IMG/VR virus record: IMGVR_UViG_3300046787_000408
Location: 186,001-250,000 of that record
DNA length: 64,000 bases
Reading direction: 5' to 3' (one strand)
Below the pieces are notes generated by a model. That model did not search any database. It saw only the letters and a list, made by a program, of their open reading frames with translations, and had not been told where the DNA came from. Shown piece by piece: positions 1 through 64,000 of the stretch (within the stretch, counting starts at the first letter, position 1; each line of letters begins with the position of its first letter). Position numbers and translations under genes: made by a program.

Positions 1-1
1 T

Positions 2-91
2 GAGTTGGTCTATAACGGTTACCAAGCACACAATGTGCCCACAGACCAGTTGGAAAACAGCTTGGAATTTCGCGACATTGAATTTGGTTGA
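2..91 (+). CDS. 3' end of a CDS entering the window (partial, unassigned)
   Basis: Open frame ELVYNGYQAHNVPTDQLENSLEFRDIEFG ending in TGA at 89-91. Confidence 0.45.
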   Translation, partial: ELVYNGYQAHNVPTDQLENSLEFRDIEFG

Positions 92-116
92 CCAATAATT
101 CGCAAAATGCTATAAT
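88..116 (+). promoter_or_regulatory. sigma70-type early promoter
   Basis: TTGACC-17bp-TATAAT with TGn extended -10. Confidence 0.85.
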
Positions 117-121
117 ACAGC

Positions 122-352
122 ATGAAAAAAGATTTAAACTGGTATCTAAAGTGGATCGGAACTGTGATCCTGATTGTGGGCACGGCTGTCAACAGCATGG
201 GATTTTATCCCGAAGGCCCAATAATTCTAGCCCTGGGCGGGGTAATTTGGTTGGTGGTTAGCATACGTTGGCGCGAAGCCAGTTTGATTGTGACTAATGC
301 CGTAATGTTGTCCACAGGACTTGCAGGTCTTGCTTGGCACTATTTTAAGTAA
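122..352 (+). CDS. small membrane protein
   Basis: 76 aa, about three hydrophobic segments, directly after promoter. Confidence 0.75.
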   Translation: MKKDLNWYLKWIGTVILIVGTAVNSMGFYPEGPIILALGGVIWLVVSIRWREASLIVTNAVMLSTGLAGLAWHYFK

Positions 353-372
353 AAAGTACTAGTTTTTTCTGG

Positions 373-401
373 TTGACCAAAATTTGCCTTTTTGCTATAA
401 T
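373..401 (+). promoter_or_regulatory. sigma70-type early promoter within a repeated promoter module
   Basis: TTGACC-17-TATAAT; preceded by AAAAAGTACTA, followed by SD CAGGAG. Confidence 0.9.
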
Positions 402-432
402 ATACACATACAGCAACAAACAGGAGTAATTC

Positions 433-879
433 ATGGGCACTCGTAGTCGTATCGGCGTTATGCATGGTGACAAGTGTAAATCAGTTTACTGCCACTGGGA
501 TGGTTATCTGGATCATAACGGCAAGATCCTGCAAGAGCACTTTGACAGTGCCAAGGCCAATCATTTAGTAGCCTTAGGTGACGTTTCTAGCCTGGACCGC
601 AACGTTGAGATTCCCGAAGGCGTAGAACACACATTTGACAACCCGGTCAAAGGCATCACTAGTTTTTACGGTCGTGACCGTGGCGAGACTGGTGTTGAGT
701 TCCGAGTGGATCACACCTTTGAAGATTTTCTGCGCCGTGCCGAAGGTTGTGGTGCCGAGTACTACTACATCATGAAAGACGGTGTATGGTATGTTGGCGA
801 CACCTACAGCGGCACCCACTTGAGCAACAAGCTGACTCCACTGAGCGAAGCACTGGTGTGGGAGGCAATTGCTCGATGA
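433..879 (+). CDS. hypothetical early phage protein (YCHWDGY motif)
   Basis: 148 aa, strong SD AGGAG. Confidence 0.8.
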   Translation: MGTRSRIGVMHGDKCKSVYCHWDGYLDHNGKILQEHFDSAKANHLVALGDVSSLDRNVEIPEGVEHTFDNPVKGITSFYGRDRGETGVEFRVDHTFEDFLRRAEGCGAEYYYIMKDGVWYVGDTYSGTHLSNKLTPLSEALVWEAIAR

Positions 880-1268
880 GCGGATATCAAACAATCCTGC
901 GTATTCGACGCATTGAAGAAACTGTAAACAAACTTGGGTTCATGTTGTCTAATTCCCGGCATGGATGGGACAACAGCAATCCTGACATGGTGGCCCTCAA
1001 ACCACGTGACGAAGATGCAGTGCCAATCTACAGCCGAGATGCTGAGGTGTTTCGTGGTACTCTAGAAGAGCTGGAAGTTTGGTTGCGAGGTGTGGAGTGG
1101 GCACGGGAGTATGACACCCATCTGCGAATCAGTGACAACGAAAAGCGAGCCAAGCACGAGGATCGTGAGCGCCGCAGAATTGCAGAAATGCGCAAGCAGG
1201 AACAACAGAAAATGATCTTGGGTGTGCTAAAGGCATCAGACCGCGAAAACAGCCGGGTAAAAAAGTAA
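876..1268 (+). CDS. hypothetical protein
   Basis: ATGA overlap with upstream stop; 130 aa, charged C-terminal helix. Confidence 0.7.
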   Translation: MSGYQTILRIRRIEETVNKLGFMLSNSRHGWDNSNPDMVALKPRDEDAVPIYSRDAEVFRGTLEELEVWLRGVEWAREYDTHLRISDNEKRAKHEDRERRRIAEMRKQEQQKMILGVLKASDRENSRVKK

Positions 1269-1293
1269 TACTTTATAGTACTACTTTTTCTGG

Positions 1294-1322
1294 TTGACCA
1301 AAATTTCCCAATTTGTTATAAT
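1294..1322 (+). promoter_or_regulatory. sigma70-type early promoter within a repeated promoter module
   Basis: TTGACC-17-TATAAT; flanks nearly identical to the 373 copy. Confidence 0.9.
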
Positions 1323-1354
1323 ATACACATAGCAAAGCAAAACAGGAGTTTGAA

Positions 1355-1561
1355 ATGGGTTTTGAAACAGTGGTTCTTGACAAGGTTGCAAAGGTTCTCA
1401 AATCTGACAACCGAGCTGAGTTCTTTTGTGGTACGCTCAGCGTGATTTGCACTACGCCAGAAGCTCTCAAAATCTTCAAACAACTAAACAAAGAATACAA
1501 CAACAAGGTCCAAATGAATCCCGATGGGTCTTATGGTTATACCTTTGACTTCACTGCTTGA
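1355..1561 (+). CDS. hypothetical protein
   Basis: 68 aa, SD CAGGAG. Confidence 0.75.
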   Translation: MGFETVVLDKVAKVLKSDNRAEFFCGTLSVICTTPEALKIFKQLNKEYNNKVQMNPDGSYGYTFDFTA

Positions 1562-1570
1562 GAGACTGTG

Positions 1571-1834
1571 ATGAACATTGAAATTGAATACGATCTAACA
1601 GGCAGTGTTGTGCCCGACTATAGCATGTACTCTGAAATTGGCAATGTTGCAGTGCATGCCGTTGTGGTGGCTGCTAGAGCCAACCAGTTGACTTGGGCCC
1701 AGACCGTCCAGGCACTGCGTCTGCTGGCCGAGCAGGATCATTTTGGTGAGGCCATGGACACTGCGGTTCGCGAGTGCGTTTACGATGCCTTGGGCATTGA
1801 AGATCAACCTTTTTACGTAATTGGGAAAGTTTAA
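1571..1834 (+). CDS. hypothetical protein
   Basis: 87 aa in co-directional operon. Confidence 0.65.
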   Translation: MNIEIEYDLTGSVVPDYSMYSEIGNVAVHAVVVAARANQLTWAQTVQALRLLAEQDHFGEAMDTAVRECVYDALGIEDQPFYVIGKV

Positions 1835-1835
1835 C

Positions 1836-1964
1836 ATGCGAAATTTAATCATTGGTTTTGTTCTGGGCCTGATCGTGGCCACTGTGGGCTTTGGTGGTAT
1901 CGCCCGTATCCTGGACAATGGTGTGGAAACAATCAAACACCAAAGCAAAGAATTGGCTCAATAA
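1836..1964 (+). CDS. small membrane peptide (not in ORF track)
   Basis: MRNLIIGFVLGLIVATVGFGGIARILDNGVETIKHQSKELAQ, fills gap between stop and next promoter. Confidence 0.6.
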   Translation: MRNLIIGFVLGLIVATVGFGGIARILDNGVETIKHQSKELAQ

Positions 1965-2001
1965 TTTGAGCAAAAAGAATCAAAATTCTAGCAAAAAGTG
2001 G

Positions 2002-2030
2002 TTGACCAATAAACACTCTTTTGCTATAAT
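2002..2030 (+). promoter_or_regulatory. sigma70-type promoter
   Basis: TTGACC-17-TATAAT. Confidence 0.85.
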
Positions 2031-2094
2031 ATTGATATGTTGTGCAAGAACACAGCATTTTTGTAACTTGATAGGCAATTTGAAAGGCAACTTT

Positions 2095-2469
2095 ATGACA
2101 AACGAAAAGACTTTTTCCGTGGCAGGTACTGCAACTAACCCTGATGGTACAACTAAGGCTCGCTTTGCGAACGACTTGGTTGCACGTATCAAGATTCTTA
2201 ACAAGGCAGGCTGCACCAATATCAACTTGGTTGAACTCCCACGTGAGATGACCAAGCTGGAAGCTCTGCAGTATTTGACTGAACAAGGTATCACACAAGG
2301 TGATGCCGGCTATGCCGTGTCAGCTAAACTGGCAGAGAAAAGCAAGGTAGCAAAAAAGGGCGAGGTCAAAGTCAAGGCCGAAGCTCCCAGCATGAGCAAG
2401 ATCCGTGCTCGCAAAAAGGATGTTACTCCCGAACAGATCCTGGCCGCAGTAGAAGACGCCCCACTCTAA
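2095..2469 (+). CDS. hypothetical basic protein
   Basis: Start re-called at MTNEK after SD GAAAGG; Lys/Ala-rich C-terminus. Confidence 0.75.
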   Translation: MTNEKTFSVAGTATNPDGTTKARFANDLVARIKILNKAGCTNINLVELPREMTKLEALQYLTEQGITQGDAGYAVSAKLAEKSKVAKKGEVKVKAEAPSMSKIRARKKDVTPEQILAAVEDAPL

Positions 2470-2487
2470 TACTATAACCAGTATCAC

Positions 2488-2513
2488 AAAGCGGCCCAAG
2501 AGGCCGCTTTTTT
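2488..2513 (+). terminator. rho-independent terminator
   Basis: AAAGCGGCC-CAAGA-GGCCGCTTT followed by a T run. Confidence 0.85.
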
Positions 2514-2589
2514 CATTATCAAGATAATTACAGTATGCGCGGCAAGAGCTTAAATATCTTGACACCTGGGAAACCAGCGCATCTGTTTA

Positions 2590-2838
2590 ATGACTATAAC
2601 AAGCTATCGTTCAGTGGAACCACTGTACATTTTGACCCTACGAAATCACACACAGGCCGAACAAATGTTCAAGACCTGGGTCCGTGACCACCGTGTTGAA
2701 CATGTTCACATCTCTGGTAACAAGATGATGTTGCATGCTCAATCAGCGTTTGACAATTTTCTGATAACTTGGCGGCATGGCATGGCGCTGATCACAGTGT
2801 GGGACACCTGGAATCGACGGCATATCTATCTAGACTAG
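2590..2838 (+). CDS. hypothetical protein
   Basis: 82 aa after a TAAATA motif at 2551. Confidence 0.65.
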   Translation: MTITSYRSVEPLYILTLRNHTQAEQMFKTWVRDHRVEHVHISGNKMMLHAQSAFDNFLITWRHGMALITVWDTWNRRHIYLD

Positions 2839-2861
2839 AGTGCCAAAATACCAGCTATTCG

Positions 2862-2890
2862 TTGACATTGCCGTTACAGGCATGTATAAT
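2862..2890 (+). promoter_or_regulatory. consensus sigma70 promoter
   Basis: TTGACA-17-TATAAT. Confidence 0.9.
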
Positions 2891-2916
2891 TGTTATTCTA
2901 ACATAAGGAAACTATC

Positions 2917-3102
2917 ATGACACAACATGAACAAATCGTCGCCGCTTACGAGCAATACATTGCTGAGAATGAAAAATTCACTGGCAAGGGCGTGAAGGCC
3001 GCGGCTGCTCGTGCTCGCAAGGCATTGCAAGAAATGAGCAAGGGCATCAAAGAGCGCCGCAAAGAAATCACAGCAGAAAAAGAAGCACTAGCAGCAAAAT
3101 GA
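2917..3102 (+). CDS. histone H1-like (Hc1-type) small DNA-binding protein
   Basis: 61 aa, KGVKAAAARARKALQE motif, SD AAGGA. Confidence 0.65.
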   Translation: MTQHEQIVAAYEQYIAENEKFTGKGVKAAAARARKALQEMSKGIKERRKEITAEKEALAAK

Positions 3103-3252
3103 AATTTCATGAACACGACCGCCACCAACCAATCCAAACTCAGGACTGGCCTTTGGTACTGACTCCTGAACTAAGACAACAACTTATTCAAGAAAAAATT
3201 CGTCGTGTTCGTGAGTTTGTGCGGCACAGAGATCAACCAGTACACACATGCA

Positions 3253-3435
3253 ATGAAACATCTTGTGAATGTAATTGATGATCCTGACCATCCAGGAGAG
3301 TACCTCCTGGATCTAGGTCCAGAATTGTGTGCTAGTCTTGGTTGGCACACTGGTGATACCATGCTCTGGACTGATAACAAGGACGGAACATGGACCCTAC
3401 AGAAACAAACAACACCATTGACACCATCAGCATAA
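3253..3435 (+). CDS. AbrB/MazE-like small protein
   Basis: GEYLLDLGPELCASLGWHTGDTMLW fits the swapped-hairpin pattern. Confidence 0.55.
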   Translation: MKHLVNVIDDPDHPGEYLLDLGPELCASLGWHTGDTMLWTDNKDGTWTLQKQTTPLTPSA

Positions 3436-3848
3436 CTGGTGCTCAAGGAAGTGCTATCAGTGGCGGCACTAGTCCCTGGACTATAAGTGCAGGACCATAT
3501 ATTTCTAGTATTGATACCAGCAATGTTATGTGGGCATCAACTCCCAACACTGTATGGACTACCAACACAACTGCGGACTGGTCAATTGGCAGTGCTACTC
3601 CCAGTGCCACGCTAGAACTAAAAGGCGACAATGCCGATGTTGTAGTCAATGGCGAAAGCCTGATGCAGACTTTGCAGGTGCTAAAAGAGCGACTAAACTG
3701 GTTGCAACCCAATCCTGACATGGAATCAGAATGGGACGAACTGCGTGAACTAGGCGAACGATATCGTGAACTAGAAAAACAATGCCAGGAAAAATCTCAG
3801 GTCTGGAATACATTGAAAAAAATGCCTGACCCTTTAGGAAAAAAATGA
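3390..3848 (+). CDS. hypothetical protein
   Basis: Ser/Thr-rich N-half, coiled-coil C-terminus. Confidence 0.6.
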   Translation: MDPTETNNTIDTISITGAQGSAISGGTSPWTISAGPYISSIDTSNVMWASTPNTVWTTNTTADWSIGSATPSATLELKGDNADVVVNGESLMQTLQVLKERLNWLQPNPDMESEWDELRELGERYRELEKQCQEKSQVWNTLKKMPDPLGKK

Positions 3849-4672
3849 CATCCAAACAACGAATAAATCACATTGTTAAATGGCTAAAGGCCTATGCCAA
3901 GAGTGCCAATATCTCCACTTTTGTAGTGGGTATTTCAGGCGGTATTGACTCCAGCGTGGTCAGTGCCTTGTGCGCTCGAACTGGACTCAAGACCATTGTG
4001 GTACAGATGCCCATACGCCAGAACAAGAAACTAGACAATCGCAGCTCAATGCAGGCCACTTGGTTGCTGGAACACCACAAGGAAACAGTCACACACATGA
4101 GCGTGGACTTGACTCCTGTGTTTACAGCATTTGAAAAGAAGGTAGAACCCTTGTGCGGTGCTGAAGAATACAACCACGAAACATATTTGTTGGCTAGTGC
4201 TAACTCACGTGCTCGTTTGCGCATGATGACCTTGTATCAAATTGCACAATGTCACAACGGCCTGGTAGTAGGTACAGGCAACAAAGTGGAAGACTTTGGT
4301 GTGGGCTTCTTTACCAAGTATGGGGATGGTGGTGTGGATATCAGCCCTATTGGCGATTGCCTCAAGACAGAAGTTTGGGACATGGGCAGAGAATTTGGAC
4401 TCCCACAAGAGATCATTGATGCGCCGCCAACCGATGGACTTTGGGCTGATGATCGCACCGACGAAGATCAGTTGGGTATGACATACCCTGAACTTGAGCG
4501 AGCTATGGACAACGATCGCCTGGATCGTGAGTGTGTGTATCAAACTTTGACTATCCCGATGAACAAGGATGAAAAAGCACAACTCAAGAAGTATCGTGAA
4601 ATCCGTCGGCGCAACTTGCACAAAATGACACCCATTCCAGTGTGTGTTTTTCGCAACACTCAGGTTGGCTAA
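3845..4672 (+). CDS. nadE: NH3-dependent NAD+ synthetase
   Basis: VVGISGGIDS PP-loop, NSRARLRM, VVGTGNKVE, GFFTKYGDGGVDISPIGD, PTDGLW..TDEDQLG. Confidence 0.95.
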   Translation: MTSKQRINHIVKWLKAYAKSANISTFVVGISGGIDSSVVSALCARTGLKTIVVQMPIRQNKKLDNRSSMQATWLLEHHKETVTHMSVDLTPVFTAFEKKVEPLCGAEEYNHETYLLASANSRARLRMMTLYQIAQCHNGLVVGTGNKVEDFGVGFFTKYGDGGVDISPIGDCLKTEVWDMGREFGLPQEIIDAPPTDGLWADDRTDEDQLGMTYPELERAMDNDRLDRECVYQTLTIPMNKDEKAQLKKYREIRRRNLHKMTPIPVCVFRNTQVG

Positions 4673-4764
4673 TATCTAAAATTCGTGTATAATACACTTG
4701 TGTTCAACAACGCAGGGTATTATGCTTAAAACACAAGATTATTTTGCCCCCGGGCTAAGTAAAA

Positions 4765-4980
4765 GCGCTGGTAACACTGCCAGCAATCACAACAAGTTGG
4801 CCTTGCCAGCTTTGTCCATTAGAGATCCTCGGCAGATCTCTTCGTTGACAACTAGAATTGGACGGTGCTTTGCACTGTCCCAGACGAGTATGCCAAAGAG
4901 GCCCGAGGTCTTTCAGCTTTCTTTACTCACTTTTGTCAACGGCGTCACCATAGGCGCAGCCGTGTGATCTTGGATCACCT
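4765..4980 (+). ncRNA. candidate structured RNA/leader upstream of cell-wall hydrolase
   Basis: At least six stems incl. 9-bp CGTTGACAA/TTGTCAACG; loop-loop complement CCTCGG/CCGAGG. Confidence 0.55.
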
Positions 4981-4995
4981 TGAAAGGAGAAAAAT

Positions 4996-5544
4996 ATGGA
5001 ACGAGTTATCAAACTCACTTTGAGTATAGTAGGACTTCTGGTACTGATTACTTTGGTACAAGCAGTTACACAATACAAATTTCTAAAACTCACGGACTTT
5101 GTAAGTAATCGTCCCACAGTTACAGCCGCAGAGCGCCAGCGACAACTGGATTGCTTGGCTATCAACATTTACCGCGAAGCCGGGCATGAACCGTTTGAAG
5201 GCAAGGTAGGAGTAGCACAGGTCACGTTAAATCGTTCTGAGCACCCGGACTTTCCCAAAGACATTTGTGCTGTGGTGTACCAAAAGAACAAGATCATGGA
5301 ACGAGTAGTATGCCAGTTCTCATGGTACTGTGATTCAGCACACCGTGCTAGAGCCATCAATAAACCAGCTTACGATGAAAGTATGGAAGTGGCCAAAAAG
5401 GTCCTGCTTGAAGGATTTAGACTTCCTAGTCTAGAACCAGCCCTGTATTACCATGCTGATTATGTAAACCCACAGTGGCGCCTGGATCGCATTACCAAGA
5501 TTGGTGCCCATATCTTTTATAAACCACGTGAACGGAACATCTAA
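4996..5544 (+). CDS. SleB/Hydrolase_2 cell-wall hydrolase
   Basis: N-terminal TM; CLAINIYREA.GEPFEGKVGVAQVTLNR, CQFSWYC, ALYYHADYVNPQW, IGAHIFY. Confidence 0.9.
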   Translation: MERVIKLTLSIVGLLVLITLVQAVTQYKFLKLTDFVSNRPTVTAAERQRQLDCLAINIYREAGHEPFEGKVGVAQVTLNRSEHPDFPKDICAVVYQKNKIMERVVCQFSWYCDSAHRARAINKPAYDESMEVAKKVLLEGFRLPSLEPALYYHADYVNPQWRLDRITKIGAHIFYKPRERNI

Positions 5545-5545
5545 C

Positions 5546-5857
5546 ATGAACTACAATCAATTTGATATCGAAACATTCAAAGAACGAGCACAACAGATCT
5601 TTAGCAAAGTCAGCACTGAAACAGTAGGTTGGCTGGCTGTAGTGGTAATGCATGCTGCCACCATTCCCAGTTTGCTGGCTGTAATGAACGGTCTCACCGA
5701 CGTGATGTTGCCAGTTGACATGGTGCTGTTGGTGTGGTCTGCTCTGGTTCTGTTGTTTGTGAAAGCGGCTATCCAGCGTGATTTGCTGAACATGATCACT
5801 ATTGGCCTGGGATTCTTTGTGCAAGCGGCACTGATGGCCTTGATCTTTTTTAAGTAA
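5546..5857 (+). CDS. membrane protein (about 3 TM)
   Basis: Hydrophobic 103 aa directly after the hydrolase. Confidence 0.7.
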   Translation: MNYNQFDIETFKERAQQIFSKVSTETVGWLAVVVMHAATIPSLLAVMNGLTDVMLPVDMVLLVWSALVLLFVKAAIQRDLLNMITIGLGFFVQAALMALIFFK

Positions 5858-5868
5858 AAAGTACTACA

Positions 5869-5897
5869 TTGACCAATAATTCCAGATCTGCTATAAT
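5869..5897 (+). promoter_or_regulatory. sigma70-type promoter with AAAAAGTACTA upstream box
   Basis: TTGACC-17-TATAAT-ATACACATG. Confidence 0.85.
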
Positions 5898-5903
5898 ATA
5901 CAC

Positions 5904-6128
5904 ATGTTTAAAGCAAATCGATCCTATGTAACACTGCGCCCGGGGCACGAGGACTTTTCGTTCAGCCCCAATGGCATCACTGTTGTGCCCCGTGCCGCAA
6001 TTGAAATCAGTCAACGATGCCCAGAAAATTATCGTAGTCTGATTGCAGAATGCCTCAATCAAGGTTGGATCAAAGTTGTTGCCAACATGCGCGAAACTGA
6101 ATACACCATGGAGTTACTGAAAAAATGA
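5904..6128 (+). CDS. hypothetical protein
   Basis: 74 aa. Confidence 0.7.
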   Translation: MFKANRSYVTLRPGHEDFSFSPNGITVVPRAAIEISQRCPENYRSLIAECLNQGWIKVVANMRETEYTMELLKK

Positions 6129-6520
6129 GCATGCATTTACATCACCCCAGTCTCAGCATGAGCGGCAAGCGCAAAGGCAAGGTCAAGTTTCGCAACGCTG
6201 CCGAGGCTGCTCGTGCCCGCGAGCTTGACGCTAGCTGGAAAGAACTGTTGAAGTCACAAGGTATTCAAGCAGAAGAAAAGCGCCGTGCTCGTGCCATGAA
6301 GGCTGAGCCCTTGCAATACAAGTTGACAGCACCTGTGGGCCGCGAGACTGCTCACATTGCCAGTCGCGACACAGGACATTCTGGTGCTGTGCGTACCAAG
6401 GACATTCCACAGTACACAGGCACAAAAATTCTGGGTATTGGTACCATGCACAAGAGCAACGCTGTGCCAGTGTTCAGCGACCAAGAAGCCCACGACATTG
6501 CAACCATGCGCCGCGGATGA
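6125..6520 (+). CDS. hypothetical basic protein (GIGTMHKSNAVPVF motif)
   Basis: 131 aa, overlapping start/stop. Confidence 0.75.
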   Translation: MSMHLHHPSLSMSGKRKGKVKFRNAAEAARARELDASWKELLKSQGIQAEEKRRARAMKAEPLQYKLTAPVGRETAHIASRDTGHSGAVRTKDIPQYTGTKILGIGTMHKSNAVPVFSDQEAHDIATMRRG

Positions 6521-6521
6521 C

Positions 6522-6977
6522 ATGAACTACAACTCTATGAGTGACCAGGAACTGTTGCATTACTTGGACTTGTCGTCCAACGATCCCTTGATTCGTAGAC
6601 TGATCAATGTGCTTGCAAAAACTCGCGGAGCCCTGATTGATGATCTAGAAGACGCTGGCATGGATTCGCAGTCTTGGACCTTTGGTGAGGGTTGGAACAA
6701 GTATTCCCCGGGACAGTATATCGAAGAACTTCGTAATGATGTAAGACATGCCGAAAGCGAACTTGAGCTGGCACAGGAAGAACTCGAACAAGCCATCAAC
6801 GAAAGAGACCAGCTCAAAACTCGTACTATCATGCAGTTCATTGCTGAAGTTCAGAAAGAACAGAACGCGGCTGCTAGTAGAGAAAACGCAGCCTATAAAG
6901 AATCCAACCGAGTGCGTGAAGAAAATGACAAACTGCGAGAACAGATCGACATGTGGGGTGCGATGAACCGCGTATGA
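6522..6977 (+). CDS. coiled-coil hypothetical protein
   Basis: Start re-called at MNYNS just after upstream stop. Confidence 0.7.
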   Translation: MNYNSMSDQELLHYLDLSSNDPLIRRLINVLAKTRGALIDDLEDAGMDSQSWTFGEGWNKYSPGQYIEELRNDVRHAESELELAQEELEQAINERDQLKTRTIMQFIAEVQKEQNAAASRENAAYKESNRVREENDKLREQIDMWGAMNRV

Positions 6978-7228
6978 TCACTTATAAAACAAACGATAAA
7001 TTTCCTGGCATCAAGTTTCCTGTATTGCACAAGGTTGTTTATGCACATACCACAGACGATGTGCAGGCCATGTACCAGCGCAGTTACCGAGATCACTTGG
7101 TAGATACATGGCTAGGATCTAATTGCCGCCACGGTTATTATCACAGTCCAGGATATCTTAAAGAAAAGTTTATTCAGTTTGAATGCGACGAAGAAGCTGT
7201 GATGTTTGCTATGAAATGGGCCAAATGA
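6974..7228 (+). CDS. hypothetical protein
   Basis: ATGA overlap. Confidence 0.65.
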   Translation: MITYKTNDKFPGIKFPVLHKVVYAHTTDDVQAMYQRSYRDHLVDTWLGSNCRHGYYHSPGYLKEKFIQFECDEEAVMFAMKWAK

Positions 7229-7488
7229 AGTATTACTATATGCCCGGATATACTGGCAATTCTGTGTTCAATTCCATGGCCCAACAATTAGCCCAGCCCA
7301 GCGTGATAGTACTGGATCAGGCTCAGGTAGATGAGAATCAATGGTACACCATTAACACTGACCCTGTAATTGCTGCCTGGATTCGACAGCAACCTAAAGA
7401 ACACTGGTACGAGCATCCAAATCACGCATTCAGATCGCTGATGGACATACACGAACATCTGTACACTATGTTGAGGTTAAGAACTTGA
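7225..7488 (+). CDS. hypothetical protein
   Basis: ATGA overlap. Confidence 0.6.
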   Translation: MKYYYMPGYTGNSVFNSMAQQLAQPSVIVLDQAQVDENQWYTINTDPVIAAWIRQQPKEHWYEHPNHAFRSLMDIHEHLYTMLRLRT

Positions 7489-7517
7489 TTGACCGCAATA
7501 ACTGTTTATGCTATAAT
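7489..7517 (+). promoter_or_regulatory. sigma70-type promoter
   Basis: TTGACC-17-TATAAT. Confidence 0.85.
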
Positions 7518-7543
7518 AATATATTCACACCAAAGGGAACATC

Positions 7544-7936
7544 ATGACTCTAGACGATACAGTGGCAACATGGAATCAAGCCGAACTTGTGCGCTTGCTA
7601 AAAAATGCACCCGGTACTCAATATCAAGAATCCGACGATGCCAACAAGGCAATCATGCGTGACTGGGTTCGAAGTTTGCTACAAAAAGGACCTGTCACTG
7701 TGATCTTTACCAAAGCAGACGGCACCGATCGTGAAATGCGCTGTACCTTGAACCCAGAACAATTACCCGAAGTCGTGCAAACAGTACCAGTTGATGGCAT
7801 TGTGCTTGAAAGCCGAAAGTCTCGCAAAGAACCAGATCCTCACAGTATTCGAGTGTTTGATCTTGACAAAAACGAATGGCGCAGTTTCCGTTTTGAACGG
7901 TTGCGCAAAGTCAGCGCCGAAATTGTGTTCGGCTAA
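7544..7936 (+). CDS. WYL_2/SH3-like beta-barrel protein of T4-like phages
   Basis: VIFTKADGTDREMRCTL ... IRVFDLDKNEWRSFR. Confidence 0.75.
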   Translation: MTLDDTVATWNQAELVRLLKNAPGTQYQESDDANKAIMRDWVRSLLQKGPVTVIFTKADGTDREMRCTLNPEQLPEVVQTVPVDGIVLESRKSRKEPDPHSIRVFDLDKNEWRSFRFERLRKVSAEIVFG

Positions 7937-7946
7937 GTAATTGCTT

Positions 7947-8165
7947 ATGGCCAAAGAAGAAACTATTAACATGCAAGGAACTGTGGAGGAAATTCTCCCA
8001 GCCGCTATGTTCCGTATCAAGCTAGATAACATAAACACTGTTATACTAGGACATTTATCAGGAAGAATGAGAACCAACAACATCAAGGTGTTGCTTGGGG
8101 ATCGAGTAGAAATGGAACTAAGTCCATATGATTTAACTCGGGGACGTATAACTCGTCGAAAATAA
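7947..8165 (+). CDS. infA: translation initiation factor IF-1
   Basis: [66 protein letters not shown]. Confidence 0.95.
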
Positions 8166-8173
8166 ATACTGGC

Positions 8174-8722
8174 ATGGACTTACGCAACACAATTGATCTA
8201 GTAGAAGCTAGCACTAAACCAGCAAAGCTGGAAACTACACCTTTACCTTACGGCGTCAAAGATCTTGAACCTGTAATGAGCAAAGAAACTATTGATTATC
8301 ACTACGAGCACTTGGCCAAAGGATATGCCAAGCGCTACAACGCAGGAGAAGGTAATGCAGATTTTAATCGTGCTGGCAGTTTTTTACACAATAAGTTCTT
8401 CCCTCAGCTTAGGGCTCCTAAAGGTGCCAACCGCCCCCGTGGTGCAGTACTCGCGCTGATAGAAGAACATTTCAAAACATACGAAGACTTCCGAGAAGAA
8501 TTCAAACAAGCAGCCATGAAGATTCAAGGATCTGGATGGGTGTATTTGAGCACTGGTGGGGCAATCAAAACCATTGCCAATCATGCTGTGCGCACAGACA
8601 TCTGTGTGTTGGTTGACTGGTGGGAGCATGCCTGGGCCCTGGACTATCAAAGCGACAAAGAAAAATATCTGGACAATATCTTCAAGATTATTGACTGGGA
8701 TGTTTGCAACGAAAGATTATAA
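8174..8722 (+). CDS. sod: Fe/Mn superoxide dismutase (compact)
   Basis: [44 protein letters not shown]. Confidence 0.9.
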
Positions 8723-9042
8723 TGAAACTAGATACAAGTGCCGTTACCAAGTTGAAAGATATCTTGGCAGAAGAAAACAACCCCAATGCAAAACTTCGTG
8801 TGTTTGTACAAGGTGGTGGCTGCTCAGGTTTTCAATATGGCTTTACTCTAGATGAAGCCAAGAACGAAGATGACTTTGACTTTAACTATGATCAAGTTAC
8901 TGTTCTAGTAGATGCCATGAGCATGCAGTATCTTGACAATGCTACAATACGTTGGGATGAATCTGACATGGGCTCAAGCTTTGTAATTGACAATCCACAG
9001 GCACAAAGCACTTGTGGATGTGGTAGTAGCTTTAGCGTATAA
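8722..9042 (+). CDS. erpA: A-type Fe-S carrier (HesB/ErpA/IscA)
   Basis: [17 protein letters not shown] ... [14 protein letters not shown]. Confidence 0.9.
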
Positions 9043-9412
9043 TTGAATTGGCGGCTTGATTTCGACTTAGTTCAAGATCAAGGTATTCAGCTTCAGAAAG
9101 GCTTGTGGGCAACCCCAGAGCCTTTTGTCTTATGTGTCGCAGTACTTGCCAATCAGTGTTGTTCAGCAGGTGTTGGTGTGCTTTGTTTGATTGTTCTTGT
9201 GCTCGGGTGTTAATTACTGTGTTGCTATAAGGTAACACTGTTTTGGTAGGAATATCAAAATAGTGACTTCGACTGGTCAACAATGCATAGTCACTGTTGC
9301 TGATTTCTACGATTGACACTGTGTCAGGCACAGCAGGTTGATAATCAAGTACGTTGACCACACGGTCATCTTCAATACAAACATAATACATAATTGTCTT
9401 TGTTAATTCCAT
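9032..9412 (-). CDS. tail fibre assembly/chaperone-like protein (start may be 9391)
   Basis: Follows fibre gene; LNNTDWQV..R pattern typical of fibre chaperones. Confidence 0.6.
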
Positions 9413-11367
9413 AATGCAATGTAGTTACCAGCTGGTATGGCTCGTTGTTCAGTATTTTGAACCCACACTCTAACACGATCTGCTAGCACTGACCATTGAG
9501 TTCTCATGCTGTCGTTGTTGTCAACAACGCCAGCAAAATACACTTTGCTCAAACTAGCCATGAATCCCGCAAGATTTGACATGGTTTTTCCTGATGGTGG
9601 GAATACGTCAAAGTAATTGGTAGTATCGTCAAAGCTATTGCTGTTTGAGTATCCTACGCATTGCACTGCACTAGCATAGGTAATCTGATACGTGGTGGCT
9701 GAGGCTGATAGTACTCCGCTACTGATGCTTAAACCTGATCCAACCTTGACGCCGCCTAGAGTGCTGGCGCTAGCAGTTGGTAGTACATATGTGGTTCCTG
9801 GCACACCCTGTGGCCCTTGTGGCCCAGTTAGTCCTTGTGGTCCAGTAGGACCGGTCGGTCCCACAGGCCCTTGATTTCCTGGAGTTCCTTGCGGACCTTG
9901 AGTGCCAGTAGGTCCGCGTTCGCCTGGCTCGCCTTGTGGACCTTGAGCACCTGTACTTGTAAATGTAAACACGTTACCAGATTGCAATACGCCAATACCA
10001 GCAAATGTAACTCCGCCAGTGACAGCAGCGTTGGGTCCTTGGATTCGAGTAAGACCAGTGTTGGTAATAGTAATGGTTGACGCAGTGGTAACAGGGTTTG
10101 TGCCTGTGATAGCAATAGCATTGCCTGCTTCAAAAGTGATGCTGGTTACTGTACCGCCAGCATCAGGAAACTGTTGAGATTGCCATGTAGACCCAGTGCT
10201 GATCAACACATTACCTGCGGCTCCCGGAGCTATGGTATTCAGCGGGCTGGTTCCGTTGCCCACTACCAGTGCGTTTGTGGCCAAGCTATTGACACCAGTG
10301 CCACCAAACACCACTGCCAACGGAGTAGTAAGTCCAGTCAATGATGTAATGTCAGAGTTGTTGCCTTGTGACGCAGCAAACAAATTGGTTCTGGCTCCAG
10401 CAATGGTATTTGCTCCTGTGCCGCCTGATGTTATAGCAATAGGGGTAATACCTGTAATAGTTCCGCCTGTTATGGTCACTGCGTCAGAGTTCTGAGATGC
10501 AATAGTGCCCACATTGGTAGTGGCACCTGTACCCAAGCCCAGGTTGGTTCTTGCACCCGCTGCGGTGTTTGCCCCAGTGCCGCCTAGCACAATAGGTAAT
10601 GTGGCGCTAGCAGCCAATGTACCACTGGTACTAACCACAACACCAGTAGTGGTATTGTTCAAGCTTAGAACGCCAATGTTGGCAATGTCGCCTCCAGTGA
10701 TAGACACTGCATTGGCATCTTGAGTAGCAATAGATCCTAACCCTAGATTCAGTCTTGCGCCTGGCGCAGTTGATGCTCCAGTACCTCCTGATGCCAGTGG
10801 AATAGGAGCACTGAGTCCTGATATTGTGCCACCTGTGATAGATACAGCATTGGAGTTTTGCTGGCTCATGGTGCCCAAACTGCCAGTGGCTGCTTGCACA
10901 AATTCTGTGGTTGCTATCTGTGTAGTGCTAGTTCCCAGGGCCGCAGTGGGTGCTCTAGGAGTGCCAGAAAATATAGGACTATTACTAACAAACGCTGTGG
11001 TAGCTAGTTGTGTGGTTGCTGTGCCCGATGCCGCGGTGGGCGCCACAGGAACACCAGTAAACACAGGACTGATTTTTTGAGCTTGCACATACGTTTCTGA
11101 CGCAAATCCTGCCCAGACGTTGGCAGTGTTGTATGCAGACATAGAGTCTGTTGCACTATTGTACCACAATTGCCCCAACACAGGTCTACTAGGAGCTGTG
11201 GGACTGGCAAAGTTTTCCAGCAAATATACCAAGTTTTCGTTTTGGTCAGTACCATAATTGGTTACGCCTTGCCCCACAAGTGCAAGGTTTGTGGCGCTGG
11301 TATTCACTGTGCCGTCAGGTACTACTGCAACGATGTTCCCGCGACTGTTGTTGATGATATAACTCAT
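9403..11367 (-). CDS. tail fibre protein with collagen-like segment
   Basis: [15 protein letters not shown] repeats, Gly-X-Y run, [17 protein letters not shown], distinct tip domain. Confidence 0.85.
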
Positions 11368-11386
11368 TGATCACTCCGATTATGAA

Positions 11387-11436
11387 TATTTAGCCCAGAT
11401 CCAAGTGTGTGGCCTAGTCTAGGCTTTTGGTAAATA
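11387..11436. promoter_or_regulatory. divergent pair of TAAATA late-promoter motifs
   Basis: TATTTA 11387-11392 (minus) and TAAATA 11431-11436 (plus) between divergent structural genes; resembles T4 late TATAAATA core. Confidence 0.65.
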
Positions 11437-11457
11437 CAGCTAAGAGGACTCTAATTT

Positions 11458-14073
11458 ATGGTACAGCAAGTAATCAACATAGGAAACGTGGCCAACGATG
11501 GCGACGGCGATCCGTTACGCACTGCATTCGAAAAAACAAACGAAAATTTTACAGAATTGTTCAACATTGGCGGTATTACTGGCATTGCAAACGGTACCAG
11601 CAATATAAGTATTCTTGAAGATTCTACAATCAACATGAGCAGCGCCAACGTGGCCAACGTGATAATTGTGTCAGGAACTGGCGCAACTGTGCGAGGCACA
11701 ATGGCTGCAAACATCATAAGTGCATCTGGAAACGTGGTATCTAGTGGCTTGTTTGTGGGCAACGGTGCTTTGCTAACAGGTGTAACTTCTAGTGCGCCAG
11801 CTAATGCTATTATTGGTAATACTCTCAGTGCCAACGTGGTTAATTCAAGCTTGGAAACTGTTGGGGTATTGACCAGTGTAAGTGTAAGCGGAAACGTTGT
11901 TGGTGGCAACATTCGAACTGCTGGACAAATATCAGCCACCGGCAACATTTTTGGCAGTAATCTTGACGCAGACGGTGTAGTACGTGCTACTGGAAACATC
12001 ACAGGTGGCAACTTGGTCACCAGTGGGGATATTGTAGTAAGCGGTGCAGCATCTGTAGTTGGTAACATAAACGCTAGCTTTTTTGTAGGTAACGGGCGTC
12101 AGTTAACTGGTATCATTGTTAGTGCCGATGCTGCACTTATTTCAGGAACCACACTCAGCGCCAACGTAATCAACTCTAGTTTGCAAACTGTGGGTTCTCT
12201 CAACAGCTTGATAGTAAGCAATGCGTTGGGCGGCAGTGGCAATATTACCAGCAATAACATGTCAGCTCTGGCTGAAATATCAGCATTTGGCAATGTTACT
12301 GGCGGCAACTTGGTTACTGTAGGCAAGTTACAATCAGCCAGTATAGATACTGGTGACATAGTTGGAGGCAACTTGAGCTTGCCTGGCGGGGATATTGGAA
12401 CAGCCAACGTTACTGCAACTGCCCGAGTCCAAGGAGCAGTGCTAACAGCATCAGGTAATATCACTGGTGGCAACGTATACACTGCTGGGTTGATCAGTGC
12501 AGCAGGTAATATCACGGGCGGCAATTTGAATATCAACGGATTGGTCACCATTGGTAATCTTGACCTTGCTAACATGACTGCTGCGGGTAATGTATCCGCT
12601 GGCAACTTGACCACTGGTGGATTTGTTAGTGCTACAGGCAACATCACTGGTGGTAACATCAACTCTGGTGGGTTGGTCAGTGTTACCGGTGCAGTCACAT
12701 CAGGGGGCAACGTTACTGGTGCCAATATCATTACTGGTGGGCTGATTACGGCTACTGGAAACATCACAGGTGGCAACATTGCTACAGCTGGTTTGATCAC
12801 TGTTACAGGAACAGTAACTGGAGGCAACTTGCTCACTGCTGGCTCACTCAGTGCTGGGGGCAACGCAATCATTGGCGGCAACTTGACAGTCAATGGCGAC
12901 TTGGTTTACAACAACGTAACTACCCTAGCCATTGAAGACCCTGTTGTGGGAATTGGCCGCGGTGCCAACAACGCTCCGTTAACCAGTAATGATGGCAAAG
13001 ACCGAGGTATTGAGCTTTGGTACTACAGCGGCAGTGAAAGCTCTGCTTTTGTTGGATACGATAACTCTGCAGGCAAATTGATTGCTGCCACTTCAGTTAG
13101 TATCACAAACGAGTTGGTCACAGTTAATTCTTACGGCAACATGATTGTGGGCGGGCTTGAGTCAACTACTGTTAGTGCATCAGGCAATATAACTAGTGGT
13201 AATTTGGTCACAGGCGGAGTTGTAAGCGCAAGTGGCAATATCTCTGGTGGCAACATAAATGCAACTGGACTGAGTCTTAGCGGAAACGTAGTATCTGCGT
13301 TCTCTGTCACTAGTAACATCACAGGTGGTAACATCACCACTCCTGGTAGAGTTAGTGCTACTGGTAATTTAATTGGCAGCAGTATCAATACTGGCGATAT
13401 CAGCTTGACTGGCAATGTAATCACAGCGCTTAATGTTAGCGGCAATATCACAGGACCAAACTTGTTCAGTACTGGCATACTCAGTGCTACAGGAAACATC
13501 ACAGGTGGCAACGTTAGTGCTACTGAATACACTGGTGTCACTTCTAGTGTAAGCGGCAACGTCACAGGCGGTAACATTGTTACTGTGGGTGTTGTAACTT
13601 CAGTTGGCACAGTTACTGGCGGTAATTTGGTCACTGGTGGATTTGTTAGTGCCACAGGAAACATCACAGGTGGCAACGTTAACACTGGTGCTATCAGCTT
13701 GAGCGGCAATATTATTTCAGCGCTTAACGTAACTGGCAACGTAACTGGCGGCAACATTACTACCCCTGGTAGAGTTAGTGCTACTGGTAACCTAGTAGGC
13801 GGAAACTTACAAGCTGCTGGCCTAAGCCTGTCAGGCAACGTAGTTTCAGCACTGAATGTTACTGGCAACGTAACTGGTGGCAACGTTATTGCACCTGGAC
13901 AAATCAGTGCTACTGGTAACGTAAATGGTGGCAACGTTAACGTAACTACAGGCATGTTGACTCTGGCATCTCTTGCAGCAGATCCTGGCGGTGTGCCAGT
14001 TGGATCTATATACTATAATACCAGTCTTGGTCGCATCAGAGGCTTGCAAGCATCTGGTTGGACTAGTCTATAA
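11458..14073 (+). CDS. repetitive virion fibre/baseplate-attached protein
   Basis: N-term NDGDGDPLRTAFEKTNENFTEL (T4 gp9/gp10-like anchor); many (S/T)ATGNITGGN repeats. Confidence 0.85.
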   Translation: MVQQVINIGNVANDGDGDPLRTAFEKTNENFTELFNIGGITGIANGTSNISILEDSTINMSSANVANVIIVSGTGATVRGTMAANIISASGNVVSSGLFVGNGALLTGVTSSAPANAIIGNTLSANVVNSSLETVGVLTSVSVSGNVVGGNIRTAGQISATGNIFGSNLDADGVVRATGNITGGNLVTSGDIVVSGAASVVGNINASFFVGNGRQLTGIIVSADAALISGTTLSANVINSSLQTVGSLNSLIVSNALGGSGNITSNNMSALAEISAFGNVTGGNLVTVGKLQSASIDTGDIVGGNLSLPGGDIGTANVTATARVQGAVLTASGNITGGNVYTAGLISAAGNITGGNLNINGLVTIGNLDLANMTAAGNVSAGNLTTGGFVSATGNITGGNINSGGLVSVTGAVTSGGNVTGANIITGGLITATGNITGGNIATAGLITVTGTVTGGNLLTAGSLSAGGNAIIGGNLTVNGDLVYNNVTTLAIEDPVVGIGRGANNAPLTSNDGKDRGIELWYYSGSESSAFVGYDNSAGKLIAATSVSITNELVTVNSYGNMIVGGLESTTVSASGNITSGNLVTGGVVSASGNISGGNINATGLSLSGNVVSAFSVTSNITGGNITTPGRVSATGNLIGSSINTGDISLTGNVITALNVSGNITGPNLFSTGILSATGNITGGNVSATEYTGVTSSVSGNVTGGNIVTVGVVTSVGTVTGGNLVTGGFVSATGNITGGNVNTGAISLSGNIISALNVTGNVTGGNITTPGRVSATGNLVGGNLQAAGLSLSGNVVSALNVTGNVTGGNVIAPGQISATGNVNGGNVNVTTGMLTLASLAADPGGVPVGSIYYNTSLGRIRGLQASGWTSL

Positions 14074-14085
14074 GGTTCAAAGAAC

Positions 14086-17000
14086 ATGGCACAACCTGTT
14101 TGGCAAACTGCTTCTGGCAGCTTAGGCGTTATACCTGAAGGGGTATTTTTTCAACAGACACTAACTGCAACTGATGCAGATCTTGGTCCTGTTACCTACA
14201 CAGTGATTGCAGGTTCTTTGCCAGCTGGCGTACAATGTACTACTTCAGGACAAATTGTTGGAGTTCCTACTGCTACTGCAAGTTTACAAGGTGTACCAAC
14301 ATCTGTAAACCAAGACGTTACTAGCAAATTTGTAGTACGTGCAACTGCTTCTGGGCGTATTGCAGACAGAACTTTCACACTAACTATAACAGGCAATGAT
14401 ATTCCATTGTTTATTACCCCTGCTGGCAGCATTGGCACATTCTACGACGGCGACGAAGTCAGCATTCAGATTCAATACACTGACGACGATCCTGACGACA
14501 CCATAGTGGTAAGTCTAGCATCAGGGCTATTACCTCCTGGACTCACAATCAGTTCCACTGGCGCAATTTCTGGTTATATTCGCCCCGCTACCCCCTTGGA
14601 TCAAACTCCAGGGTTTGACGAAACTGCGGCTGACGCTGAGCCATATGACTTTGTGGTAGATTTTGTCAGCAGAAACTATCAATTTACTCTAGAAGTCAGC
14701 GATGGCAAAAGTCGCGACCTACGGCAGTTTACTATATTTGTGTATTCCCGTAATGAAATCACAGCAGATACTACCCAAATCACTGCTGACAATGATTTTG
14801 TAACTGCTGACGAAACCAACAATCGTGCGCCGTTCTTGACCAATGCTGTGCCCAGTGATTTGGGTCGAGTGCGCAGTGACAACTATTTCTCCTATCAGTT
14901 TGTTGGTGACGACTACGACACTGAAGATATTTCATATGCCATCAGTGTCAATACTGGATTTGGACTGCCACCTGGACTAGAACTAGATCCTGCCACTGGT
15001 TGGTTGTACGGCGTACTGCCAGACCAAGGAACTACTGAAGTTGAATACAGTTTCAACATCACAGTGTATCAGACACAGCCAGTAGAGTCATCTGTGGAAT
15101 GTACTGCAACCACAGCTGGCACCAACAGAATAACATGTACCAGTACCACTTCGCTTGGGGTAGGCGAACCGCTAAAGTTTTCAGGTACTGCACTTGGTGG
15201 CATCAGTCTAGCTGACAACACCTTGTACTATGTGCTGAGCATAGTTGACCAGTATAGATTTACTATTGCTGCTAGCCCAACCTCTACGGTGCCAGTAACA
15301 TTAACAACCAGTTCAGGGTCAATGACTGCTAGTCCAGTAATTGCTAGTCGTCCTTATCCTTTCTCGCTGACCATTGTGGGAGCTATTGATAGTGAAATCA
15401 CTTGGCTTACTGACAGCAACCTTGGTACTATTGTCAACGGTTCCACAAGTCTGCTGCGAGTAGATGCTGTGAACCGAGGAGGTCGAGAATTACAATATCG
15501 CTTGGCATCAGGTGAGTTCAATAGTTTACCACAAGGTCTTGAATTGCTACCATCTGGAGACATTGCTGGCCGTGTAACGTTTAACACTTTTGCTATTGAC
15601 CTTGGTGATACTACATTTGATTCCAACCAGACTATATGGGATAGCGAATTTGATTTTGTGGTCAATGCTTATGCTCCAGACACACAACAATTGCTTTACA
15701 ACGTTTCAGAAATTTTGATTACTGACGGTGGCAGTGGGTATAACGATCTAAGTCCTCCTACAATTGTGTTTGAAACACCAATTGGCGCTAGTGCTGTGCA
15801 GGCCTTGGTCGGAAACGTTACTATTGTTGATGGTGCAATCACTGCGGTACAAGTCAGCAACAGCGGAGCTGGGTACACTGGACCTGCCAATATTACTATC
15901 ACAGAAGGCTTTGGCGGATCTGGTGCAGTATTGACACCGGTTATGCAAGTTACTGGCACTAGAGACGTTGTTAGTGTGTTCAAGTCATTCACGCTCAAAG
16001 TGATCCGAGAATACAATGCGCCTTATCAGAATCTATATGTGCAGGCTATGCCACCCGAAGCTGACCGTGCCTTGATTGCAACATTGCTAGACAATCCAAA
16101 CATCTTTGTACCAGACTATCTGTACAGACCTACTGATCCCAACTTTGGTCTTAGCACTAGAGTCACATATCAACATGCTTTTGGTCTTGCACCTGATGCA
16201 CTAGAAGTCTATGTCGAAAGTTTGTATTTCAATCACTACTGGAAGAACTTGGTTCTGGGGTCTATTGAAACTGCTGTGGCTCGTGATGCCAATGACAATA
16301 TTGTGTATGAAGTAGTATACAGCAAGATTATTGATAACTTGGTAAATGATGCTGGACAAAGTGTGAGCAAAATTGTAACACTGCCATATGCTATCATTGA
16401 TCCTGCTGATGGCAGCTCAGAAATACGCGAAGTATACCCCAACAGCTTGATCAACATGCGTGACCAAGTTATTGATACTGTGGGACAAATTTCTCCTGGA
16501 TTGCCTTTGTGGATGACGTCAAAACAAATTGACGGCAGAGTGCTGGGCTTTACTCCAGCATGGGTAATTGCTTATGTCAAGCCTGGACGTGGACGACAAA
16601 TTGCATATTACTTGCAGACACAATTTGGCGAACAACTAAACAAAGTAGACTTCAAGGTTGATCGATATATTCTTGATCGTTCCTTGAGTTTGAACTGGGA
16701 CACTGCCACACAAGACTGGACTCCTGAACCCAGTCTCACCACATTTGATAGATTTGATACATCAGGGTATGAATTCTATGGCAACGTTAGTATTGCGACC
16801 AACCTAGCTTATAGTGACGTTAACGAACGCACCCTAGACTACATCAATTCTCTTGGAGGCCTTGATGGTGAAATTTCACAAGTCAATGGTGACACTATAG
16901 TATTTGTCAAGCAGGAAGATTACACTATACCTGGCGGAAGCTCTTATTCTACAGTGGATGCTGCCTGGCAAGAATACGTGACTGTGTATGATGTTCCTGA

Positions 17001-17856
17001 AGAATATGACCTTGACGGGTTTGAATACGACGAAAGCTATACTGTGTCAGGTGGAGAAGAGATTGAATGTATTGAAACAGATGCAGCAACAAATCGTGTG
17101 ACTTATGTTAACACCACTGGTGCAATAAAGGTCTATCCTAACTTGCCTATCACACTATCTACTCCTATTGGAGGGCTCAGTGCTGGATTACATGTTGTGT
17201 TAACTACTCCTAGTACCACCACATTTACTCTAGCTCGTGCTGCCACTGTTACCGCAGTTGAGGGTAGTACAGATTTGATTACTATCAGTAGCGGCACAGG
17301 GTTTTCAGTAGGTTCGGCAGTGACGTTCTATCCCACAACATTTGGTAGTCTGGTTGCTGGAACTACCTATTACATTCTTACTATCAACGCAATTACAGGT
17401 GGCGCACAAATCACTGTGTCCTTGACCCCAGGTGGCCCTAGAGAAACACTAAGCTCTGGCACCGGTACCTGCATCATGCGTGGCACTACTCTGGCATTGT
17501 CTAATGACACCGGCTCCATGAGTGCTATCACTTATAACGAACGTTTAGCAGTGTATCAGATCACAGTGGACCCAATAAGTACAGTGGTTAGATTAAACGT
17601 TGTTGGACAAACTGCCGCTGGCGACTTTGTACAAGTAACCCGTGGTAGTAGATATCGTAGTGCGCAGTTGTACGTGCCCAATTCTCCAGGTCCTGAACTG
17701 ACCAGGATCAGCTGGCTACCATTGACCACTGTGGTCACAGAAGAAACAACGTTTGATCAAGGCAGCGTTGAATTTATCGAACCAGTGGATATGTACAATC
17801 CTGGTGAAATCAACGATAAATATCTGGTATTTCCCAGAACCAATATATTGGTCTAA
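14086..17856 (+). CDS. large baseplate/virion structural protein with Ig-like repeats
   Basis: Repeated G.LP.GL.L...G.I.G.P Ig-like motifs; 1256 aa. Confidence 0.8.
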   Translation: MAQPVWQTASGSLGVIPEGVFFQQTLTATDADLGPVTYTVIAGSLPAGVQCTTSGQIVGVPTATASLQGVPTSVNQDVTSKFVVRATASGRIADRTFTLTITGNDIPLFITPAGSIGTFYDGDEVSIQIQYTDDDPDDTIVVSLASGLLPPGLTISSTGAISGYIRPATPLDQTPGFDETAADAEPYDFVVDFVSRNYQFTLEVSDGKSRDLRQFTIFVYSRNEITADTTQITADNDFVTADETNNRAPFLTNAVPSDLGRVRSDNYFSYQFVGDDYDTEDISYAISVNTGFGLPPGLELDPATGWLYGVLPDQGTTEVEYSFNITVYQTQPVESSVECTATTAGTNRITCTSTTSLGVGEPLKFSGTALGGISLADNTLYYVLSIVDQYRFTIAASPTSTVPVTLTTSSGSMTASPVIASRPYPFSLTIVGAIDSEITWLTDSNLGTIVNGSTSLLRVDAVNRGGRELQYRLASGEFNSLPQGLELLPSGDIAGRVTFNTFAIDLGDTTFDSNQTIWDSEFDFVVNAYAPDTQQLLYNVSEILITDGGSGYNDLSPPTIVFETPIGASAVQALVGNVTIVDGAITAVQVSNSGAGYTGPANITITEGFGGSGAVLTPVMQVTGTRDVVSVFKSFTLKVIREYNAPYQNLYVQAMPPEADRALIATLLDNPNIFVPDYLYRPTDPNFGLSTRVTYQHAFGLAPDALEVYVESLYFNHYWKNLVLGSIETAVARDANDNIVYEVVYSKIIDNLVNDAGQSVSKIVTLPYAIIDPADGSSEIREVYPNSLINMRDQVIDTVGQISPGLPLWMTSKQIDGRVLGFTPAWVIAYVKPGRGRQIAYYLQTQFGEQLNKVDFKVDRYILDRSLSLNWDTATQDWTPEPSLTTFDRFDTSGYEFYGNVSIATNLAYSDVNERTLDYINSLGGLDGEISQVNGDTIVFVKQEDYTIPGGSSYSTVDAAWQEYVTVYDVPEEYDLDGFEYDESYTVSGGEEIECIETDAATNRVTYVNTTGAIKVYPNLPITLSTPIGGLSAGLHVVLTTPSTTTFTLARAATVTAVEGSTDLITISSGTGFSVGSAVTFYPTTFGSLVAGTTYYILTINAITGGAQITVSLTPGGPRETLSSGTGTCIMRGTTLALSNDTGSMSAITYNERLAVYQITVDPISTVVRLNVVGQTAAGDFVQVTRGSRYRSAQLYVPNSPGPELTRISWLPLTTVVTEETTFDQGSVEFIEPVDMYNPGEINDKYLVFPRTNILV

Positions 17857-17869
17857 TTAGGACTCATTA

Positions 17870-18763
17870 ATGACAAGTGCAATCAACCCCAACAACATCA
17901 ACGGCGAATACCCAGTGGCCGGACAAGACAACAACACACAGGGGTTTCGTGATAACTTTACCAACATCAAGGTAAACTTTCAGTACGCCGAAACCGAAAT
18001 TACCAACTTGCAGGCCAACTCTATTTCAAAGGTCAGTACGTCTATAAATGAGTTTAATGACAGCGTGGTGTATGGTGCCAGACTACAAAATACTGGGTAC
18101 ATTCAATTAAATCGTGGTAATGTAGCCCCTGTGGCCAACATCAACTATGCTGCTGGTTCATTCCAAACCATCACTGCCAATGCTGCTACAACCCTGAATT
18201 TTACCAATCTTCCTGCCGCAGGTAACACCGCAGTAATAACTCTAGCAATCAATGCTGTGGCAGCAAATACCACATCTGATCCTTACAACTTGGTGGTTCC
18301 TAACGTGAACTTGTCAAGTTCAGGAATAGTGGGTTACAGCAGTGGTAACTTGTATTTCCCAAGAACCAATTCCACAGTTGCTGGCACACATACCTATCAG
18401 TTTGTGACTGACGACAATGGCAGTTCGTTTACAGTGACTCCATTAGCTACCTTGGCATCACCATTGAATGCCAGCTCAGAAGATGTAGCCAACGTGGGTG
18501 TGGTTAATCTAGGTGTAAGCGACAGCTACTTTAGCACTTCTGCAGCAGAAGTTGCTACCTTGCCAGCAGGAGTTAATGGACAAGTCAAGGTTCTTGCTAT
18601 GTTGGCTGATGGCGGAGACATGGTAATCACTGTGACCAATGCAGGATGGAAAACTTCAGGTACTGGCACCGTAACGTTTGATACCATTGGCGATGCTTGT
18701 ACTCTCAAATACATCAACTCAAAATGGTTCTGTATTGGCAACAACGGTTGCACATTCGCATAA
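17870..18763 (+). CDS. virion structural/fibre protein
   Basis: N-term YPVAGQDNNTQGFRDNFTNIK shared with next gene. Confidence 0.8.
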   Translation: MTSAINPNNINGEYPVAGQDNNTQGFRDNFTNIKVNFQYAETEITNLQANSISKVSTSINEFNDSVVYGARLQNTGYIQLNRGNVAPVANINYAAGSFQTITANAATTLNFTNLPAAGNTAVITLAINAVAANTTSDPYNLVVPNVNLSSSGIVGYSSGNLYFPRTNSTVAGTHTYQFVTDDNGSSFTVTPLATLASPLNASSEDVANVGVVNLGVSDSYFSTSAAEVATLPAGVNGQVKVLAMLADGGDMVITVTNAGWKTSGTGTVTFDTIGDACTLKYINSKWFCIGNNGCTFA

Positions 18764-18778
18764 ACACAAGGACAATAG

Positions 18779-20308
18779 ATGACAAGTGCAATTAACCCTA
18801 ACAACATTGACGGTGCATATCCCGTAACTGGCCAAGACAACAACAGTCAAGGCTTTCGTGATAACTTTACCAACATCAAGGTAAACTTTCAAGACGCAGC
18901 CGCTGAAATTACTGACTTACAAAACAAGGTGTTGCTAAAAGCACCTTTGACTGGCTCTAACGTATCCTTGAGCATCAGCAATGACATGAACGGTACTGCG
19001 CCAATTATTGGTGCATTGATCAGAAACTTTGGCGCTAATCGAGTTGGCGTTTCTGCCACTAGCGGTGCTATTGCTATCAACTACACACAAGGTCATTATC
19101 AAAGTATTACTACTAGTGGAAGCATTACACTGAGTTTTACTAACTTTCCAGCGTCGGGCACATACGGATATATCAAGTTACAAATCAACATTACCAACAC
19201 TGCACACACTGTAACGCTACCAGCTGCGGTCACACTGGGGCTTGCTGGTCTGCAAGGTTACAGCGGCAATACCATAAGTTTTGGTGCCACAGGTGTGTAT
19301 GAGTTTGCGTTTGGTACATACGACAGCGGTACAACTATTACAATTTTTGACCTAAACCGTGCGTTAACAAACTTCACAGCAGCTGATTTGCAAGTAGATG
19401 ACGTTACTGCTACAGGTAACGTTGTTGCTGGTTTTGGCGGTGTGGGTTATGTCAGTGCTACTGGTAACGTTCTAGCTGGGCAACAGATCATTGCGTCAGG
19501 CAATGTGGTTGGTAGCAACATTATCACAGCTGGCATTGTAAGCTCTACAGGCAACGTAGCTGGCGGCAATATTACCACCAATGGTACTGTTAGTGCGGTA
19601 GGCAACGTTAACTCTAACTTTTCAAATTCTCGAGTTAGACCCACTGCTGGTACTGGATCTATTGCTGCACTGCAATTCACAGCAGGTGATGTTCTAACTA
19701 CTCCAGCCGCTGGTGCGTTTGAATATGACGGGGTATCTTTTTACGCCGCTGCAACTGCAAACCAACGTGCCTTGGTGCCGGGCTTGCAGTTTGTTATGAC
19801 ACCTGGCCTAACTCCGTATACACTGACTCAAAACACAACAGCACAAAAAATATTTGGTAGCCCTTCTAATGGTACTGTTACCCTGGATGCCAGTACTACC
19901 TACATGTTTGAAGCTATGTACACTATCTCTAATACTGCTACCCCTAGTGCAGCCCATTCTGTAAGTTTGTTGTTTGCGCTGGGCGGAAGCATTTCAAGTA
20001 TCAGTTACGCCGCTGACGTAACCACCAGTTCAGGTGCTCCATCAGCAGGTGCAACCAGCTTGACCAGAACATTTTCAACATCAGTAGGCGCCACACAAAT
20101 CACGCCATCTGGTACTACTACCAATTCGGAATTTATTACTGTGCGACTGCAAGGTGTTGTGAGAACCAACGCTGCTGGAACATTCACTCCACAGATCAGA
20201 TACAACACCAACGCACCCGGTGGTAACAGTACTGTGCAGGGCAATAGCTATTTCAAGCTAATTCCTGTGGGCACCAGTTCGGTTATTTCTGTAGGCAACT
20301 GGAATTGA
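18779..20308 (+). CDS. virion structural/fibre protein (paralog of previous)
   Basis: Same N-terminal anchor; ATGNV repeats; distinct C-terminus. Confidence 0.8.
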   Translation: MTSAINPNNIDGAYPVTGQDNNSQGFRDNFTNIKVNFQDAAAEITDLQNKVLLKAPLTGSNVSLSISNDMNGTAPIIGALIRNFGANRVGVSATSGAIAINYTQGHYQSITTSGSITLSFTNFPASGTYGYIKLQINITNTAHTVTLPAAVTLGLAGLQGYSGNTISFGATGVYEFAFGTYDSGTTITIFDLNRALTNFTAADLQVDDVTATGNVVAGFGGVGYVSATGNVLAGQQIIASGNVVGSNIITAGIVSSTGNVAGGNITTNGTVSAVGNVNSNFSNSRVRPTAGTGSIAALQFTAGDVLTTPAAGAFEYDGVSFYAAATANQRALVPGLQFVMTPGLTPYTLTQNTTAQKIFGSPSNGTVTLDASTTYMFEAMYTISNTATPSAAHSVSLLFALGGSISSISYAADVTTSSGAPSAGATSLTRTFSTSVGATQITPSGTTTNSEFITVRLQGVVRTNAAGTFTPQIRYNTNAPGGNSTVQGNSYFKLIPVGTSSVISVGNWN

Positions 20309-20318
20309 ACCAAACCTG

Positions 20319-20348
20319 TTGACTTCTTGACCTTGTCTGTATTATAAT
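20319..20348 (+). promoter_or_regulatory. sigma70-type promoter
   Basis: TTGACT-18-TATAAT. Confidence 0.65.
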
Positions 20349-20354
20349 TGCAGC

Positions 20355-20591
20355 ATGGAACATCCTTTAATTGGTAATCTTGACGAGTACACTGAGGAAC
20401 AGCTCAGTGCTCGTATCAATGAGTTAAACAACAAACTGGGCATTGCTGCCCGAACTGGTAACGGCCATTTGTGTAATCAACTACGCATGGCAATTGAAAC
20501 ATATCAATCCAAATATCGCCAAAAGGTGCAGGAAAATCTAGCCAAGCACTTGAAAGGCACTAACTTTGACGACAAGATCAACATCAAATGA
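20355..20591 (+). CDS. hypothetical helical protein
   Basis: 78 aa. Confidence 0.7.
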   Translation: MEHPLIGNLDEYTEEQLSARINELNNKLGIAARTGNGHLCNQLRMAIETYQSKYRQKVQENLAKHLKGTNFDDKINIK

Positions 20592-21184
20592 ACGTTAGAC
20601 TACAATACGACTTAGAATTCTTGGGTGGTATCTACTACCAAGAACTGTTGCAACTCAATCAATACCGCGTGAGTTTGAGTCTTACTACTCAGACCAAGAA
20701 CCCTGCTGACACCAATATTGCCATGGACAGGCTCAAGTGCTTTGTACTTGGCGAATTGGAGAGCACAGTGTTTATCAACCAGTCTATGTTGGAACGCGGT
20801 GAGCTCATGAGCATGATGGGTATAAACATTACCACCTTGCCCGAAGAACCAGTAGATCAAATTATTGGTATCATGTTGTTTCAAAAGCTCAATGCTATCA
20901 TGGAAGGACGCATGACTGTGGACAGTCTAGATATCTCCAGTAGTCTAGGCGACAATGTATGGTATCAACACGACATTGAAGATGCGCTGGGTCCATTTAA
21001 TCAACCAGGCTGGTGGGACGATCCAGGTCCCGGACACTCACTATTGCCATTGAACAATACTGATAATGTGGTCAAGATCACTGACAATCAATGGCGAGAA
21101 TACGATCTTGAATGGCCTGAAGAAACAGCCGAGCATTCTGGTAACACTGTGGTATTTGCAAATTTTCCAAAAAATGAGAACTGA
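20588..21184 (+). CDS. hypothetical protein (possible degenerate T-fold)
   Basis: 198 aa, overlapping operon. Confidence 0.7.
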   Translation: MNVRLQYDLEFLGGIYYQELLQLNQYRVSLSLTTQTKNPADTNIAMDRLKCFVLGELESTVFINQSMLERGELMSMMGINITTLPEEPVDQIIGIMLFQKLNAIMEGRMTVDSLDISSSLGDNVWYQHDIEDALGPFNQPGWWDDPGPGHSLLPLNNTDNVVKITDNQWREYDLEWPEETAEHSGNTVVFANFPKNEN

Positions 21185-21692
21185 CAAATTTGGCCAAATG
21201 ATATTTGGTGAACAAGATGTCATGAACCTGTACTTACAAGGTCATGACTTTGAAATCTTGAATCACTTGTTGGTAGACAACAGCATTGACCTAGAAACTG
21301 CTGCACACATTCTTGACAACGTGCCTGCGTTTGTTCGCTACGACGAGCTGGCACAGCAACAATCAGTAGAAGAATGGGATCATCGTTGTCAAGCCAACTG
21401 GTACATGCCTCAAGAGTACAAAGATCTTGACATTGCTGCTCATGTGCTGAGCTTGTGTCACAGCGATGTTGAATTACAACGTTGTGGACAGGAACTCATG
21501 TTGTTTCAAGAACGCAACTTGTTTGATCTGTTACGATATCTCAAGTACCTAGTAGATGTAATGACTCACAATAGACTGATTTGGGGTGTGGGTCGCGGAA
21601 GCAGCGTGGCCAGTTATGTGTTATACAAACTGGGCGTACACAGAATAGACAGCTTGTACTACGAATTAGATCCTGCTGAGTTTCTGCGTTAA
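21174..21692 (+). CDS. dnaE: stand-alone DNA polymerase III alpha (family C) fragment
   Basis: LVDVMTHNRLIWGVGRGSSVASYVLYKLGVHRIDSLYYELDPAEFL matches DnaE GPGRGS..GSLV.Y.LGIT..DP...LLFERFL. Confidence 0.8.
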   Translation: MRTDKFGQMIFGEQDVMNLYLQGHDFEILNHLLVDNSIDLETAAHILDNVPAFVRYDELAQQQSVEEWDHRCQANWYMPQEYKDLDIAAHVLSLCHSDVELQRCGQELMLFQERNLFDLLRYLKYLVDVMTHNRLIWGVGRGSSVASYVLYKLGVHRIDSLYYELDPAEFLR

Positions 21693-21714
21693 ATATTGTT
21701 TTAAGGAGATGGTT

Positions 21715-21918
21715 ATGACCAGCAAAGTATACAAAACAGCACAGGGTAAAACTGTGGACATGGGTCGCTTGGCCTTGCAAAATGAAAATGTACGGGCAGT
21801 AGGCAACATGAAAGTCAACGCTCGCGGAGACATTGTGGATGACATGAACCGTGTGATTTCTAAAAAGACTGACCAAGTGCAAAAACAGTACAACAATCAA
21901 ACCAGCAACAGAAAGTAA
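21715..21918 (+). CDS. hypothetical protein
   Basis: SD AAGGAG, TAAATA at 21690. Confidence 0.7.
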   Translation: MTSKVYKTAQGKTVDMGRLALQNENVRAVGNMKVNARGDIVDDMNRVISKKTDQVQKQYNNQTSNRK

Positions 21919-21920
21919 TT

Positions 21921-22325
21921 ATGACGGCTAAAGCAGCTTTTTCAGCACATCGTATCGATCGATCACAACTCAAGCCCTTGCGAGACGCTGTGATTGTGAG
22001 TGAAATGAATTTTGAGGAACGACTTTCAAATGGTGGCATTGTACTGGTCAAAGACAATGGCAAAAGCTCAGGTATTCGTCCACGGTGGGGCAAGGTATAC
22101 GCCGTGGGACCTGACCAACATGAGGTCAAAGTTGGTACCTGGATCTGTGTAGAACATGGCCGTTGGACACGTGGAATCGACATTGAAGACGAAACAGGCA
22201 AGCAAACACTACGCAGAGTTGACCCCAAAGACATCATGATGGAGTCTGATGACATGCCAGCAGATGTTACCTTTTCGGATGCTATTCATGTGGAAGCCAA
22301 ACCAGACTGGATGCAGCATAATTGA
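21921..22325 (+). CDS. groES: GroES-like co-chaperonin
   Basis: LKPLRDAVIV ... GGIVL ... GKVYAVGP ... VKVG. Confidence 0.85.
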   Translation: MTAKAAFSAHRIDRSQLKPLRDAVIVSEMNFEERLSNGGIVLVKDNGKSSGIRPRWGKVYAVGPDQHEVKVGTWICVEHGRWTRGIDIEDETGKQTLRRVDPKDIMMESDDMPADVTFSDAIHVEAKPDWMQHN

Positions 22326-22364
22326 TTATCAAATCGATAGACACAAAATAGGAATTAATGTAAA

Positions 22365-22556
22365 ATGAGTAAAGGATCAAGACCACGTCCATTGAGTATT
22401 CCCATTGCGGAACTCAACAACAGACTGGACACTATCTTTGGCGAGAAGCCACCAAAGCCGCGCTGGGTGCCACCACCTTTGCCGGAAGACATGCAAAATA
22501 TCGAATCATCATTTGAAAAGCAACTTGGTAAAAATATCCCACAAGGAAGAACATGA
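22365..22556 (+). CDS. hypothetical protein
   Basis: 63 aa, MSKGSRPRP start. Confidence 0.55.
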   Translation: MSKGSRPRPLSIPIAELNNRLDTIFGEKPPKPRWVPPPLPEDMQNIESSFEKQLGKNIPQGRT

Positions 22557-23476
22557 AACAATTATGGGTAGAACAGTATAGGCCAAACACCGTAGACGGA
22601 TATGTGTTTGTTGATGACTCGCAACGAGAACAAGTACAGGCCTGGATTCGTGATGGATCCATTCCGCACTTGATGTTGTCGGGGTCAGCAGGCACAGGTA
22701 AAACTACTCTAGCCAAGCTCTTGATCAACGAGCTGGGAGTAGACGAGTACGATGTGATGTATGCTAACGGTTCTAAAGAAGCTCGCAAGGTAGAGTGGGT
22801 AGACAAGCTGATCAGCTTTTGCCAAACCATGCCGTTTGGCAAGTTCAAGGTGGTGCTTATTGACGAAGCAGACTACATGAACCCAAACTCGGTGCAGCCT
22901 GCCTTGCGTAATCTAATGGAAGACTATTCCGCTAGTGTGCGCTTTATTCTAACTTGCAACTTTCCCAACAAGATTATTGCTCCTTTACACAGTCGTTGTC
23001 AAGGTTTTCACATTACCAAGACTGATCACACAGAATTCACTGCTAGAGTTGCCACTGTGCTGGTAACTGAAGGCGTAGAGTTTGATCTTGATGTACTAGA
23101 CACTTATGTCAAAGCAACTTATCCTGATTTGCGTAAGTGTTTGAATCTCACACAAATGAACAGTCAGACAGGTACATTGAGTGCTCCTGGTGACAGTGAT
23201 AAGTCAGTCCGTGACTGGAAGCTGGACTGTGTGGACTTGTTCAAACGTGGCAAGGTACGTGAGGCTCGCACCTTGTTGTGCCAAAGCTCTAGTCCAGAAG
23301 AAGCAGAAGAAGTGTTCCGCTGGATGTATGACAACTTGGATTTGTGGGGTGACACTGTGGAGCGACAGGATCAAGCTATTGTGATCATCCGTAACGGACT
23401 CGTAAACAACAACGCTGTGGCAGATGTAGAGATCAACTTGAGCGCTACACTAATTGAACTGGGACAAATTGAATGA
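22553..23476 (+). CDS. sliding-clamp loader AAA+ subunit (T4 gp44/RFC-like)
   Basis: LWVEQYRP, GSAGTGKTT, VLIDEAD, FILTCN, LHSRC. Confidence 0.92.
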   Translation: MKQLWVEQYRPNTVDGYVFVDDSQREQVQAWIRDGSIPHLMLSGSAGTGKTTLAKLLINELGVDEYDVMYANGSKEARKVEWVDKLISFCQTMPFGKFKVVLIDEADYMNPNSVQPALRNLMEDYSASVRFILTCNFPNKIIAPLHSRCQGFHITKTDHTEFTARVATVLVTEGVEFDLDVLDTYVKATYPDLRKCLNLTQMNSQTGTLSAPGDSDKSVRDWKLDCVDLFKRGKVREARTLLCQSSSPEEAEEVFRWMYDNLDLWGDTVERQDQAIVIIRNGLVNNNAVADVEINLSATLIELGQIE

Positions 23477-23787
23477 GATATTTACTGTTAACTTATTATA
23501 CCAAACCTGATGGAAAAATTGACGAGTCCATGGCTGTGAGCAAGCGGGTCAAGACCAGCGATTTACAAACAGCCAGCGTGATCTTGGACTTTAAAAAACT
23601 GCAAGTGGTCAAGGCCAGCATGGGCGGTACTACTGTACCACGTGACTGGGATCGAATTGTGAGTTATTATCATCAGCACTATGCATCAACAATCGAACGA
23701 TTGTTCAAAGAAAACGGCTACGAAATTGTCAAGCCCGAAACTGCAACGCAAGATACTGTTGCAGTAACATCTGATCAACCAGCTTGA
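23473..23787 (+). CDS. hypothetical protein
   Basis: 104 aa, ATGA overlap. Confidence 0.7.
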   Translation: MRYLLLTYYTKPDGKIDESMAVSKRVKTSDLQTASVILDFKKLQVVKASMGGTTVPRDWDRIVSYYHQHYASTIERLFKENGYEIVKPETATQDTVAVTSDQPA

Positions 23788-23816
23788 TCAATACTTTTAA
23801 AATATCAAGTAAACCC

Positions 23817-24704
23817 ATGATTAAAAAACTTCTATCCATCGCAGTGCTGCTAACATCGTTGGCAGCAAATGCACAAGAAAAAATCACAGTGCAATGGGCG
23901 TTTAGTCCAAGCTCTACCTCAGCAAACTCAGTGCGTGTTATATGCGATGAGTTGAACAAAATGCAAAACAAATATACATTTTTGTTTTCAAACAAACCAG
24001 GTGCTGGCGGAACTATTGCTGCCAATGCAGTAACTGCTAGCCCAGAAAATACCTTGGTTGCAATGAGTTCAAGTTTTATTGTTAGGCCTTACTTTGAAAA
24101 GACCGAACCCACACACAACTTGGACAATTTTGTGCCGGTACTGGTACAAGGTATTGGCAGTCCGTTGTCAATCGCTAGCGCCAAACACACCACAATGGCC
24201 GAAGTGTATGCCAACCCCAAACTCACTATTGGTGTAAGTGGAGTTGGTAGTATTGGACACTTGACTGCTAATGAAATCACAAATGTCAACAAAACAGCAA
24301 CTATTGCAAACTTCAAGAGCAATATTGAAGCTGCCACTGCGGTTGCAGGTGGTCATGTGGACATTTCTGTAACGTTTGCTTCAGATGTAGCACCGTTTGT
24401 GGAGTCTAATAAACTTGCTGTGCTGGGACGAACTGGTCCAGGGACTCAACTCAAACAGATTCCCGACGCAGAAAAACTAGCGGCAAACTATGCTATTTTT
24501 GCCAGTACTGCAATGAGTGCTGATAGGTTTAAAGAACTACATCAGTTGTTGGCCACAGTAAATGCCAGCCCAGCAGTGGTCAACAGTTATAAATCAGATC
24601 AATTGCATCCAGTGGCGCTTAACATTGATCAGTCTCGTGCCTGGTACACAAACGAACGTGCTTTTTGGAAAAAGCAGGTTGACAAGATTTCTAAAACAAA
24701 ATAA
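23817..24704 (+). CDS. Bug/TctC-family periplasmic solute-binding protein
   Basis: Signal peptide; NKPGAGGTIA; GSIGHL; AVAGGHVDI. Confidence 0.8.
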   Translation: MIKKLLSIAVLLTSLAANAQEKITVQWAFSPSSTSANSVRVICDELNKMQNKYTFLFSNKPGAGGTIAANAVTASPENTLVAMSSSFIVRPYFEKTEPTHNLDNFVPVLVQGIGSPLSIASAKHTTMAEVYANPKLTIGVSGVGSIGHLTANEITNVNKTATIANFKSNIEAATAVAGGHVDISVTFASDVAPFVESNKLAVLGRTGPGTQLKQIPDAEKLAANYAIFASTAMSADRFKELHQLLATVNASPAVVNSYKSDQLHPVALNIDQSRAWYTNERAFWKKQVDKISKTK

Positions 24705-24721
24705 CTTATCTATAGTGTAAA

Positions 24722-24747
24722 ACTTGCACATCCTAGGATGTGCAAGT
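24722..24747. terminator. perfect 26-bp palindrome between convergent genes
   Basis: ACTTGCACATCCTAGGATGTGCAAGT is self-complementary. Confidence 0.6.
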
Positions 24748-24754
24748 GTATAGG

Positions 24755-25492
24755 TTATTTGCTGTATAACTTTAGTACATCTCCTATGATCTTGTGTCGC
24801 TGTACATCACGTGCTTCCATAGCACAAACAGCGATACCGTTAACTTGATATCTTTGCAGACGATCACACAAGTCCATCAAGCCGTTGTCGCCATTGTTGC
24901 GATCAGCTTGCTCAACGTCTCCTGTTATCACAATCTTGCTATTCGTACCTATGCGGGTCATTAACATCTTGGCCTGGGCTGGAGTTGCATTTTGCATTTC
25001 GTCAGCTATAATCCACGAGTTTTTAAAGGTGCGGCCGCGCATGAATGCCAGAGGCGCAATTTCCACTACCTGATCTTCTATCATGGCTGCAATGTCCTGG
25101 GCGCGATAATATTCACGCATGACATCCAGCAAAGGACGAGTCCATGGTTCCATTTTGGCCACTAGGTTGCCGGGGAGGAAACCGTGTTGTTCCCCTTCTA
25201 CGCCTACCGCAGGGCGTGTCATAACGATTCTATCACAAGTTCCTTCTCTAAGTGCTTTTACTGCTGCTTGCATGGCTAGATAAGTTTTGCCAGTACCTGC
25301 AGGGCCAGTTGTGACTACAATATGTTGCGCTGGATCTAAGAGAGCCATTACCAAGCGTTCTTGATTTCGTGTTCGAGGGATCAAGTCTATGCGGCGCTGT
25401 GCCACTTTAGGTGCTTGGTTAAAACTAATGGTGTTTTCTTGGGTCTGCGTCATACGTTTGTTGTGTGCCTTGGCGGCGCGGTTTCTACTCAA
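24755..25492 (-). CDS. phoH: PhoH-like ATPase
   Basis: GPAGTGKTYLA, TRPAV, GFLPG, PLAFMRGRTF, DEMQN, GDVEQAD. Confidence 0.95.
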   Translation of the reverse strand: MSRNRAAKAHNKRMTQTQENTISFNQAPKVAQRRIDLIPRTRNQERLVMALLDPAQHIVVTTGPAGTGKTYLAMQAAVKALREGTCDRIVMTRPAVGVEGEQHGFLPGNLVAKMEPWTRPLLDVMREYYRAQDIAAMIEDQVVEIAPLAFMRGRTFKNSWIIADEMQNATPAQAKMLMTRIGTNSKIVITGDVEQADRNNGDNGLMDLCDRLQRYQVNGIAVCAMEARDVQRHKIIGDVLKLYSK

Positions 25493-25656
25493 AGTGTGTA
25501 CTCCTAGTTGTGTCCTTGCTTGGACCTAGATATTTACGGTCACAAAAAAATCAAGATATGTGGACACATTTCTCCTGTTTGTTCGACTAAGTATTAGGCT
25601 GTCCACAGTCAAATATCAAATTCTACCACTGTAGCCATTTGACTAAATATACGACC

Positions 25657-26256
25657 ATGGACAAAGAACTTTTTAAGAACAATGAAGATTATTGGCAGGT
25701 CGCCGACAACATCCGCGACATCTACATGTCAGAAGGAACTATTACCACACTACTTGACTTTGAGCGAGTGCTTGATGAAGTAGATGTGTATGCGTTCAAG
25801 AACTGGGAAATTGGTGAACTAGTTGCTGGTCCTGAAATCTCAAAGTACAGAGTGGCTTGCACCTTTATGTGGCCTGAAAAACTCATGCCTGATCCACGTG
25901 GCGGCCGTAGACTGTTACCGTTTGATTGTGAAGTCAGTTATCGCAAGGTAGAAATGAAAATACCAATCAAGATTGAGGACCCGTCAGACTACCGCGAAGG
26001 CACCAAAAAAGCTCGCATTATTGAAAAGCCTGTGTGGCTGGTAGAAATAGTCATGCCCAAGAGTCTCATGAGTGATATTCGTACTGGTAGTATTGAAATG
26101 GAAGACCAAGACATTGATCTTGAAGAATTGGATCAAGCCTATGAGCAGGATCTTGACAAGGAAGAGTCACAAAGCGATGAGCAAGCACAAGATGCACAAG
26201 CAGACTTGACAGCTCAACCAGGACAAGCCCCACAACCCGCAGCAGGAGCAATTTGA
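25657..26256 (+). CDS. hypothetical protein (acidic tail)
   Basis: TAAATA at 25644; start MDKELF. Confidence 0.75.
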   Translation: MDKELFKNNEDYWQVADNIRDIYMSEGTITTLLDFERVLDEVDVYAFKNWEIGELVAGPEISKYRVACTFMWPEKLMPDPRGGRRLLPFDCEVSYRKVEMKIPIKIEDPSDYREGTKKARIIEKPVWLVEIVMPKSLMSDIRTGSIEMEDQDIDLEELDQAYEQDLDKEESQSDEQAQDAQADLTAQPGQAPQPAAGAI

Positions 26257-26795
26257 TGTTTGAACATTTATTAGAAGGTCTGCAATACAAAGACCTAGAC
26301 GGCATGATGAAGAGCACCGTTCACATTGATGAATTTGCCAGCAAAATGGGCGATGATGATGACATCATTGTACTGAGCTTTTTTGTACGTGATCTACAAG
26401 CAGCCAAGGATCTTGTAAACTGGTTTGAAAAGGGCTATGACTTTGTGTTGGACGCTGATCGCTCACCAGGTGAAATCAAACCCAGTCGCTACTTGGTGTA
26501 TGTAGAGATTCGTCGTCGCTCAAGTGCGCCCGGAGCTGTACAAACATTGTTGGACGATCTTGGCACCTTGACAGAATTTGAACCCGGTGACTGGCAGATG
26601 CGTTACCAAGGTCGCACACAGCCCTGGAGCGAAGAAGCATTTGCCAAAGCAGTGCCCTTGACTCCCAATGCATACAGACAAGCCAATCAAGGCGAACTAA
26701 ACGAAATGCGAGCAGCAGCAGGCTTGGCACATCGTCCAGTACATGTACCTTCAGCAGAAGTACGTTCACTACAAAGTATGGCAGGCATCCGATGA
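26256..26795 (+). CDS. hypothetical protein
   Basis: 179 aa, tight coupling. Confidence 0.75.
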   Translation: MFEHLLEGLQYKDLDGMMKSTVHIDEFASKMGDDDDIIVLSFFVRDLQAAKDLVNWFEKGYDFVLDADRSPGEIKPSRYLVYVEIRRRSSAPGAVQTLLDDLGTLTEFEPGDWQMRYQGRTQPWSEEAFAKAVPLTPNAYRQANQGELNEMRAAAGLAHRPVHVPSAEVRSLQSMAGIR

Positions 26796-27928
26796 GAGCA
26801 AACCAATTTATATCCAATGATAGTGACGCAATGCGCAAACCAACTTCAGAGTCTGTGGCAGGACCTGAAAAGTGCTGGCCCGGATACCGCAAGGTAGGAA
26901 CACAACCTGGCACAGGTAAGAACGCTGGCAAGCGTGTGAACGACTGCGAAAAGATCAAAGAAGATGACGTGGCTGAAGGCATTCTTAATAAAATTGCCAA
27001 CAAAGTAATGGGTGCTGCTCCGGAACAACCAAAGTACAAAGTTGGCCAACGAGTCAAGTACGAAACAAGTCCGCAGCAACCTGATTGGGAAGATGGCGGC
27101 AGTGGCGTCGGCGTAATAACTTCTTACAAGAATGGTCACTATATGATTAACGGTAATCCAGTTAATCACTTTGAGATTAAAGGTGTGGTAGAGCAAGGCG
27201 TGGCGGAAGGCTGGGTTGATACTATCAAAAATATATTCAAGCGTAAACCAAAGGACAATCGAACCGTGTTTGACAGAGATCCAGAAGCAATGCGTGAATT
27301 TGAACGATCAGGTGGATACGAAGCCGGCTTAGATATCATGGGTTGGCAAATAGGTTGGTTTGCTGCCGAACACGCCCAAGGTGATACGATGCAACAAGCG
27401 TTTTCAAAGTTATATTACGGCGGCGGTAGCCCAATGCCGTTTGATAATCGTTCATTCAAGCTAGCATGGGTAGCATACAACAAACACCACGGTCCTCAAA
27501 TAGCAGAGCAAGGTGTGGCGGAAGGCAACTATGACAGAGATGACTACTACAATGCACGTCAAGGTAGAGAATACGGCAAAGACCTAACTGCCACAGGCTA
27601 TGGCGGTGATGGATCAAAAACTCGTCGAGATGACATCTTCAAAGGACAAAGCAAACGCTTGCCCGCAGATCCTTTTGCTCGTACCAGTGGTGCTGTGCCA
27701 AAAAGTGGTACAGGACGAATTCACAGCAATGCACTACCTGGCGAAATGGATGAAGCCAACGATCAAAAGATTGGTGGACGTTATGATGCTGACGACTTTG
27801 ATGACATGGTGTCAAGACTGAAAAAATTAGCGGGCGCAGGTCCCATGAAAACAGTATACGATCCTAACCGTCGCGTGTACCGCAACATGCCCACAGCACA
27901 ACAACCTGCACAACAGCCCAAAAAATGA
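26792..27928 (+). CDS. modular protein, putative capsid internal polyprotein
   Basis: MRANQFI start; three (Q/D)GVAEG-type junctions separating unrelated modules. Confidence 0.75.
   Translation: MRANQFISNDSDAMRKPTSESVAGPEKCWPGYRKVGTQPGTGKNAGKRVNDCEKIKEDDVAEGILNKIANKVMGAAPEQPKYKVGQRVKYETSPQQPDWEDGGSGVGVITSYKNGHYMINGNPVNHFEIKGVVEQGVAEGWVDTIKNIFKRKPKDNRTVFDRDPEAMREFERSGGYEAGLDIMGWQIGWFAAEHAQGDTMQQAFSKLYYGGGSPMPFDNRSFKLAWVAYNKHHGPQIAEQGVAEGNYDRDDYYNARQGREYGKDLTATGYGGDGSKTRRDDIFKGQSKRLPADPFARTSGAVPKSGTGRIHSNALPGEMDEANDQKIGGRYDADDFDDMVSRLKKLAGAGPMKTVYDPNRRVYRNMPTAQQPAQQPKK
27190..27211 (+). repeat. QGVAEG DNA repeat copy
   Basis: AGAGCAAGGCGTGGCGGAAGGC. Confidence 0.9.
27505..27526 (+). repeat. 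QGVAEG DNA repeat copy
   Basis: AGAGCAAGGTGTGGCGGAAGGC. Confidence 0.9.
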
Positions 27929-28212
27929 GAGCTAACGAATTCATTTCAGAAAAATGGAGCAAAAAGTACAAACGCTCCATTGACTGTTCACGACCACAAG
28001 GATTTAGCCAACGTGCGCATTGCCAGGGTCGTGCAAAAAATGAAGATGAACAACTGGATGAGTTGCAATTTCTAGGTTCTGAATGCACCAAGGACTGTTC
28101 AGGACACCGTGCAGGCTACGACTGGTCAGCACGTAAAGGCAACATTCAAGGCAACAGTCCTTATAGCCCAAGTTTCAATAAAGGCGCTAATCTCCGCGCT
28201 GCTGGGAAGTAA
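27925..28212 (+). CDS. small two-module basic/Cys protein, putative internal protein
   Basis: MRANEFISE start; modules separated by QLDEL. Confidence 0.75.
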   Translation: MRANEFISEKWSKKYKRSIDCSRPQGFSQRAHCQGRAKNEDEQLDELQFLGSECTKDCSGHRAGYDWSARKGNIQGNSPYSPSFNKGANLRAAGK

Positions 28213-28947
28213 TCACCGTTTGGTATACACAAAATACAACCTACCTAGTTCGGTAGGTTCTTTTTTGAATGTGTCTAAAGTTAGGTCGTAGCGTTCAGCA
28301 AACTGATTCACAATTTCAAATGTCCAAGGAAAGATATCCACATACGGACCTGTCTTGTGTGGAATACCTGGGTTGGCTCGCAAAAAGAACTTGCCTCCGG
28401 GACGTAACAGATTTACACAATGCGCAAATCGTGCTTCAATTTCGTCTTGTGAATTAAAGTTAATGCTGCCCAAGGCAATGATCACATCATGTGATTCAGG
28501 CTTGACTTTGTAGTCCAAGATATCTACTTCGTAATCTGCTGCATCATTGTAAGGATCAATGCCAATAATGTTGTTGATGCGTCCCTTGAATGGATGGTAT
28601 CCGCAGCCCACATCCAGTACCTTTTCAGGGTTGAGTTTGTTTACTTCTTCTACCAGAGCCCAACCTGAGTGATCGTACTCGCCTGTTCTAGGACGCCAGA
28701 TTTCACTAAAGAAACGATGTGTGTAACGTTCACTTAGATCCGCAACAATATCTTGTAGTGTACCGCGATACTCGCAAGGTAAAGCAAGCTCTGCTTCTAC
28801 TGCATCCTTGAACTTTGAGTATCGTGCTGGGGTCCATGGTAGCAAATTAACCACAGTGTCTGACGTGATAGAAATATCTGCATACTTGGGCAAATTAAAT
28901 GCTTCTTGCAAATTTTTTGTAATTAGGTTAAAAATTTTGGTATTCAT
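28213..28947 (-). CDS. class I SAM-dependent methyltransferase with extra N-terminal helical domain
   Basis: VLDVGCG, IGIDP, DVIIALGSI, LLRPGG. Confidence 0.85.
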   Translation of the reverse strand: MNTKIFNLITKNLQEAFNLPKYADISITSDTVVNLLPWTPARYSKFKDAVEAELALPCEYRGTLQDIVADLSERYTHRFFSEIWRPRTGEYDHSGWALVEEVNKLNPEKVLDVGCGYHPFKGRINNIIGIDPYNDAADYEVDILDYKVKPESHDVIIALGSINFNSQDEIEARFAHCVNLLRPGGKFFLRANPGIPHKTGPYVDIFPWTFEIVNQFAERYDLTLDTFKKEPTELGRLYFVYTKR

Positions 28948-28997
28948 AGGAAATTTTGATATATAAGTTAGATTTCAGTACTATTTAAGGAGTTTGC

Positions 28998-29960
28998 ATG
29001 AACATCAAAAAAATTATAGCCATACTAGCACTTGTACCAGGACTGTCACTAGCCTGGCAACCTACAAAACCTGTTACAGTGGTATTCCCCAACGGACCGG
29101 GTGCTGGCAACGAAATCTCATTCCGCATTGCAGCTGATATTGTAGAAAAGTCCACTGGTGTAGTGTTCAAGCCCGAGTATCGTCCAGGTGCTGATGGCAA
29201 CATTGCTATGAATCACTTTGTAACAGTACCGCGTGACGGGCATACCATTAGTGTACCTGCTTGCCAATCAAATTGGGTAACTCCTGAAATCTGGTATCCC
29301 AACATGATCAAGTACAGCCCTATGGATCTAGAACCTGTTGCTAACATTGCTCGTAGTCCTCTAGCGTTCTGGGCACACCCTAGCAGCCGGATCAATACGC
29401 CAGAAGAATTTGTGGCTGCTATTCGTAATCGGCAACGAATGACCGTGGCCATTGGCGGTGGCGGGCACAAACTGGCTGTAGAATATCTTGTGGATAAAGT
29501 AAGTGTAGCAGGCAGTGATAATCTGCAAACTGTTTCTTACAAAGGTCCTGCACAGGCTCTATTAGATGTCATGGGCGGACATGTAGAATTTGGGGTAACA
29601 CCTGTAGCAGTGGGCTATCCGCATGTGCAAACTGGCAAGCTCAAATTCATTGGTATAGCTGATACCCGCACTTTGCCCGGGCTTGAACACATTCCTTTGA
29701 TGAGCAAGGCTGCTCCAGGACTCAGCATACATGGCTGCTGGAACTTGGCCTTGCCGCCAGGCACCCCACAAGAGATTCAAACTTGGTATCGTGATCAGTT
29801 TGTACCAGCAATTCGTTCAGCTGAAGCTGCTGCCAAGTTCAAAGAAAACATGATGTATACTACTCCTGCTGAGCACAGTGCTGCAGGTGTTAGAGCCAGC
29901 ATGGCACGCCTGCAACAGACATGGCAACCAATTGCTCGCAGAATTGATCCTAACAAATGA
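28998..29960 (+). CDS. Bug/TctC-family periplasmic solute-binding protein
   Basis: WQPTKPVTVVFP..PG, RPGADGNIA, PRDGHTI, YKG.AQALLDVMGGHV. Confidence 0.9.
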   Translation: MNIKKIIAILALVPGLSLAWQPTKPVTVVFPNGPGAGNEISFRIAADIVEKSTGVVFKPEYRPGADGNIAMNHFVTVPRDGHTISVPACQSNWVTPEIWYPNMIKYSPMDLEPVANIARSPLAFWAHPSSRINTPEEFVAAIRNRQRMTVAIGGGGHKLAVEYLVDKVSVAGSDNLQTVSYKGPAQALLDVMGGHVEFGVTPVAVGYPHVQTGKLKFIGIADTRTLPGLEHIPLMSKAAPGLSIHGCWNLALPPGTPQEIQTWYRDQFVPAIRSAEAAAKFKENMMYTTPAEHSAAGVRASMARLQQTWQPIARRIDPNK

Positions 29961-30568
29961 AATACATCTTTGTAGCCGGTGCTCCGGGCTCTAAATGGAG
30001 CAGTGTGGTCAAAAACATCTACTACAGTGCAGACATTGATCGCAGTGACCACACAGACCAACGCACCTACGAACACAACGGGCAACACCAACTGCATCTA
30101 GGTGCGTACTGGGATCCAGGCATGGAGTTTGGCAATTTTTTTGACCAGCTAGATCAATACACCAAGGAACAATGTGAACATGAATTTGATAAGCCATTTT
30201 CAGGTACAGGAATACGTATCATCAAAAGTCACTCGTTTGCGCATCATGTGGCAACGCTTAGAGAACGATGGCCTGACTGTGCCATTGTACTGGTTCATCG
30301 CAGCAGTGATTCTTGCCTGGGTTGGTGGGTAAGATGCGGCGGCTTTGATATCCAGTATCCTAGTTATCGCGGTTACTACAAAGATTTGCCTACCATAGGC
30401 AGAATTATTGACGAACAAAATGCCAGCATTGAACAAGCAATGTACGACTATGACGGCACAGAACCACTATCCAATCGTGCATTAGCACAGCAACTGGGAT
30501 TAGAACCGCCACCACTGCAATATGCACAAAACTATGCTGTAGCAGACATACGGGTAAAAGTGATATAA
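29957..30568 (+). CDS. sulfotransferase/P-loop-like protein
   Basis: IFVAGAPGSKWS, IIKSH, IVLVHR. Confidence 0.55.
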   Translation: MKYIFVAGAPGSKWSSVVKNIYYSADIDRSDHTDQRTYEHNGQHQLHLGAYWDPGMEFGNFFDQLDQYTKEQCEHEFDKPFSGTGIRIIKSHSFAHHVATLRERWPDCAIVLVHRSSDSCLGWWVRCGGFDIQYPSYRGYYKDLPTIGRIIDEQNASIEQAMYDYDGTEPLSNRALAQQLGLEPPPLQYAQNYAVADIRVKVI

Positions 30569-30624
30569 CATATCGCAGTGGGTTAAAAACTTCTTAAATA
30601 CGTTGCAACAAGAAAGAAGTTTTA

Positions 30625-31692
30625 ATGTCCTTACCCATAATCAATAGTTACACCAACTGGGCACCTTTAGAAGAAGTCTGGTTAGGGGATGTGTACCCAG
30701 CCAGTTGGTACGATCACTTGTCGTCAGAAGTGCGCGATTGTTTTCATGAGATTACTGAAAAAACACAGCAAGACCTTGCTGTGATTCATCACAAGCTAGA
30801 AGAACTAGGTGTCCATGTGGTAAGGCCAGAGTACCACAACATTGAAGACTTCATGGATCCTCGTGGCTATTTGCGCAAGCCTGATATTACTCCCAGGGAC
30901 AATTTTCTAGTTTATCAAAATACACTATTGGGCAACGTGATGTCATGGAAAAACCCATGGAAATCAGCACTGGATCGATATCGTCGAGACTCACGCTGTC
31001 ACATTGCCCAGCCGCCAGAATTTGAACATTTGGGTTGGATGTGCGGTGCTAACACTGTGAGAGTTGGGAACGATCTTTATTTGGACATAATGCCCTGTCA
31101 CAGTAAATCCACCAATGAACAAAAACACCAAGAGTTTGTTGACAAAGTTGCACCCCTGTGGCCCAACAGCAGAATACATTTGCTGGCCAACGGCGGACAT
31201 GTTGACGGTTGTTTTGCTGTGGCCAAACCAGGTGTGCTGATCACCAGCAGATATTTTGATGCTTATGATAGAACATTTCCTGGTTGGTATTGTTTAAATA
31301 TTGCCAAGCCTGAATTTTTTGATCGTCGGCATGCTGCATTTAGAGCAGGTCCCGGACATAATGGCAAATGGTTCGTGCAGGGCATGGCCGATCGATTGGC
31401 ATTTCAAGAGCATGTTATCAAGCATGCACTGGACTGGATTGGTGACTACACTGAAACGTTCTTTGAAGTCAATTGTTTGGTGGTTGACGAAAAGAATATT
31501 CTTATGCTGGGCGAAAACGAAAAAGTTGCTAGAGAACTTGAACGCCAAGGTATCACTGTGCATTGGATGCCGTTTAGAACTCGCACATTCTGGGATGGTG
31601 GCTTGCACTGTTTGACTCTGGACATACGTCGTCGAGACTCCGCTGTGGACTTGTTTCCTGAACGTGGTTCGCAACAGGTGTTTACCTACTGA
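30625..31692 (+). CDS. amidinotransferase (pentein family, glycine amidinotransferase-like)
   Basis: W.PLEEVWLG, TPRD, GHVDG, VNCLVVDE, WDGGLHCLTLDIRR (catalytic Asp/His/Cys). Confidence 0.9.
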   Translation: MSLPIINSYTNWAPLEEVWLGDVYPASWYDHLSSEVRDCFHEITEKTQQDLAVIHHKLEELGVHVVRPEYHNIEDFMDPRGYLRKPDITPRDNFLVYQNTLLGNVMSWKNPWKSALDRYRRDSRCHIAQPPEFEHLGWMCGANTVRVGNDLYLDIMPCHSKSTNEQKHQEFVDKVAPLWPNSRIHLLANGGHVDGCFAVAKPGVLITSRYFDAYDRTFPGWYCLNIAKPEFFDRRHAAFRAGPGHNGKWFVQGMADRLAFQEHVIKHALDWIGDYTETFFEVNCLVVDEKNILMLGENEKVARELERQGITVHWMPFRTRTFWDGGLHCLTLDIRRRDSAVDLFPERGSQQVFTY

Positions 31693-32264
31693 TGACACCA
31701 GTAGTGATCAGTTATTATCCTGGCTCGGGCGGTAATCGCTTGGCATGGCACCTGTTGAATCTTGACTGGAAGTCCAGCCCAGACTCTTCACTGCATGCTA
31801 GTCCTCACCCTATACCGTCTATAAACTACAGCGATCGAGACATTAGGCCTTATCCTGTTGCAAGCACTCGTGTGGTAACATGCACTAATTTCATCGAACT
31901 TACTCATTGTGTCAACAGCGAGTTATTGAAATATCATTTTCCCGGCCGACGAATTATCAAGATAAAAAGTCATTTAGCCAGTAGTCTTAGTCGTCATTGG
32001 CAAGTTTTTGGCCAAGGCTTTTTTGAACAAGAAATTAGAAAGATAGGCAAATCTTTTGCATTAACATTGAGCATAGACTGGCACTGGAAATATTATCAAC
32101 AAACTGGAGTAGACTGGGAAGCGGATCAATTGTACGACTTGACCAATCCTTCTGATGAATTCAGCATGTTCATGCAAGAAAATATTGCACAAAATCGCAG
32201 TCAGGACTTTGACGACTTTGTTTTTACCTGGCAAAAGTTCAAAAAACGCAGCTTAGATTTTTAA
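31692..32264 (+). CDS. hypothetical protein (sulfotransferase-like N-terminal loop)
   Basis: VISYYPGSGGNRL. Confidence 0.55.
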   Translation: MTPVVISYYPGSGGNRLAWHLLNLDWKSSPDSSLHASPHPIPSINYSDRDIRPYPVASTRVVTCTNFIELTHCVNSELLKYHFPGRRIIKIKSHLASSLSRHWQVFGQGFFEQEIRKIGKSFALTLSIDWHWKYYQQTGVDWEADQLYDLTNPSDEFSMFMQENIAQNRSQDFDDFVFTWQKFKKRSLDF

Positions 32265-32274
32265 CTGCAAAGTT

Positions 32275-32282
32275 TATAAATA
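32275..32282 (+). promoter_or_regulatory. T4-type late promoter for lysis cassette
   Basis: Exact TATAAATA. Confidence 0.7.
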
Positions 32283-32301
32283 AAACATAGGGGGTAGTCC
32301 C

Positions 32302-32778
32302 ATGTGGCTAATAACATTTTTACCTGACGCTATGGTAGCATTTGTGGTTTATACCATAATTGCTGTGGGTGCAGGCTTGATTACAGCAAGTGTGTTGACT
32401 CGTTGGATTCCAGGCATTAGTGGGTATCAAACACCATTGCAAGTGTTTGGTGCAGTGATACTGATGTTTGGTGTGTACTTGCAAGGTGGCAGAGCCAACG
32501 AAGCTGAATGGCAAGATCGTGTACAACAGCTTGAATCAAAGCTGGCCCAAGCACAAGTAGATTCCAGCAACAAAAATCTTGAAGTTCAAACGCAAGTGGT
32601 TACTAAAACACGAGTGGTTCGAGAAAAAGGCAACGACATTATTCAGTATATTGATCGTGAAATTGTCAAGAATCAAGAAGTGGTGCGTTACATTGAACAA
32701 TGTCCTGTACCTAAAGAAATTATAGGCGCACATAATGCTGCGGCTGTGTTAAACCAAGCAGCACAAGGGGGCAAATAA
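32302..32778 (+). CDS. i-spanin (Rz-like)
   Basis: N-terminal TMs then coiled coil; precedes lipoprotein and endolysin. Confidence 0.7.
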   Translation: MWLITFLPDAMVAFVVYTIIAVGAGLITASVLTRWIPGISGYQTPLQVFGAVILMFGVYLQGGRANEAEWQDRVQQLESKLAQAQVDSSNKNLEVQTQVVTKTRVVREKGNDIIQYIDREIVKNQEVVRYIEQCPVPKEIIGAHNAAAVLNQAAQGGK

Positions 32779-33047
32779 TGAAAATAACTGTGTTGTTATT
32801 TGCAGTAGTGTTGTGTGGATGTACCACAGTGGTACCTGTGCGACAACAGTTTCCTGACGCTGTGCCAGAACTAAAGCAATCTTGCGAAGCATTGATGACT
32901 ATCAAAGGTGATTCTGCCAGCATTACTGAACTGTTAAAAACTGTAGTGGAAAATTACACAAGGTATCATCAATGTGCTGCTCGTGTTGACGGATGGCAAG
33001 CATGGTATGATGCACAAAGAAAAATATTTGAAGGGTCTAACAAATGA
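32778..33047 (+). CDS. o-spanin lipoprotein (Rz1-like)
   Basis: Lipobox VLCG-C, Pro-containing linker, further Cys. Confidence 0.75.
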   Translation: MKITVLLFAVVLCGCTTVVPVRQQFPDAVPELKQSCEALMTIKGDSASITELLKTVVENYTRYHQCAARVDGWQAWYDAQRKIFEGSNK

Positions 33048-33667
33048 GTTCAATACTCACATTACAACAACTAAAACAACTGGTACCAGGAAATCCCTAT
33101 ATTGACGACTGGCATGAAGCACTTGATCAGTTGCTGGATGATTACGGAATTGATACTCCCCAGAGAGTAGCACACTTCATTGCACAATGCGCCCACGAAT
33201 CAGGCGGGTTCAAGTTCATTAAAGAAAACTTGAACTACTCAGCAGCAGGACTCAACAACACTTTCCGTAAGTATTTTCCCACACTGGAATCTGCCAAGCC
33301 TTATGAACGCCGGCCCGAAATGATTGCCAACAAGGTGTATGCCAACAGAATGGGCAACGGTGACGAAGCTTCGGGTGATGGCTGGCGCTATTGCGGACGT
33401 GGGCTAATTCAGCTTACAGGCAAAGACAACTACACATTCTTTGCAGGCAGTCTAGGTATTCCTGTAGAAGAAGCTGCTGACTATTTGGCCACGTTTGAAG
33501 GTGCAGCACAAAGTGCCTGCTTCTTCTGGGAACAAAACAACTTGAATCGCTTTGCTGATGCCAATGACGTCAAGGGCTTGACTCGTGCTATCAATGGTGG
33601 ACAGATTGGCCTAGCAGATAGACAAAAACACACTGAACATGCACTGCACGTTTTAGGAATGCATTAA
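33044..33667 (+). CDS. endolysin, glycoside hydrolase family 19
   Basis: FIAQCAHESGGF, ENLNYS, YCGRGLIQLTGKDNY, TRAINGG. Confidence 0.93.
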   Translation: MSSILTLQQLKQLVPGNPYIDDWHEALDQLLDDYGIDTPQRVAHFIAQCAHESGGFKFIKENLNYSAAGLNNTFRKYFPTLESAKPYERRPEMIANKVYANRMGNGDEASGDGWRYCGRGLIQLTGKDNYTFFAGSLGIPVEEAADYLATFEGAAQSACFFWEQNNLNRFADANDVKGLTRAINGGQIGLADRQKHTEHALHVLGMH

Positions 33668-34545
33668 TGGCCATTGTAGTAGGACCAGGAATCACAATTG
33701 GCAACGGAATTACCGTACAGAGTATAGCCGTTGCCGGCCAACAGGCTTTTACCACAGCAGGTACATTTTCATGGACCGCACCAGCAGGTGTTACGTCAGT
33801 GTCTGTAGTAGCTGTTGGCGGTGGTGGAGGTGGGACCAGAAGCACTTCTGGCGGAGCAGGTGACGGTGGTAATAGTTATTTTATTGATACCAGCACAGTA
33901 GCAGGACTTGGCGGCTCACGGGGAGGTGGCAGTTTTACTACAGGTGCTAATGCTTTCCCATATGGACAAGGTGGCGGGTTCGCAGGCGACGGTGGCGGCA
34001 ATGGTGGTTTCAGTTTAGGTGGCACTAGCGTATTCTATGGCGGTGGCGGTGCAGGCGGTTACTCAGGCAATGGCGGCAACGGTGGCGCAGGCAATGGATC
34101 TGGTGTAATTACTGTTGCAGGCGGCAACGGCACAGGCGGTGCTGCGGGTGGTGGTGCTTGGGGTTCCGGCGGCGGAGTTGGCATATTAGGCGAAGGCACA
34201 AGTGGAGCTGGTAGCACAACAGGAAGTGCAACGCCATTGAAGAACGCTAAAGGCGGCTCAGGTGGAGCCAATGGTAATACATATACTACTACCAACTTTA
34301 CAGGCGCCTTATACGGTGGTGGCGCTTGCGGTACTTACACTACTAGTGGCGGTGGTGGCGGATTAGGGTGGAAGAACAGCATAGCAGTAACACCCGGACA
34401 ATCATACACTGTTGTAGTTGGAGCCGGTGGTACAGGCGAAGCATCATCTGGGACAAATTTCTGCGGACCGGGTGGCGGAGGTGCTGTACGTATTATTTGG
34501 GGCGATGGTCGTGCGTTCCCTGCAACAAACACAGGAGACGTTTAA
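33667..34545 (+). CDS. glycine-rich virion-associated protein
   Basis: FTTAGTFSWTAPAGVTSVSVVAVGGGG ... VTPGQSYTVVVGAGG ... GAVRIIWG. Confidence 0.75.
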   Translation: MAIVVGPGITIGNGITVQSIAVAGQQAFTTAGTFSWTAPAGVTSVSVVAVGGGGGGTRSTSGGAGDGGNSYFIDTSTVAGLGGSRGGGSFTTGANAFPYGQGGGFAGDGGGNGGFSLGGTSVFYGGGGAGGYSGNGGNGGAGNGSGVITVAGGNGTGGAAGGGAWGSGGGVGILGEGTSGAGSTTGSATPLKNAKGGSGGANGNTYTTTNFTGALYGGGACGTYTTSGGGGGLGWKNSIAVTPGQSYTVVVGAGGTGEASSGTNFCGPGGGGAVRIIWGDGRAFPATNTGDV

Positions 34546-34596
34546 TGTCAACAATAAAAGTAGATACTGAATATAAGTATATAAAAGGAAATTAGA

Positions 34597-35106
34597 ATGG
34601 CAAAAAAAGAATTACCCCCAAGTAAAATTACCAAAACAGAAGAAGACTGGATGACAAAAAAATGGCGTCCCATGATGGCTATTATGTACATGACTGCCTG
34701 CTTGTTTGACTTTGTGTTCTTCCCAATCATGTTTACTGTGGTGCAGTTCTGGGAAGTGTCAGCTGCCAACGATGCATTCCGTCAGTGGGCACCAATCACA
34801 CTGCAAGGCGGTGGCTTGTTCCACGTGGCCATGGGTGCTGTGTTGGGCGTTAGCGCATGGAGTCGTGGACAAGAAAAAATGGCTGGTGTAACTGGCGGCG
34901 CTGCTGCTCCAACACCTGCAGTGGGAATGAGTCCAGCACAACCCACCAGCTTTGGTGCACCAGTTGCACAAACTGCGGCATATACATCAGCACCTAGTTG
35001 GGGATCGACTACAGTAGCCAGCAACAGCTGGGGCAGCGCACCGGTACAAACAGGTTGGGGCGGCAAAAAAGCTCCACCTGAAGCTGAGTTTCCGCTAGTT
35101 AGTTAA
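34597..35106 (+). CDS. holin (GTA 3TM-holin-like)
   Basis: KWRPMMAIMYM..DFVFFP, GAVLGVSAWSRGQEK; in lysis cluster. Confidence 0.7.
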   Translation: MAKKELPPSKITKTEEDWMTKKWRPMMAIMYMTACLFDFVFFPIMFTVVQFWEVSAANDAFRQWAPITLQGGGLFHVAMGAVLGVSAWSRGQEKMAGVTGGAAAPTPAVGMSPAQPTSFGAPVAQTAAYTSAPSWGSTTVASNSWGSAPVQTGWGGKKAPPEAEFPLVS

Positions 35107-35121
35107 CAACAGGAACAACAG

Positions 35122-37212
35122 ATGACAATTTCAATTGGTGGTGGCATTACTATCGGCGGCGGTATCTCATTTGTTAGTGGTACCACACCAACGCCAACAC
35201 CACCAGGCTACTTTGATTATGTGACTGCTTTGTTGTCTGGTTCAGGAACTGACAACACTGACAACAATACATTTTTAGACTCTAGTACCAACAATTTTAC
35301 TGTAAAACGTAACGGCAATCCTACTCAAGGTTCATTTGGACCTTATGGCGGTGGTTGGAGCAACTATTTTGATGGCACCGGTGACTTTTTAACACTTTCA
35401 TCAGCTCCAGTTGCTGCCACTGGAACGTTTACGATTGAGTGTTGGGTATACGTCACTGGTACTGCGGTCGCACAAAGTATATACGGTCAATATCTTGGTA
35501 ACCCTAGCCCTGCTGCAGGTAGATGGAACATGTTATGGAATGATGCAGCTAATAAATTTAGTTTTAGCATTGCATCAACAAGTTACGAATCTACGTCTAC
35601 TTACTCAGCAAATACTTGGTATCACATAGCATGGGTTCGTGATGGATCAAACAATTTATCACTATATGTCAATGGTGTAAGAGATAGTACAAGGGCTAAT
35701 ATAACAGCGTCATTGTATACTGGTAATCCAATAATTGGTGCCAGAAGCGATGGTACAACCCCATACACAGGTTATATCTCAAATTTTAGAGTCACTAATA
35801 CAGTTGTTTACTCTGGTACAACTTACACTGTTCCGACTGGACCACTTACTGCTATTACTGGAACAACGCTATTAACTTGCCAAAGCAATCGTTTCATTGA
35901 TAACTCAACCAATAACTTTACTATCACACGTAGTGGTAATGTTGCAGTTGAAAAATTTAATCCTTTTGGAATAATCAACAACAGCGGTGTTCCAGAAGCG
36001 TACACACCAAGTGTGTATGGCGGCAGTGCGTACTTGGATGGCACAGGAGACTACCTAACAGTAGCAACCAATACTGCTCTTGACTTTGAAAATAGTGACT
36101 TCACTGCTGAGTGTTGGATATATCCAATATTATTCAACGCTTCGGGTGGCGGATTTATGGGGGTCGGTGCGCAGAGTGGAAGTGCGTCATGGATCTTGCG
36201 AGGAAACAGTTCAGGTACTTTGACTTTTTCAGCTTGGTACAGTCCTGGTGGTGGCGCTGACGTCACAACAATTACTAGCACAACTGGTGTTCTCCGATTT
36301 ACCGCCTGGAACCACGTGGCCGTTACTCGTCAAGGTACTTCATGGAACATATGGTGCAACGGAATATCAGTTGCATCTGGTACTCGAAGCACTGCTATTG
36401 CAAACACAGGCAGACCTGCACAAATTGGATATGACTATAGCAGCTCGACTGTTCGAACACAAAATGCGTATATTTCTGACGTAAGATGGGTCAAAGGCAC
36501 AGCGGTTTATACTTCGGCCTTTACACCGCCTACTGCACCGTTGACAGCAATCACAAATACATCGTTGCTGCTGAATGGAACCAACGCAGGCATATACGAT
36601 TCGACCACCATAAGCGATTATGAAACAGCGGGCAATGCAAAAATTTCCACAGCAGTCAGCAAGTGGGGCACAGGCAGTATGTATTTTGACGGGACAGGTG
36701 GTTACCTGTACTCTCCTAATCTCACGCTAAATGCCAACAAAGACTATACATTAGAATGCTGGGTGTATATAGCAGCGTTTGATGCTGTGCAACCCAGTGG
36801 TATTTTCTTTAGTGGCACTGGTTCTTCGGACCTTCAACGGGTACAACTATCGATAAATCCTGCTGGTTCTGTTTCTTTCACTATGCAAACCACTGCAGGC
36901 GTTTCAAACGGAGTCACAAGCGCAACTGGATTGATTACTGCAGGCAACTGGTACTATCTGACTGTTGTTCGTGACGGCAACCTGGTCACAGTGTACGTAA
37001 ATGGAACTAGTGTTGCAACTCTAACCGTTACGTTGTCGATCACAGTAGCTGATACCACTTACATAGGATTTGTAAGAAGCGGTGCCGCACTAAGATATCT
37101 CAACGGATACATCAACGATTTTAGAATCACCAACGGAGTTGCCCGTTACACTAGCAATTTTACTCCCCCAGACGCACCTTTACCGGCTATCCCCCCGGTT
37201 GAACCTGCTTAA
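35122..37212 (+). CDS. LamG/concanavalin A-like repeat virion protein
   Basis: Three FTIECW..WYH.A..R..YV.G..GYIS.FR.T repeats. Confidence 0.85.
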   Translation: MTISIGGGITIGGGISFVSGTTPTPTPPGYFDYVTALLSGSGTDNTDNNTFLDSSTNNFTVKRNGNPTQGSFGPYGGGWSNYFDGTGDFLTLSSAPVAATGTFTIECWVYVTGTAVAQSIYGQYLGNPSPAAGRWNMLWNDAANKFSFSIASTSYESTSTYSANTWYHIAWVRDGSNNLSLYVNGVRDSTRANITASLYTGNPIIGARSDGTTPYTGYISNFRVTNTVVYSGTTYTVPTGPLTAITGTTLLTCQSNRFIDNSTNNFTITRSGNVAVEKFNPFGIINNSGVPEAYTPSVYGGSAYLDGTGDYLTVATNTALDFENSDFTAECWIYPILFNASGGGFMGVGAQSGSASWILRGNSSGTLTFSAWYSPGGGADVTTITSTTGVLRFTAWNHVAVTRQGTSWNIWCNGISVASGTRSTAIANTGRPAQIGYDYSSSTVRTQNAYISDVRWVKGTAVYTSAFTPPTAPLTAITNTSLLLNGTNAGIYDSTTISDYETAGNAKISTAVSKWGTGSMYFDGTGGYLYSPNLTLNANKDYTLECWVYIAAFDAVQPSGIFFSGTGSSDLQRVQLSINPAGSVSFTMQTTAGVSNGVTSATGLITAGNWYYLTVVRDGNLVTVYVNGTSVATLTVTLSITVADTTYIGFVRSGAALRYLNGYINDFRITNGVARYTSNFTPPDAPLPAIPPVEPA

Positions 37213-37239
37213 CTCTACTATTTGACAAAAGGAACTATC

Positions 37240-37461
37240 ATGAAATCATTAATCTTAGCAATCACCTTGGCTCTAGGTACTTCGCTGGCGTATGCTGAAG
37301 AGCCCAAAGAAACCACCAAAGTCTGTGTTGACGTAAAAGACAAAGCAGGACAAACTGTAATTGATCCCAAGACCAAGCAGCCCAAACAAAACTGCAAGAC
37401 TGTGAAAAAGCACAAGAAACTAGAAGGCGCTGAAAAAGTGCCCGAAGGCAAGAAAAAATAA
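37240..37461 (+). CDS. small secreted basic protein
   Basis: Signal peptide, two Cys, Lys-rich; SD AAGGA. Confidence 0.7.
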   Translation: MKSLILAITLALGTSLAYAEEPKETTKVCVDVKDKAGQTVIDPKTKQPKQNCKTVKKHKKLEGAEKVPEGKKK

Positions 37462-37494
37462 TCAAGTCACACTAGTTTGCTTGTAAGTAACACT

Positions 37495-38031
37495 ATGAGC
37501 AAACTTATTTTTTTCAGCGGCGGTGTAGAAAGTACTGCACTACTCAATGATGCAGACCCCATGGAAGATGTGCTGGTCACTGTGCTACCAACATTTCCAA
37601 AAGACATGGTAACTTCCAAATTGCAATCAGCTCAAGCTATTGCACAACGGTTTGGTTTCACTGTGAACTATGCACGAATTCAGTTGCCAGTAGAACCTGA
37701 TCCCTACAACTTTGTACACCAAGCTCGCACGTTTCTTAGTGTGGCTAATCTCTGGGTAGCTAAAGATACTAGAATAACAGAACTTTGGTTTGGTCGCTGT
37801 CTTGAAGACGTTAGCCCACCTAGTCGACCAGCCAATATTGTAGAAGCCTGGAACTTGTTGTATCCTAACATACCATGGACTAGACCGCTAGAACATGTGT
37901 CCAAGTGGGATCAATGGACGTCTATTCCAGTAGATGTGAGGTCCATGGTTAGCAGTTGTGTTACCTACAACAACTGCGGCAAGTGCTACAAATGCCAAGA
38001 AGTGCAAAAACTAATAATACAACATGCTTGA
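37495..38031 (+). CDS. QueC-like PP-loop ATP pyrophosphatase
   Basis: FFSGGVES PP-loop; C-terminal SC....CGKCYKC zinc site. Confidence 0.7.
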   Translation: MSKLIFFSGGVESTALLNDADPMEDVLVTVLPTFPKDMVTSKLQSAQAIAQRFGFTVNYARIQLPVEPDPYNFVHQARTFLSVANLWVAKDTRITELWFGRCLEDVSPPSRPANIVEAWNLLYPNIPWTRPLEHVSKWDQWTSIPVDVRSMVSSCVTYNNCGKCYKCQEVQKLIIQHA

Positions 38032-38794
38032 TCACTACGCTACCTTGGGCGTGAGCCGAACTGCTTCCGCGGATGAAATCAAACGAGCATTTAGAAAGCT
38101 GGCTAGCCAACACCATCCAGACAAGGGTGGGGACACTGCCAAGTTTCAACAGATACAAGCTGCCTACGACACACTTGGTGATGCCAACAAACGTGCTGCT
38201 TACGACAATCCTGCTCCGCAATTTTCAGGATTTGGCGGCAGCACACAGTTCAACAACATACATGACATATTCAACATGTTTGGGCAAGGCTTTCCAGGCC
38301 AACAGCGCCGTAATCATGTTCGCATGAGCTTGTGGATCACGTTGCGTGATGTAGCAACAGGTGGCCGGCGTCCTGTGAGTTTGAGCACTGGGCAAGGTCA
38401 AAACACTGTGGAAATTGAGATTCCGTTAGGTCTCAATGACAATGACTCTATTCAGTATTCTGGCTTGGCACCAGGTGGACAAGATCTAGTGGTCACTTTT
38501 AGAATACAACCAGATGCAAATTGGTCTAGATCTGCCCTAAATCTTGCTACTGAACAAACTGTTAGTATTTGGGATTTGATACTAGGCGGAGACCTAGTGG
38601 TCAAAAGTATAACTGGGGAGAGTTTGACTGTGACTATCCCTGTAAATACTCAACCTGGCACAGTATTACGGCTACGAACACAAGGGTTAAGAGATCAACA
38701 AGGACGGCAAGGCGATTTGCATGTGAAACTGGCAGCTCGAATTCCACAACCTATACCACCCGAACTAGCCGCAGCAATACAACAGTACCGATAA
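38024..38794 (+). CDS. DnaJ/CbpA-type co-chaperone (no zinc finger)
   Basis: J-domain HHPDKGG; C-terminal DnaJ substrate-binding domains. Confidence 0.92.
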   Translation: MLDHYATLGVSRTASADEIKRAFRKLASQHHPDKGGDTAKFQQIQAAYDTLGDANKRAAYDNPAPQFSGFGGSTQFNNIHDIFNMFGQGFPGQQRRNHVRMSLWITLRDVATGGRRPVSLSTGQGQNTVEIEIPLGLNDNDSIQYSGLAPGGQDLVVTFRIQPDANWSRSALNLATEQTVSIWDLILGGDLVVKSITGESLTVTIPVNTQPGTVLRLRTQGLRDQQGRQGDLHVKLAARIPQPIPPELAAAIQQYR

Positions 38795-38803
38795 CCAAAA
38801 TAC

Positions 38804-38832
38804 TTGCGTTTATTGGGCAGATATCTTATAAT
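38804..38832 (+). promoter_or_regulatory. sigma70-type promoter
   Basis: TTGCGT-17-TATAAT. Confidence 0.6.
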
Positions 38833-38859
38833 GTAACATACGCATCATTTAGGAACCAA

Positions 38860-41133
38860 ATGCAAAACAATCCCGAAATTGAACAACTGGTAGACCAAGC
38901 AGTAAAAATTGCTCGCACCAAACAGCACGAATATGTGCTGACTGAACATCTTTTGCTGGCCATGATTCAACACGTGCCGTTTCGCAAAGTGGTGGAAAAA
39001 TACGGTGTAGAAGTAGAAATGATGGAAGCAGAACTGGATGCTTATCTTGACAGCCAGATGAATCTTGTACGGGATCGAGCAGATCTTCAGCCCAGAAAAA
39101 CACAAACACTGGAACGAATTTTTAACCGTGCCAATGTGCAGGCAATGTTTACTGGTCGCCGTAGTCTTAGTGTAATCGATCTTTATCTTTCAATCATGGC
39201 CGAAACCAACAGCCATGCACACTACTATTTGCTAAAGTACGGCATTCGCAAAAGTGAGTTTGTGGAGTTCTATCAAAAGACTTATTCTCAGTCCGACGTC
39301 AAGTTGAGTACACAACAAGCTGACGATATCCTAACTGAACATTGCACCAATATCACTGCACAAGCCGCTGCCAATCAGTTGGAGCCCATGATTGGTCGTG
39401 CCACTGAGTTGCAGGAAATGATCACAGTGATGGCACGACGATTCAAAGCCAACGTTCTCATGGTAGGCGACCCAGGTGTGGGCAAAACTGCTATCATTGA
39501 TGGCTTGGCCCAAGAGATTTTGGCTGGACGTGTTCCCGAGTTCTTGAAGGGTCATGAAGTATGGAGCCTAGAAGTTGGCTCCCTGCTGGCAGGAAGCAAG
39601 TATCGCGGTGAGTTTGAAGAAAAGTTCAAGCAAGTTATTGCTGCCTTGGAAGCCAAAAAGAACTGTATCTTGTTTGTTGACGAAGCACACACCATGAAAG
39701 GTGCAGGAGCCGGATCACAAAGCAGCTTGGACTTTGCCAACATGCTGAAACCAGCTATTACCAAAGGTCATTTGAAAGTTGTTGCAAGTACTACCTGGGA
39801 AGAGTTCTACGAAAGCTTTGAAAAGGATCGTGCGCTAATGCGTCGATTCCATCGCTTGAGTATTGATGAGCCAAATGCCAGCACTACTGAGCAAATCTTG
39901 ATTGGCTTGAGTCCTAGGCTGGAACAGTTTCACAATGTGTTAATTGATACAGAAGCCATGACAGCCGCAGTTGAACTGAGTGGACGTTACATTCATGATC
40001 GCAAGAACCCTGACAAATCAATTGACTTGTTGGACGGTGCTTGTGCTAGAGAACGTGTGAAAGATGCAGGTACTGTTACAATCACACGAGACATGATCAT
40101 GGCGCAAGTTAGTAAAATAGCCAATGTGCCCATGGATCGACTGCAAAACGAACGCAGTACCAAGATTCTTGAACTGGAAAACAACATCAAGCAAAAGCTG
40201 TATGGACAGGATGCTGCTGTGGATGCTGTGCTGGAACGAGTGTACATCAACTTTTCAGGCATTGGTAACGAGACTCGCCCCATGGCCAGCTTCTTGTTCC
40301 TGGGCCCAACTGGTACTGGTAAAACAGAACTGGCCAAACTGTTGAGCGATAACTTGGACATGAAACTACTCAAGTACGACATGAGTGAGTATCAAGAAAA
40401 GCACACAGTATCTAGCTTGATTGGCGCACCTCCGGGCTATGTGGGCTTTGAAGATGGCAACGTGGGCGGCGGCAAACTGATCAGTGACATTACTAAAAAT
40501 CCATTCAGTATCATCTTGTTTGACGAGATTGAAAAAGCACACCCAGATGTATCAAACATCTTGTTGCAGATGCTGGACGAAGGTCATATCACAAGCTCTG
40601 CAGGCAAACGAGTAGATGTCAAAAACACCATTATTATCCTGACTTCAAACTTGGGTGCCCGAGACAACGAAGGCAATGCTATTGGCTTTGGATCACAAGA
40701 AAAAACCGGCAACGAAGACAAAGCCATGAAAGAGTTCTTCAAGCCTGAACTGCGAAATCGTATTGATCAGATCTGCAGATTCAACAAGCTGGACCAGTTG
40801 GCTATCAAGAAGATCGTGGTCAAGTTTGTGGATCAACTCAAAGCAAGTTTGTCCAACAAAAACATTCGACTCAACATGAGCGAAGCAGTAATTGACTTGC
40901 TGGCCGAACAAGGCTATGATCCTAAAATGGGTGCTCGTCCCTTGAGTCGCAAAATTGATGAACTGATTCGTGTGCCACTTTCAAAGAAGATCCTGTTTGA
41001 TCGACTTAGCGATTGCACCGTGACTGCACACTTGGTTGACAAACAAGTAACATTTGAAGTAGATGCATTACCAGTTACTGGTGCGGACGCTGACGGATTT
41101 ATTCAGGTGGATCATGGTAACATCGGCATTTGA
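38860..41133 (+). CDS. clpA: ClpA-like AAA+ chaperone
   Basis: Two Walker A motifs (GDPGVGKT, GPTGTGKT), LIGAPPGYVG, DEIEKAHP, IGF ClpP-binding loop, no M-domain; start MQNNP after SD AGGA. Confidence 0.93.
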   Translation: MQNNPEIEQLVDQAVKIARTKQHEYVLTEHLLLAMIQHVPFRKVVEKYGVEVEMMEAELDAYLDSQMNLVRDRADLQPRKTQTLERIFNRANVQAMFTGRRSLSVIDLYLSIMAETNSHAHYYLLKYGIRKSEFVEFYQKTYSQSDVKLSTQQADDILTEHCTNITAQAAANQLEPMIGRATELQEMITVMARRFKANVLMVGDPGVGKTAIIDGLAQEILAGRVPEFLKGHEVWSLEVGSLLAGSKYRGEFEEKFKQVIAALEAKKNCILFVDEAHTMKGAGAGSQSSLDFANMLKPAITKGHLKVVASTTWEEFYESFEKDRALMRRFHRLSIDEPNASTTEQILIGLSPRLEQFHNVLIDTEAMTAAVELSGRYIHDRKNPDKSIDLLDGACARERVKDAGTVTITRDMIMAQVSKIANVPMDRLQNERSTKILELENNIKQKLYGQDAAVDAVLERVYINFSGIGNETRPMASFLFLGPTGTGKTELAKLLSDNLDMKLLKYDMSEYQEKHTVSSLIGAPPGYVGFEDGNVGGGKLISDITKNPFSIILFDEIEKAHPDVSNILLQMLDEGHITSSAGKRVDVKNTIIILTSNLGARDNEGNAIGFGSQEKTGNEDKAMKEFFKPELRNRIDQICRFNKLDQLAIKKIVVKFVDQLKASLSNKNIRLNMSEAVIDLLAEQGYDPKMGARPLSRKIDELIRVPLSKKILFDRLSDCTVTAHLVDKQVTFEVDALPVTGADADGFIQVDHGNIGI

Positions 41134-41776
41134 ACCGGTTGATCGAAGCTGTTTGTTCTTTGACCAGTTCGAGTACAGTGTAGCGTTTCACATGCGATAC
41201 GCTCACCTGGCAAGATGTCGGTCAGGACAGGAGATCGTAAAAGCAGCCGCGACGCGAAATCAATGGGCTCGTAATACTGGTTGGGGCCGCGGATCCAATA
41301 TTGATCCCATCACTAATACACATATTAGTCAGGCCCAGGACATGCACTACCATTTGACCAACCTTGGTATCGAACACAAGCAGGTTATACATAGCCATTC
41401 AATACATGTGTATGCCAACAACCCTGCTGCTTTGTGTAGACTGGCCAAGGCTGGCGATGACTATATTTGGGGCGTACAATTCCAACAAGCACGACTCACA
41501 CTCCCACAAGGTGTAGTGCAGTTAAAAGAGTCCAAGTATCAGTATCGTACCTATTTCAAAGAACGATATCAAAACACTGAATCTTTGCGTAAATTTTTAA
41601 AGGATCGAACAGACTGCTTTGGTTACACTAAAGAATTCAAATTGCGTTTGAACGATTTCAAGTTCTATCTACAGCGCCATCACTTTGTGGACCATCACAA
41701 TGCTGCTGATGCACTCATGTTGAATCTAGTGTGTGCAGACGTTGTGCGTGAAACATTACCTATACAGACTAAATAA
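41114..41776 (+). CDS. hypothetical protein
   Basis: 220 aa. Confidence 0.65.
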   Translation: MVTSAFEPVDRSCLFFDQFEYSVAFHMRYAHLARCRSGQEIVKAAATRNQWARNTGWGRGSNIDPITNTHISQAQDMHYHLTNLGIEHKQVIHSHSIHVYANNPAALCRLAKAGDDYIWGVQFQQARLTLPQGVVQLKESKYQYRTYFKERYQNTESLRKFLKDRTDCFGYTKEFKLRLNDFKFYLQRHHFVDHHNAADALMLNLVCADVVRETLPIQTK

Positions 41777-41782
41777 TACACT

Positions 41783-41956
41783 ATGGCAAAAATACACGAA
41801 GAAACTATCAGTATCAAATTCAGCAAGATGGTCAAGGACTCAGATCCTGTTGGCCCTGGCACCATTGCTTCCGAAGAAGTAGTACTAGCACTAACTTCAG
41901 TAAGTGAAGAACTAGTGGGTCCAGGTGTGGTAGTTGAAATAGACTGGCCAAAATGA
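41783..41956 (+). CDS. small hypothetical protein (not in ORF track)
   Basis: MAKIHEETISIKFSK...VVVEIDWPK, 57 aa, after TAAATA, ATGA overlap with next gene. Confidence 0.7.
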   Translation: MAKIHEETISIKFSKMVKDSDPVGPGTIASEEVVLALTSVSEELVGPGVVVEIDWPK

Positions 41957-42312
41957 CTACATCAACAGTAATGCTAGGGACCACAGTGCATGGTACTCCT
42001 TCAGGCAACTACGATGGTAGTAGTCAAGACTGGAGTAGCGATGCTGCCCAAGCGGCCAACTACTACTGGGGTCGGGGCAGTGTCCAAACTATTGCATTTG
42101 ACCTTACTGGATTTGTAGGCGATATGCGACTAGAAGCCACACTGGATTCTGACGCCAACAGCGCTACTTGGTTTGAAACTTACGACATTCTGGCCCCTAC
42201 TGCATTAACACAACGACAGGTTGCTACCATCACAGGCAACTTTACCTGGATGCGTGTGCGTGTGGTAGAGTTTGATAGTGGTACTATTAATTCTGTAACC
42301 ATTACTTTTTGA
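41953..42312 (+). CDS. hypothetical beta-rich protein
   Basis: 119 aa. Confidence 0.7.
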   Translation: MTTSTVMLGTTVHGTPSGNYDGSSQDWSSDAAQAANYYWGRGSVQTIAFDLTGFVGDMRLEATLDSDANSATWFETYDILAPTALTQRQVATITGNFTWMRVRVVEFDSGTINSVTITF

Positions 42313-42313
42313 C

Positions 42314-42751
42314 ATGGCCGATACTGTTGCTATTTCTGGGACCATCTCTCCTTCTTTCTCTAGTGCTGCTATTGGTGCAGAAGTCTGGATTGATCAACAC
42401 TGTGTGATCAATTGCGAACATGTAGACAGTGTAATCTCGTTTGAACACACACTTGACAACGGTGGCAGTGAGCACGAACTGCGAATTGTAATGAAACACA
42501 AACAAGCAGATCACACTCGCTTGGACGAACAAGGCAACATAGTTCAAGATGCTGTGTTCACAGTATCTGACCTAGAACTTGACGGTATCAACATCATGCA
42601 GATTGTTGTAGATCGTTCAGAATATACCCACGATTTTAATGGTTCTCAACCAACCAGTGTTCATCGATTCTACGGCGAAATGGGTTGCAATGGGACTGTG
42701 AGCATGAAGTTCTCTACTCCTGTTTACCTTTGGCTGTTGGAAAACATGTAA
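42314..42751 (+). CDS. hypothetical protein
   Basis: 145 aa. Confidence 0.7.
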   Translation: MADTVAISGTISPSFSSAAIGAEVWIDQHCVINCEHVDSVISFEHTLDNGGSEHELRIVMKHKQADHTRLDEQGNIVQDAVFTVSDLELDGINIMQIVVDRSEYTHDFNGSQPTSVHRFYGEMGCNGTVSMKFSTPVYLWLLENM

Positions 42752-42764
42752 ACTAAATACTGGC

Positions 42765-43562
42765 ATGACCACAATTGTAATCATGCCTGGCGGCTTCCAT
42801 CCCTATCACGCAGGGCATCACGCCCTTTATCAAAGTGCGCAACGCACATTTCCTGATGCCGAAGTGTATGTTGCTGCAACCAACGATACCAGTTCAAGAC
42901 CTTTTCCGTTTGCTGTAAAAGAAAAACTAGCCCGATTAGCCGGAGTTGAAACTGGGCACTTTGTACAAGTAAGTTCGCCATTTCGTGCGGCCGAAATAAC
43001 CAGCAAGTACAATCCTGAAAAAGACGTCTTGATCTTTGTGCGCAGTGAAAAAGACGCCAACTCGCAACCACAACCTGGCGGAGTCAAAAAAGACGGGTCA
43101 CCTAGTTACCTACAACCTTTGTTGGGTGCTCGAAAGCTAGAGCCATTTGCCAAGCATGCTTACATGGCCTACTTGCCCACAGTAGAGTTTGGTCCAGGTA
43201 TGACGTCGGCCACACAGATTCGTAGTGCTTGGCCCAGTTTAGACGAACGCCGCAAAACAGCTCTTGTGATGAGCCTGTACCCCAAGACGCAAAGCAACAC
43301 CAAGTTAGCTGCCACAGTGGTCAAACTGTTGGACACAGCCATTGGCAGTGAGCATGGTGTGGCGGAAGGTGCTCCGATTGTGGTAGCACAGGCTCCTATC
43401 GATATTCGCAATCCTAAAAAGGCTCCACAGCCATATAGAAATCAGGGCGACATTGTTCCGCCAACAACCCCGCCAAGCACTGAGAAGCGTGGCGTTAAAG
43501 GTCGTCCTGGTCAAAGACCTATGCCTCAACACAACGAAAACAACGATTACCTAGATGAATGA
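42765..43562 (+). CDS. HxGH cytidylyl/nucleotidyltransferase with appended C-terminal module
   Basis: IMPGGFHPYHAGH, PFPFAVK, SATQIR; EHGVAEG junction before tail. Confidence 0.8.
   Translation: MTTIVIMPGGFHPYHAGHHALYQSAQRTFPDAEVYVAATNDTSSRPFPFAVKEKLARLAGVETGHFVQVSSPFRAAEITSKYNPEKDVLIFVRSEKDANSQPQPGGVKKDGSPSYLQPLLGARKLEPFAKHAYMAYLPTVEFGPGMTSATQIRSAWPSLDERRKTALVMSLYPKTQSNTKLAATVVKLLDTAIGSEHGVAEGAPIVVAQAPIDIRNPKKAPQPYRNQGDIVPPTTPPSTEKRGVKGRPGQRPMPQHNENNDYLDE
43350..43369 (+). repeat. QGVAEG DNA repeat copy (HGVAEG variant)
   Basis: GAGCATGGTGTGGCGGAAGG. Confidence 0.85.
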
Positions 43563-44691
43563 CGTGTACTGCCCTTTGATATTCAAAGGTATGTATTTGG
43601 AACGGCACAGTGCTGATACCAGTTTAGTTGCACCTTGTTGCGCTGCAACTGGAGAATTGGTCAACAACTCTCAGGTTAATTTTAACACTAATCCTTTTTT
43701 GTCAAGGCTTCGTAAAGAAAACCAAGACGGCATTGCCAGCAAAGAATGCAATGTGTGTTGGGATCAAGAGAAATATACTGGCCGTAGCCTTAGAACCAGT
43801 TCAGTTGAGTACTATGCTAATTTCAAAGATAGTCCGTTACAAACAACAGAATTAAAAAATCTAGACTGGAACGTAGAACCAATATGCAACGCCAAATGCG
43901 TTATATGCAGTAGTTACCACAGTAGCGCTTGGGCCGCTGAAGATCAAAAATTTATACCCGGTGCTGCTTTGCCTATACGAACAGCCTCACTAGCAAAAAG
44001 CAACAGTATTATTGATGCTGTGGATTTTTCAACTGTAAAAAGAGTTTATTTCAACGGTGGGGAACCAGTACTAAGTCAGGACCCTGAATTTATTTTACAA
44101 AAATTAGCAGATTCTGGAAACCTTGAAAACACTCAAATAGCATTCAACATGAACGGCAGTCGTATGCCTTCAAAGAATCTAATTGATTTGCTCAAGAGAG
44201 CAGAACATGTTACTGTGTTTTTGAGTATTGACGGCACCGATCAACAATTTGAATACATACGGTATCCTCTGAACTGGATCCAGGTCATGTCCAATATTGA
44301 TCAAATAATGCAAATGGGATTCGACGAGGTCTGCATGACCACTGCACTGGGTATTCATAATATTCATATTGCCCAGAGCACCGAAGATTGGTGGAATGAT
44401 TATACAAAAAGTTATCGTGATCAAATTGGTATAAACAATACGTATCAACTTGTGGTTGGGTTGCTTGGTATCAACTCAGCTAGTAGCACTCTTAAAGATC
44501 AACTGTTGATAGATTTTCAGGGACAGCCTGGGAGGGTCGCTGAGCTAGTAATCAATTGTTTGGAATCATGCACAGGTAGCAACCAATGGATTGATTGGTT
44601 AGATACGTTGGATCGTCGGAGAGCTTTGAGTTGGCGTCAAACTTTTCCTGAGCTATATCTAGCTGTGCAGCGAGAAGGGGCTGCAAAATAA
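43555..44691 (+). CDS. radical SAM protein with N-terminal Cys cluster
   Basis: CNAKCVIC, FNGGEP, SIDG, YIRYP; N-terminal C..PCC..CxxC. Confidence 0.88.
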   Translation: MNDVYCPLIFKGMYLERHSADTSLVAPCCAATGELVNNSQVNFNTNPFLSRLRKENQDGIASKECNVCWDQEKYTGRSLRTSSVEYYANFKDSPLQTTELKNLDWNVEPICNAKCVICSSYHSSAWAAEDQKFIPGAALPIRTASLAKSNSIIDAVDFSTVKRVYFNGGEPVLSQDPEFILQKLADSGNLENTQIAFNMNGSRMPSKNLIDLLKRAEHVTVFLSIDGTDQQFEYIRYPLNWIQVMSNIDQIMQMGFDEVCMTTALGIHNIHIAQSTEDWWNDYTKSYRDQIGINNTYQLVVGLLGINSASSTLKDQLLIDFQGQPGRVAELVINCLESCTGSNQWIDWLDTLDRRRALSWRQTFPELYLAVQREGAAK

Positions 44692-44745
44692 TTGTCATGA
44701 TCAACTGAGCCGTTAAATATGTCTATAATTTAACTGGAGAACCCA

Positions 44746-45594
44746 ATGGCTGAACAGCAAATCCAAGTCAATATTGACTACCTTCGCACTACTCGTGTAC
44801 ACATCTGCATGCCCTGTTATGGTGGTATGCTAACTGAACAAACTTTCATGAGCTTTGTTAAATGGGCCAACACATGCCGCCAGTTGGGCATTGACTGGAC
44901 TGTGGAAACCATGACCAACGAAAGCTTGATTAGTCGAGCACGTAATACTCTTTCTGCTAAGTTTTTACATACAGAAGGCTCAACACACTTGATGTTTATT
45001 GACGCAGACATTGGTTGGGAACCCTGGCATCTGTTGGCTTTGCTGAACGCAGACAAAGATGTGATTGGTGGTTTGTACCCCATGAAGAGCTTGCCTGTGA
45101 AATGGTGCGTGAACGGTATTCCTGGACAAGTGGAAGACCCTGAATCCAACTTGATTGAAGTTACCAAGACTGGTACTGGTTTCTTGTTGATCAAACGTGA
45201 AGTATTTGACAAACTCAATGCACACCCTGCTGTGCGTCCTTTCAGCAATGACATTGGCCTGGACCCTGCACTGAATCAGTACATGAAAACCTACTTTGAT
45301 ACTGCTGTGCGTGAAGGCCGCTACTACTCAGAAGACTGGACATTCTGTGAAAACTGGCGTGACATTGGCGGACAAGTGTTTGTGGACAAACGTATTTTGC
45401 TCAAGCACGTGGGCACATACACATTTGATTACGGCACACACGAAAAGCTCTACAAAGATCTTGGCGAAATGTTCAATCCCAAGGCCACTGTGGTTACTGC
45501 ACCAGTACTAACTGCTGCTACAACACCGCATGACTTGGCTGCACAACCTGCTCCTGCCATGGAGACTGAAGTGCTGGCATCTAGCAAGAAATAA
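44746..45594 (+). CDS. glycosyltransferase-like (GT-A) protein
   Basis: ESLISRARN, FIDADIGW, GTGFLLIKR, SEDWTFC. Confidence 0.75.
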   Translation: MAEQQIQVNIDYLRTTRVHICMPCYGGMLTEQTFMSFVKWANTCRQLGIDWTVETMTNESLISRARNTLSAKFLHTEGSTHLMFIDADIGWEPWHLLALLNADKDVIGGLYPMKSLPVKWCVNGIPGQVEDPESNLIEVTKTGTGFLLIKREVFDKLNAHPAVRPFSNDIGLDPALNQYMKTYFDTAVREGRYYSEDWTFCENWRDIGGQVFVDKRILLKHVGTYTFDYGTHEKLYKDLGEMFNPKATVVTAPVLTAATTPHDLAAQPAPAMETEVLASSKK

Positions 45595-45623
45595 CACATT
45601 CTAACTCAGCGGTAAATACATTC

Positions 45624-48600
45624 ATGAATACCGCTGAGTTAGATTCCTATAGCCTTGACGATGCCGTCAAGTTCAACCAAGACTTGAACCCCCGCCTGTG
45701 GCACAAACAGCGCATGCGACCTGAGGTGCGTGAAAAGCTGTTGGAGATTGCAGCAGACTTCAAACAAAGCCTGGGACTGTCAGACCTTGAAGTCAAAGAC
45801 ATCACAGTATCAGGGTCCAACGCAGGTTTTACCTATACTCCACACTCAGACATTGATCTGCATCTTGTGGTAGACATTCCCCAAGCAGACACTAGCGATG
45901 TTTATCGTGAACTGTTTGACGCCAAGAAATACCAATACAACGCTGAACACAATATCACCATTGGTGGATATGATGTAGAGTTGTATGTGGAAAATGCCAA
46001 TCAACCACCAGTTAGTCAAGGTATGTACAGCCTTGTAAAAGATGACTGGATCAACATTCCCAAGCGTAGACGCAGCACTGTAAACGACGATGCTGTGCGC
46101 AGCAAGTATGGGGATCTCAAGCACAGAATACAAACTGCTGTAGACAGCAAAGATCACGAACAGATTTCTGCTATGGCAGCAAAGATCAAAAAAATGCGCC
46201 AAACTGGCCTGGCTCGCAGTGGTGAGATGGGTCCTGAGAATTTGGCTTACAAGATGCTCCGAGCACAAGGCTACATCAAGAAACTGTACGATGCTAGAAC
46301 TGCTGCTCGCGATCTTGAACTCAGTTTGACTGAGCGCAAGAAAAAGAAAAAGCGAGTTCGCTACGGTTTCTGGAGTCCAGGTTTTGCATTTGGAGACGGC
46401 GACAGCGGAGATGGCGGAGGCGGTGGTGAAAGTATTCAAGAAGTATCAGTTACCCCAGACGGTGTTAGTCCCAGTACCAAGATGTTTTTGGAACAAGATT
46501 CTGCCAAAGATGTTGATGTTCTAAAAAGTTTTGCACGTTACGTAAGCGGTGAGCTAGGCCTTGCTAAAATACCCAAGATTATTATCAAGCGCAAGCCTGA
46601 GTGGTCTGAACAAAATGGCAGCTTTGGACAGTATGTGCCTGAGCTCAATCAACTCACACTGAGTCTGCATGGTCGTCACATTGTGGATGTGTTGCGTACC
46701 TTGGCTCATGAGCTTACACATGCGCATCAACAACAGACCACAGGTATTCCTGACAACGGCGGCGATACCGGCAGTGAATTTGAAAACGAAGCCAATGCTC
46801 GTGCAGGCGAATTCATGCGTCATTTTGCTGATACCCACCCTGAATACTTTGATTCACGAACACTAGGCGAAAGCTCAGGCTACATTCCTACTGCTGCTGA
46901 AAAGAACGATCCACGTTTTGTAATGGCACTGAGTCCCGACGTTCAGCCAGGGGCAACTGGCAAGAATGCCAACCGCATGAGCTTGAAAACTGATGCACAG
47001 GGCCGTCCACAGCAGGCTCGTACAAACGGGCTAGTAGAATCCATGTCTCGAGAATTTGCCAAATTCCAATCAAAAGAAGAACCCTGGGACAGAGATAGCT
47101 ACGAGCCGCCAGGCCCAGAGTTTGAACCACAGATGCCAGCGGGCACAACTGAGATTGACGTAAAAGATCTTACAGACTGGTACAGACTTGGCATGGATAT
47201 CAGCGACATGGATGATGCCAAACCTGAAGATTACAATCAAGGTCCTCCAGATACTGTGGTAACATTTGCCAGCGACGAACTAGAACAGACCTATCTAAAA
47301 CAAATGAAGAGACTGGGGCTAAAGACAAAAGATCTAGATCCTGATGTCAAGGGTGGCGTGGACGTATCCGACCAGCATCAGCCCAAAGAAGACTTGTTGG
47401 AAATCAAAATGACCGGCAAAAACCTGCGAGCCGAAGCTGCCAAGACAGGCGCACAAGCTGGTATGGAATTTGAAATGATTGTGCCCAACACCGAAACCGA
47501 TGTTGAACCAGAATACGAACCTGACATGGATCAGGATCAACGTACTAGAAGTTTCAGTGACATTCGCGACTTCTTTCATGATGGTGACTACAATGGACGT
47601 AGACAAGTAGATAACCTGATGGATGAGTTAATTGGTGAGTACGAAGAATGGAAGCAGGAACAAACTGCTGAGCAATGGGATCGTGACGGTGTAGATTACA
47701 TGCGTGACTTTATTGAAGTCAATGAGTTGTTTGATCGCGACGAAGCCATGCTTCAAGCTAGAGCTGATGTTGTTGCAGCCAATCCTGACCTGCCGCCAGA
47801 GTCAGAAGACTTCACACAATTACTCACTGCCAGACTTGATGAACTACAAGAACAGTTTGTGCTAGAATCGTTTGAAGCTGGTGGCCGTATCTACAATGAC
47901 GCATTTGAAACATTTGCAGAAGAACAAAACGAAGAATACGACGAACGCAGTTTCTTGGATGACCGATATACCTACATGAGTGACATTCAAAGCAACTTTG
48001 ATATCAGCTGGCCCTATTACATTGACATCAACGATGGCCAAGGTGGAGATATGGACATTGATCAAGTGGCAGATGAGTTCAGTTCTTACATGGGCAAGCC
48101 TGTTAATGCCAGTCGCCAGTATCATGGTGGTCGTCGTGAAGCAGGAACTTATGTTGTGGAACCTGATGGTAGTCTAGAAGGCGACAATCCTGGCGATGGT
48201 GGCTTGGAATTTGTTAGCCCGCCCATGCCTATAGATGAAATGATTTCAGACTTGAACAAGGTCAAGTCCTGGGCAGACAAGACTGGTTGCTACACCAACG
48301 ACTCAACTGGCTTGCATATCAACATTTCGGTGCCCGACTATTCAATTGACAAGCTGGACTATGTTAAACTGGCCATACTCATGGGCGACGAATACATTCT
48401 GGACTTGTTTGGCCGCTCGGGCAACACCTATGCTAAATCAGCCATGGGCAAGATCAAATCAGCGCTGAAGCAAAAGCCTGAAGCCGCTGCACAAATCATG
48501 GACTTGATGAAACAAGGTCTGGACGGTGCTGCAACCAAGGCCATACACACAGGTATCACAGACAAGTATACTTCAATCAACACCAAGACTGGCTACATTG

Positions 48601-56619: not shown

Positions 56620-57691
56620 CTAGTTTTGCCTCATCTGGTTTTGGTAGCTTCTCTGGATTAGCTTCCCATGATGCTTTAGCCTGCTCGCCAATCTTGCCTT
56701 CGTATGGGCAAGGTGTACCTGCTGCTAGCATAGCATCAAACACTCTACGGTCCTGACACATAGTTGCCACAGCAGCTACTTTCATTCCCATGTCGTACAA
56801 AGTCTTGCTTAACTTCAAGCGTTCACAATTCATATCACGTACTGTTCCGCCTGAACTTACGCCAAACACTTGTGTTTGTACGCTACCGGAACTGCCTGTT
56901 GAACATAGATCAGCATTACCACCACTTAACATAGCAGGTGCTACAGCAGTTGGTGGAGGTTGAATTACTCGCTGAGTAATAGTGCTTTCGTTAATGTTAC
57001 GGTTGGTCATGTCACCAGTCTGCACGTTTTGATTCACTGCGGTACTGGTGTTAACGTTGTTGTTAACGTTGTTACTGGTTGACGTAGACGTGTTGATATT
57101 ACGGTTGGTCATGTCACCTGTGTTGACGTTGTTGTTGGTAGCCGTACTGGTGCTTACGTTGTTATTGTTGTTAGTAGCAGTGCTGACATTGTTGTTGTTG
57201 TAGGTCATTGTGCCACTATTGATATTGTGGTTGGTATTGGTGTTGTTGCTGGTACTAGAACTAACGTTGTTGTTGTTGTAGGTCATTGTGCCAGAGTTGA
57301 CATTGTTGTTGTTGTAGGTCATTGTGCCAGAGTTGACATTGTTGTTGTTGACCGTGCTGGTACCCGAGTTGATATTGTTGTTGGTGTTAACACTGGTACT
57401 GGTATTAGTATTGGTGTTAGCACTGGTGCTATTGACCTGGGCAGTACTGTTGCTGTTTGACGTGCTGTTGGTGTTGCTGTTTGACGTCACAGTGCTGGTA
57501 CTGTTGCTGGTACTGTTGGTATCAACCAAGGTTGATGAATCGTAGGTCCCTTGATTGATCAACTGAGTGTTGTTGGTAGTAGTGCCGCCTGTGCTAGTGG
57601 CAGTACTGGTGTTGGTGGTTTGTGCGCCGACGGCTGCTACAAACACCAGGCTGGCTAGGCCCATGGCAATTTTTCTTTTCATTTTGCTCAC
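56555..57691 (-). CDS. secreted Asn/Thr-rich repeat protein with Cys-containing C-terminal domain
   Basis: Signal peptide; NNNNVNSGTMTY repeats; LCSTG..NCERLKLSKTL..MCQD..TPCP; C-terminal hydrophobic anchor. Confidence 0.8.
   Translation of the reverse strand: MSKMKRKIAMGLASLVFVAAVGAQTTNTSTATSTGGTTTNNTQLINQGTYDSSTLVDTNSTSNSTSTVTSNSNTNSTSNSNSTAQVNSTSANTNTNTSTSVNTNNNINSGTSTVNNNNVNSGTMTYNNNNVNSGTMTYNNNNVSSSTSNNTNTNHNINSGTMTYNNNNVSTATNNNNNVSTSTATNNNVNTGDMTNRNINTSTSTSNNVNNNVNTSTAVNQNVQTGDMTNRNINESTITQRVIQPPPTAVAPAMLSGGNADLCSTGSSGSVQTQVFGVSSGGTVRDMNCERLKLSKTLYDMGMKVAAVATMCQDRRVFDAMLAAGTPCPYEGKIGEQAKASWEANPEKLPKPDEAKLDDNYKKIGIGAILGVLVHKLF
57267..57350. repeat. 36-bp perfect tandem repeat (2.3 copies)
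   Basis: TTGTTGTTGTTGTAGGTCATTGTGCCAGAGTTGACA x2 plus partial. Confidence 0.9.
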
Positions 57692-57810
57692 CTTATGGTT
57701 ATTATTATGTTGATATTTATTGCCCTAGAGCAAACAAATAGTGAGTACTGAATGTACAAAAGTACAGATTCAATAGCAGCGGTTAATCAAAATATCCCGC
57801 TAAATACCAC

Positions 57811-58101
57811 ATGAAGTTGCACAATATTCAAATACAATACGATGTTCACTGTGATTGGACAGACACTGCTCCAGTGTATCGTTTGTATGTCAACAATGAG
57901 TTGTTTACAGAACGCACTTATATTTGGCATGACCAGTATCTTGAAGAAGTTGTGGCTATTGATGCCGAACCTGGTGACTATACCATACGTTACGAACTTG
58001 TAGGGGCAGGTTCCTTGACTGCTAGTAACCCCCGAGTCAATCATGGTGCTGCACACTTTGTAGACAACTACACTCTAAGGATAATCAATGAAAATGCGTG
58101 A
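57811..58101 (+). CDS. hypothetical protein
   Basis: 96 aa after TAAATA at 57801. Confidence 0.7.
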   Translation: MKLHNIQIQYDVHCDWTDTAPVYRLYVNNELFTERTYIWHDQYLEEVVAIDAEPGDYTIRYELVGAGSLTASNPRVNHGAAHFVDNYTLRIINENA

Positions 58102-58294
58102 TATAATGGAAACCACAACTGCTGGTTCAGTAGCCACTGTGAGCATGCCTTTAGGCGGAGTGAAAACAAGAAATGGTGGATCAATGTTAACAGGTAAATA
58201 TGTAACGGATTCGGACCCAACTCCAAATACGCCTAAAGAATACAAGAGGAATAAAAATGTTAGCGGACGCTTTAAAAACACTCCTGGCAACTGA
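58088..58294 (+). CDS. small protein, putative internal protein
   Basis: MKMRDIME-TTTAGSVA start; SD AAGGA. Confidence 0.65.
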   Translation: MKMRDIMETTTAGSVATVSMPLGGVKTRNGGSMLTGKYVTDSDPTPNTPKEYKRNKNVSGRFKNTPGN

Positions 58295-58697
58295 GTACGC
58301 TTTTGTCACAAAAGCACAACAGTTCCACTGGAATGTGGAAGGACCAGACTTTGGCCAACTGCACAAGTTCTTTAACATGATCTACGATGATGTGTATGGT
58401 GCAATTGATCCCACAGCTGAATACATTCGTGCGCTGAACGAATATGCTCCTGGTAGTTTTGAGCGTTTTGCAGAGTTATCTCGTATTTCTGGACAAACAA
58501 AAATTCCACGTGCTCGACTCATGCTTGAAGAATTGCTGGCCAACAATGGTCAAATGATAGAACTATTAAATGAATGCTTTGGGGAAGCTGAACAAGAAAA
58601 CCAACAAGGCATCATGGACTTTTTGGCCTCGCGTATTGACGCTCATCAAAAGCATGGCTGGATGTTGAGAAGTTATTTGAAAGACCAACGAGCATGA
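58257..58697 (+). CDS. dps: Dps/ferritin-like DNA protection protein
   Basis: FHWNVEGPDFGQLHKFF, AEYIRAL, KHGWMLRS; SD GAGG. Confidence 0.92.
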   Translation: MLADALKTLLATEYAFVTKAQQFHWNVEGPDFGQLHKFFNMIYDDVYGAIDPTAEYIRALNEYAPGSFERFAELSRISGQTKIPRARLMLEELLANNGQMIELLNECFGEAEQENQQGIMDFLASRIDAHQKHGWMLRSYLKDQRA

Positions 58698-59425
58698 ATC
58701 ACGACATACGATCAATTCTAGATCGACTAGCCACAGTGGAGAGTCGTACTACTCCAGTTAATGTCAAGTCTGGGCTGAATGCACAACAAAAAAGTGTACC
58801 ACAATTACCAGCTTTGTTTCAGCCACGCAACATCAGCACAGTGCTCAAAAGTAAAAAAGACCCTGCTCATCCCATGAAGGGCGAATTTGTGGGAGACTCA
58901 GTTGAGCCACAAGCACCAAGTTTGGCAGAAACCATGCAGGCTGTGGAAGAAGACATGCTGGGCAAAGTCAAACGTGACTTTGTAGACTACCTAGAACGTC
59001 TAGAAGACAAAAACAAAATTGACAAGGCCTTGGTACACAAAGCCAAGCAAGAACTTGACATAGAAGATCCCATTGAAGAAGATCCCACACAAGCTGAACC
59101 AGCTGGCATAGCCCCACCTGCTCCAGCACAAGATCCTGTGTTGCCCGAAAGCGACTTTGAGGATTCAGAACTAGCACATGACATTGACCAAACTGCTGCA
59201 AGTCAAGCAGTAGCAGCGGAACAACCAGTCAAAACAGTGGCCATGGAAGATGGCGCTGTGTTAGAAATCTACGGCGACCAAGGTCGCGGGTTTGAAGTAC
59301 GACACGGTGGCCGTAGTTTGCCCACACGCTTTCCCAATATTGATCACGCTGACATGGCAGTGAAGATTTTCCAAAAACGCAGAAAAAACGCTGACTTGGA
59401 CCAAGATTACCTGGAAGAAAAATAA
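58694..59425 (+). CDS. hypothetical modular acidic protein
   Basis: 243 aa; ends DYLEEK like the DYLDE end of 42765. Confidence 0.75.
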   Translation: MNHDIRSILDRLATVESRTTPVNVKSGLNAQQKSVPQLPALFQPRNISTVLKSKKDPAHPMKGEFVGDSVEPQAPSLAETMQAVEEDMLGKVKRDFVDYLERLEDKNKIDKALVHKAKQELDIEDPIEEDPTQAEPAGIAPPAPAQDPVLPESDFEDSELAHDIDQTAASQAVAAEQPVKTVAMEDGAVLEIYGDQGRGFEVRHGGRSLPTRFPNIDHADMAVKIFQKRRKNADLDQDYLEEK

Positions 59426-59426
59426 A

Positions 59427-61454
59427 ATGTTTGTAGATGACCTCTTTGACCAAAAAACACTAACTGAAGCCCAAGGCGGCGGCAGTCCTTGGCACTCAGA
59501 ACCTGAGCAACAGACCATTGACGCTACTCGTCAGGCACGGTTGAATCGCGAGCGTGAACCTGCTGGCAGTGATGCTATTGATGCTAGACTACGAGCACAA
59601 AATGATCAGTTGGCACAGTATGCACAAACAGGCAACTTTTGGATCAAGCGCAAAGACACACAAGAACACATTAGTGATGCCATGGTAGGCAAGGCTGCTG
59701 CTGTGGCTGCTGCACAGGACATGTTGAAACAACAACCTGACTTGCGTGGCAACATTGTGATCACAGCATATGGTCCGGGTGAAACTCAAGGTGTGGCGGA
59801 AGGCGCCGGGATACCAACCGATTGGATGGGAGTCCCTACTAGATTGTCCAAGAACGACAAGAAGCCAATCAAGAGACCATCCGGGTATGATGAATATATC
59901 AAGCGCGGCGCCAAACAAGGATTCCAAGATGATCCTACTAATCCTTTGCGTAAAAAAGTCAAAGAGCAAGGTGTGGCGGAAGGCATGATGGATAATCCTG
60001 GTGAACAAGACTCGCCAGTAGCACAAGCTATCATTCGCAGAATTCTAATGCAGCGTACAGACCTGTTGGCCAAACACGGCCCAGAAAAAGTTGGACAGGC
60101 AGTAGACGAAGTTGCTGACTTTGTGGGCGATGTAGATGAAATTGGATCTAGCGATGTGTCAGGTTGGGTTCGTCATGTTGAGCAAATGCTGGGCAACATG
60201 GGCGAAGGTCTAGCAGAAGGCCAATTAGACGAACTTAGTTTCAAAGACATTCAAAAAAGCGCCAATAAGTTTGCCAAGGGCGCAAACAAGTTTACAAAAA
60301 ACGTAGCAGACACCGGTGCTGCCGTAGGCAATGCAGCTGGAGCATTAGGTGGTGCAATCAAACAAGTAGGCAAAACAGCTATTGCTGATCCAGTAGCTGC
60401 AACATACAATGCTACCAAGTCAGGCCTAGGTAAAGCATCCAATGTTGCTGCCAACACATACGGTGACCTAAAAAAAGGTGTACAAGCTGTTGGCAAAGCT
60501 GGGCAAACCGTTGGCACAGATATTGGAGCAGCAGGCACAGCCGTTGGTAAAGGCATACAAAGTGTAGGTCGTGGAGTTGCCAATGTTGCAGGCGGTACTG
60601 CTGGAGCATTAGGATCAGTTGCTGGTGGTGCTACTACTGGACTTGGTCGTGCAGCAGCTCGCGGATTCAATACCGGAGTACAAAATGTAGGCGGCGATGC
60701 CATTGACAAAATGCAAACCAACATAATGACTCCCAAAGCTGCTGACATACAGAAACAAATTGCTACCAAGCAAGATGAAATCAAAGCTTTGCAAGCAACA
60801 CTGGCTGGTGAACAATCTGCTGCTGCAACGGAACCCAAAGCTGGTATACAAACTGGTGCCACTGCATTAATTGATCCTGACACTAAGCGGCCTTACGAAA
60901 AAGACAAGCTGGCATCCATGTACGGATACAAAGAACCTGAAGCAGCCGATGCTGATAAAACTCCAGCAGCACCTGCTGCTCAGCCGCAAGGATTTAGTGC
61001 AGCCAATGTGATGAATTTGCCAGGCATGGCAAAGACTGCTGCTAAACCAGCAGCGCCTGCTAAAACAGCCAACTTTGCTGGCCCTGGCGGATACGGAGCA
61101 ACTACAACTGGCATCAAGGCTCCGGCTGCACCTAGCTCACCAGCGCTGGCAGCTCCTAAACTACCTGGTGCGCCTCGAGTTACTGCTGGTGGACCAACGC
61201 CAGCTGAAAAAGCCAATCTTGACAAGCGTATAGCAGCGGCAGCTCCGGCTGTGGCTGAAGCTTTGGCACAAGTTGAACGCATGTTGGAAAGTGTCAACAG
61301 CAAGAAAAGTGCGGAAATGGTCAAGGCTTATGTGGATCAGAGGTTTACAGAACTAGGCCTACGCAACACTACTGAATGCCGTAGCATCATGGCACGTGTG
61401 GTACAAGAATCAGCTATTCGTCGCAGACAATATGCGAAGAGTCTAGCAAAATAA
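59427..61454 (+). CDS. modular protein, putative capsid internal polyprotein
   Basis: Two QGVAEG and one GLAEG junction; Gly/Ala amphipathic repeat region. Confidence 0.8.
   Translation: MFVDDLFDQKTLTEAQGGGSPWHSEPEQQTIDATRQARLNREREPAGSDAIDARLRAQNDQLAQYAQTGNFWIKRKDTQEHISDAMVGKAAAVAAAQDMLKQQPDLRGNIVITAYGPGETQGVAEGAGIPTDWMGVPTRLSKNDKKPIKRPSGYDEYIKRGAKQGFQDDPTNPLRKKVKEQGVAEGMMDNPGEQDSPVAQAIIRRILMQRTDLLAKHGPEKVGQAVDEVADFVGDVDEIGSSDVSGWVRHVEQMLGNMGEGLAEGQLDELSFKDIQKSANKFAKGANKFTKNVADTGAAVGNAAGALGGAIKQVGKTAIADPVAATYNATKSGLGKASNVAANTYGDLKKGVQAVGKAGQTVGTDIGAAGTAVGKGIQSVGRGVANVAGGTAGALGSVAGGATTGLGRAAARGFNTGVQNVGGDAIDKMQTNIMTPKAADIQKQIATKQDEIKALQATLAGEQSAAATEPKAGIQTGATALIDPDTKRPYEKDKLASMYGYKEPEAADADKTPAAPAAQPQGFSAANVMNLPGMAKTAAKPAAPAKTANFAGPGGYGATTTGIKAPAAPSSPALAAPKLPGAPRVTAGGPTPAEKANLDKRIAAAAPAVAEALAQVERMLESVNSKKSAEMVKAYVDQRFTELGLRNTTECRSIMARVVQESAIRRRQYAKSLAK
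59787..59804 (+). repeat. QGVAEG DNA repeat copy
   Basis: CAAGGTGTGGCGGAAGGC. Confidence 0.9.
59963..59984 (+). repeat. QGVAEG DNA repeat copy
   Basis: AGAGCAAGGTGTGGCGGAAGGC, identical to 27505 copy. Confidence 0.9.
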
Positions 61455-61542
61455 TCACCTTAGGACCGGTACTTGTTACCGCGGTGAGCCCGGCTGCTGG
61501 GCAGAGTAATCCGATTCGCTACCGGAACCTTTAAAGTGAGCA
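61455..61542 (+). ncRNA. candidate small structured RNA (multi-hairpin)
   Basis: Three hairpins plus closing/alternative stem in a GC-rich intergenic gap. Confidence 0.5.
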
Positions 61543-61567
61543 CTATCAACTCTTAGATAAATTCATT

Positions 61568-62434
61568 ATGATATTGGAATTTGTCTTTCCCACAAACCGT
61601 ATTGAAGTGCAAGTTGACTTGTTGGAAAACCCAGGAGTGCAAGTCTGGACCAACAAGTTTCTAAATAACAATTACACCACCTCCGTGCTAGCACATGACC
61701 ACTTGTGGGTTCCCGAAATGGATACTACAAAGTTCAATCATGCTGTAGCTGAGTGTAGCCGCTTGATTGGTCAACTAGTGCAGTACGGCATAATATATTC
61801 AGGACCTGATATCAGCACTGTTGACCACAACACACTTAATCGTGTGCATAGATTTTTTACCCACAACCAGCAACGATGCAATGTTAGAGATTTTGGCAGC
61901 AACTTTGACTATGACTCAGTAATGAGCATGTTGGATAGAGTAAACACTCATGTGCATGAACTAGAAAGTTTTTTGCCACGTGGACCAGCTGATATTCCAG
62001 TTACACAAATTGAAGAAATAAAACTATATCATCCTACTCAGTATGGTACTTCTGATTGGATTGATTTGACTGGCTATCGTCAGTATCATAGTAGCCAACA
62101 CCATGACATAATACTCAGTTCAGAAGTACTGGGCAAGACTCTATTACAAAGCTACCTGGACCAAGACGATCCAACTGACTGGGATACCTCGGGACACTAT
62201 GTGTCTGCTGGTGGATTACAAATTGCTTACTTGCCAACCCGACAGCAAATCTATCAAAGCAACAGTTTCAAGCAATGGCTTGCCCAATACAATGCTGACC
62301 CAGTTGATCTAATGTATGATTTTCCTATTGGTAACATACAGGATCGGGACACGGGTCCATTCCAGCAAGTACTAGCTGAACTGGATCATTGCAAATTTAG
62401 CGATGTGACAGTGAATTACAGAAAGAAAACATGA
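61568..62434 (+). CDS. hypothetical protein
   Basis: 288 aa; LNRVHRFF, N.HVHELE, LGKT motifs. Confidence 0.75.
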   Translation: MILEFVFPTNRIEVQVDLLENPGVQVWTNKFLNNNYTTSVLAHDHLWVPEMDTTKFNHAVAECSRLIGQLVQYGIIYSGPDISTVDHNTLNRVHRFFTHNQQRCNVRDFGSNFDYDSVMSMLDRVNTHVHELESFLPRGPADIPVTQIEEIKLYHPTQYGTSDWIDLTGYRQYHSSQHHDIILSSEVLGKTLLQSYLDQDDPTDWDTSGHYVSAGGLQIAYLPTRQQIYQSNSFKQWLAQYNADPVDLMYDFPIGNIQDRDTGPFQQVLAELDHCKFSDVTVNYRKKT

Positions 62435-63519
62435 AATACTACTGCTCAGACCAGTTCAAGACCATGCATATACGCAGCACCAACTCAGGGCAAGTGCTTG
62501 TGAGTCCGTGTTGTGCAGCACAAACTGACCCAGTGGTGGCTGACAAATTTGATTTTGCTACCAACGAGTTTTTGCAGCAGACAAGACAACATGCTGTTGA
62601 TGATACTCCTGCGCCTGCTTGCAGCAACTGCTGGCGCCAAGAAGCACAAAATCCGCCTAGCCGTAGATTTTTCAGCAATCAAAACAAAAGCCAAGACATT
62701 CGTGTTGAACTCAATCGCATTGATGTGACCACGCAAAATGTATGCAATTTGGCTTGCATTATGTGCAGTAGCTACAGCAGCAGCACGTGGGCACGTGAAG
62801 AAGGCTTAACTGATCAAGACTACAGCTTTGAAGACAAGCTACAACTGTTTCGTAGACTGGACTTTTCTCATGTGTACCAAATGCATTTCACTGGTGGCGA
62901 ACCGCTAATGAGCACTGAGCATTTGAAAATGCTAGGCATCTATGCAGAATCTTCGCCACTAAGTCAACTGCACATCAGCTACAACACCAATGGTACATTC
63001 TTTCCTGATCAACGTGTGTTGGATACATGGAGTCAGGTTAAAGCCATAGATCTTGTGATCAGTTTAGACGCAACTGGTGCCGCATGCGAACTTATACGCT
63101 GGCCAGCTAAGTGGGAACAAATTGCTGCCAACATTGCTCAATTCTTTGAATTACGAACCCAAATGCCACACTTGAAAATTGGGTTCATTAGTTGTGCCAG
63201 TAACTACAATCTATTTGAGTTAGCAAATGTAATAGACTTTGTACACAGTCATGATCCTGATCTCACTGTGCATTTTCAAGTCAACCACAAGCCGTACTTT
63301 GCGCCAGCCTTGATTCCGCCCGAAATGGTGGAGCCAGTAATAGCTCGATTGGCGGCATATCCAGAATTAGCAAACTTGCTGCCCACAGCTCAGACTCAGT
63401 TGGATCATGCTCGTTATCAAAGAGAAATTACAACCTACCATCGATTAATGGCCGAAATGGAAACCAGACGTGGCACAGATTGGAGATCAGTGTTGCAAAT
63501 TGGCAAGTACATGAGTTGA
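62431..63519 (+). CDS. radical SAM protein with N-terminal Cys cluster
   Basis: CNLACIMC, FTGGEP, YNTNGT, SLDA, IRWP. Confidence 0.88.
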   Translation: MKYYCSDQFKTMHIRSTNSGQVLVSPCCAAQTDPVVADKFDFATNEFLQQTRQHAVDDTPAPACSNCWRQEAQNPPSRRFFSNQNKSQDIRVELNRIDVTTQNVCNLACIMCSSYSSSTWAREEGLTDQDYSFEDKLQLFRRLDFSHVYQMHFTGGEPLMSTEHLKMLGIYAESSPLSQLHISYNTNGTFFPDQRVLDTWSQVKAIDLVISLDATGAACELIRWPAKWEQIAANIAQFFELRTQMPHLKIGFISCASNYNLFELANVIDFVHSHDPDLTVHFQVNHKPYFAPALIPPEMVEPVIARLAAYPELANLLPTAQTQLDHARYQREITTYHRLMAEMETRRGTDWRSVLQIGKYMS

Positions 63520-63544
63520 TTTTGTTTAGCAATGATGCTACAAT
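63516..63544 (+). promoter_or_regulatory. sigma70-type promoter
   Basis: TTGATT-17-TACAAT with TGn. Confidence 0.55.
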
Positions 63545-63566
63545 AGCAACTCACAAGGAGTATTCT

Positions 63567-63827
63567 ATGGAAGCAAAAACATTCAACGGTGATCAAAAGA
63601 TCAAACTGATTCAAATCATCAACGAGGGTATGCAAGTGACTCAAGAAATTGAAACACTCACAGGCGGACTCAATGATACAATCAAAGCAGTAGCAGAAGA
63701 ACTGGAAATCAAACCAGGTGTTTTGAAAAAGGCTATCAAGCTGGCACACAAGGCTGAATTTGGTAAAGCCAAGCAAGACCATGAGCTGCTGGAAACAATT
63801 TTGGAAACCGTTGGCAAAACACTATAA
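63567..63827 (+). CDS. small dsDNA-binding protein (T4 DsbA/GapR-like)
   Basis: SD AAGGAG; helical IKAVAEELEIKPGVLKKAIKLAHK. Confidence 0.6.
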   Translation: MEAKTFNGDQKIKLIQIINEGMQVTQEIETLTGGLNDTIKAVAEELEIKPGVLKKAIKLAHKAEFGKAKQDHELLETILETVGKTL

Positions 63828-63899
63828 GTACTGTTTTACACAGCGAGTCGCTCACGTTACGAGCATGAATCACGGCTTACCGGCCATAAACGGAGAACA

Positions 63900-64000
63900 A
63901 TGAGTTATATTGACGCACTATATGATCGTGAGCACGATCGCATCCACACAGTAGAACGCCGAGAAGGCAAGCGAGTGTATCGCGAATTCCCGGCCAACTA
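63900..64000 (+). CDS. 5' end of a CDS, possibly family B DNA polymerase (partial)
   Basis: SD GGAG; MSYIDALYDREHDRIHTVERREGKRVYREFPAN; assignment from resemblance only, no catalytic motif in window. Confidence 0.45.
   Translation, partial: MSYIDALYDREHDRIHTVERREGKRVYREFPAN

Follow-up and report, generated by a model that had tools for sequence, protein, structure and literature searches.

A conserved, intricately folded RNA is encoded in the roughly 320 nucleotides (nt) in front of the cell-wall hydrolase gene of a giant freshwater phage, and it is probably a new switch-like control on when the phage makes its predicted lysis enzyme. The RNA is shared by dozens of uncultured phages and matches no catalogued RNA family. 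We analysed a 64,000-nt stretch (hereafter, the window), positions 186001–250000 of the 299,983-nt IMG/VR virus record IMGVR_UViG_3300046787_000408, which is estimated to be 81% complete. Sequencing runs that hold this stretch are mostly freshwater, lake or drinking-water metagenomes. The leader with its promoter, the hydrolase gene and the gene that overlaps it are on the + strand, and paired stems of the core are designated ‘P’.

Genomic setting of the leader

The RNA lies in a 323-nt gap between two genes. Upstream is a phage-borne NH3-dependent NAD synthetase gene (nadE, 3845–4672, Pfam NAD_synthase), whose nearest DNA matches are in cyanophages and Pelagibacter phage HTVC008M. Downstream is a gene for a SleB-type cell-wall hydrolase (4996–5544, Pfam Hydrolase_2, PF07486, E = 1.1e-23), which also matches phrog_938 (endolysin), has relatives annotated as endolysin and begins with an N-terminal hydrophobic segment, making it a likely endolysin. 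It is followed by an overlapping 118-aa protein with three hydrophobic segments (5501–5857), which follows the hydrolase gene in L061 as well (L061 is a related locus described below). This protein has no Pfam or PHROG match; its role as a possible holin, and the designation of the genes as a lysis cassette, are inferred.

A sigma-70-type promoter, TTGGCT-17-TATAAT (4665–4693, 10 of 12 consensus matches), opens the gap, and relatives have TTGACA-17/18-TATAAT at the same place. Its −10 box sits in a perfect 6-1-6 palindrome (GTGTAT A ATACAC, 4685–4697) that is also complementary to 4719–4727, and which could be an operator or simply part of an RNA stem if transcripts start further upstream. Similar −10 contexts stand at the other two promoter-like sites of the window (346–420 and 5851–5900), where a repeated intergenic unit, TAAGTAAAAAGTACTA, is followed by TTGACC-17-TATAAT and ATATACA; these are probably the standard host-polymerase promoters of the phage. 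A scan of the window for tRNA and tmRNA genes found none, whereas related phage contigs encode a permuted tmRNA that scores as the betaproteobacterial type (L059:219–631, 156 bits; L061:725–1169, 114 bits), a hint about the host group.

Predicted fold of the leader

A first-pass annotation had described a set of stems and a potential kissing loop at 4765–4980, and this observation is confirmed, as every element was found where it had been placed. The stems are AAGTTGGC/GCCAGCTT (4794–4801/4805–4812), AGAGATC/GATCTCT (4821–4827/4835–4841), CGTTGACAA/TTGTCAACG (4843–4851/4933–4941), GGACGGTGC/GCACTGTCC (4860–4868/4872–4880), AAAGA/TCTTT (4895–4899/4909–4913) and GTGATC/GATCAC (4964–4969/4973–4978), the last followed by AAGGAG at 4984–4989 and the ATG at 4996. 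CCTCGG (4827–4832) is exactly complementary to CCGAGG (4903–4908), and the TAAGTA motif is at 4756–4761.

The minimum-free-energy fold of 4765–4980 reproduces most of these stems, although it closes the AAAGA/TCTTT hairpin more tightly, as a 7-bp stem with a 3-nt loop. Its energy of −78.4 kcal/mol compares with −60.1 ± 4.4 kcal/mol for 200 shuffles, none of which was as good (z = −4.15); for 4700–5000, z is −2.73, and for the L061 leader, z is −4.77. The reverse strand folds about as well (z = −2.49), so that energy alone does not give the strand.

The 5′ module (4700–4820) holds a TATTATG box (about 4719–4726), a stem of 4739–4744 with 4757–4762 that encloses GCC/GGC and whose 3′ strand is the TAAGTA motif, hairpins at 4766–4785 and 4794–4812, and a single-stranded TTGTCCA at 4811–4817. 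It is followed by hairpin Pa (4821–4841) and by a three-way-junction core (4843–4941) closed by P1 (4843–4851 with 4933–4941), which contains P2 (4860–4880), P3 (4886–4890 with 4924–4928) and P4 (4895–4899 with 4909–4913, loop 4900–4908). The final 54 nt (4942–4995) form a platform comprising hairpin A (4942–4957), a linker, hairpin B (4964–4978) and the Shine–Dalgarno sequence AAGGAG (4984–4989), which is essentially unpaired in the predicted folds.

A family of related leaders

To look for relatives, we fetched 80 hydrolase loci. A blastn search of the leader against them found four close relatives (hydrolase 90–93% identical, leader DNA 85–91% identical) that keep the whole leader, together with a 42-nt match in L061, a locus whose hydrolase is 60% identical and which shares the same core motifs. 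The five-sequence consensus fold of close relatives shows compensatory or G–U changes in hairpins 4766–4785, 4794–4812 and 4860–4880, and an invariant centre. A full-length model built from the five close sequences found only those sequences, and a search with the 14-mer GAGTATGCCAAAGA alone was swamped by chance hits. Pattern scans built from the shared motifs, by contrast, recovered further members from viral contigs and metagenome contigs, giving at least 48 distinct cores after filtering. An exact-pattern scan of 185,579 bacterial and archaeal species genomes found none. Because the patterns fixed TTGACAA, ATGCCAARGA and GTCAAYG, and the filter fixed TCGG, the invariance of those letters is partly by construction; CCGAGG was not required in the metagenome scan, and every listed row that carried the family’s GTATGCC or AAATGCC motif also had TCGG.

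The family fold, with pair counts taken on the 48 sequences, consists of hairpin Pa (a 6-bp stem with a 9-nt loop of consensus YYUCGG followed by 3 nt), one U as a spacer, P1, which closes the three-way junction, P2 (a variable hairpin of 20–60 nt), P3 (GAGU/ACUC and variants) and P4 (a 3–5-bp stem with a 9–11-nt loop), with invariant junction and loop nucleotides. Covariation supports three helices: Pa is paired in 99.7% of cells of the alignment with compensatory changes in 4 of 6 pairs, P1 in 99.5% with one pair running G–C/G–U/A–U, and P2 in 86% with compensatory changes in all 7 pairs. P3 and P4 recur in constrained folds of 20 diverse members, for example as GAAGU/ACUUC and GAGUAU/AUACUC. 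Over the whole structure 95.8% of cells are paired, against 85.5% in shuffles and at most 47% when partners are slid. The many G–U pairs would be A–C mismatches on the other strand and place the RNA on the + strand. In the 5′ part, TATTATG and CTAAGTA-like boxes recur in distant members.

The position of the RNA relative to the hydrolase gene is constant while neighbouring genes vary. In all 46 members with enough downstream DNA, an open reading frame (ORF) with a Shine–Dalgarno sequence starts after P1, at 51–57 nt in 45 of them and at 108 nt in L061, and all 44 ORFs long enough to compare match the window’s hydrolase at 31–93% identity. Outside P2 and the variable 3′ side of the P3–P4 loop, the core stays 66–88% identical to the window where the protein falls to 31–65%, although part of this comes from how members were found. 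The upstream gene is nadE in the window but a 127-aa gene in L061, whose homologue, a 131-aa protein (phrog_27048, unknown function), lies downstream in the window at 6125–6520. This homologue is apparently also directly upstream of the leader in many loci of the second leader type described below, so the locus has been rearranged around the leader–hydrolase unit. The element occurs once in the 300-kb genome.

Contigs from two metatranscriptomic libraries, from relatives about 90–95% identical to the window over those pieces, cover 4664–4809, 4777–5022 (core through the start codon) and 4940–5183. This fits a leader–hydrolase transcript, although these are assembled Logan contigs that may include DNA and from which no ends can be read, and one starts upstream of the predicted start site.

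About 40 of the 80 hydrolase loci carry a different conserved leader of 270 nt (type B; L009:2718–3006, L028:2731–3006 and 29 more loci in our alignment), with clear covariation in three hairpins. It shares with the window’s type (type A) the GTGTATAATAC promoter context, a TATATTAT box, a CTAAG..GTAG box and a hairpin just before GAAAGGAG. Type B has no Rfam match, and a model of the type A core gave no credible hit at its hydrolase leaders, so the two types are not shown to share a core. As a differently built leader occupies the same position in sister phages, the control point itself seems to be under selection.

Candidate loop–loop contacts

The proposed kissing loop would pair CCUCGG in the Pa loop (4827–4832) with CCGAGG in the P4 loop (4903–4908). 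For one pair of 9-nt loops, a 6-bp Watson–Crick match has a chance of 0.005 (random loops of leader composition) to 0.026 (shuffles of these loops); with about six loops in the leader, the match alone is not significant, and its weight comes from conservation in relatives. The pairing is kept in 96.9% of cells, but its two outer positions only switch between C and U opposite an unchanging G, with no compensatory change. Five variants (L300, L329 and L352–L354) have G at the second loop position together with altered P4 loops, which leaves only the UCGG/CCGA centre. In members with one C fewer (the L212 and L227 groups), the tight local hairpin that the energy model prefers in the window is not what the unconstrained fold finds, and by inspection it would leave a 2-nt loop, which favours an open P4 loop. 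We consider the contact plausible and somewhat more likely than not, but unproven.

The tight form of the P4 hairpin, followed by a U-rich run, was flagged as terminator-like (4897–4913) and would compete with the loop–loop contact. By our reading of the sequences it recurs in the L262 group, but the same hairpin or a U-rich tail is missing in the L212 and L200 groups, so this is not a family feature. A second candidate contact involves an upstream hairpin loop (UUYGUCCAA), about 29 nt before Pa, and a GGACR in the long apical loop of P2. It is seen in L300, L340, L277 and the L200 group; the two elements are present together or absent together, and the pair varies as U–A, U–G and C–G. In the window, GUCC (4813–4816) and GGAC (4860–4863) exist, but P2 is short and close relatives do not keep the upstream copy.

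Variable 3′ platforms

In place of the plain hairpin B of the window’s subgroup, 20 other members (L324:9251–9320, L300:1181–1250 and 18 more) have an H-type pseudoknot directly upstream of the Shine–Dalgarno sequence. Stem 1 is 100% paired with C–G/G–C swaps, stem 2 is 90% paired with all five pairs compensatory, and a UCC just upstream can pair with the GGA of the Shine–Dalgarno sequence in 88% of cells. In L061, the platform is instead an 11-bp bulged hairpin followed by six U, then a different hairpin and Shine–Dalgarno sequence, all after a 12/12 consensus promoter. A simple terminator scan did not call this hairpin, and its identification as a terminator is our interpretation of the fold. 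Interchangeable 3′ ends behind one conserved core are the usual signature of riboswitch classes. However, we found no competing, mutually exclusive helices that couple core and platform, and a test for an anti-Shine–Dalgarno segment between P4 and P1 gave nothing better than shuffles (mean z = +0.56).

Function of the leader

Our analysis bears out part of the first-pass interpretation, which had proposed a riboswitch-like regulator of a lytic enzyme or an independent non-coding RNA, with TAAGTA as a late-type motif. A structured + strand RNA placed as a leader of the hydrolase gene is supported. TAAGTA as a late promoter is not: the motif is not enriched in the window (4 CTAAGTA against 6.2 expected; 11 TAAGTAWW against 6.9 expected), two of the sites are stop-codon contexts of an intergenic repeat, and in the five-sequence consensus fold it forms the 3′ strand of a stem.

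We favour, with moderate confidence, the explanation that the region is the 5′ leader of the endolysin mRNA and acts in cis as a riboswitch-like control element. In anatomy the RNA is riboswitch-like, with a conserved, covarying aptamer-like fold and a constant position in the 5′ leader of the gene. In this view, transcription would start at the sigma-70-type promoter, so that the message can be made as soon as host polymerase sees the DNA, and the roughly 300-nt leader would fold into the 5′ module, Pa and the three-way junction, with the Pa loop probably docking on the P4 loop. Folding of this compact core, stabilized by a small molecule or by a phage or host factor yet to be identified, would decide whether ribosomes can load on the hydrolase start; in the L061 lineage the decision would instead be whether transcription passes a terminator. 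Either way, synthesis of a secreted wall hydrolase would be held back until the right time. The structure, its conservation, its strand, its fixed linkage to the gene and the absence of coding potential are shown by our data, whereas the loop–loop contact, the regulatory outcome, and the existence and binding of a ligand are inferred. On sequence evidence, which cannot decide between a riboswitch and other cis control, a cis-acting regulatory leader is likely, and a ligand-sensing riboswitch in the strict sense is possible but less likely than not: we identified no ligand and no gene set that hints at one, and the RNA is tied to one gene family in uncultured phages only.

The same leader might alternatively be the binding site of a phage or host protein (a translational repressor or activator, or an RNase), or a constitutive element that sets mRNA stability or translation rate. 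Conserved single-stranded blocks and complex tertiary modules fit protein recognition as well as ligand binding, the RNA is restricted to one gene in one group of phages, and no switching helices were found. However, the modular 3′ ends and optional peripheral modules are typical of riboswitch classes, and no candidate RNA-binding protein gene travels with the RNA, and the flanking genes differ; we regard this reading as unlikely, though not negligible. An independent non-coding RNA gene, such as a phage sRNA or structural RNA, is less likely still. The RNA is large and ornate and has its own promoter, and in L061 alone the core is followed by the terminator-like hairpin, but there is no terminator between core and start codon in the window, the spacing to the start codon is fixed in 45 of 46 members, the Shine–Dalgarno sequence lies within the conserved 3′ module, the RNA is never found away from a hydrolase gene, and an RNA-library contig bridges the core and the hydrolase start. 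A small protein gene, which had been named beforehand as a refuting alternative, or a DNA-level element (operator, origin or recombination site) is very unlikely: although the 89-codon ORF at 4698–4967 is open in the window and the −10 palindrome could be an operator, the ORF has stops or frameshifts in all four close relatives, variable columns fall evenly on its codon positions (23:21:19), it has no Pfam match, the shared motifs are read in different frames in L061, and the helices are kept through G–U pairs that only work in the + strand RNA.

Lysis timing in phages is usually explained by holins and transcription programmes, and an ornate, deeply conserved RNA in front of the endolysin gene points to an extra post-transcriptional layer of control. 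A more speculative possibility, which we consider doubtful but not excluded, is a phage-encoded riboswitch of a new class that reads a small molecule of the infected cell (an energy, nucleotide-pool, cell-wall-precursor or immune-signalling metabolite) to time release of a secreted endolysin, a metabolite-gated lysis clock in giant freshwater phages. If the RNA binds a ligand, it would be a riboswitch class known so far only from phage contigs and would show what signal these phages read before lysing. It also offers RNA structural biology a compact fold of about 125 nt with two candidate loop–loop contacts.

Comparison with known systems

No Rfam 15 family, including ydaO, lysM, M23, c-di-GMP, preQ1, glutamine, GOLLD and ROOL, matches the RNA: covariance model searches gave no hit at gathering scores over the whole window, no hit at E ≤ 10 on 4500–5200, and nothing on the element in 22 related loci at E ≤ 1 or E ≤ 5. 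No GenBank phage matches the DNA, and the closest hydrolase there is at most 41% identical, so none of those cultured phages carries it. Full-text literature searches found no description of it.

The nearest concept is the set of orphan riboswitch candidates upstream of cell-wall-degrading enzyme genes, the lysM-TM7, lysM-Actino, lysM-Prevotella and M23 motifs (PMC5737381), together with the ydaO c-di-AMP riboswitch. These too are conserved structured RNAs in the 5′ leaders of wall hydrolase genes that are taken to be cis-regulatory, and for the lysM and M23 motifs the ligand is likewise unknown. The RNA described here shows no sequence or structure match to them, is found in phages rather than bacteria, is larger and has a different architecture. 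In the phage T4 lysozyme (gene e) leader, early transcripts reportedly hide the ribosome-binding site in a hairpin (McPheeters et al. 1986), providing a precedent for a phage lysis enzyme whose message can be made early but whose translation is governed by leader RNA structure. In the window, however, the Shine–Dalgarno sequence is not sequestered in the predicted folds, the leader is ten times more complex and no internal late promoter could be shown. Finally, riboswitch aptamers organized by loop–loop contacts (purine L2–L3, lysine L2–L3, cobalamin L5–L13, and the guanidine-II and -IV kissing hairpins) likewise have a junction or hairpin pair locked by a short G+C-rich loop–loop helix and followed by an expression platform, with peripheral modules that vary between members. 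There is no homology to these aptamers, and the candidate contact here, which lacks compensatory changes, joins a hairpin outside P1 to a hairpin inside the junction.

Follow-up and report, generated by a model that had tools for sequence, protein, structure and literature searches.

A nucleotide-conserved linker joins shuffled protein cassettes in an uncultured T4-related phage and its relatives

Introduction

The internal head proteins of phage T4 (IPI, IPII, IPIII and Alt) are each encoded by a separate gene and carry a single N-terminal capsid-targeting leader, a propeptide of about 10 residues with conserved targeting positions ending in L/I-x-Glu. Diverse and fast-evolving cargo sits behind this conserved leader (PMC3012670, PMC9026906). 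The leader is processed by the prohead protease gp21 (family S77), which cuts after L/I-X-E, and its relatives in giant phages also cut after Glu (PMC9026906, PMC5694885). Modular shuffling at short conserved motifs has been described within the T4 superfamily, in tail-fibre genes 37/38 and in mobile promoter-stem-loop cassettes, where exchanges occur within or next to motifs flanking hyperplastic segments and no dedicated recombinase is involved (PMC3157838 and the work it cites). Integron gene cassettes, in contrast, depend on an adjacent tyrosine recombinase (IntI) and an attC-type imperfect palindromic site at each cassette end. Polyvalent proteins of phages and conjugative elements combine two to fifteen conflict-related domains in one polypeptide and are proposed to enter the host together with the DNA (PMC5512222). 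Finally, polyproteins of RNA viruses and cyanobactin-type RiPP precursors are cut at repeated recognition sites, which in the RiPP precursors flank hypervariable cores.

Here, we analysed a stretch of 64,000 nt (the window; positions 186,001 to 250,000 of IMG/VR record IMGVR_UViG_3300046787_000408) from an uncultured 300-kb T4-related phage. An initial annotation, made from the sequence alone, had noticed a DNA repeat encoding QGVAE|G that bounds in-frame modules, and had proposed that it is both a recombination site for cassettes and a maturation site freeing each module in the capsid, resulting in an integron-like library of virion-delivered effectors.

Results

An 18-nt element occurs in frame in three unrelated genes

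To determine whether the repeat is real, we searched the window for the 18-nt element CAAGGTGTGGCGGAAGGC, which encodes QGVAEG. Five strict and two decayed copies were found in three genes (Table 1), and the observation made in the initial annotation is thus confirmed. All five strict copies carry GTGGCGGAAGG and read (E/T)(Q/H)GVAEG in frame on the + strand, while none of 100 shuffles gave any match. As noted before, the spacings in gene 1 are 231 and 315 nt, and the two modules between copies are unrelated (BLASTP E = 10). The three genes are also unrelated to one another.

Table 1. Positions of the element and of associated features in the window. L followed by a number denotes a locus or contig of a relative.
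Coordinates	Strand	Feature	Observations
25639..26795	+	Two overlapping genes homologous to PA5oct virion proteins gp189 and gp188	The slot just downstream is hypervariable among relatives
26792..27928	+	Gene 1, 378-aa putative polyprotein of unknown function with degenerate targeting leader (MRANQFIS...) and modules A, B, C and D separated by three motif copies	Start overlaps the stop of the upstream virion-protein homologue; module A always N-terminal and last ~58 aa always C-terminal in more than 100 mosaic homologues; homology to the orthologous locus L219 resumes exactly at 27512
26963..26980	+	Decayed motif copy (DDVAEG; GTG GCT GAA GGC), also located as 26969-26980	BLASTP segment ends of homologues cluster at residues 57-64
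27190..27211	+	Motif copy (EQGVAEG)	
27505..27526	+	Motif copy (EQGVAEG)	Exact match to the 22-mer of the initial annotation; breakpoint against L219
27925..28212	+	95-aa ORF with leader MRANEFISE	Stand-alone module of the same system
42765..43562	+	Gene 2, cytidylyltransferase-like enzyme, then a motif copy, then a 64-aa tail ending in DYLDE	Same tail cassette (APIVVAQAPI...) inside a 1055-aa putative polyprotein in L316; relatives have the enzyme alone
43349..43370	+	Motif copy (EHGVAEG)	
49814..50623	+	ORF with leader MRAQEFVTE	
51293..51499	+	68-aa ORF with leader MRASEFVTE	
51504..51704	+	66-aa ORF with leader MRAQEFIAE	Six consecutive residues identical to the N-terminal propeptide of T4 IPII and IPIII
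58694..59425	+	Conserved 243-aa protein ending in DYLEEK, directly upstream of gene 3	Relatives keep the synteny: Dps-like gene, this gene, polyprotein, radical SAM gene
59427..61454	+	Gene 3, 675-aa low-complexity putative polyprotein with two strict motif copies and one decayed copy	Breakpoints against L219, L220, L029 and L011 at 59783-59802, 59965 and 60205-60221
59783..59804	+	Motif copy (TQGVAEG)	
59963..59984	+	Motif copy (EQGVAEG)	Exact match to the 22-mer of the initial annotation
60204..60221	+	Decayed motif copy (EGLAEG), also located as 60207-60221 (GLAEG)	L011 carries an extra cassette at this point

To determine how widely the element occurs, we searched related uncultured viral contigs and found hundreds of copies between unrelated modules of 50-80 aa. 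Of 371 copies, 369 lie in long ORFs, all in one frame, although all six frames of the motif are free of stop codons. The two copies in short ORFs are two-mismatch chance matches. No cultured phage resembles the locus, as megablast of 25600-29000 and tblastn of gene 1 against 50,697 phage records found nothing. A search for the 18-mer in 596 Gb of cellular genomes yielded 97 mostly single hits, concentrated in GC-rich actinomycetes. This is chance level apart from a few MAG contigs that are probably viral, indicating that the element is not a host sequence. Only one paper in the literature searched contains the string QGVAEG, and it is unrelated. Further literature searches returned precedents, but no description of this system.

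Synonymous sites of the element are conserved

To determine whether conservation exceeds the requirements of the peptide, as claimed in the initial annotation, we compared codon usage in the motif to that of 41 window genes. In these genes, GCG accounts for 7.4% of Ala codons, GTG for 32% of Val codons and GAG for 19% of Glu codons. The use of GTG-GCG-GAA in five of five copies has a probability of about 1e-7 given the first copy, and the claim therefore holds. A first test of synonymous conservation was set aside as circular, because copies had been chosen by nucleotide similarity, and was replaced by two other samples. Among 195 copies defined by peptide, with one ascertaining copy removed per locus, 64% are exactly GGTGTGGCGGAA, and GCG is used in 82% against 12% background. 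Among 33 copies in 79 orthologous loci fetched through an unrelated protein, and thus collected without reference to the motif, 64% are exact and GCG is used in 88% against 9%, while the exact 12-mer is expected at 0.8%. The preference extends to the wobble base of the preceding codon, where AAG, GAG and CAG are favoured over AAA, GAA and CAA against the bias of the genome, and it ends sharply on both sides.

The nucleotide identity might merely reflect recent, rapid spread of cassettes that carry their linker with them, the motif being selected only as a cleavage or linker peptide. In line with this, many cassettes shared between contexts are 70-95% identical in protein, so that transfers are recent, and decayed copies still obey the peptide rule (see below). 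However, the motif stays about 95% identical across phages whose orthologous genes are only 67-78% identical, including the junction before a module that is itself only 67% identical. In addition, the constraint includes the wobble base of the neighbouring codon, and a leader peptide of the same genomes, MRAxEFIxE, is conserved as a peptide but shows ordinary synonymous variation, serving as an internal control. We therefore regard this explanation as unlikely, although sequence alone does not separate identity selected for recombination from identity as a by-product of spread.

A role of the sequence at the RNA or translation level, such as a binding site or a ribosome pause that helps each module fold, with shuffling being incidental, was also considered. 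The motif contains two purine-rich, Shine-Dalgarno-like stretches (AAGG and GGAAGG) and always lies between modules. However, no start codon follows at a fixed distance, by which internal translation starts after the motif were rejected, and no conserved flank or structure exists. A pause signal would not need 16-18 fixed bases and would not explain breakpoints inside the motif. Thus, this possibility appears very unlikely. T4-type late promoter words were not enriched in the window.

Modules are gained, lost and exchanged at the element

Constant module order among relatives and nucleotide identity matching codon bias had been named beforehand as findings that would contradict the proposal; neither was observed. 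Related upstream modules are joined to unrelated downstream modules, and the reverse. We found 1129 homologues of gene 1, and the 120 examined are all mosaic, with segment ends clustering at the motifs. The pair P0050 and P0051 is identical except for one 82-aa cassette, which at the DNA level is a clean 246-nt indel whose junction is a hybrid motif copy. Between the window and the orthologous locus L219, flanks are 70-78% identical and homology in gene 1 resumes within a motif copy. Similarly, breakpoints in gene 3 fall on its motif copies (Table 1). One putative polyprotein of a relative (L316) combines the N-terminal module of gene 3, the tail cassette of gene 2 and the C-terminal module of gene 1.

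All comparative evidence comes from metagenomic assemblies, and many copies lie near contig ends, as expected if the repeat breaks assemblies. However, assembly chimeras are a highly improbable cause of the mosaics, since the repeat is far shorter than a sequencing read or the final assembly k-mers, ORFs continue in frame across 369 of 371 copies, and the same architectures recur in independent samples and assemblers.

To determine whether a dedicated enzyme accompanies the element, we scanned window ORFs and 80 neighbouring genes of motif ORFs, with only about 10 kb around each copy being inspected. No integrase, invertase or recurrent nuclease was found, in agreement with the initial annotation, which had seen no dedicated recombinase in the window. 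The window holds a clamp loader, a polymerase fragment and PhoH. The conserved block of 18-20 nt is not palindromic and lacks conserved flanking arms. On the other hand, its information content is high across about 16-18 positions and falls to background at once, which looks more like a recognition site than like microhomology, and the junction of the clean indel lies inside it. A site for a sequence-specific recombinase, or for a nuclease coupled to repair, encoded elsewhere in the genome is therefore doubtful but not excluded. Such an undiscovered exchange machinery would be an in-frame analogue of integron cassettes or shufflons, working inside open reading frames and letting a community of jumbo phages trade modules in phase and so build combinatorial, self-dismantling polyproteins of capsid-delivered effectors.

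The element fits a prohead protease site and co-occurs with a T4-like leader

The motif is V-A-E followed by G, S or A, which at the sequence level fits the aliphatic-x-Glu rule of gp21. Decayed copies keep the T of GTG (a hydrophobic residue) and the GA of GAA (Glu) invariant, and thus retain [VILM]-x-E. Homologues of gp21 (37% identity, E = 1e-16) lie beside gp20-like and gp23-like genes on the motif-bearing contigs L014, L032 (at 4794-5420) and L052, and in more than 600 related contigs of up to 355 kb. No such gene could be linked to the window's own contig, the search of which was confined to the window. Group 2 jumbo phages are reported to use this protease (PMC7824862). However, head-module loci fetched through the gp21 homologue almost lack the motif, indicating that the element is not spread evenly through these genomes. 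Moreover, the closest cultured relative, PA5oct, annotates a ClpP-like protein as its head maturation protease, and homologues of it lie near motif genes in four loci.

The leader MRAxEF[IV]xE is present on four window ORFs (Table 1) and on 70 ORFs of related loci, but was not found in 73 kb of PA5oct or about 700 kb of cellular DNA. It precedes the same kinds of modules when these are separate genes. The residues that the leader of ORF 51504 shares with T4 IPII/IPIII are in register with the processing positions (PMC9026906). In contrast, the leader of gene 1 lacks the Glu, and gene 2 has no leader at all. Gene 1 is translationally coupled to homologues of proteins detected by mass spectrometry in PA5oct virions, which is the only hint of physical presence in the virion.

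Domains found in some motif ORFs comprise GNAT, ParB-like nuclease, Pol-beta nucleotidyltransferase, NT5C, SutA RNAP-binding, LysM and TonB_C, while most modules match no family and typical polyvalent anchor domains were not seen. This repertoire resembles that of polyvalent proteins, and QGVAEG might be a flexible structural linker in uncut multidomain proteins. However, TAT signal peptides begin 2-6 residues after the motif in five proteins, where they would not work unless freed, and in stand-alone genes they begin directly after the leader. The same modules occur as separate genes behind a cleavable-looking leader, and some motif copies sit 1-2 residues from a stop codon or just after a leader, where a linker has no role. 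Uncut proteins are therefore improbable. Structure prediction of gene 1 by AlphaFold gave a low-confidence model (mean pLDDT 58.9) for which Foldseek found no match, its only use being that low-confidence stretches coincide with the motif copies.

Discussion

Taken together, we consider it somewhat more likely than not that a subset of proteins of this T4-related jumbo phage and its freshwater relatives are polyproteins, strings of small, unrelated modules of about 50-130 aa joined by the linker (K/E/Q)-Q-G-V-A-E-G. In this view, a T4-type N-terminal targeting leader or a conserved terminal module would bring the whole string into the prohead core, and the gp21-family protease would cut after V-A-E at every linker. 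The freed modules, among them a GNAT acetyltransferase, a ParB-like nuclease, nucleotidyltransferases, an RNAP-binding domain, TonB/TolA-like domains with TAT export signals and many unknown folds, would travel in the head and enter the next host with the DNA. The 18-20 nt encoding the linker would act as a portable, phase-preserving recombination junction, where crossovers insert, delete or exchange whole modules between genes and between co-infecting phages without breaking the reading frame. Since each module would be released by cleavage, any order would work. Copies losing nucleotide identity would stop taking part in exchange and decay only as far as the protease rule allows, which would explain both the frozen synonymous sites of most copies and the [VILM]-x-E remnant in old ones.

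Of this model, the exchange of modules at the linker and the constraint on its nucleotides are demonstrated by comparative evidence, whereas targeting (from the similarity of the leader to the T4 capsid-targeting sequence), cleavage, packaging into virions, delivery into the host (by analogy with T4 internal proteins), the decay scheme and the mechanism of recombination are inferred. No cleavage, virion or injection data exist for any of these uncultured phages. No dedicated recombinase is needed if the general, promiscuous recombination of T4-type phages does the work, although 18 nt is short for homologous recombination. The interpretation given in the initial annotation is thus supported in part: each element of it that could be examined held, and the idea of a T4 gp21-type protease gained independent support, while cleavage, virion delivery and excised circles remain inferences and integrons serve only as an analogy.

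If this reading is right, the element shows how large phages diversify the set of proteins they carry into a host. One targeting signal and one protease rule would make any module a valid passenger, and a nucleotide-frozen junction would let modules be exchanged across genes and phages without frame errors. This would extend the T4 internal-protein paradigm from a few single genes to a community-wide cassette pool, and it marks out hundreds of small uncharacterised modules as candidate host-takeover or anti-defence proteins. For engineering phage-delivered proteins in laboratory systems, it offers a natural design of leader, cleavable linker and cargo. It is also an unusually clean case of synonymous sites in a coding sequence being held fixed for a reason other than the protein.

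Compared to the T4 internal proteins, with which the system shares a leader ending in aliphatic-x-Glu, diverse and fast-evolving cargo and a gp21 homologue on motif-bearing contigs, many cargos are fused here in one ORF and separated by an internal repeat of the putative cut site, and that repeat is frozen at the nucleotide level whereas the leader is not. As in motif-mediated shuffling of the T4 superfamily, breakpoints lie within or beside a short conserved motif. However, those motifs are structural parts of one protein or intergenic regulatory elements, while here one 18-nt junction is shared by unrelated genes across the genome and across phages and separates putatively independent proteins. 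With integrons the system has in common arrays of interchangeable units bounded by a repeated site, presence/absence polymorphism of single units and a pool shared across genomes, but no integrase, attC-like palindromic site or promoterless ORFs were found, and the units are in-frame protein modules within one ORF. Polyvalent proteins are likewise multi-module, with conflict-type domains of the kind that here occur in some motif ORFs, but are large, stable domain fusions without a universal nucleotide-conserved linker, whereas the modules here are small, mostly unknown and probably released one by one. RNA virus polyproteins and RiPP precursors, in which one translation product is cut at repeated sites, occur in different kingdoms and use different enzymes, and neither is known to use the cut site as a genome-wide recombination junction.

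Occurrence of the repeat in three window genes

To determine if the repeat described in the initial annotation is present as stated, we searched the window with the 22-mer and compared the result with shuffled sequences. Five copies or near copies were found, whereas none of 100 shuffles yielded a match. The observation was thus confirmed. All five copies contain GTGGCGGAAGG and read (E/T)(Q/H)GVAEG in frame within three ORFs, and two decayed copies were identified in addition. The spacings within gene 1 are 231 and 315 nt, and the two enclosed modules are unrelated, both as stated in the initial annotation. To determine whether the conservation exceeds what is required by the peptide, codon usage was calculated from 41 window genes. 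GCG accounts for 7.4% of the Ala codons, GTG for 32% of the Val codons, and GAG for 19% of the Glu codons. The shared codons are therefore far from what the peptide alone would give (probability of about 1e-7).

The window (at roughly 186-250 kb of the 299,983-bp IMG/VR contig IMGVR_UViG_3300046787_000408) had no nucleotide match to cultured phages in a search with positions 25600-29000. The encoded proteins include tail-fibre and baseplate-like proteins, a clamp loader, PhoH, a ClpA/B-like ATPase, an endolysin, a Dps-like protein, and radical SAM enzymes. The two genes upstream of gene 1 are homologues of those encoding the PA5oct virion proteins gp189 and gp188, and the synteny is the same as in PA5oct, with PhoH on the opposite strand followed by gp189 and gp188. 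The window belongs to an uncultured T4-related jumbo myovirus. The ClpA/B-like ATPase and a large protein with an amidoligase-like region were not linked to the repeat.

Features of the window and of related loci
Position	Strand	Feature	Remarks
26792-27928	+	Gene 1	Degenerate leader at 26792
26795		Slot after the gp188-like gene	Corresponds to the slot in related loci L303-L382
26849-26962		Module A of gene 1	Short Cys-containing motif (with 27958-28020: CWPGY...NDC and WSKKYKRSIDC...FSQRAHC)
26963-26980		Decayed motif copy	DDVAEG
27190	+	Motif copy	In gene 1
27505	+	Motif copy	In gene 1
27752-27760		Mosaic breakpoint inside module D	Gene 1 residues ~318-322, E-M-D-E|A
27925-28212		ORF with leader	MRAxEF[IV]xE
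27958-28020		Short Cys-containing motif	See 26849-26962
38569-41133		ClpA/B-like ATPase	phrog_4871, E = 6e-235
42765-43562	+	Gene 2	C-terminal tag DY[LIM][DE]E plus 0-3 residues
43349	+	Motif copy	In gene 2
43555-44691		Radical SAM gene, N-terminal twitch domain (NF033640)	Directly after gene 2; paralogue of 62431-63519
45624-49814		1396-aa protein	Amidoligase-like region
49814-50623		ORF with leader	MRAxEF[IV]xE
51293-51499		ORF with leader	MRAxEF[IV]xE
51504-51704		ORF with leader	MRAxEF[IV]xE
58694-59425		Conserved protein	C-terminal tag DY[LIM][DE]E plus 0-3 residues
59427-61454	+	Gene 3	
59783	+	Motif copy	In gene 3
59963	+	Motif copy	In gene 3
60204-60221		Decayed motif copy	EGLAEG
61568-62434		ORF	Between gene 3 and the radical SAM gene
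62431-63519		Radical SAM gene, N-terminal twitch domain (NF033640)	Follows gene 3 with one ORF between; paralogue of 43555-44691
L032 7870-8592		Homing-endonuclease-like gene (phrog_314)	Between the gp23-like capsid gene and a motif-bearing gene
L014 3241-3987		Homing-endonuclease-like gene (phrog_314)	Between the gp23-like capsid gene and a motif-bearing gene

The motif is a clade-wide viral element

To determine whether the motif occurs outside the window, viral contigs were scanned with the exact pattern, which identified at least 120 loci holding 160 copies. In every clear case, the pattern reads QGVAEG inside an ORF, and both flanks are unrelated from copy to copy. Allowing two mismatches to the 15-nt core, these loci plus the window hold 371 copies in 154 ORFs with a median stop-to-stop length of 484 aa. 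A single ORF holds up to nine copies, and the spacings peak at 50-80 aa. Only two copies fall outside long ORFs, and both are two-mismatch chance matches. All six reading frames of the motif are free of stop codons, yet only one frame is used. In contrast, a search of 596 Gb of cellular genomes with the 18-mer gave 97 mostly single hits in GC-rich actinomycetes, which is near chance, and multi-copy hits occurred only on a few short MAG contigs from lakes. The element therefore belongs to viruses.

The motif is constrained at the nucleotide level

Mismatches in near copies fall at the two edges of the element, while internal third-codon positions are as fixed as first and second positions. Information content is high from the A of CAA to the first G of the last Gly codon and drops to background at once on both sides. 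The exception is a preference for A-G just upstream, where AAG, GAG, and CAG outnumber AAA, GAA, and CAA by 169 to 62, against the bias of the genome. As a first divergence test was circular because copies had been selected by nucleotide similarity, copies were redefined by peptide. After removal of one ascertaining copy per locus, 125 of 195 xGVAEx copies are exactly GGTGTGGCGGAA, with GCG at 82% (background 12%), GTG at 81% (22%), and GGT at 94% (40%). To obtain a sample blind to the motif, we used 79 orthologous loci fetched through the gp189-like protein. Here, 21 of 33 copies are exact, compared to an expectation of about 0.8% for the exact 12-mer, and GCG is used in 88% against 9% background. 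The N-terminal leader MRAxEF[IV]xE (see below) served as an internal control: it is conserved as a peptide in the same genomes, but its synonymous sites vary normally. The nucleotide identity of the motif may be selected because it permits exchange, or it may merely reflect fast turnover.

Modules are gained, lost, and exchanged at the motif

Related upstream modules are joined to different downstream modules, and the reverse. Gene 1 has 1129 database homologues, and the 120 that were examined are all mosaics covering 10-40% of it, with segment ends clustering at residues 57-64, 135-147, and 237-244, which are the three motif copies. Module A is always N-terminal and the last ~58 residues are always C-terminal, with none to six cassettes between them. 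A further mosaic breakpoint was found inside module D at another hydrophobic-x-Glu site that is not a QGVAEG copy. Short Cys-containing motifs as in module A recur at the start of many modules in relatives and may represent small zinc-binding or disulfide-stabilised folds.

Two proteins, P0050 and P0051, are identical except for one 82-aa cassette. On their contigs this is a 246-nt indel, and the single copy in the shorter allele is a hybrid of the two flanking copies. The related locus L219 is orthologous to window 20-31 kb, with flanks that are 70-78% identical, and within gene 1 homology resumes exactly at 27512. Of two other related loci, L087 has no gene in this slot and L045 has a different motif gene. 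The homology of gene 3 to L219 and three further related loci (L220, L029, and L011) starts or stops at 59783-59802, 59965, and 60205-60221. Across 80 orthologous loci, the slot after gp188 is a hotspot that varies widely and holds polyproteins of 374-1055 aa with none to eight copies, small leader-bearing ORFs, an unrelated gene, or nothing. The unrelated gene, carried by many relatives, encodes about 220-240 aa beginning with MKLKSFGCSF and by eye resembles a GDSL-type hydrolase. One polyprotein, at the orthologous locus L316, joins the N-terminal module of gene 3, the tail cassette of gene 2, and the C-terminal module of gene 1. Thus, neither a constant module order without breakpoints at the repeat nor nucleotide identity as expected from codon bias, which had been set beforehand as grounds for rejection, was found.

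No recombinase or nuclease was found to recur next to the arrays. T4-type phages are known for promiscuous recombination at short conserved motifs (PMC3157838), which we take as the default. However, the sharp edges of the conserved block leave room for a dedicated enzyme.

Indications of a protease site and of capsid targeting

Decayed copies keep a hydrophobic residue three positions before an invariant Glu. T4 gp21 cuts after Glu in L/I-X-E, and its relatives in phiKZ and SPN3US also cut after Glu (PMC9026906, PMC5694885). Stand-alone small ORFs homologous to cassettes nearly all begin with the clade-specific leader MRAxEF[IV]xE, which resembles the T4 capsid-targeting sequence. It occurs on 74 ORFs in the related loci and the window, four of them in the window, and on none in 73 kb of PA5oct or in about 700 kb of cellular control DNA. 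According to the T4 record, the IPII and IPIII propeptides share six consecutive residues with the leader of window ORF 51504, and the hydrophobic residue and the Glu are in register with the positions that direct processing in T4 (PMC9026906). Homologues of T4 gp21 (E = 1e-16), gp23, and gp20 lie on three motif-bearing contigs, and this protease family is present in more than 600 related contigs of up to 355 kb. The gp21 homologue was not found on the window's own contig, of which only the window was read. In addition, the annotated head protease of PA5oct is ClpP-like, and homologues of it lie near motif genes in four loci.

TAT signal peptides begin 2-6 residues after the motif in five proteins and directly after the leader in stand-alone genes. 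A signal peptide buried inside a long protein makes sense only if it is freed. Some motif copies sit 1-2 residues before a stop codon or right after a leader, which fits leftover junctions better than structural linkers. The predicted structure of the gene 1 product is weak (mean pLDDT 58.9), but its low-confidence stretches coincide with the three copies.

A recurrent C-terminal tag was found on the two window ORFs listed in the table and on 15 further ORFs in related loci. It appears on a conserved protein upstream of polyproteins, on cytidylyltransferase-like enzymes, and on some polyproteins, and may be a docking peptide. It is absent from the control DNA apart from one copy on a MAG contig (L194) that carries the same protein family. 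In the related locus L093, the order Dps-like gene, DYLEE protein, polyprotein, radical SAM gene, and ClpP-like protease is conserved.

Predicted module functions and relation to known systems

Most modules match no known family. Those that do include GNAT acetyltransferases, ParB-like nucleases, Pol-beta-type nucleotidyltransferases, a 5'-nucleotidase, a SutA-type RNAP-binding domain, LysM, TonB/TolA C-terminal domains, DUF6321, and other DUFs. This repertoire overlaps that of the polyvalent proteins proposed to be injected with phage DNA (PMC5512222, PMC7824862).

The interpretation in the initial annotation, that the repeat is both a recombination site for cassettes and a maturation site that frees each module in the capsid, held wherever it could be tested and is in part supported. 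The constraint on the nucleotides and the shuffling of modules at the motif are established by sequence comparison, whereas cleavage, packaging, injection, and the mechanism of exchange are inferred. No description of this system was found in the literature searched. Taken together, we concluded that it is best described as a polyprotein extension of the T4 capsid-targeting and internal-protein scheme, with a nucleotide-frozen linker, inferred to be a cut site, that doubles as an in-frame recombination junction.

What the first reader, a model, noticed from the sequence alone, without database searches (positions are those of the whole stretch)
59427..61454. Second cassette array using the same repeat
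Repeats at 59787 and 59963 enclose a 180-nt (60-aa) basic module (AGIPTDWMG...KKVKE). A degenerate GLAEG copy 237 nt later closes a helical module, followed by QLDEL and a long Gly/Ala amphipathic region. The 59963 copy is identical to the 27505 copy over 22 nt although the host genes share no other visible similarity, so modules could move between loci.
Basis: partly seen in the sequence, partly recalled or inferred. Interest (0 to 1): 0.7.

Follow-up and report, generated by a model that had tools for sequence, protein, structure and literature searches.

The report
Cassette-shuffled mosaic gene of giant phage
A gene of an uncultured freshwater giant phage is built from interchangeable protein-coding cassettes joined by one conserved 18-base linker (peptide QGVAEG); natural relatives gain, lose and swap cassettes at that linker, and it is probably also where the phage's head protease cuts the protein.

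Summary
The 18-mer encoding QGVAEG sits at 59787 and 59967, exactly 180 nt apart, with a degenerate GLAEG copy at 60207. The same 18-mer occurs at 27509. Identity between 59963-59985 and 27505-27527 runs 23 nt.

The window is part of a 300-kb freshwater jumbo phage related to PA5oct, with a T4-type head. All five GVAEG sites in the genome use the codons GTG-GCG-GAA, although GCG makes up only 6% of Ala codons.

Relatives support the cassette reading:
- Orthologues differ by whole cassettes inserted or deleted exactly at the linker.
- The 60-aa cassette recurs at 77-96% identity in 15 otherwise unrelated proteins. The homology stops exactly at linker-type junctions on both sides.
- The 79-aa helical module occurs in more than 1000 protein clusters at varying positions.
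- An independent lake metagenome holds an allele with a precise 180-nt deletion.

Degenerate junctions keep hydrophobic-x-Glu followed by a small residue. This is the T4-type prohead protease motif, and the genome encodes such a protease.

Best reading: a recombination-shuffled polyprotein, probably processed in the capsid. The shuffling is shown. The cleavage and capsid location are inferred.

The parts
59427..61454 (+). Mosaic gene (675 aa, P0001): leader + N-domain + 60-aa cassette + 79-aa helical module + Gly/Ala-rich region + C-terminal helical bundle
   Evidence: ORF; 613 homologues; conserved synteny orf96, Dps-like, acidic 243-aa gene, mosaic gene, orf288, radical SAM
59427..59510 (+). 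Near-invariant N-terminal leader (aa 1-28, MFVDDLFD..TLTE|A..). The octapeptide MF[ILV]x[DE]LF[DE] is shared with otherwise unrelated proteins of relatives. Candidate capsid-targeting sequence.
   Evidence: Alignment A1; (40 of 262 collected proteins start with it); metagenome contig diverges at 59512
59499..59786 (+). Folded N-domain (aa 25-120), one of at least three alternative versions among orthologues. Parts of it occur C-terminally in other proteins.
   Evidence: AF2 pLDDT 82-94
59787..59804 (+). Linker copy 1, QGVAEG (aa 121-126)
   Evidence: lies at the start of a low-pLDDT stretch; homology breakpoints fall here
59805..59966 (+). Body of the 60-aa basic cassette. The mobile unit is 59805-59984, that is, the body plus linker copy 2.
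   Evidence: 77-96% identical in 15 other proteins with different architectures; 100% identical DNA in contigs of two other metagenomes with unlike upstream sequence; precisely absent in one allele and in orthologues P0021 and P0026
59967..59984 (+). Linker copy 2, QGVAEG (aa 181-186). The 23-nt identity with 27505-27527 spans 59963-59985.
59985..60206 (+). Widespread helical-hairpin module (aa 187-260), with no Pfam family
   Evidence: 83-97% identical in more than 70 proteins at positions 14 to 815; 1018 clusters at 50% identity; helices 197-233 and 241-259
60207..60221 (+). Degenerate linker copy GLAEG (aa 261-265), preceded by a second hydrophobic-x-Glu site (NMGE)
   Evidence: DNA homology blocks of relatives end at 60221
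60222..61451 (+). C-terminal 410 aa: QLDEL, a Gly/Ala-rich amphipathic region (aa 293-435, no transmembrane-grade hydrophobicity) and a confident C-terminal helical bundle (aa 590-675)
   Evidence: some homologues of this part carry LysM
26792..27928 (+). First array (378 aa) with DVAEG at 26966-26980 and QGVAEG at 27194-27211 and 27509-27526. Its modules recur in relatives of the target gene.
42765..43562 (+). Cytidylyltransferase-like enzyme with HGVAEG (43353-43370) joining a 64-aa C-terminal tail cassette. The tail also occurs in P0082 directly after a helical module.
58694..59425 (+). Acidic 243-aa protein. Its stop codon lies one base before the mosaic gene's start. It is a conserved upstream partner.

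Best explanation
The gene is a hypervariable mosaic (polyprotein-like) gene of a PA5oct-related freshwater jumbo phage. It is assembled from independently folding, in-frame cassettes of about 50-110 aa. Each cassette ends in the linker QGVAE followed by G.

Step 1 (shown). The 18-nt linker DNA is the point at which cassettes are deleted, inserted and exchanged, both between alleles and between different genes and phages.

Step 2 (inferred mechanism). The exchange happens by homologous or micro-homology recombination within the linker during replication or co-infection. This would keep the linker's codons uniform across copies.

Step 3 (inferred). At the protein level the linker is a hydrophobic-x-Glu|Gly site for the phage's T4-type (S77) prohead protease. 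On this reading the product is taken into the prohead, possibly through the conserved N-terminal leader, and cut into separate small proteins that stay in the capsid or are ejected into the host. Cassette turnover would then vary this cargo.

My confidence is about 0.9 for step 1, 0.6 for step 2 and 0.45-0.5 for step 3.
For: DNA-level conservation. All five GVAEG sites of the 300-kb genome are coded GTG-GCG-GAA. GCG is 6.1% of Ala codons, giving P about 8e-10 if the sites were independent. In genes found through protein similarity only, the linker Ala is GCG in 21 of 28 distinct contexts (background 9.5%) and in 17 of 20 (background 11.5%). The exact 17-mer occurs in more than 119 viral contigs. 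It is read as QGVAEG in the longest open frame in 157 of 160 cases.

Breakpoints at the linker. Orthologues carry 0, 1 or 3 unrelated cassettes between the N-domain and the helical module, and each cassette has its own linker copy. Internal ends of protein alignments lie within 3 aa of a linker 13.9% of the time, against 2.9% for random placement. DNA homology blocks of relatives span exactly 59787-59984 and 59965-60221. The 60-aa cassette sits in 15 unrelated architectures, and homology stops at the junctions.

Population evidence. One contig in an independent lake metagenome skips exactly 59787-59966, with 18 nt shared at the joint and 96% identity on both sides. Other contigs carry the cassette at 100% identity with unlike flanks. 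Loose ends cluster at 59786-59804 and 59952-59986.

Protease reading. The genome encodes an S77 prohead protease in a T4-type head module. T4-type proteases cut after Glu within a short motif and process capsid-targeted internal proteins (PMC9026906, PMC5694885). Degenerate junctions keep a hydrophobic residue at P3 and Glu at P1, while P2 and P1' vary. The major capsid protein has four LxE sites in its first 43 residues and only two further hydrophobic-x-Glu sites in the remaining 355. The linkers lie in low-confidence stretches between predicted folded parts. The first linker falls at aa 115-125 in many homologues, similar to the 124-127-residue propeptides of giant-phage head proteins (PMC5694885). 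Some cassette-bearing relatives match a PHROG annotated as virion structural protein and sit next to the terminase gene.
Against: There is no proteomic or biochemical evidence that the protein is in the virion or is cleaved. The protease-peptide complex prediction gave no answer. The gene lies far from the head module, among Dps-like and radical-SAM genes. A loose hydrophobic-x-Glu specificity does not explain conservation of the full QGVAEG sequence, so the protease reading rests mainly on the degenerate copies. An 18-23 nt identity is short for efficient homologous recombination, and no recombination event was observed directly. The deletion allele rests on one 151-nt contig of low depth (2.4). 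One relative estimated 99% complete gave no hit for protease, capsid protein or portal, which is unexplained.
Confidence: 0.55

Rival explanations
1. The linker is only an inter-domain spacer and a recombination site. The protein works as one long multi-domain chain, for instance a cell-wall-binding or structural protein, and is never cleaved.
For: Cassette exchange is fully explained without cleavage. Some relatives carry LysM domains, which are typical of intact multi-domain proteins. No evidence of processing was obtained.
Against: A passive spacer would not need Glu kept at one position and a hydrophobic residue two positions before it while the neighbouring positions vary. The motif matches the specificity of a protease family that the genome encodes.
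Confidence: 0.27
2. A dedicated site-specific system, such as an integron-like or shufflon-like recombinase or a homing nuclease, recognises the 18-nt sequence and moves the cassettes.
For: Codon-level conservation of the linker across many diverged phages. Breakpoints are precise to the base.
Against: All copies are direct and in one frame, with none inverted. No integrase, recombinase or nuclease family was found among the neighbouring genes that were scanned, and none of the genes conserved beside the locus is one. Degenerate copies grade smoothly into the canonical one.
Confidence: 0.08
3. The gene is a multi-core precursor of ribosomally made, modified peptides or proteins. The linker is the recognition and cleavage sequence, and the neighbouring twitch-domain radical-SAM enzymes are the maturases, by analogy with cyanobactin precursors.
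For: Two of the three linker-bearing genes lie next to or one gene away from N_Twi radical-SAM paralogues. The orf288 and radical-SAM genes downstream are syntenic in close relatives.
Against: The genome has 7-8 such paralogues scattered along it, so adjacency may be chance. The cassettes are 54-110 aa, the two-thirds of the protein that was modelled well folds into defined domains, and it is 675 aa long, which is unlike known precursors. More distant relatives keep the mosaic gene without the radical-SAM neighbour.
Confidence: 0.04
4. The repeat is a chance or codon-bias coincidence, or the mosaicism is an artefact of metagenome assembly at a short repeat.
For: Nearly all comparative data come from metagenome assemblies.
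Against: Shuffles give 0.03 matches against 5 observed. The codon choice runs against the genome's bias. The repeat (18-23 nt) is shorter than the 31-mers behind the Logan contigs. The reading frame is kept in 157 of 160 copies. The same architectures recur in different samples and sources.
Confidence: 0.01

Closest known systems
T4 internal proteins (IPI, IPII, IPIII, Alt) with a capsid targeting sequence, processed by prohead protease gp21
   Same: The phage has a T4-type head with an S77 protease. A short conserved N-terminal peptide is shared by otherwise unrelated proteins. Cleavage-type sites have a hydrophobic residue at P3 and Glu at P1; the T4 targeting sequence ends in IAE (my own knowledge), compared with VAE here. 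The cargo varies strongly between related phages (PMC9026906).
   Different: Here many cassettes are strung together in one reading frame, with the site repeated between them, rather than one targeting peptide per small gene. There is no sequence similarity to the T4 proteins. Packaging and cleavage are untested.
Long, multiply cleaved propeptides of head and ejection proteins in giant phages (phiKZ, 201phi2-1, SPN3US)
   Same: Propeptides of about 125 residues with several cleavage sites after Glu. Diverged paralogues keep identical N-termini (PMC5694885).
   Different: Those phages use A/S/G-x-E sites and belong to a different phage group. No conserved DNA-level linker or cassette swapping has been described for them.
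T-even tail-fibre adhesin gp38 and gp37: conserved glycine-rich motifs and His boxes that delimit hypervariable segments and serve as recombination points
   Same: Short conserved in-frame motifs flank variable segments and are the proposed crossover points for swapping them (PMC3157838).
   Different: That system is a receptor-binding protein in which the segments are loops of a single fold. Here the cassettes are unrelated, self-contained modules, their order and number vary, and the motif looks like a protease site.
Cyanobactin-type multi-core precursor genes
   Same: Variable cassettes sit between recognition sequences that are conserved at the nucleotide level and are cut by a protease (my own knowledge).
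   Different: Cyanobactin cores are 6-8 residues long and come with dedicated maturation enzymes. Here the modules are 50-400 aa and no such operon is present.

Membership tests
Substrates of a T4-type (S77) prohead protease / capsid-internal proteins | The phage encodes an S77 prohead protease within a T4-type head module | tested here: met
   PF03420 E 8e-25 and phrog_207 E 3e-59 at G000:34640-35272, flanked by portal and major capsid genes. Also present in two near-complete relatives.
Substrates of a T4-type (S77) prohead protease / capsid-internal proteins | Processing sites have Glu at P1 and a hydrophobic residue at P3 | tested here: met
   VAE|G, MAE|G and LAE|G occur in canonical copies. 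Degenerate junctions keep the hydrophobic residue and Glu while P2 and P1' vary.
Substrates of a T4-type (S77) prohead protease / capsid-internal proteins | A short N-terminal capsid-targeting peptide shared by different cargo proteins | tested here: inconclusive
   MF[ILV]x[DE]LF[DE] heads both the mosaic proteins and cytidylyltransferase orthologues of relatives. Its function is unknown, and in this genome only the target gene has it.
Substrates of a T4-type (S77) prohead protease / capsid-internal proteins | The protein is present in virions and is actually cleaved | not testable with these tools
   There is no cultured relative carrying this gene. The complex prediction gave no answer.
Mosaic genes shuffled at conserved in-frame linker motifs (T-even gp38/gp37 type) | Short conserved motifs flank variable segments | tested here: met
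   Homologues carry 0-8 copies per protein. In 127 representative proteins there are 2.8 copies per 1000 aa, against 0.13 expected from composition.
Mosaic genes shuffled at conserved in-frame linker motifs (T-even gp38/gp37 type) | Homology breakpoints coincide with the motifs | tested here: met
Mosaic genes shuffled at conserved in-frame linker motifs (T-even gp38/gp37 type) | The motif is conserved as DNA beyond what the peptide requires | tested here: met
   GCG in 38 of 48 protein-ascertained copies, against about 10% background. All five copies in this genome use it.
Mosaic genes shuffled at conserved in-frame linker motifs (T-even gp38/gp37 type) | Homology to tail-fibre adhesins | tested here: not met
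   No Pfam, PHROG or NCBIfam hit for the target protein and no structural match. It resembles that system in how it evolves but is not a member of that protein family.
Integron or shufflon-type site-specific cassette systems | A dedicated recombinase next to the array; inverted repeats in the case of shufflons | tested here: not met
   All copies are direct. No recombinase was found among the scanned neighbours or in the conserved synteny.
Multi-core RiPP precursors | Short core peptides with an adjacent dedicated maturase | tested here: not met
   Cassettes are 54-110 aa or longer, and the confidently modelled parts fold into defined domains. The radical-SAM neighbour belongs to an 8-member paralogue family scattered over the genome.
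Tandem-repeat proteins made by slippage | Repeat units are homologous to each other | tested here: not met
   The segments between linkers fall into different clusters with no mutual similarity.

The most novel reading that the evidence does not exclude
The 18-nt linker is a purpose-kept, in-frame recombination signal. On this reading it is the coding-sequence counterpart of an integron attachment site. A large community of freshwater phages would use it to draw from a shared pool of small protein cassettes and string them into polyproteins. The head protease would then cut these into individually injected effectors. The system would be a previously undescribed way of generating diversity in the phage's injected arsenal.
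Probability: 0.15. Interest if true: 0.9.

Novelty: new variant of a known kind. Interest (0 to 1): 0.66.

Why it matters
Phage mosaicism is usually described gene by gene. Here the exchange unit is a sub-gene cassette, and its boundaries can be read from the sequence. They are conserved down to the codon across hundreds of environmental phages. This gives a tractable natural system for asking how short shared sequences drive modular protein evolution.

It also delimits many small phage domains of unknown function, among them a 79-aa module present in more than 1000 protein clusters and absent from Pfam.

If the linker is a prohead-protease site, these genes encode variable sets of capsid-delivered proteins. 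Such proteins are the class that counters host defences at the moment of injection. The linker could then serve as a search handle for such cargo in metagenomes and as a design element for packaging foreign proteins into phage heads.

Tried and rejected
- Nucleotide and protein searches of the target gene against 50,697 GenBank phage records found nothing. No cultured relative carries it, although the capsid protein places the phage near PA5oct, Vibrio 2.275.O and Erwinia pEa_SNUABM phages at 61-66% identity.
- Pfam, PHROGs and NCBIfam give no family for the target protein.
- The AF2 model (mean pLDDT 56) had no significant Foldseek match in the PDB. ESM Atlas searches gave only unnamed viral clusters and one weak structural lead to a cluster partly labelled T7_gp14.
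- The protease-plus-peptide complex prediction returned 'no answer'. It counts neither for nor against cleavage.
- A full-text search for QGVAEG or GVAEG found no relevant paper.
- One call failed because the input was too short.
- A first attempt at a synonymous-site comparison kept only 3 sequences. The repeat with 14 sequences showed only a modest excess, 0.71 against 0.53 identical codons, because many junctions in that set are degenerate. The codon counts are the stronger test.
- An internal ribosome-binding site within the linker was considered. AAGGTG lies 11 nt before the ATG that opens the helical module. I rejected it as a general explanation because most cassettes do not begin with a start codon.
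- A transmembrane role for the Gly/Ala region was rejected. The highest 19-residue Kyte-Doolittle mean is 1.06.
- A scan of 596 Gb of bacterial genomes for the 18-mer gave 56 stretches. Nearly all are single copies, many in actinomycetes and a wide range of MAGs. Only one short MAG contig had three copies, so there is no usable host signal.
- Searches for protease, capsid and portal genes in relative G001 were empty although it is rated 99% complete. I treat this as uninformative.
Full report
WHAT IS THERE

The window is bases 186001-250000 of a 299,983-bp virus record, GC 45%, rated 81% complete. The runs that hold the sequence are freshwater and lake metagenomes.

The genome has a T4-type head module outside the window: portal, S77 prohead protease, scaffold-like proteins and major capsid protein. 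The capsid protein is 61-66% identical to those of Pseudomonas phage PA5oct, Vibrio phage 2.275.O and Erwinia pEa_SNUABM phages. The source is therefore an uncultured jumbo phage of that T4-related group.

The flagged ORF, 59427-61454, encodes 675 aa.

CHECK OF THE OBSERVATION

The 18-mer CAAGGTGTGGCGGAAGGC, read as QGVAEG, is exact at 59787, 59967 and 27509. It has one mismatch at 27194 and two at 43353. That is five matches against 0.03 expected.

The two copies in the target gene are 180 nt apart. A degenerate GLAEG lies at 60207-60221, followed by QLDEL and a Gly/Ala-rich region. Exact identity between 59963-59985 and 27505-27527 is 23 nt.

A codon-blind search of the whole genome finds the peptide GVAEG five times. 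All five are in three genes of this window: 26792-27928, 42765-43562 and the target.

THE REPEAT IS CONSERVED AS DNA, NOT ONLY AS PEPTIDE

All five copies use GTG-GCG-GAA. GCG is the rarest Ala codon in this genome at 6.1%. The chance of this codon triple is 0.015 per site, or about 8e-10 for five independent sites.

The bias also holds in relatives that were found through protein patterns not containing the motif:
- The Ala codon is GCG in 21 of 28 distinct contexts, against 9.5% in the same ORFs.
- In four further genes found by protein similarity it is GCG in 17 of 20 copies, against 11.5%.
- In five other jumbo-phage records, 10 of 11 codon-blind GVAEG matches read GGTGTGGCGGAAGG, and the control pattern gives none.

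In 157 of 160 occurrences the QGVAEG frame is the longest open frame, with a median of 559 codons against at most 46 in the other five frames. The sequence is therefore always coding, always in one frame, and kept at synonymous sites.

A second linker subtype, [EQ]DVAEG, is coded GAT-GTA-GCA-GAA in the two copies whose DNA I read. This subtype heads the same C-terminal module. This suggests that linker DNA is inherited together with its modules.

CASSETTES

I aligned eleven orthologues that share the leader; all but two diverged ones (P0021, P0026) also share the 410-aa C-terminal part. They differ by whole blocks that begin and end at linker copies:
- Between the N-domain and the helical module there are no, one or three mutually unrelated cassettes of 54-72 aa or more. 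Each cassette brings one extra linker.
- Three orthologues have a further 63-aa cassette after the helical module.
- One orthologue lacks the helical module and joins QGVSEG directly to QLDEL.
- One cassette in P0002 carries two CxxCxGxG zinc-finger motifs.

The 60-aa cassette of this window recurs in 15 other proteins of 469-1151 aa, at 77-96% identity and at positions 1 to 705. In all 13 copies that are not truncated, the alignment covers query residues 1-60 exactly. Every junction present is of the linker type. Those proteins lack the other modules of the target gene, apart from a partial N-domain match in P0127.

The 79-aa helical module is 83-97% identical in more than 70 proteins at positions 14 to 815. 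An exhaustive search finds it in 1018 clusters at 50% identity. In 127 representatives newly returned by that search, [LIVM]AEG occurs 2.8 times per 1000 aa against 0.13 expected from composition. The median spacing between copies is 101 aa.

Across 262 collected family members, internal ends of local alignments lie within 3 aa of a linker 13.9% of the time. Random placement gives 2.9%, with a maximum of 3.5% in 200 trials.

At the DNA level, homology blocks of relatives cover 59787-59984 (89.9% identity) and 59965-60221 (80-87% identity). Each block is one module plus both of its linkers.

Modules from all three linker-bearing genes of the window are found combined in single relatives:
- P0043 has the target's N-domain, the helical module and the tail of the 26792 gene.
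- P0082 has the helical module, the tail of the 42765 gene and the target's N-domain placed at the C-terminus.
- P0084 and P0099 show similar combinations.

The locus itself is stable. The order orf96, Dps-like gene, acidic 243-aa gene, mosaic gene is kept even where the mosaic gene's content is entirely different. P0056, in a 318-kb contig, has seven linkers at that position.

NATURAL VARIATION

I laid contigs of public runs on the gene.
- One lake metagenome has a 151-nt contig that joins 59786 to 59967. It skips exactly 180 nt, 18 letters fit either side of the joint, and each side has three differences (96% identity).
- Two other runs have contigs of 442 and 1484 nt that carry the cassette without a single difference. 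Their upstream sequence is unlike the window, and the break falls within linker copy 1.
- Another contig follows the N-domain to 59804 and then continues into a different cassette.
- Loose ends cluster at 59786-59804 and 59952-59986.

The repeat is shorter than the 31-mers behind these contigs, so assembly collapse at the repeat is unlikely. The deletion allele rests on one contig of low depth. Orthologues P0021 and P0026, which lack the cassette, give the same picture.

WHAT THE PEPTIDE IS FOR

Junctions that have drifted away from QGVAEG are informative. Upstream of the helical module, 55 distinct contexts read GVAEG, GVGEG, GVEEG, NLPEG, SVTEG, DMDEG, GITEG and similar. Glu followed by Gly is almost invariant, and the residue two positions before Glu is nearly always V, L, M, I or F. 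Downstream junctions keep [VIML]-x-E, while the next residue varies among G, A, S, V, E and others. The cassette copies behave the same way.

This pattern matches what is known of T4-type prohead proteases. They cut after Glu within a short motif. They process proteins that a short N-terminal capsid-targeting sequence has brought into the prohead, and they often cut propeptides at several sites (PMC9026906, PMC5694885).

Several observations fit this reading:
- The genome encodes such a protease.
- Its capsid protein has four LxE sites in the first 43 residues and only two further hydrophobic-x-Glu sites in the remaining 355.
- In the target protein the hydrophobic-x-Glu sites cluster at residues 12, 123, 178, 183, 258, 262 and 267, and residues 268-608 contain none.
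- The AF2 model (mean pLDDT 56) has a confident N-domain (residues 25-118), a helical hairpin (197-259) and a C-terminal bundle (590-675). The linkers lie in low-confidence stretches between these parts.
- The first linker falls at residue 115-125 in many homologues. This is close to the 124-127-residue propeptides of SPN3US head proteins (PMC5694885).
- The leader MFVDDLFD..TLTE|A is nearly invariant among orthologues. Its first eight residues also head cytidylyltransferase orthologues in related phages, as a shared targeting peptide would.
- Some cassette-bearing relatives lie next to the terminase gene and match a PHROG annotated as virion structural protein at E about 1e-10.

None of this shows cleavage. 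The complex prediction gave no answer, and no cultured relative carries the gene.

MECHANISM AND RIVALS

Shown: cassettes are gained, lost and exchanged at the linker, and the linker is kept as DNA.

Inferred: exchange is by recombination within the shared 18-23 nt during replication or mixed infection. Each crossover copies the linker, which would keep its codons uniform. Lineages that keep the canonical DNA stay exchangeable.

I found no sign of a dedicated recombinase. All copies are direct, and the scanned neighbours and the syntenic genes include none. This cannot be excluded for a 300-kb genome made largely of unknown genes.

The radical-SAM neighbours suggested a peptide-maturation reading. 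However, the genome has 7-8 scattered paralogues of that family, and the cassettes are far larger than the core peptides of known precursors.

A plain uncleaved multi-domain protein remains the main rival. Chance and assembly artefact are excluded for practical purposes.

COMPARISON AND NOVELTY

In the way it evolves, the system works like the T-even adhesin genes, where conserved glycine-rich motifs and His boxes are the crossover points (PMC3157838). In its likely function it works like T4 internal proteins and giant-phage propeptides. It is not a sequence or structure member of any of those families.

Three features appear to be undescribed: many unrelated cassettes strung in one frame, a linker conserved to the codon across hundreds of environmental phages, and a candidate protease site as that linker. 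A full-text search for the motif found nothing relevant.

I rate it a new variant of a known kind, with interest 0.66.

Noticed in passing
window 43555-44691 and 62431-63519; also G000:81626, 114169, 115807, 125260, 126517, 167560: The genome carries 7-8 paralogues of the uncharacterised twitch-domain radical-SAM family NF033640. Two of them lie directly after, or one gene after, linker-bearing genes. The orf288 and radical-SAM pair downstream of the target is syntenic in close relatives.
   Followed up: partly
window 43542-43559 and 59402-59422: Among 485 ORFs of at least 80 aa in the genome, only two end in a DYL[DE]E tail: the cytidylyltransferase-like protein (..NNDYLDE) and the acidic 243-aa protein just upstream of the target (..DQDYLEEK). 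Orthologues in relatives end similarly (DYLDEK, DYIDETNK, DYLEEK). This may be a shared C-terminal docking peptide.
   Followed up: partly
window 59427-59450; L013, L017, L043, L109, L121, L135: The N-terminal octapeptide MF[ILV]x[DE]LF[DE] heads both the mosaic proteins and cytidylyltransferase-like enzymes in related phages. The enzyme of this genome lacks it.
   Followed up: partly
window 59985-60206: The 79-aa helical module is an undescribed domain with no Pfam, PHROG or NCBIfam hit. It is present in 1018 protein clusters at 50% identity, sometimes twice per protein, in proteins of 116-1506 aa.
   Followed up: partly
window 42765-43562: A cytidylyltransferase/adenylyltransferase-like enzyme (below the Pfam cut-off) carries a linker-joined tail cassette. 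Orthologues have no tail or quite different tails of up to several hundred residues.
   Followed up: partly
window 38569-41133: A large Lon-like ATP-dependent protease (phrog_4871, E 6e-235) is encoded by the phage. Its relation to the linker was not tested.
   Followed up: no
window 58257-58697: A Dps/ferritin-like gene (PF00210, E 3e-23) is a conserved neighbour of the mosaic gene across distant relatives, upstream or downstream of it.
   Followed up: partly
window 56555-57691 (- strand): A 378-aa protein has a signal-like N-terminus and a very long Asn/Thr/Ser-rich repetitive region. It is 82-86% identical in close relatives.
   Followed up: no
window 28998-29960: A TctC-type tricarboxylate-binding receptor homologue (PF03401, E 4e-21) lies in the phage genome, two genes after the first array.
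   Followed up: no
G000:36402-37598 (outside the window): The major capsid protein has four LxE sites at residues 5, 17, 32 and 40, and only two further hydrophobic-x-Glu sites in the remaining 355 residues. This suggests a short N-terminal propeptide that is cut several times.
   Followed up: partly
P0002 residues about 235-295; P0025, P0037, P0090; P0110: Cassettes in relatives include a DnaJ-type double CxxCxGxG zinc finger, LysM domains and DUF6321. The cassette pool therefore contains recognisable small domains.
   Followed up: partly
G001 (342,865-bp record holding L069): A relative rated 99% complete, with four linker copies, gave no match to the protease, capsid protein or portal of this phage, while three other relatives matched the portal and two of them the protease. 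The cause may be a different head type, masked sequence or a search miss.
   Followed up: partly
L200 (8,950-bp contig binned in a Bacteroidetes MAG): This is the only bacterial-collection hit with three copies of the 18-mer. It is probably a phage contig binned with a MAG, and it was not examined for host clues.
   Followed up: no
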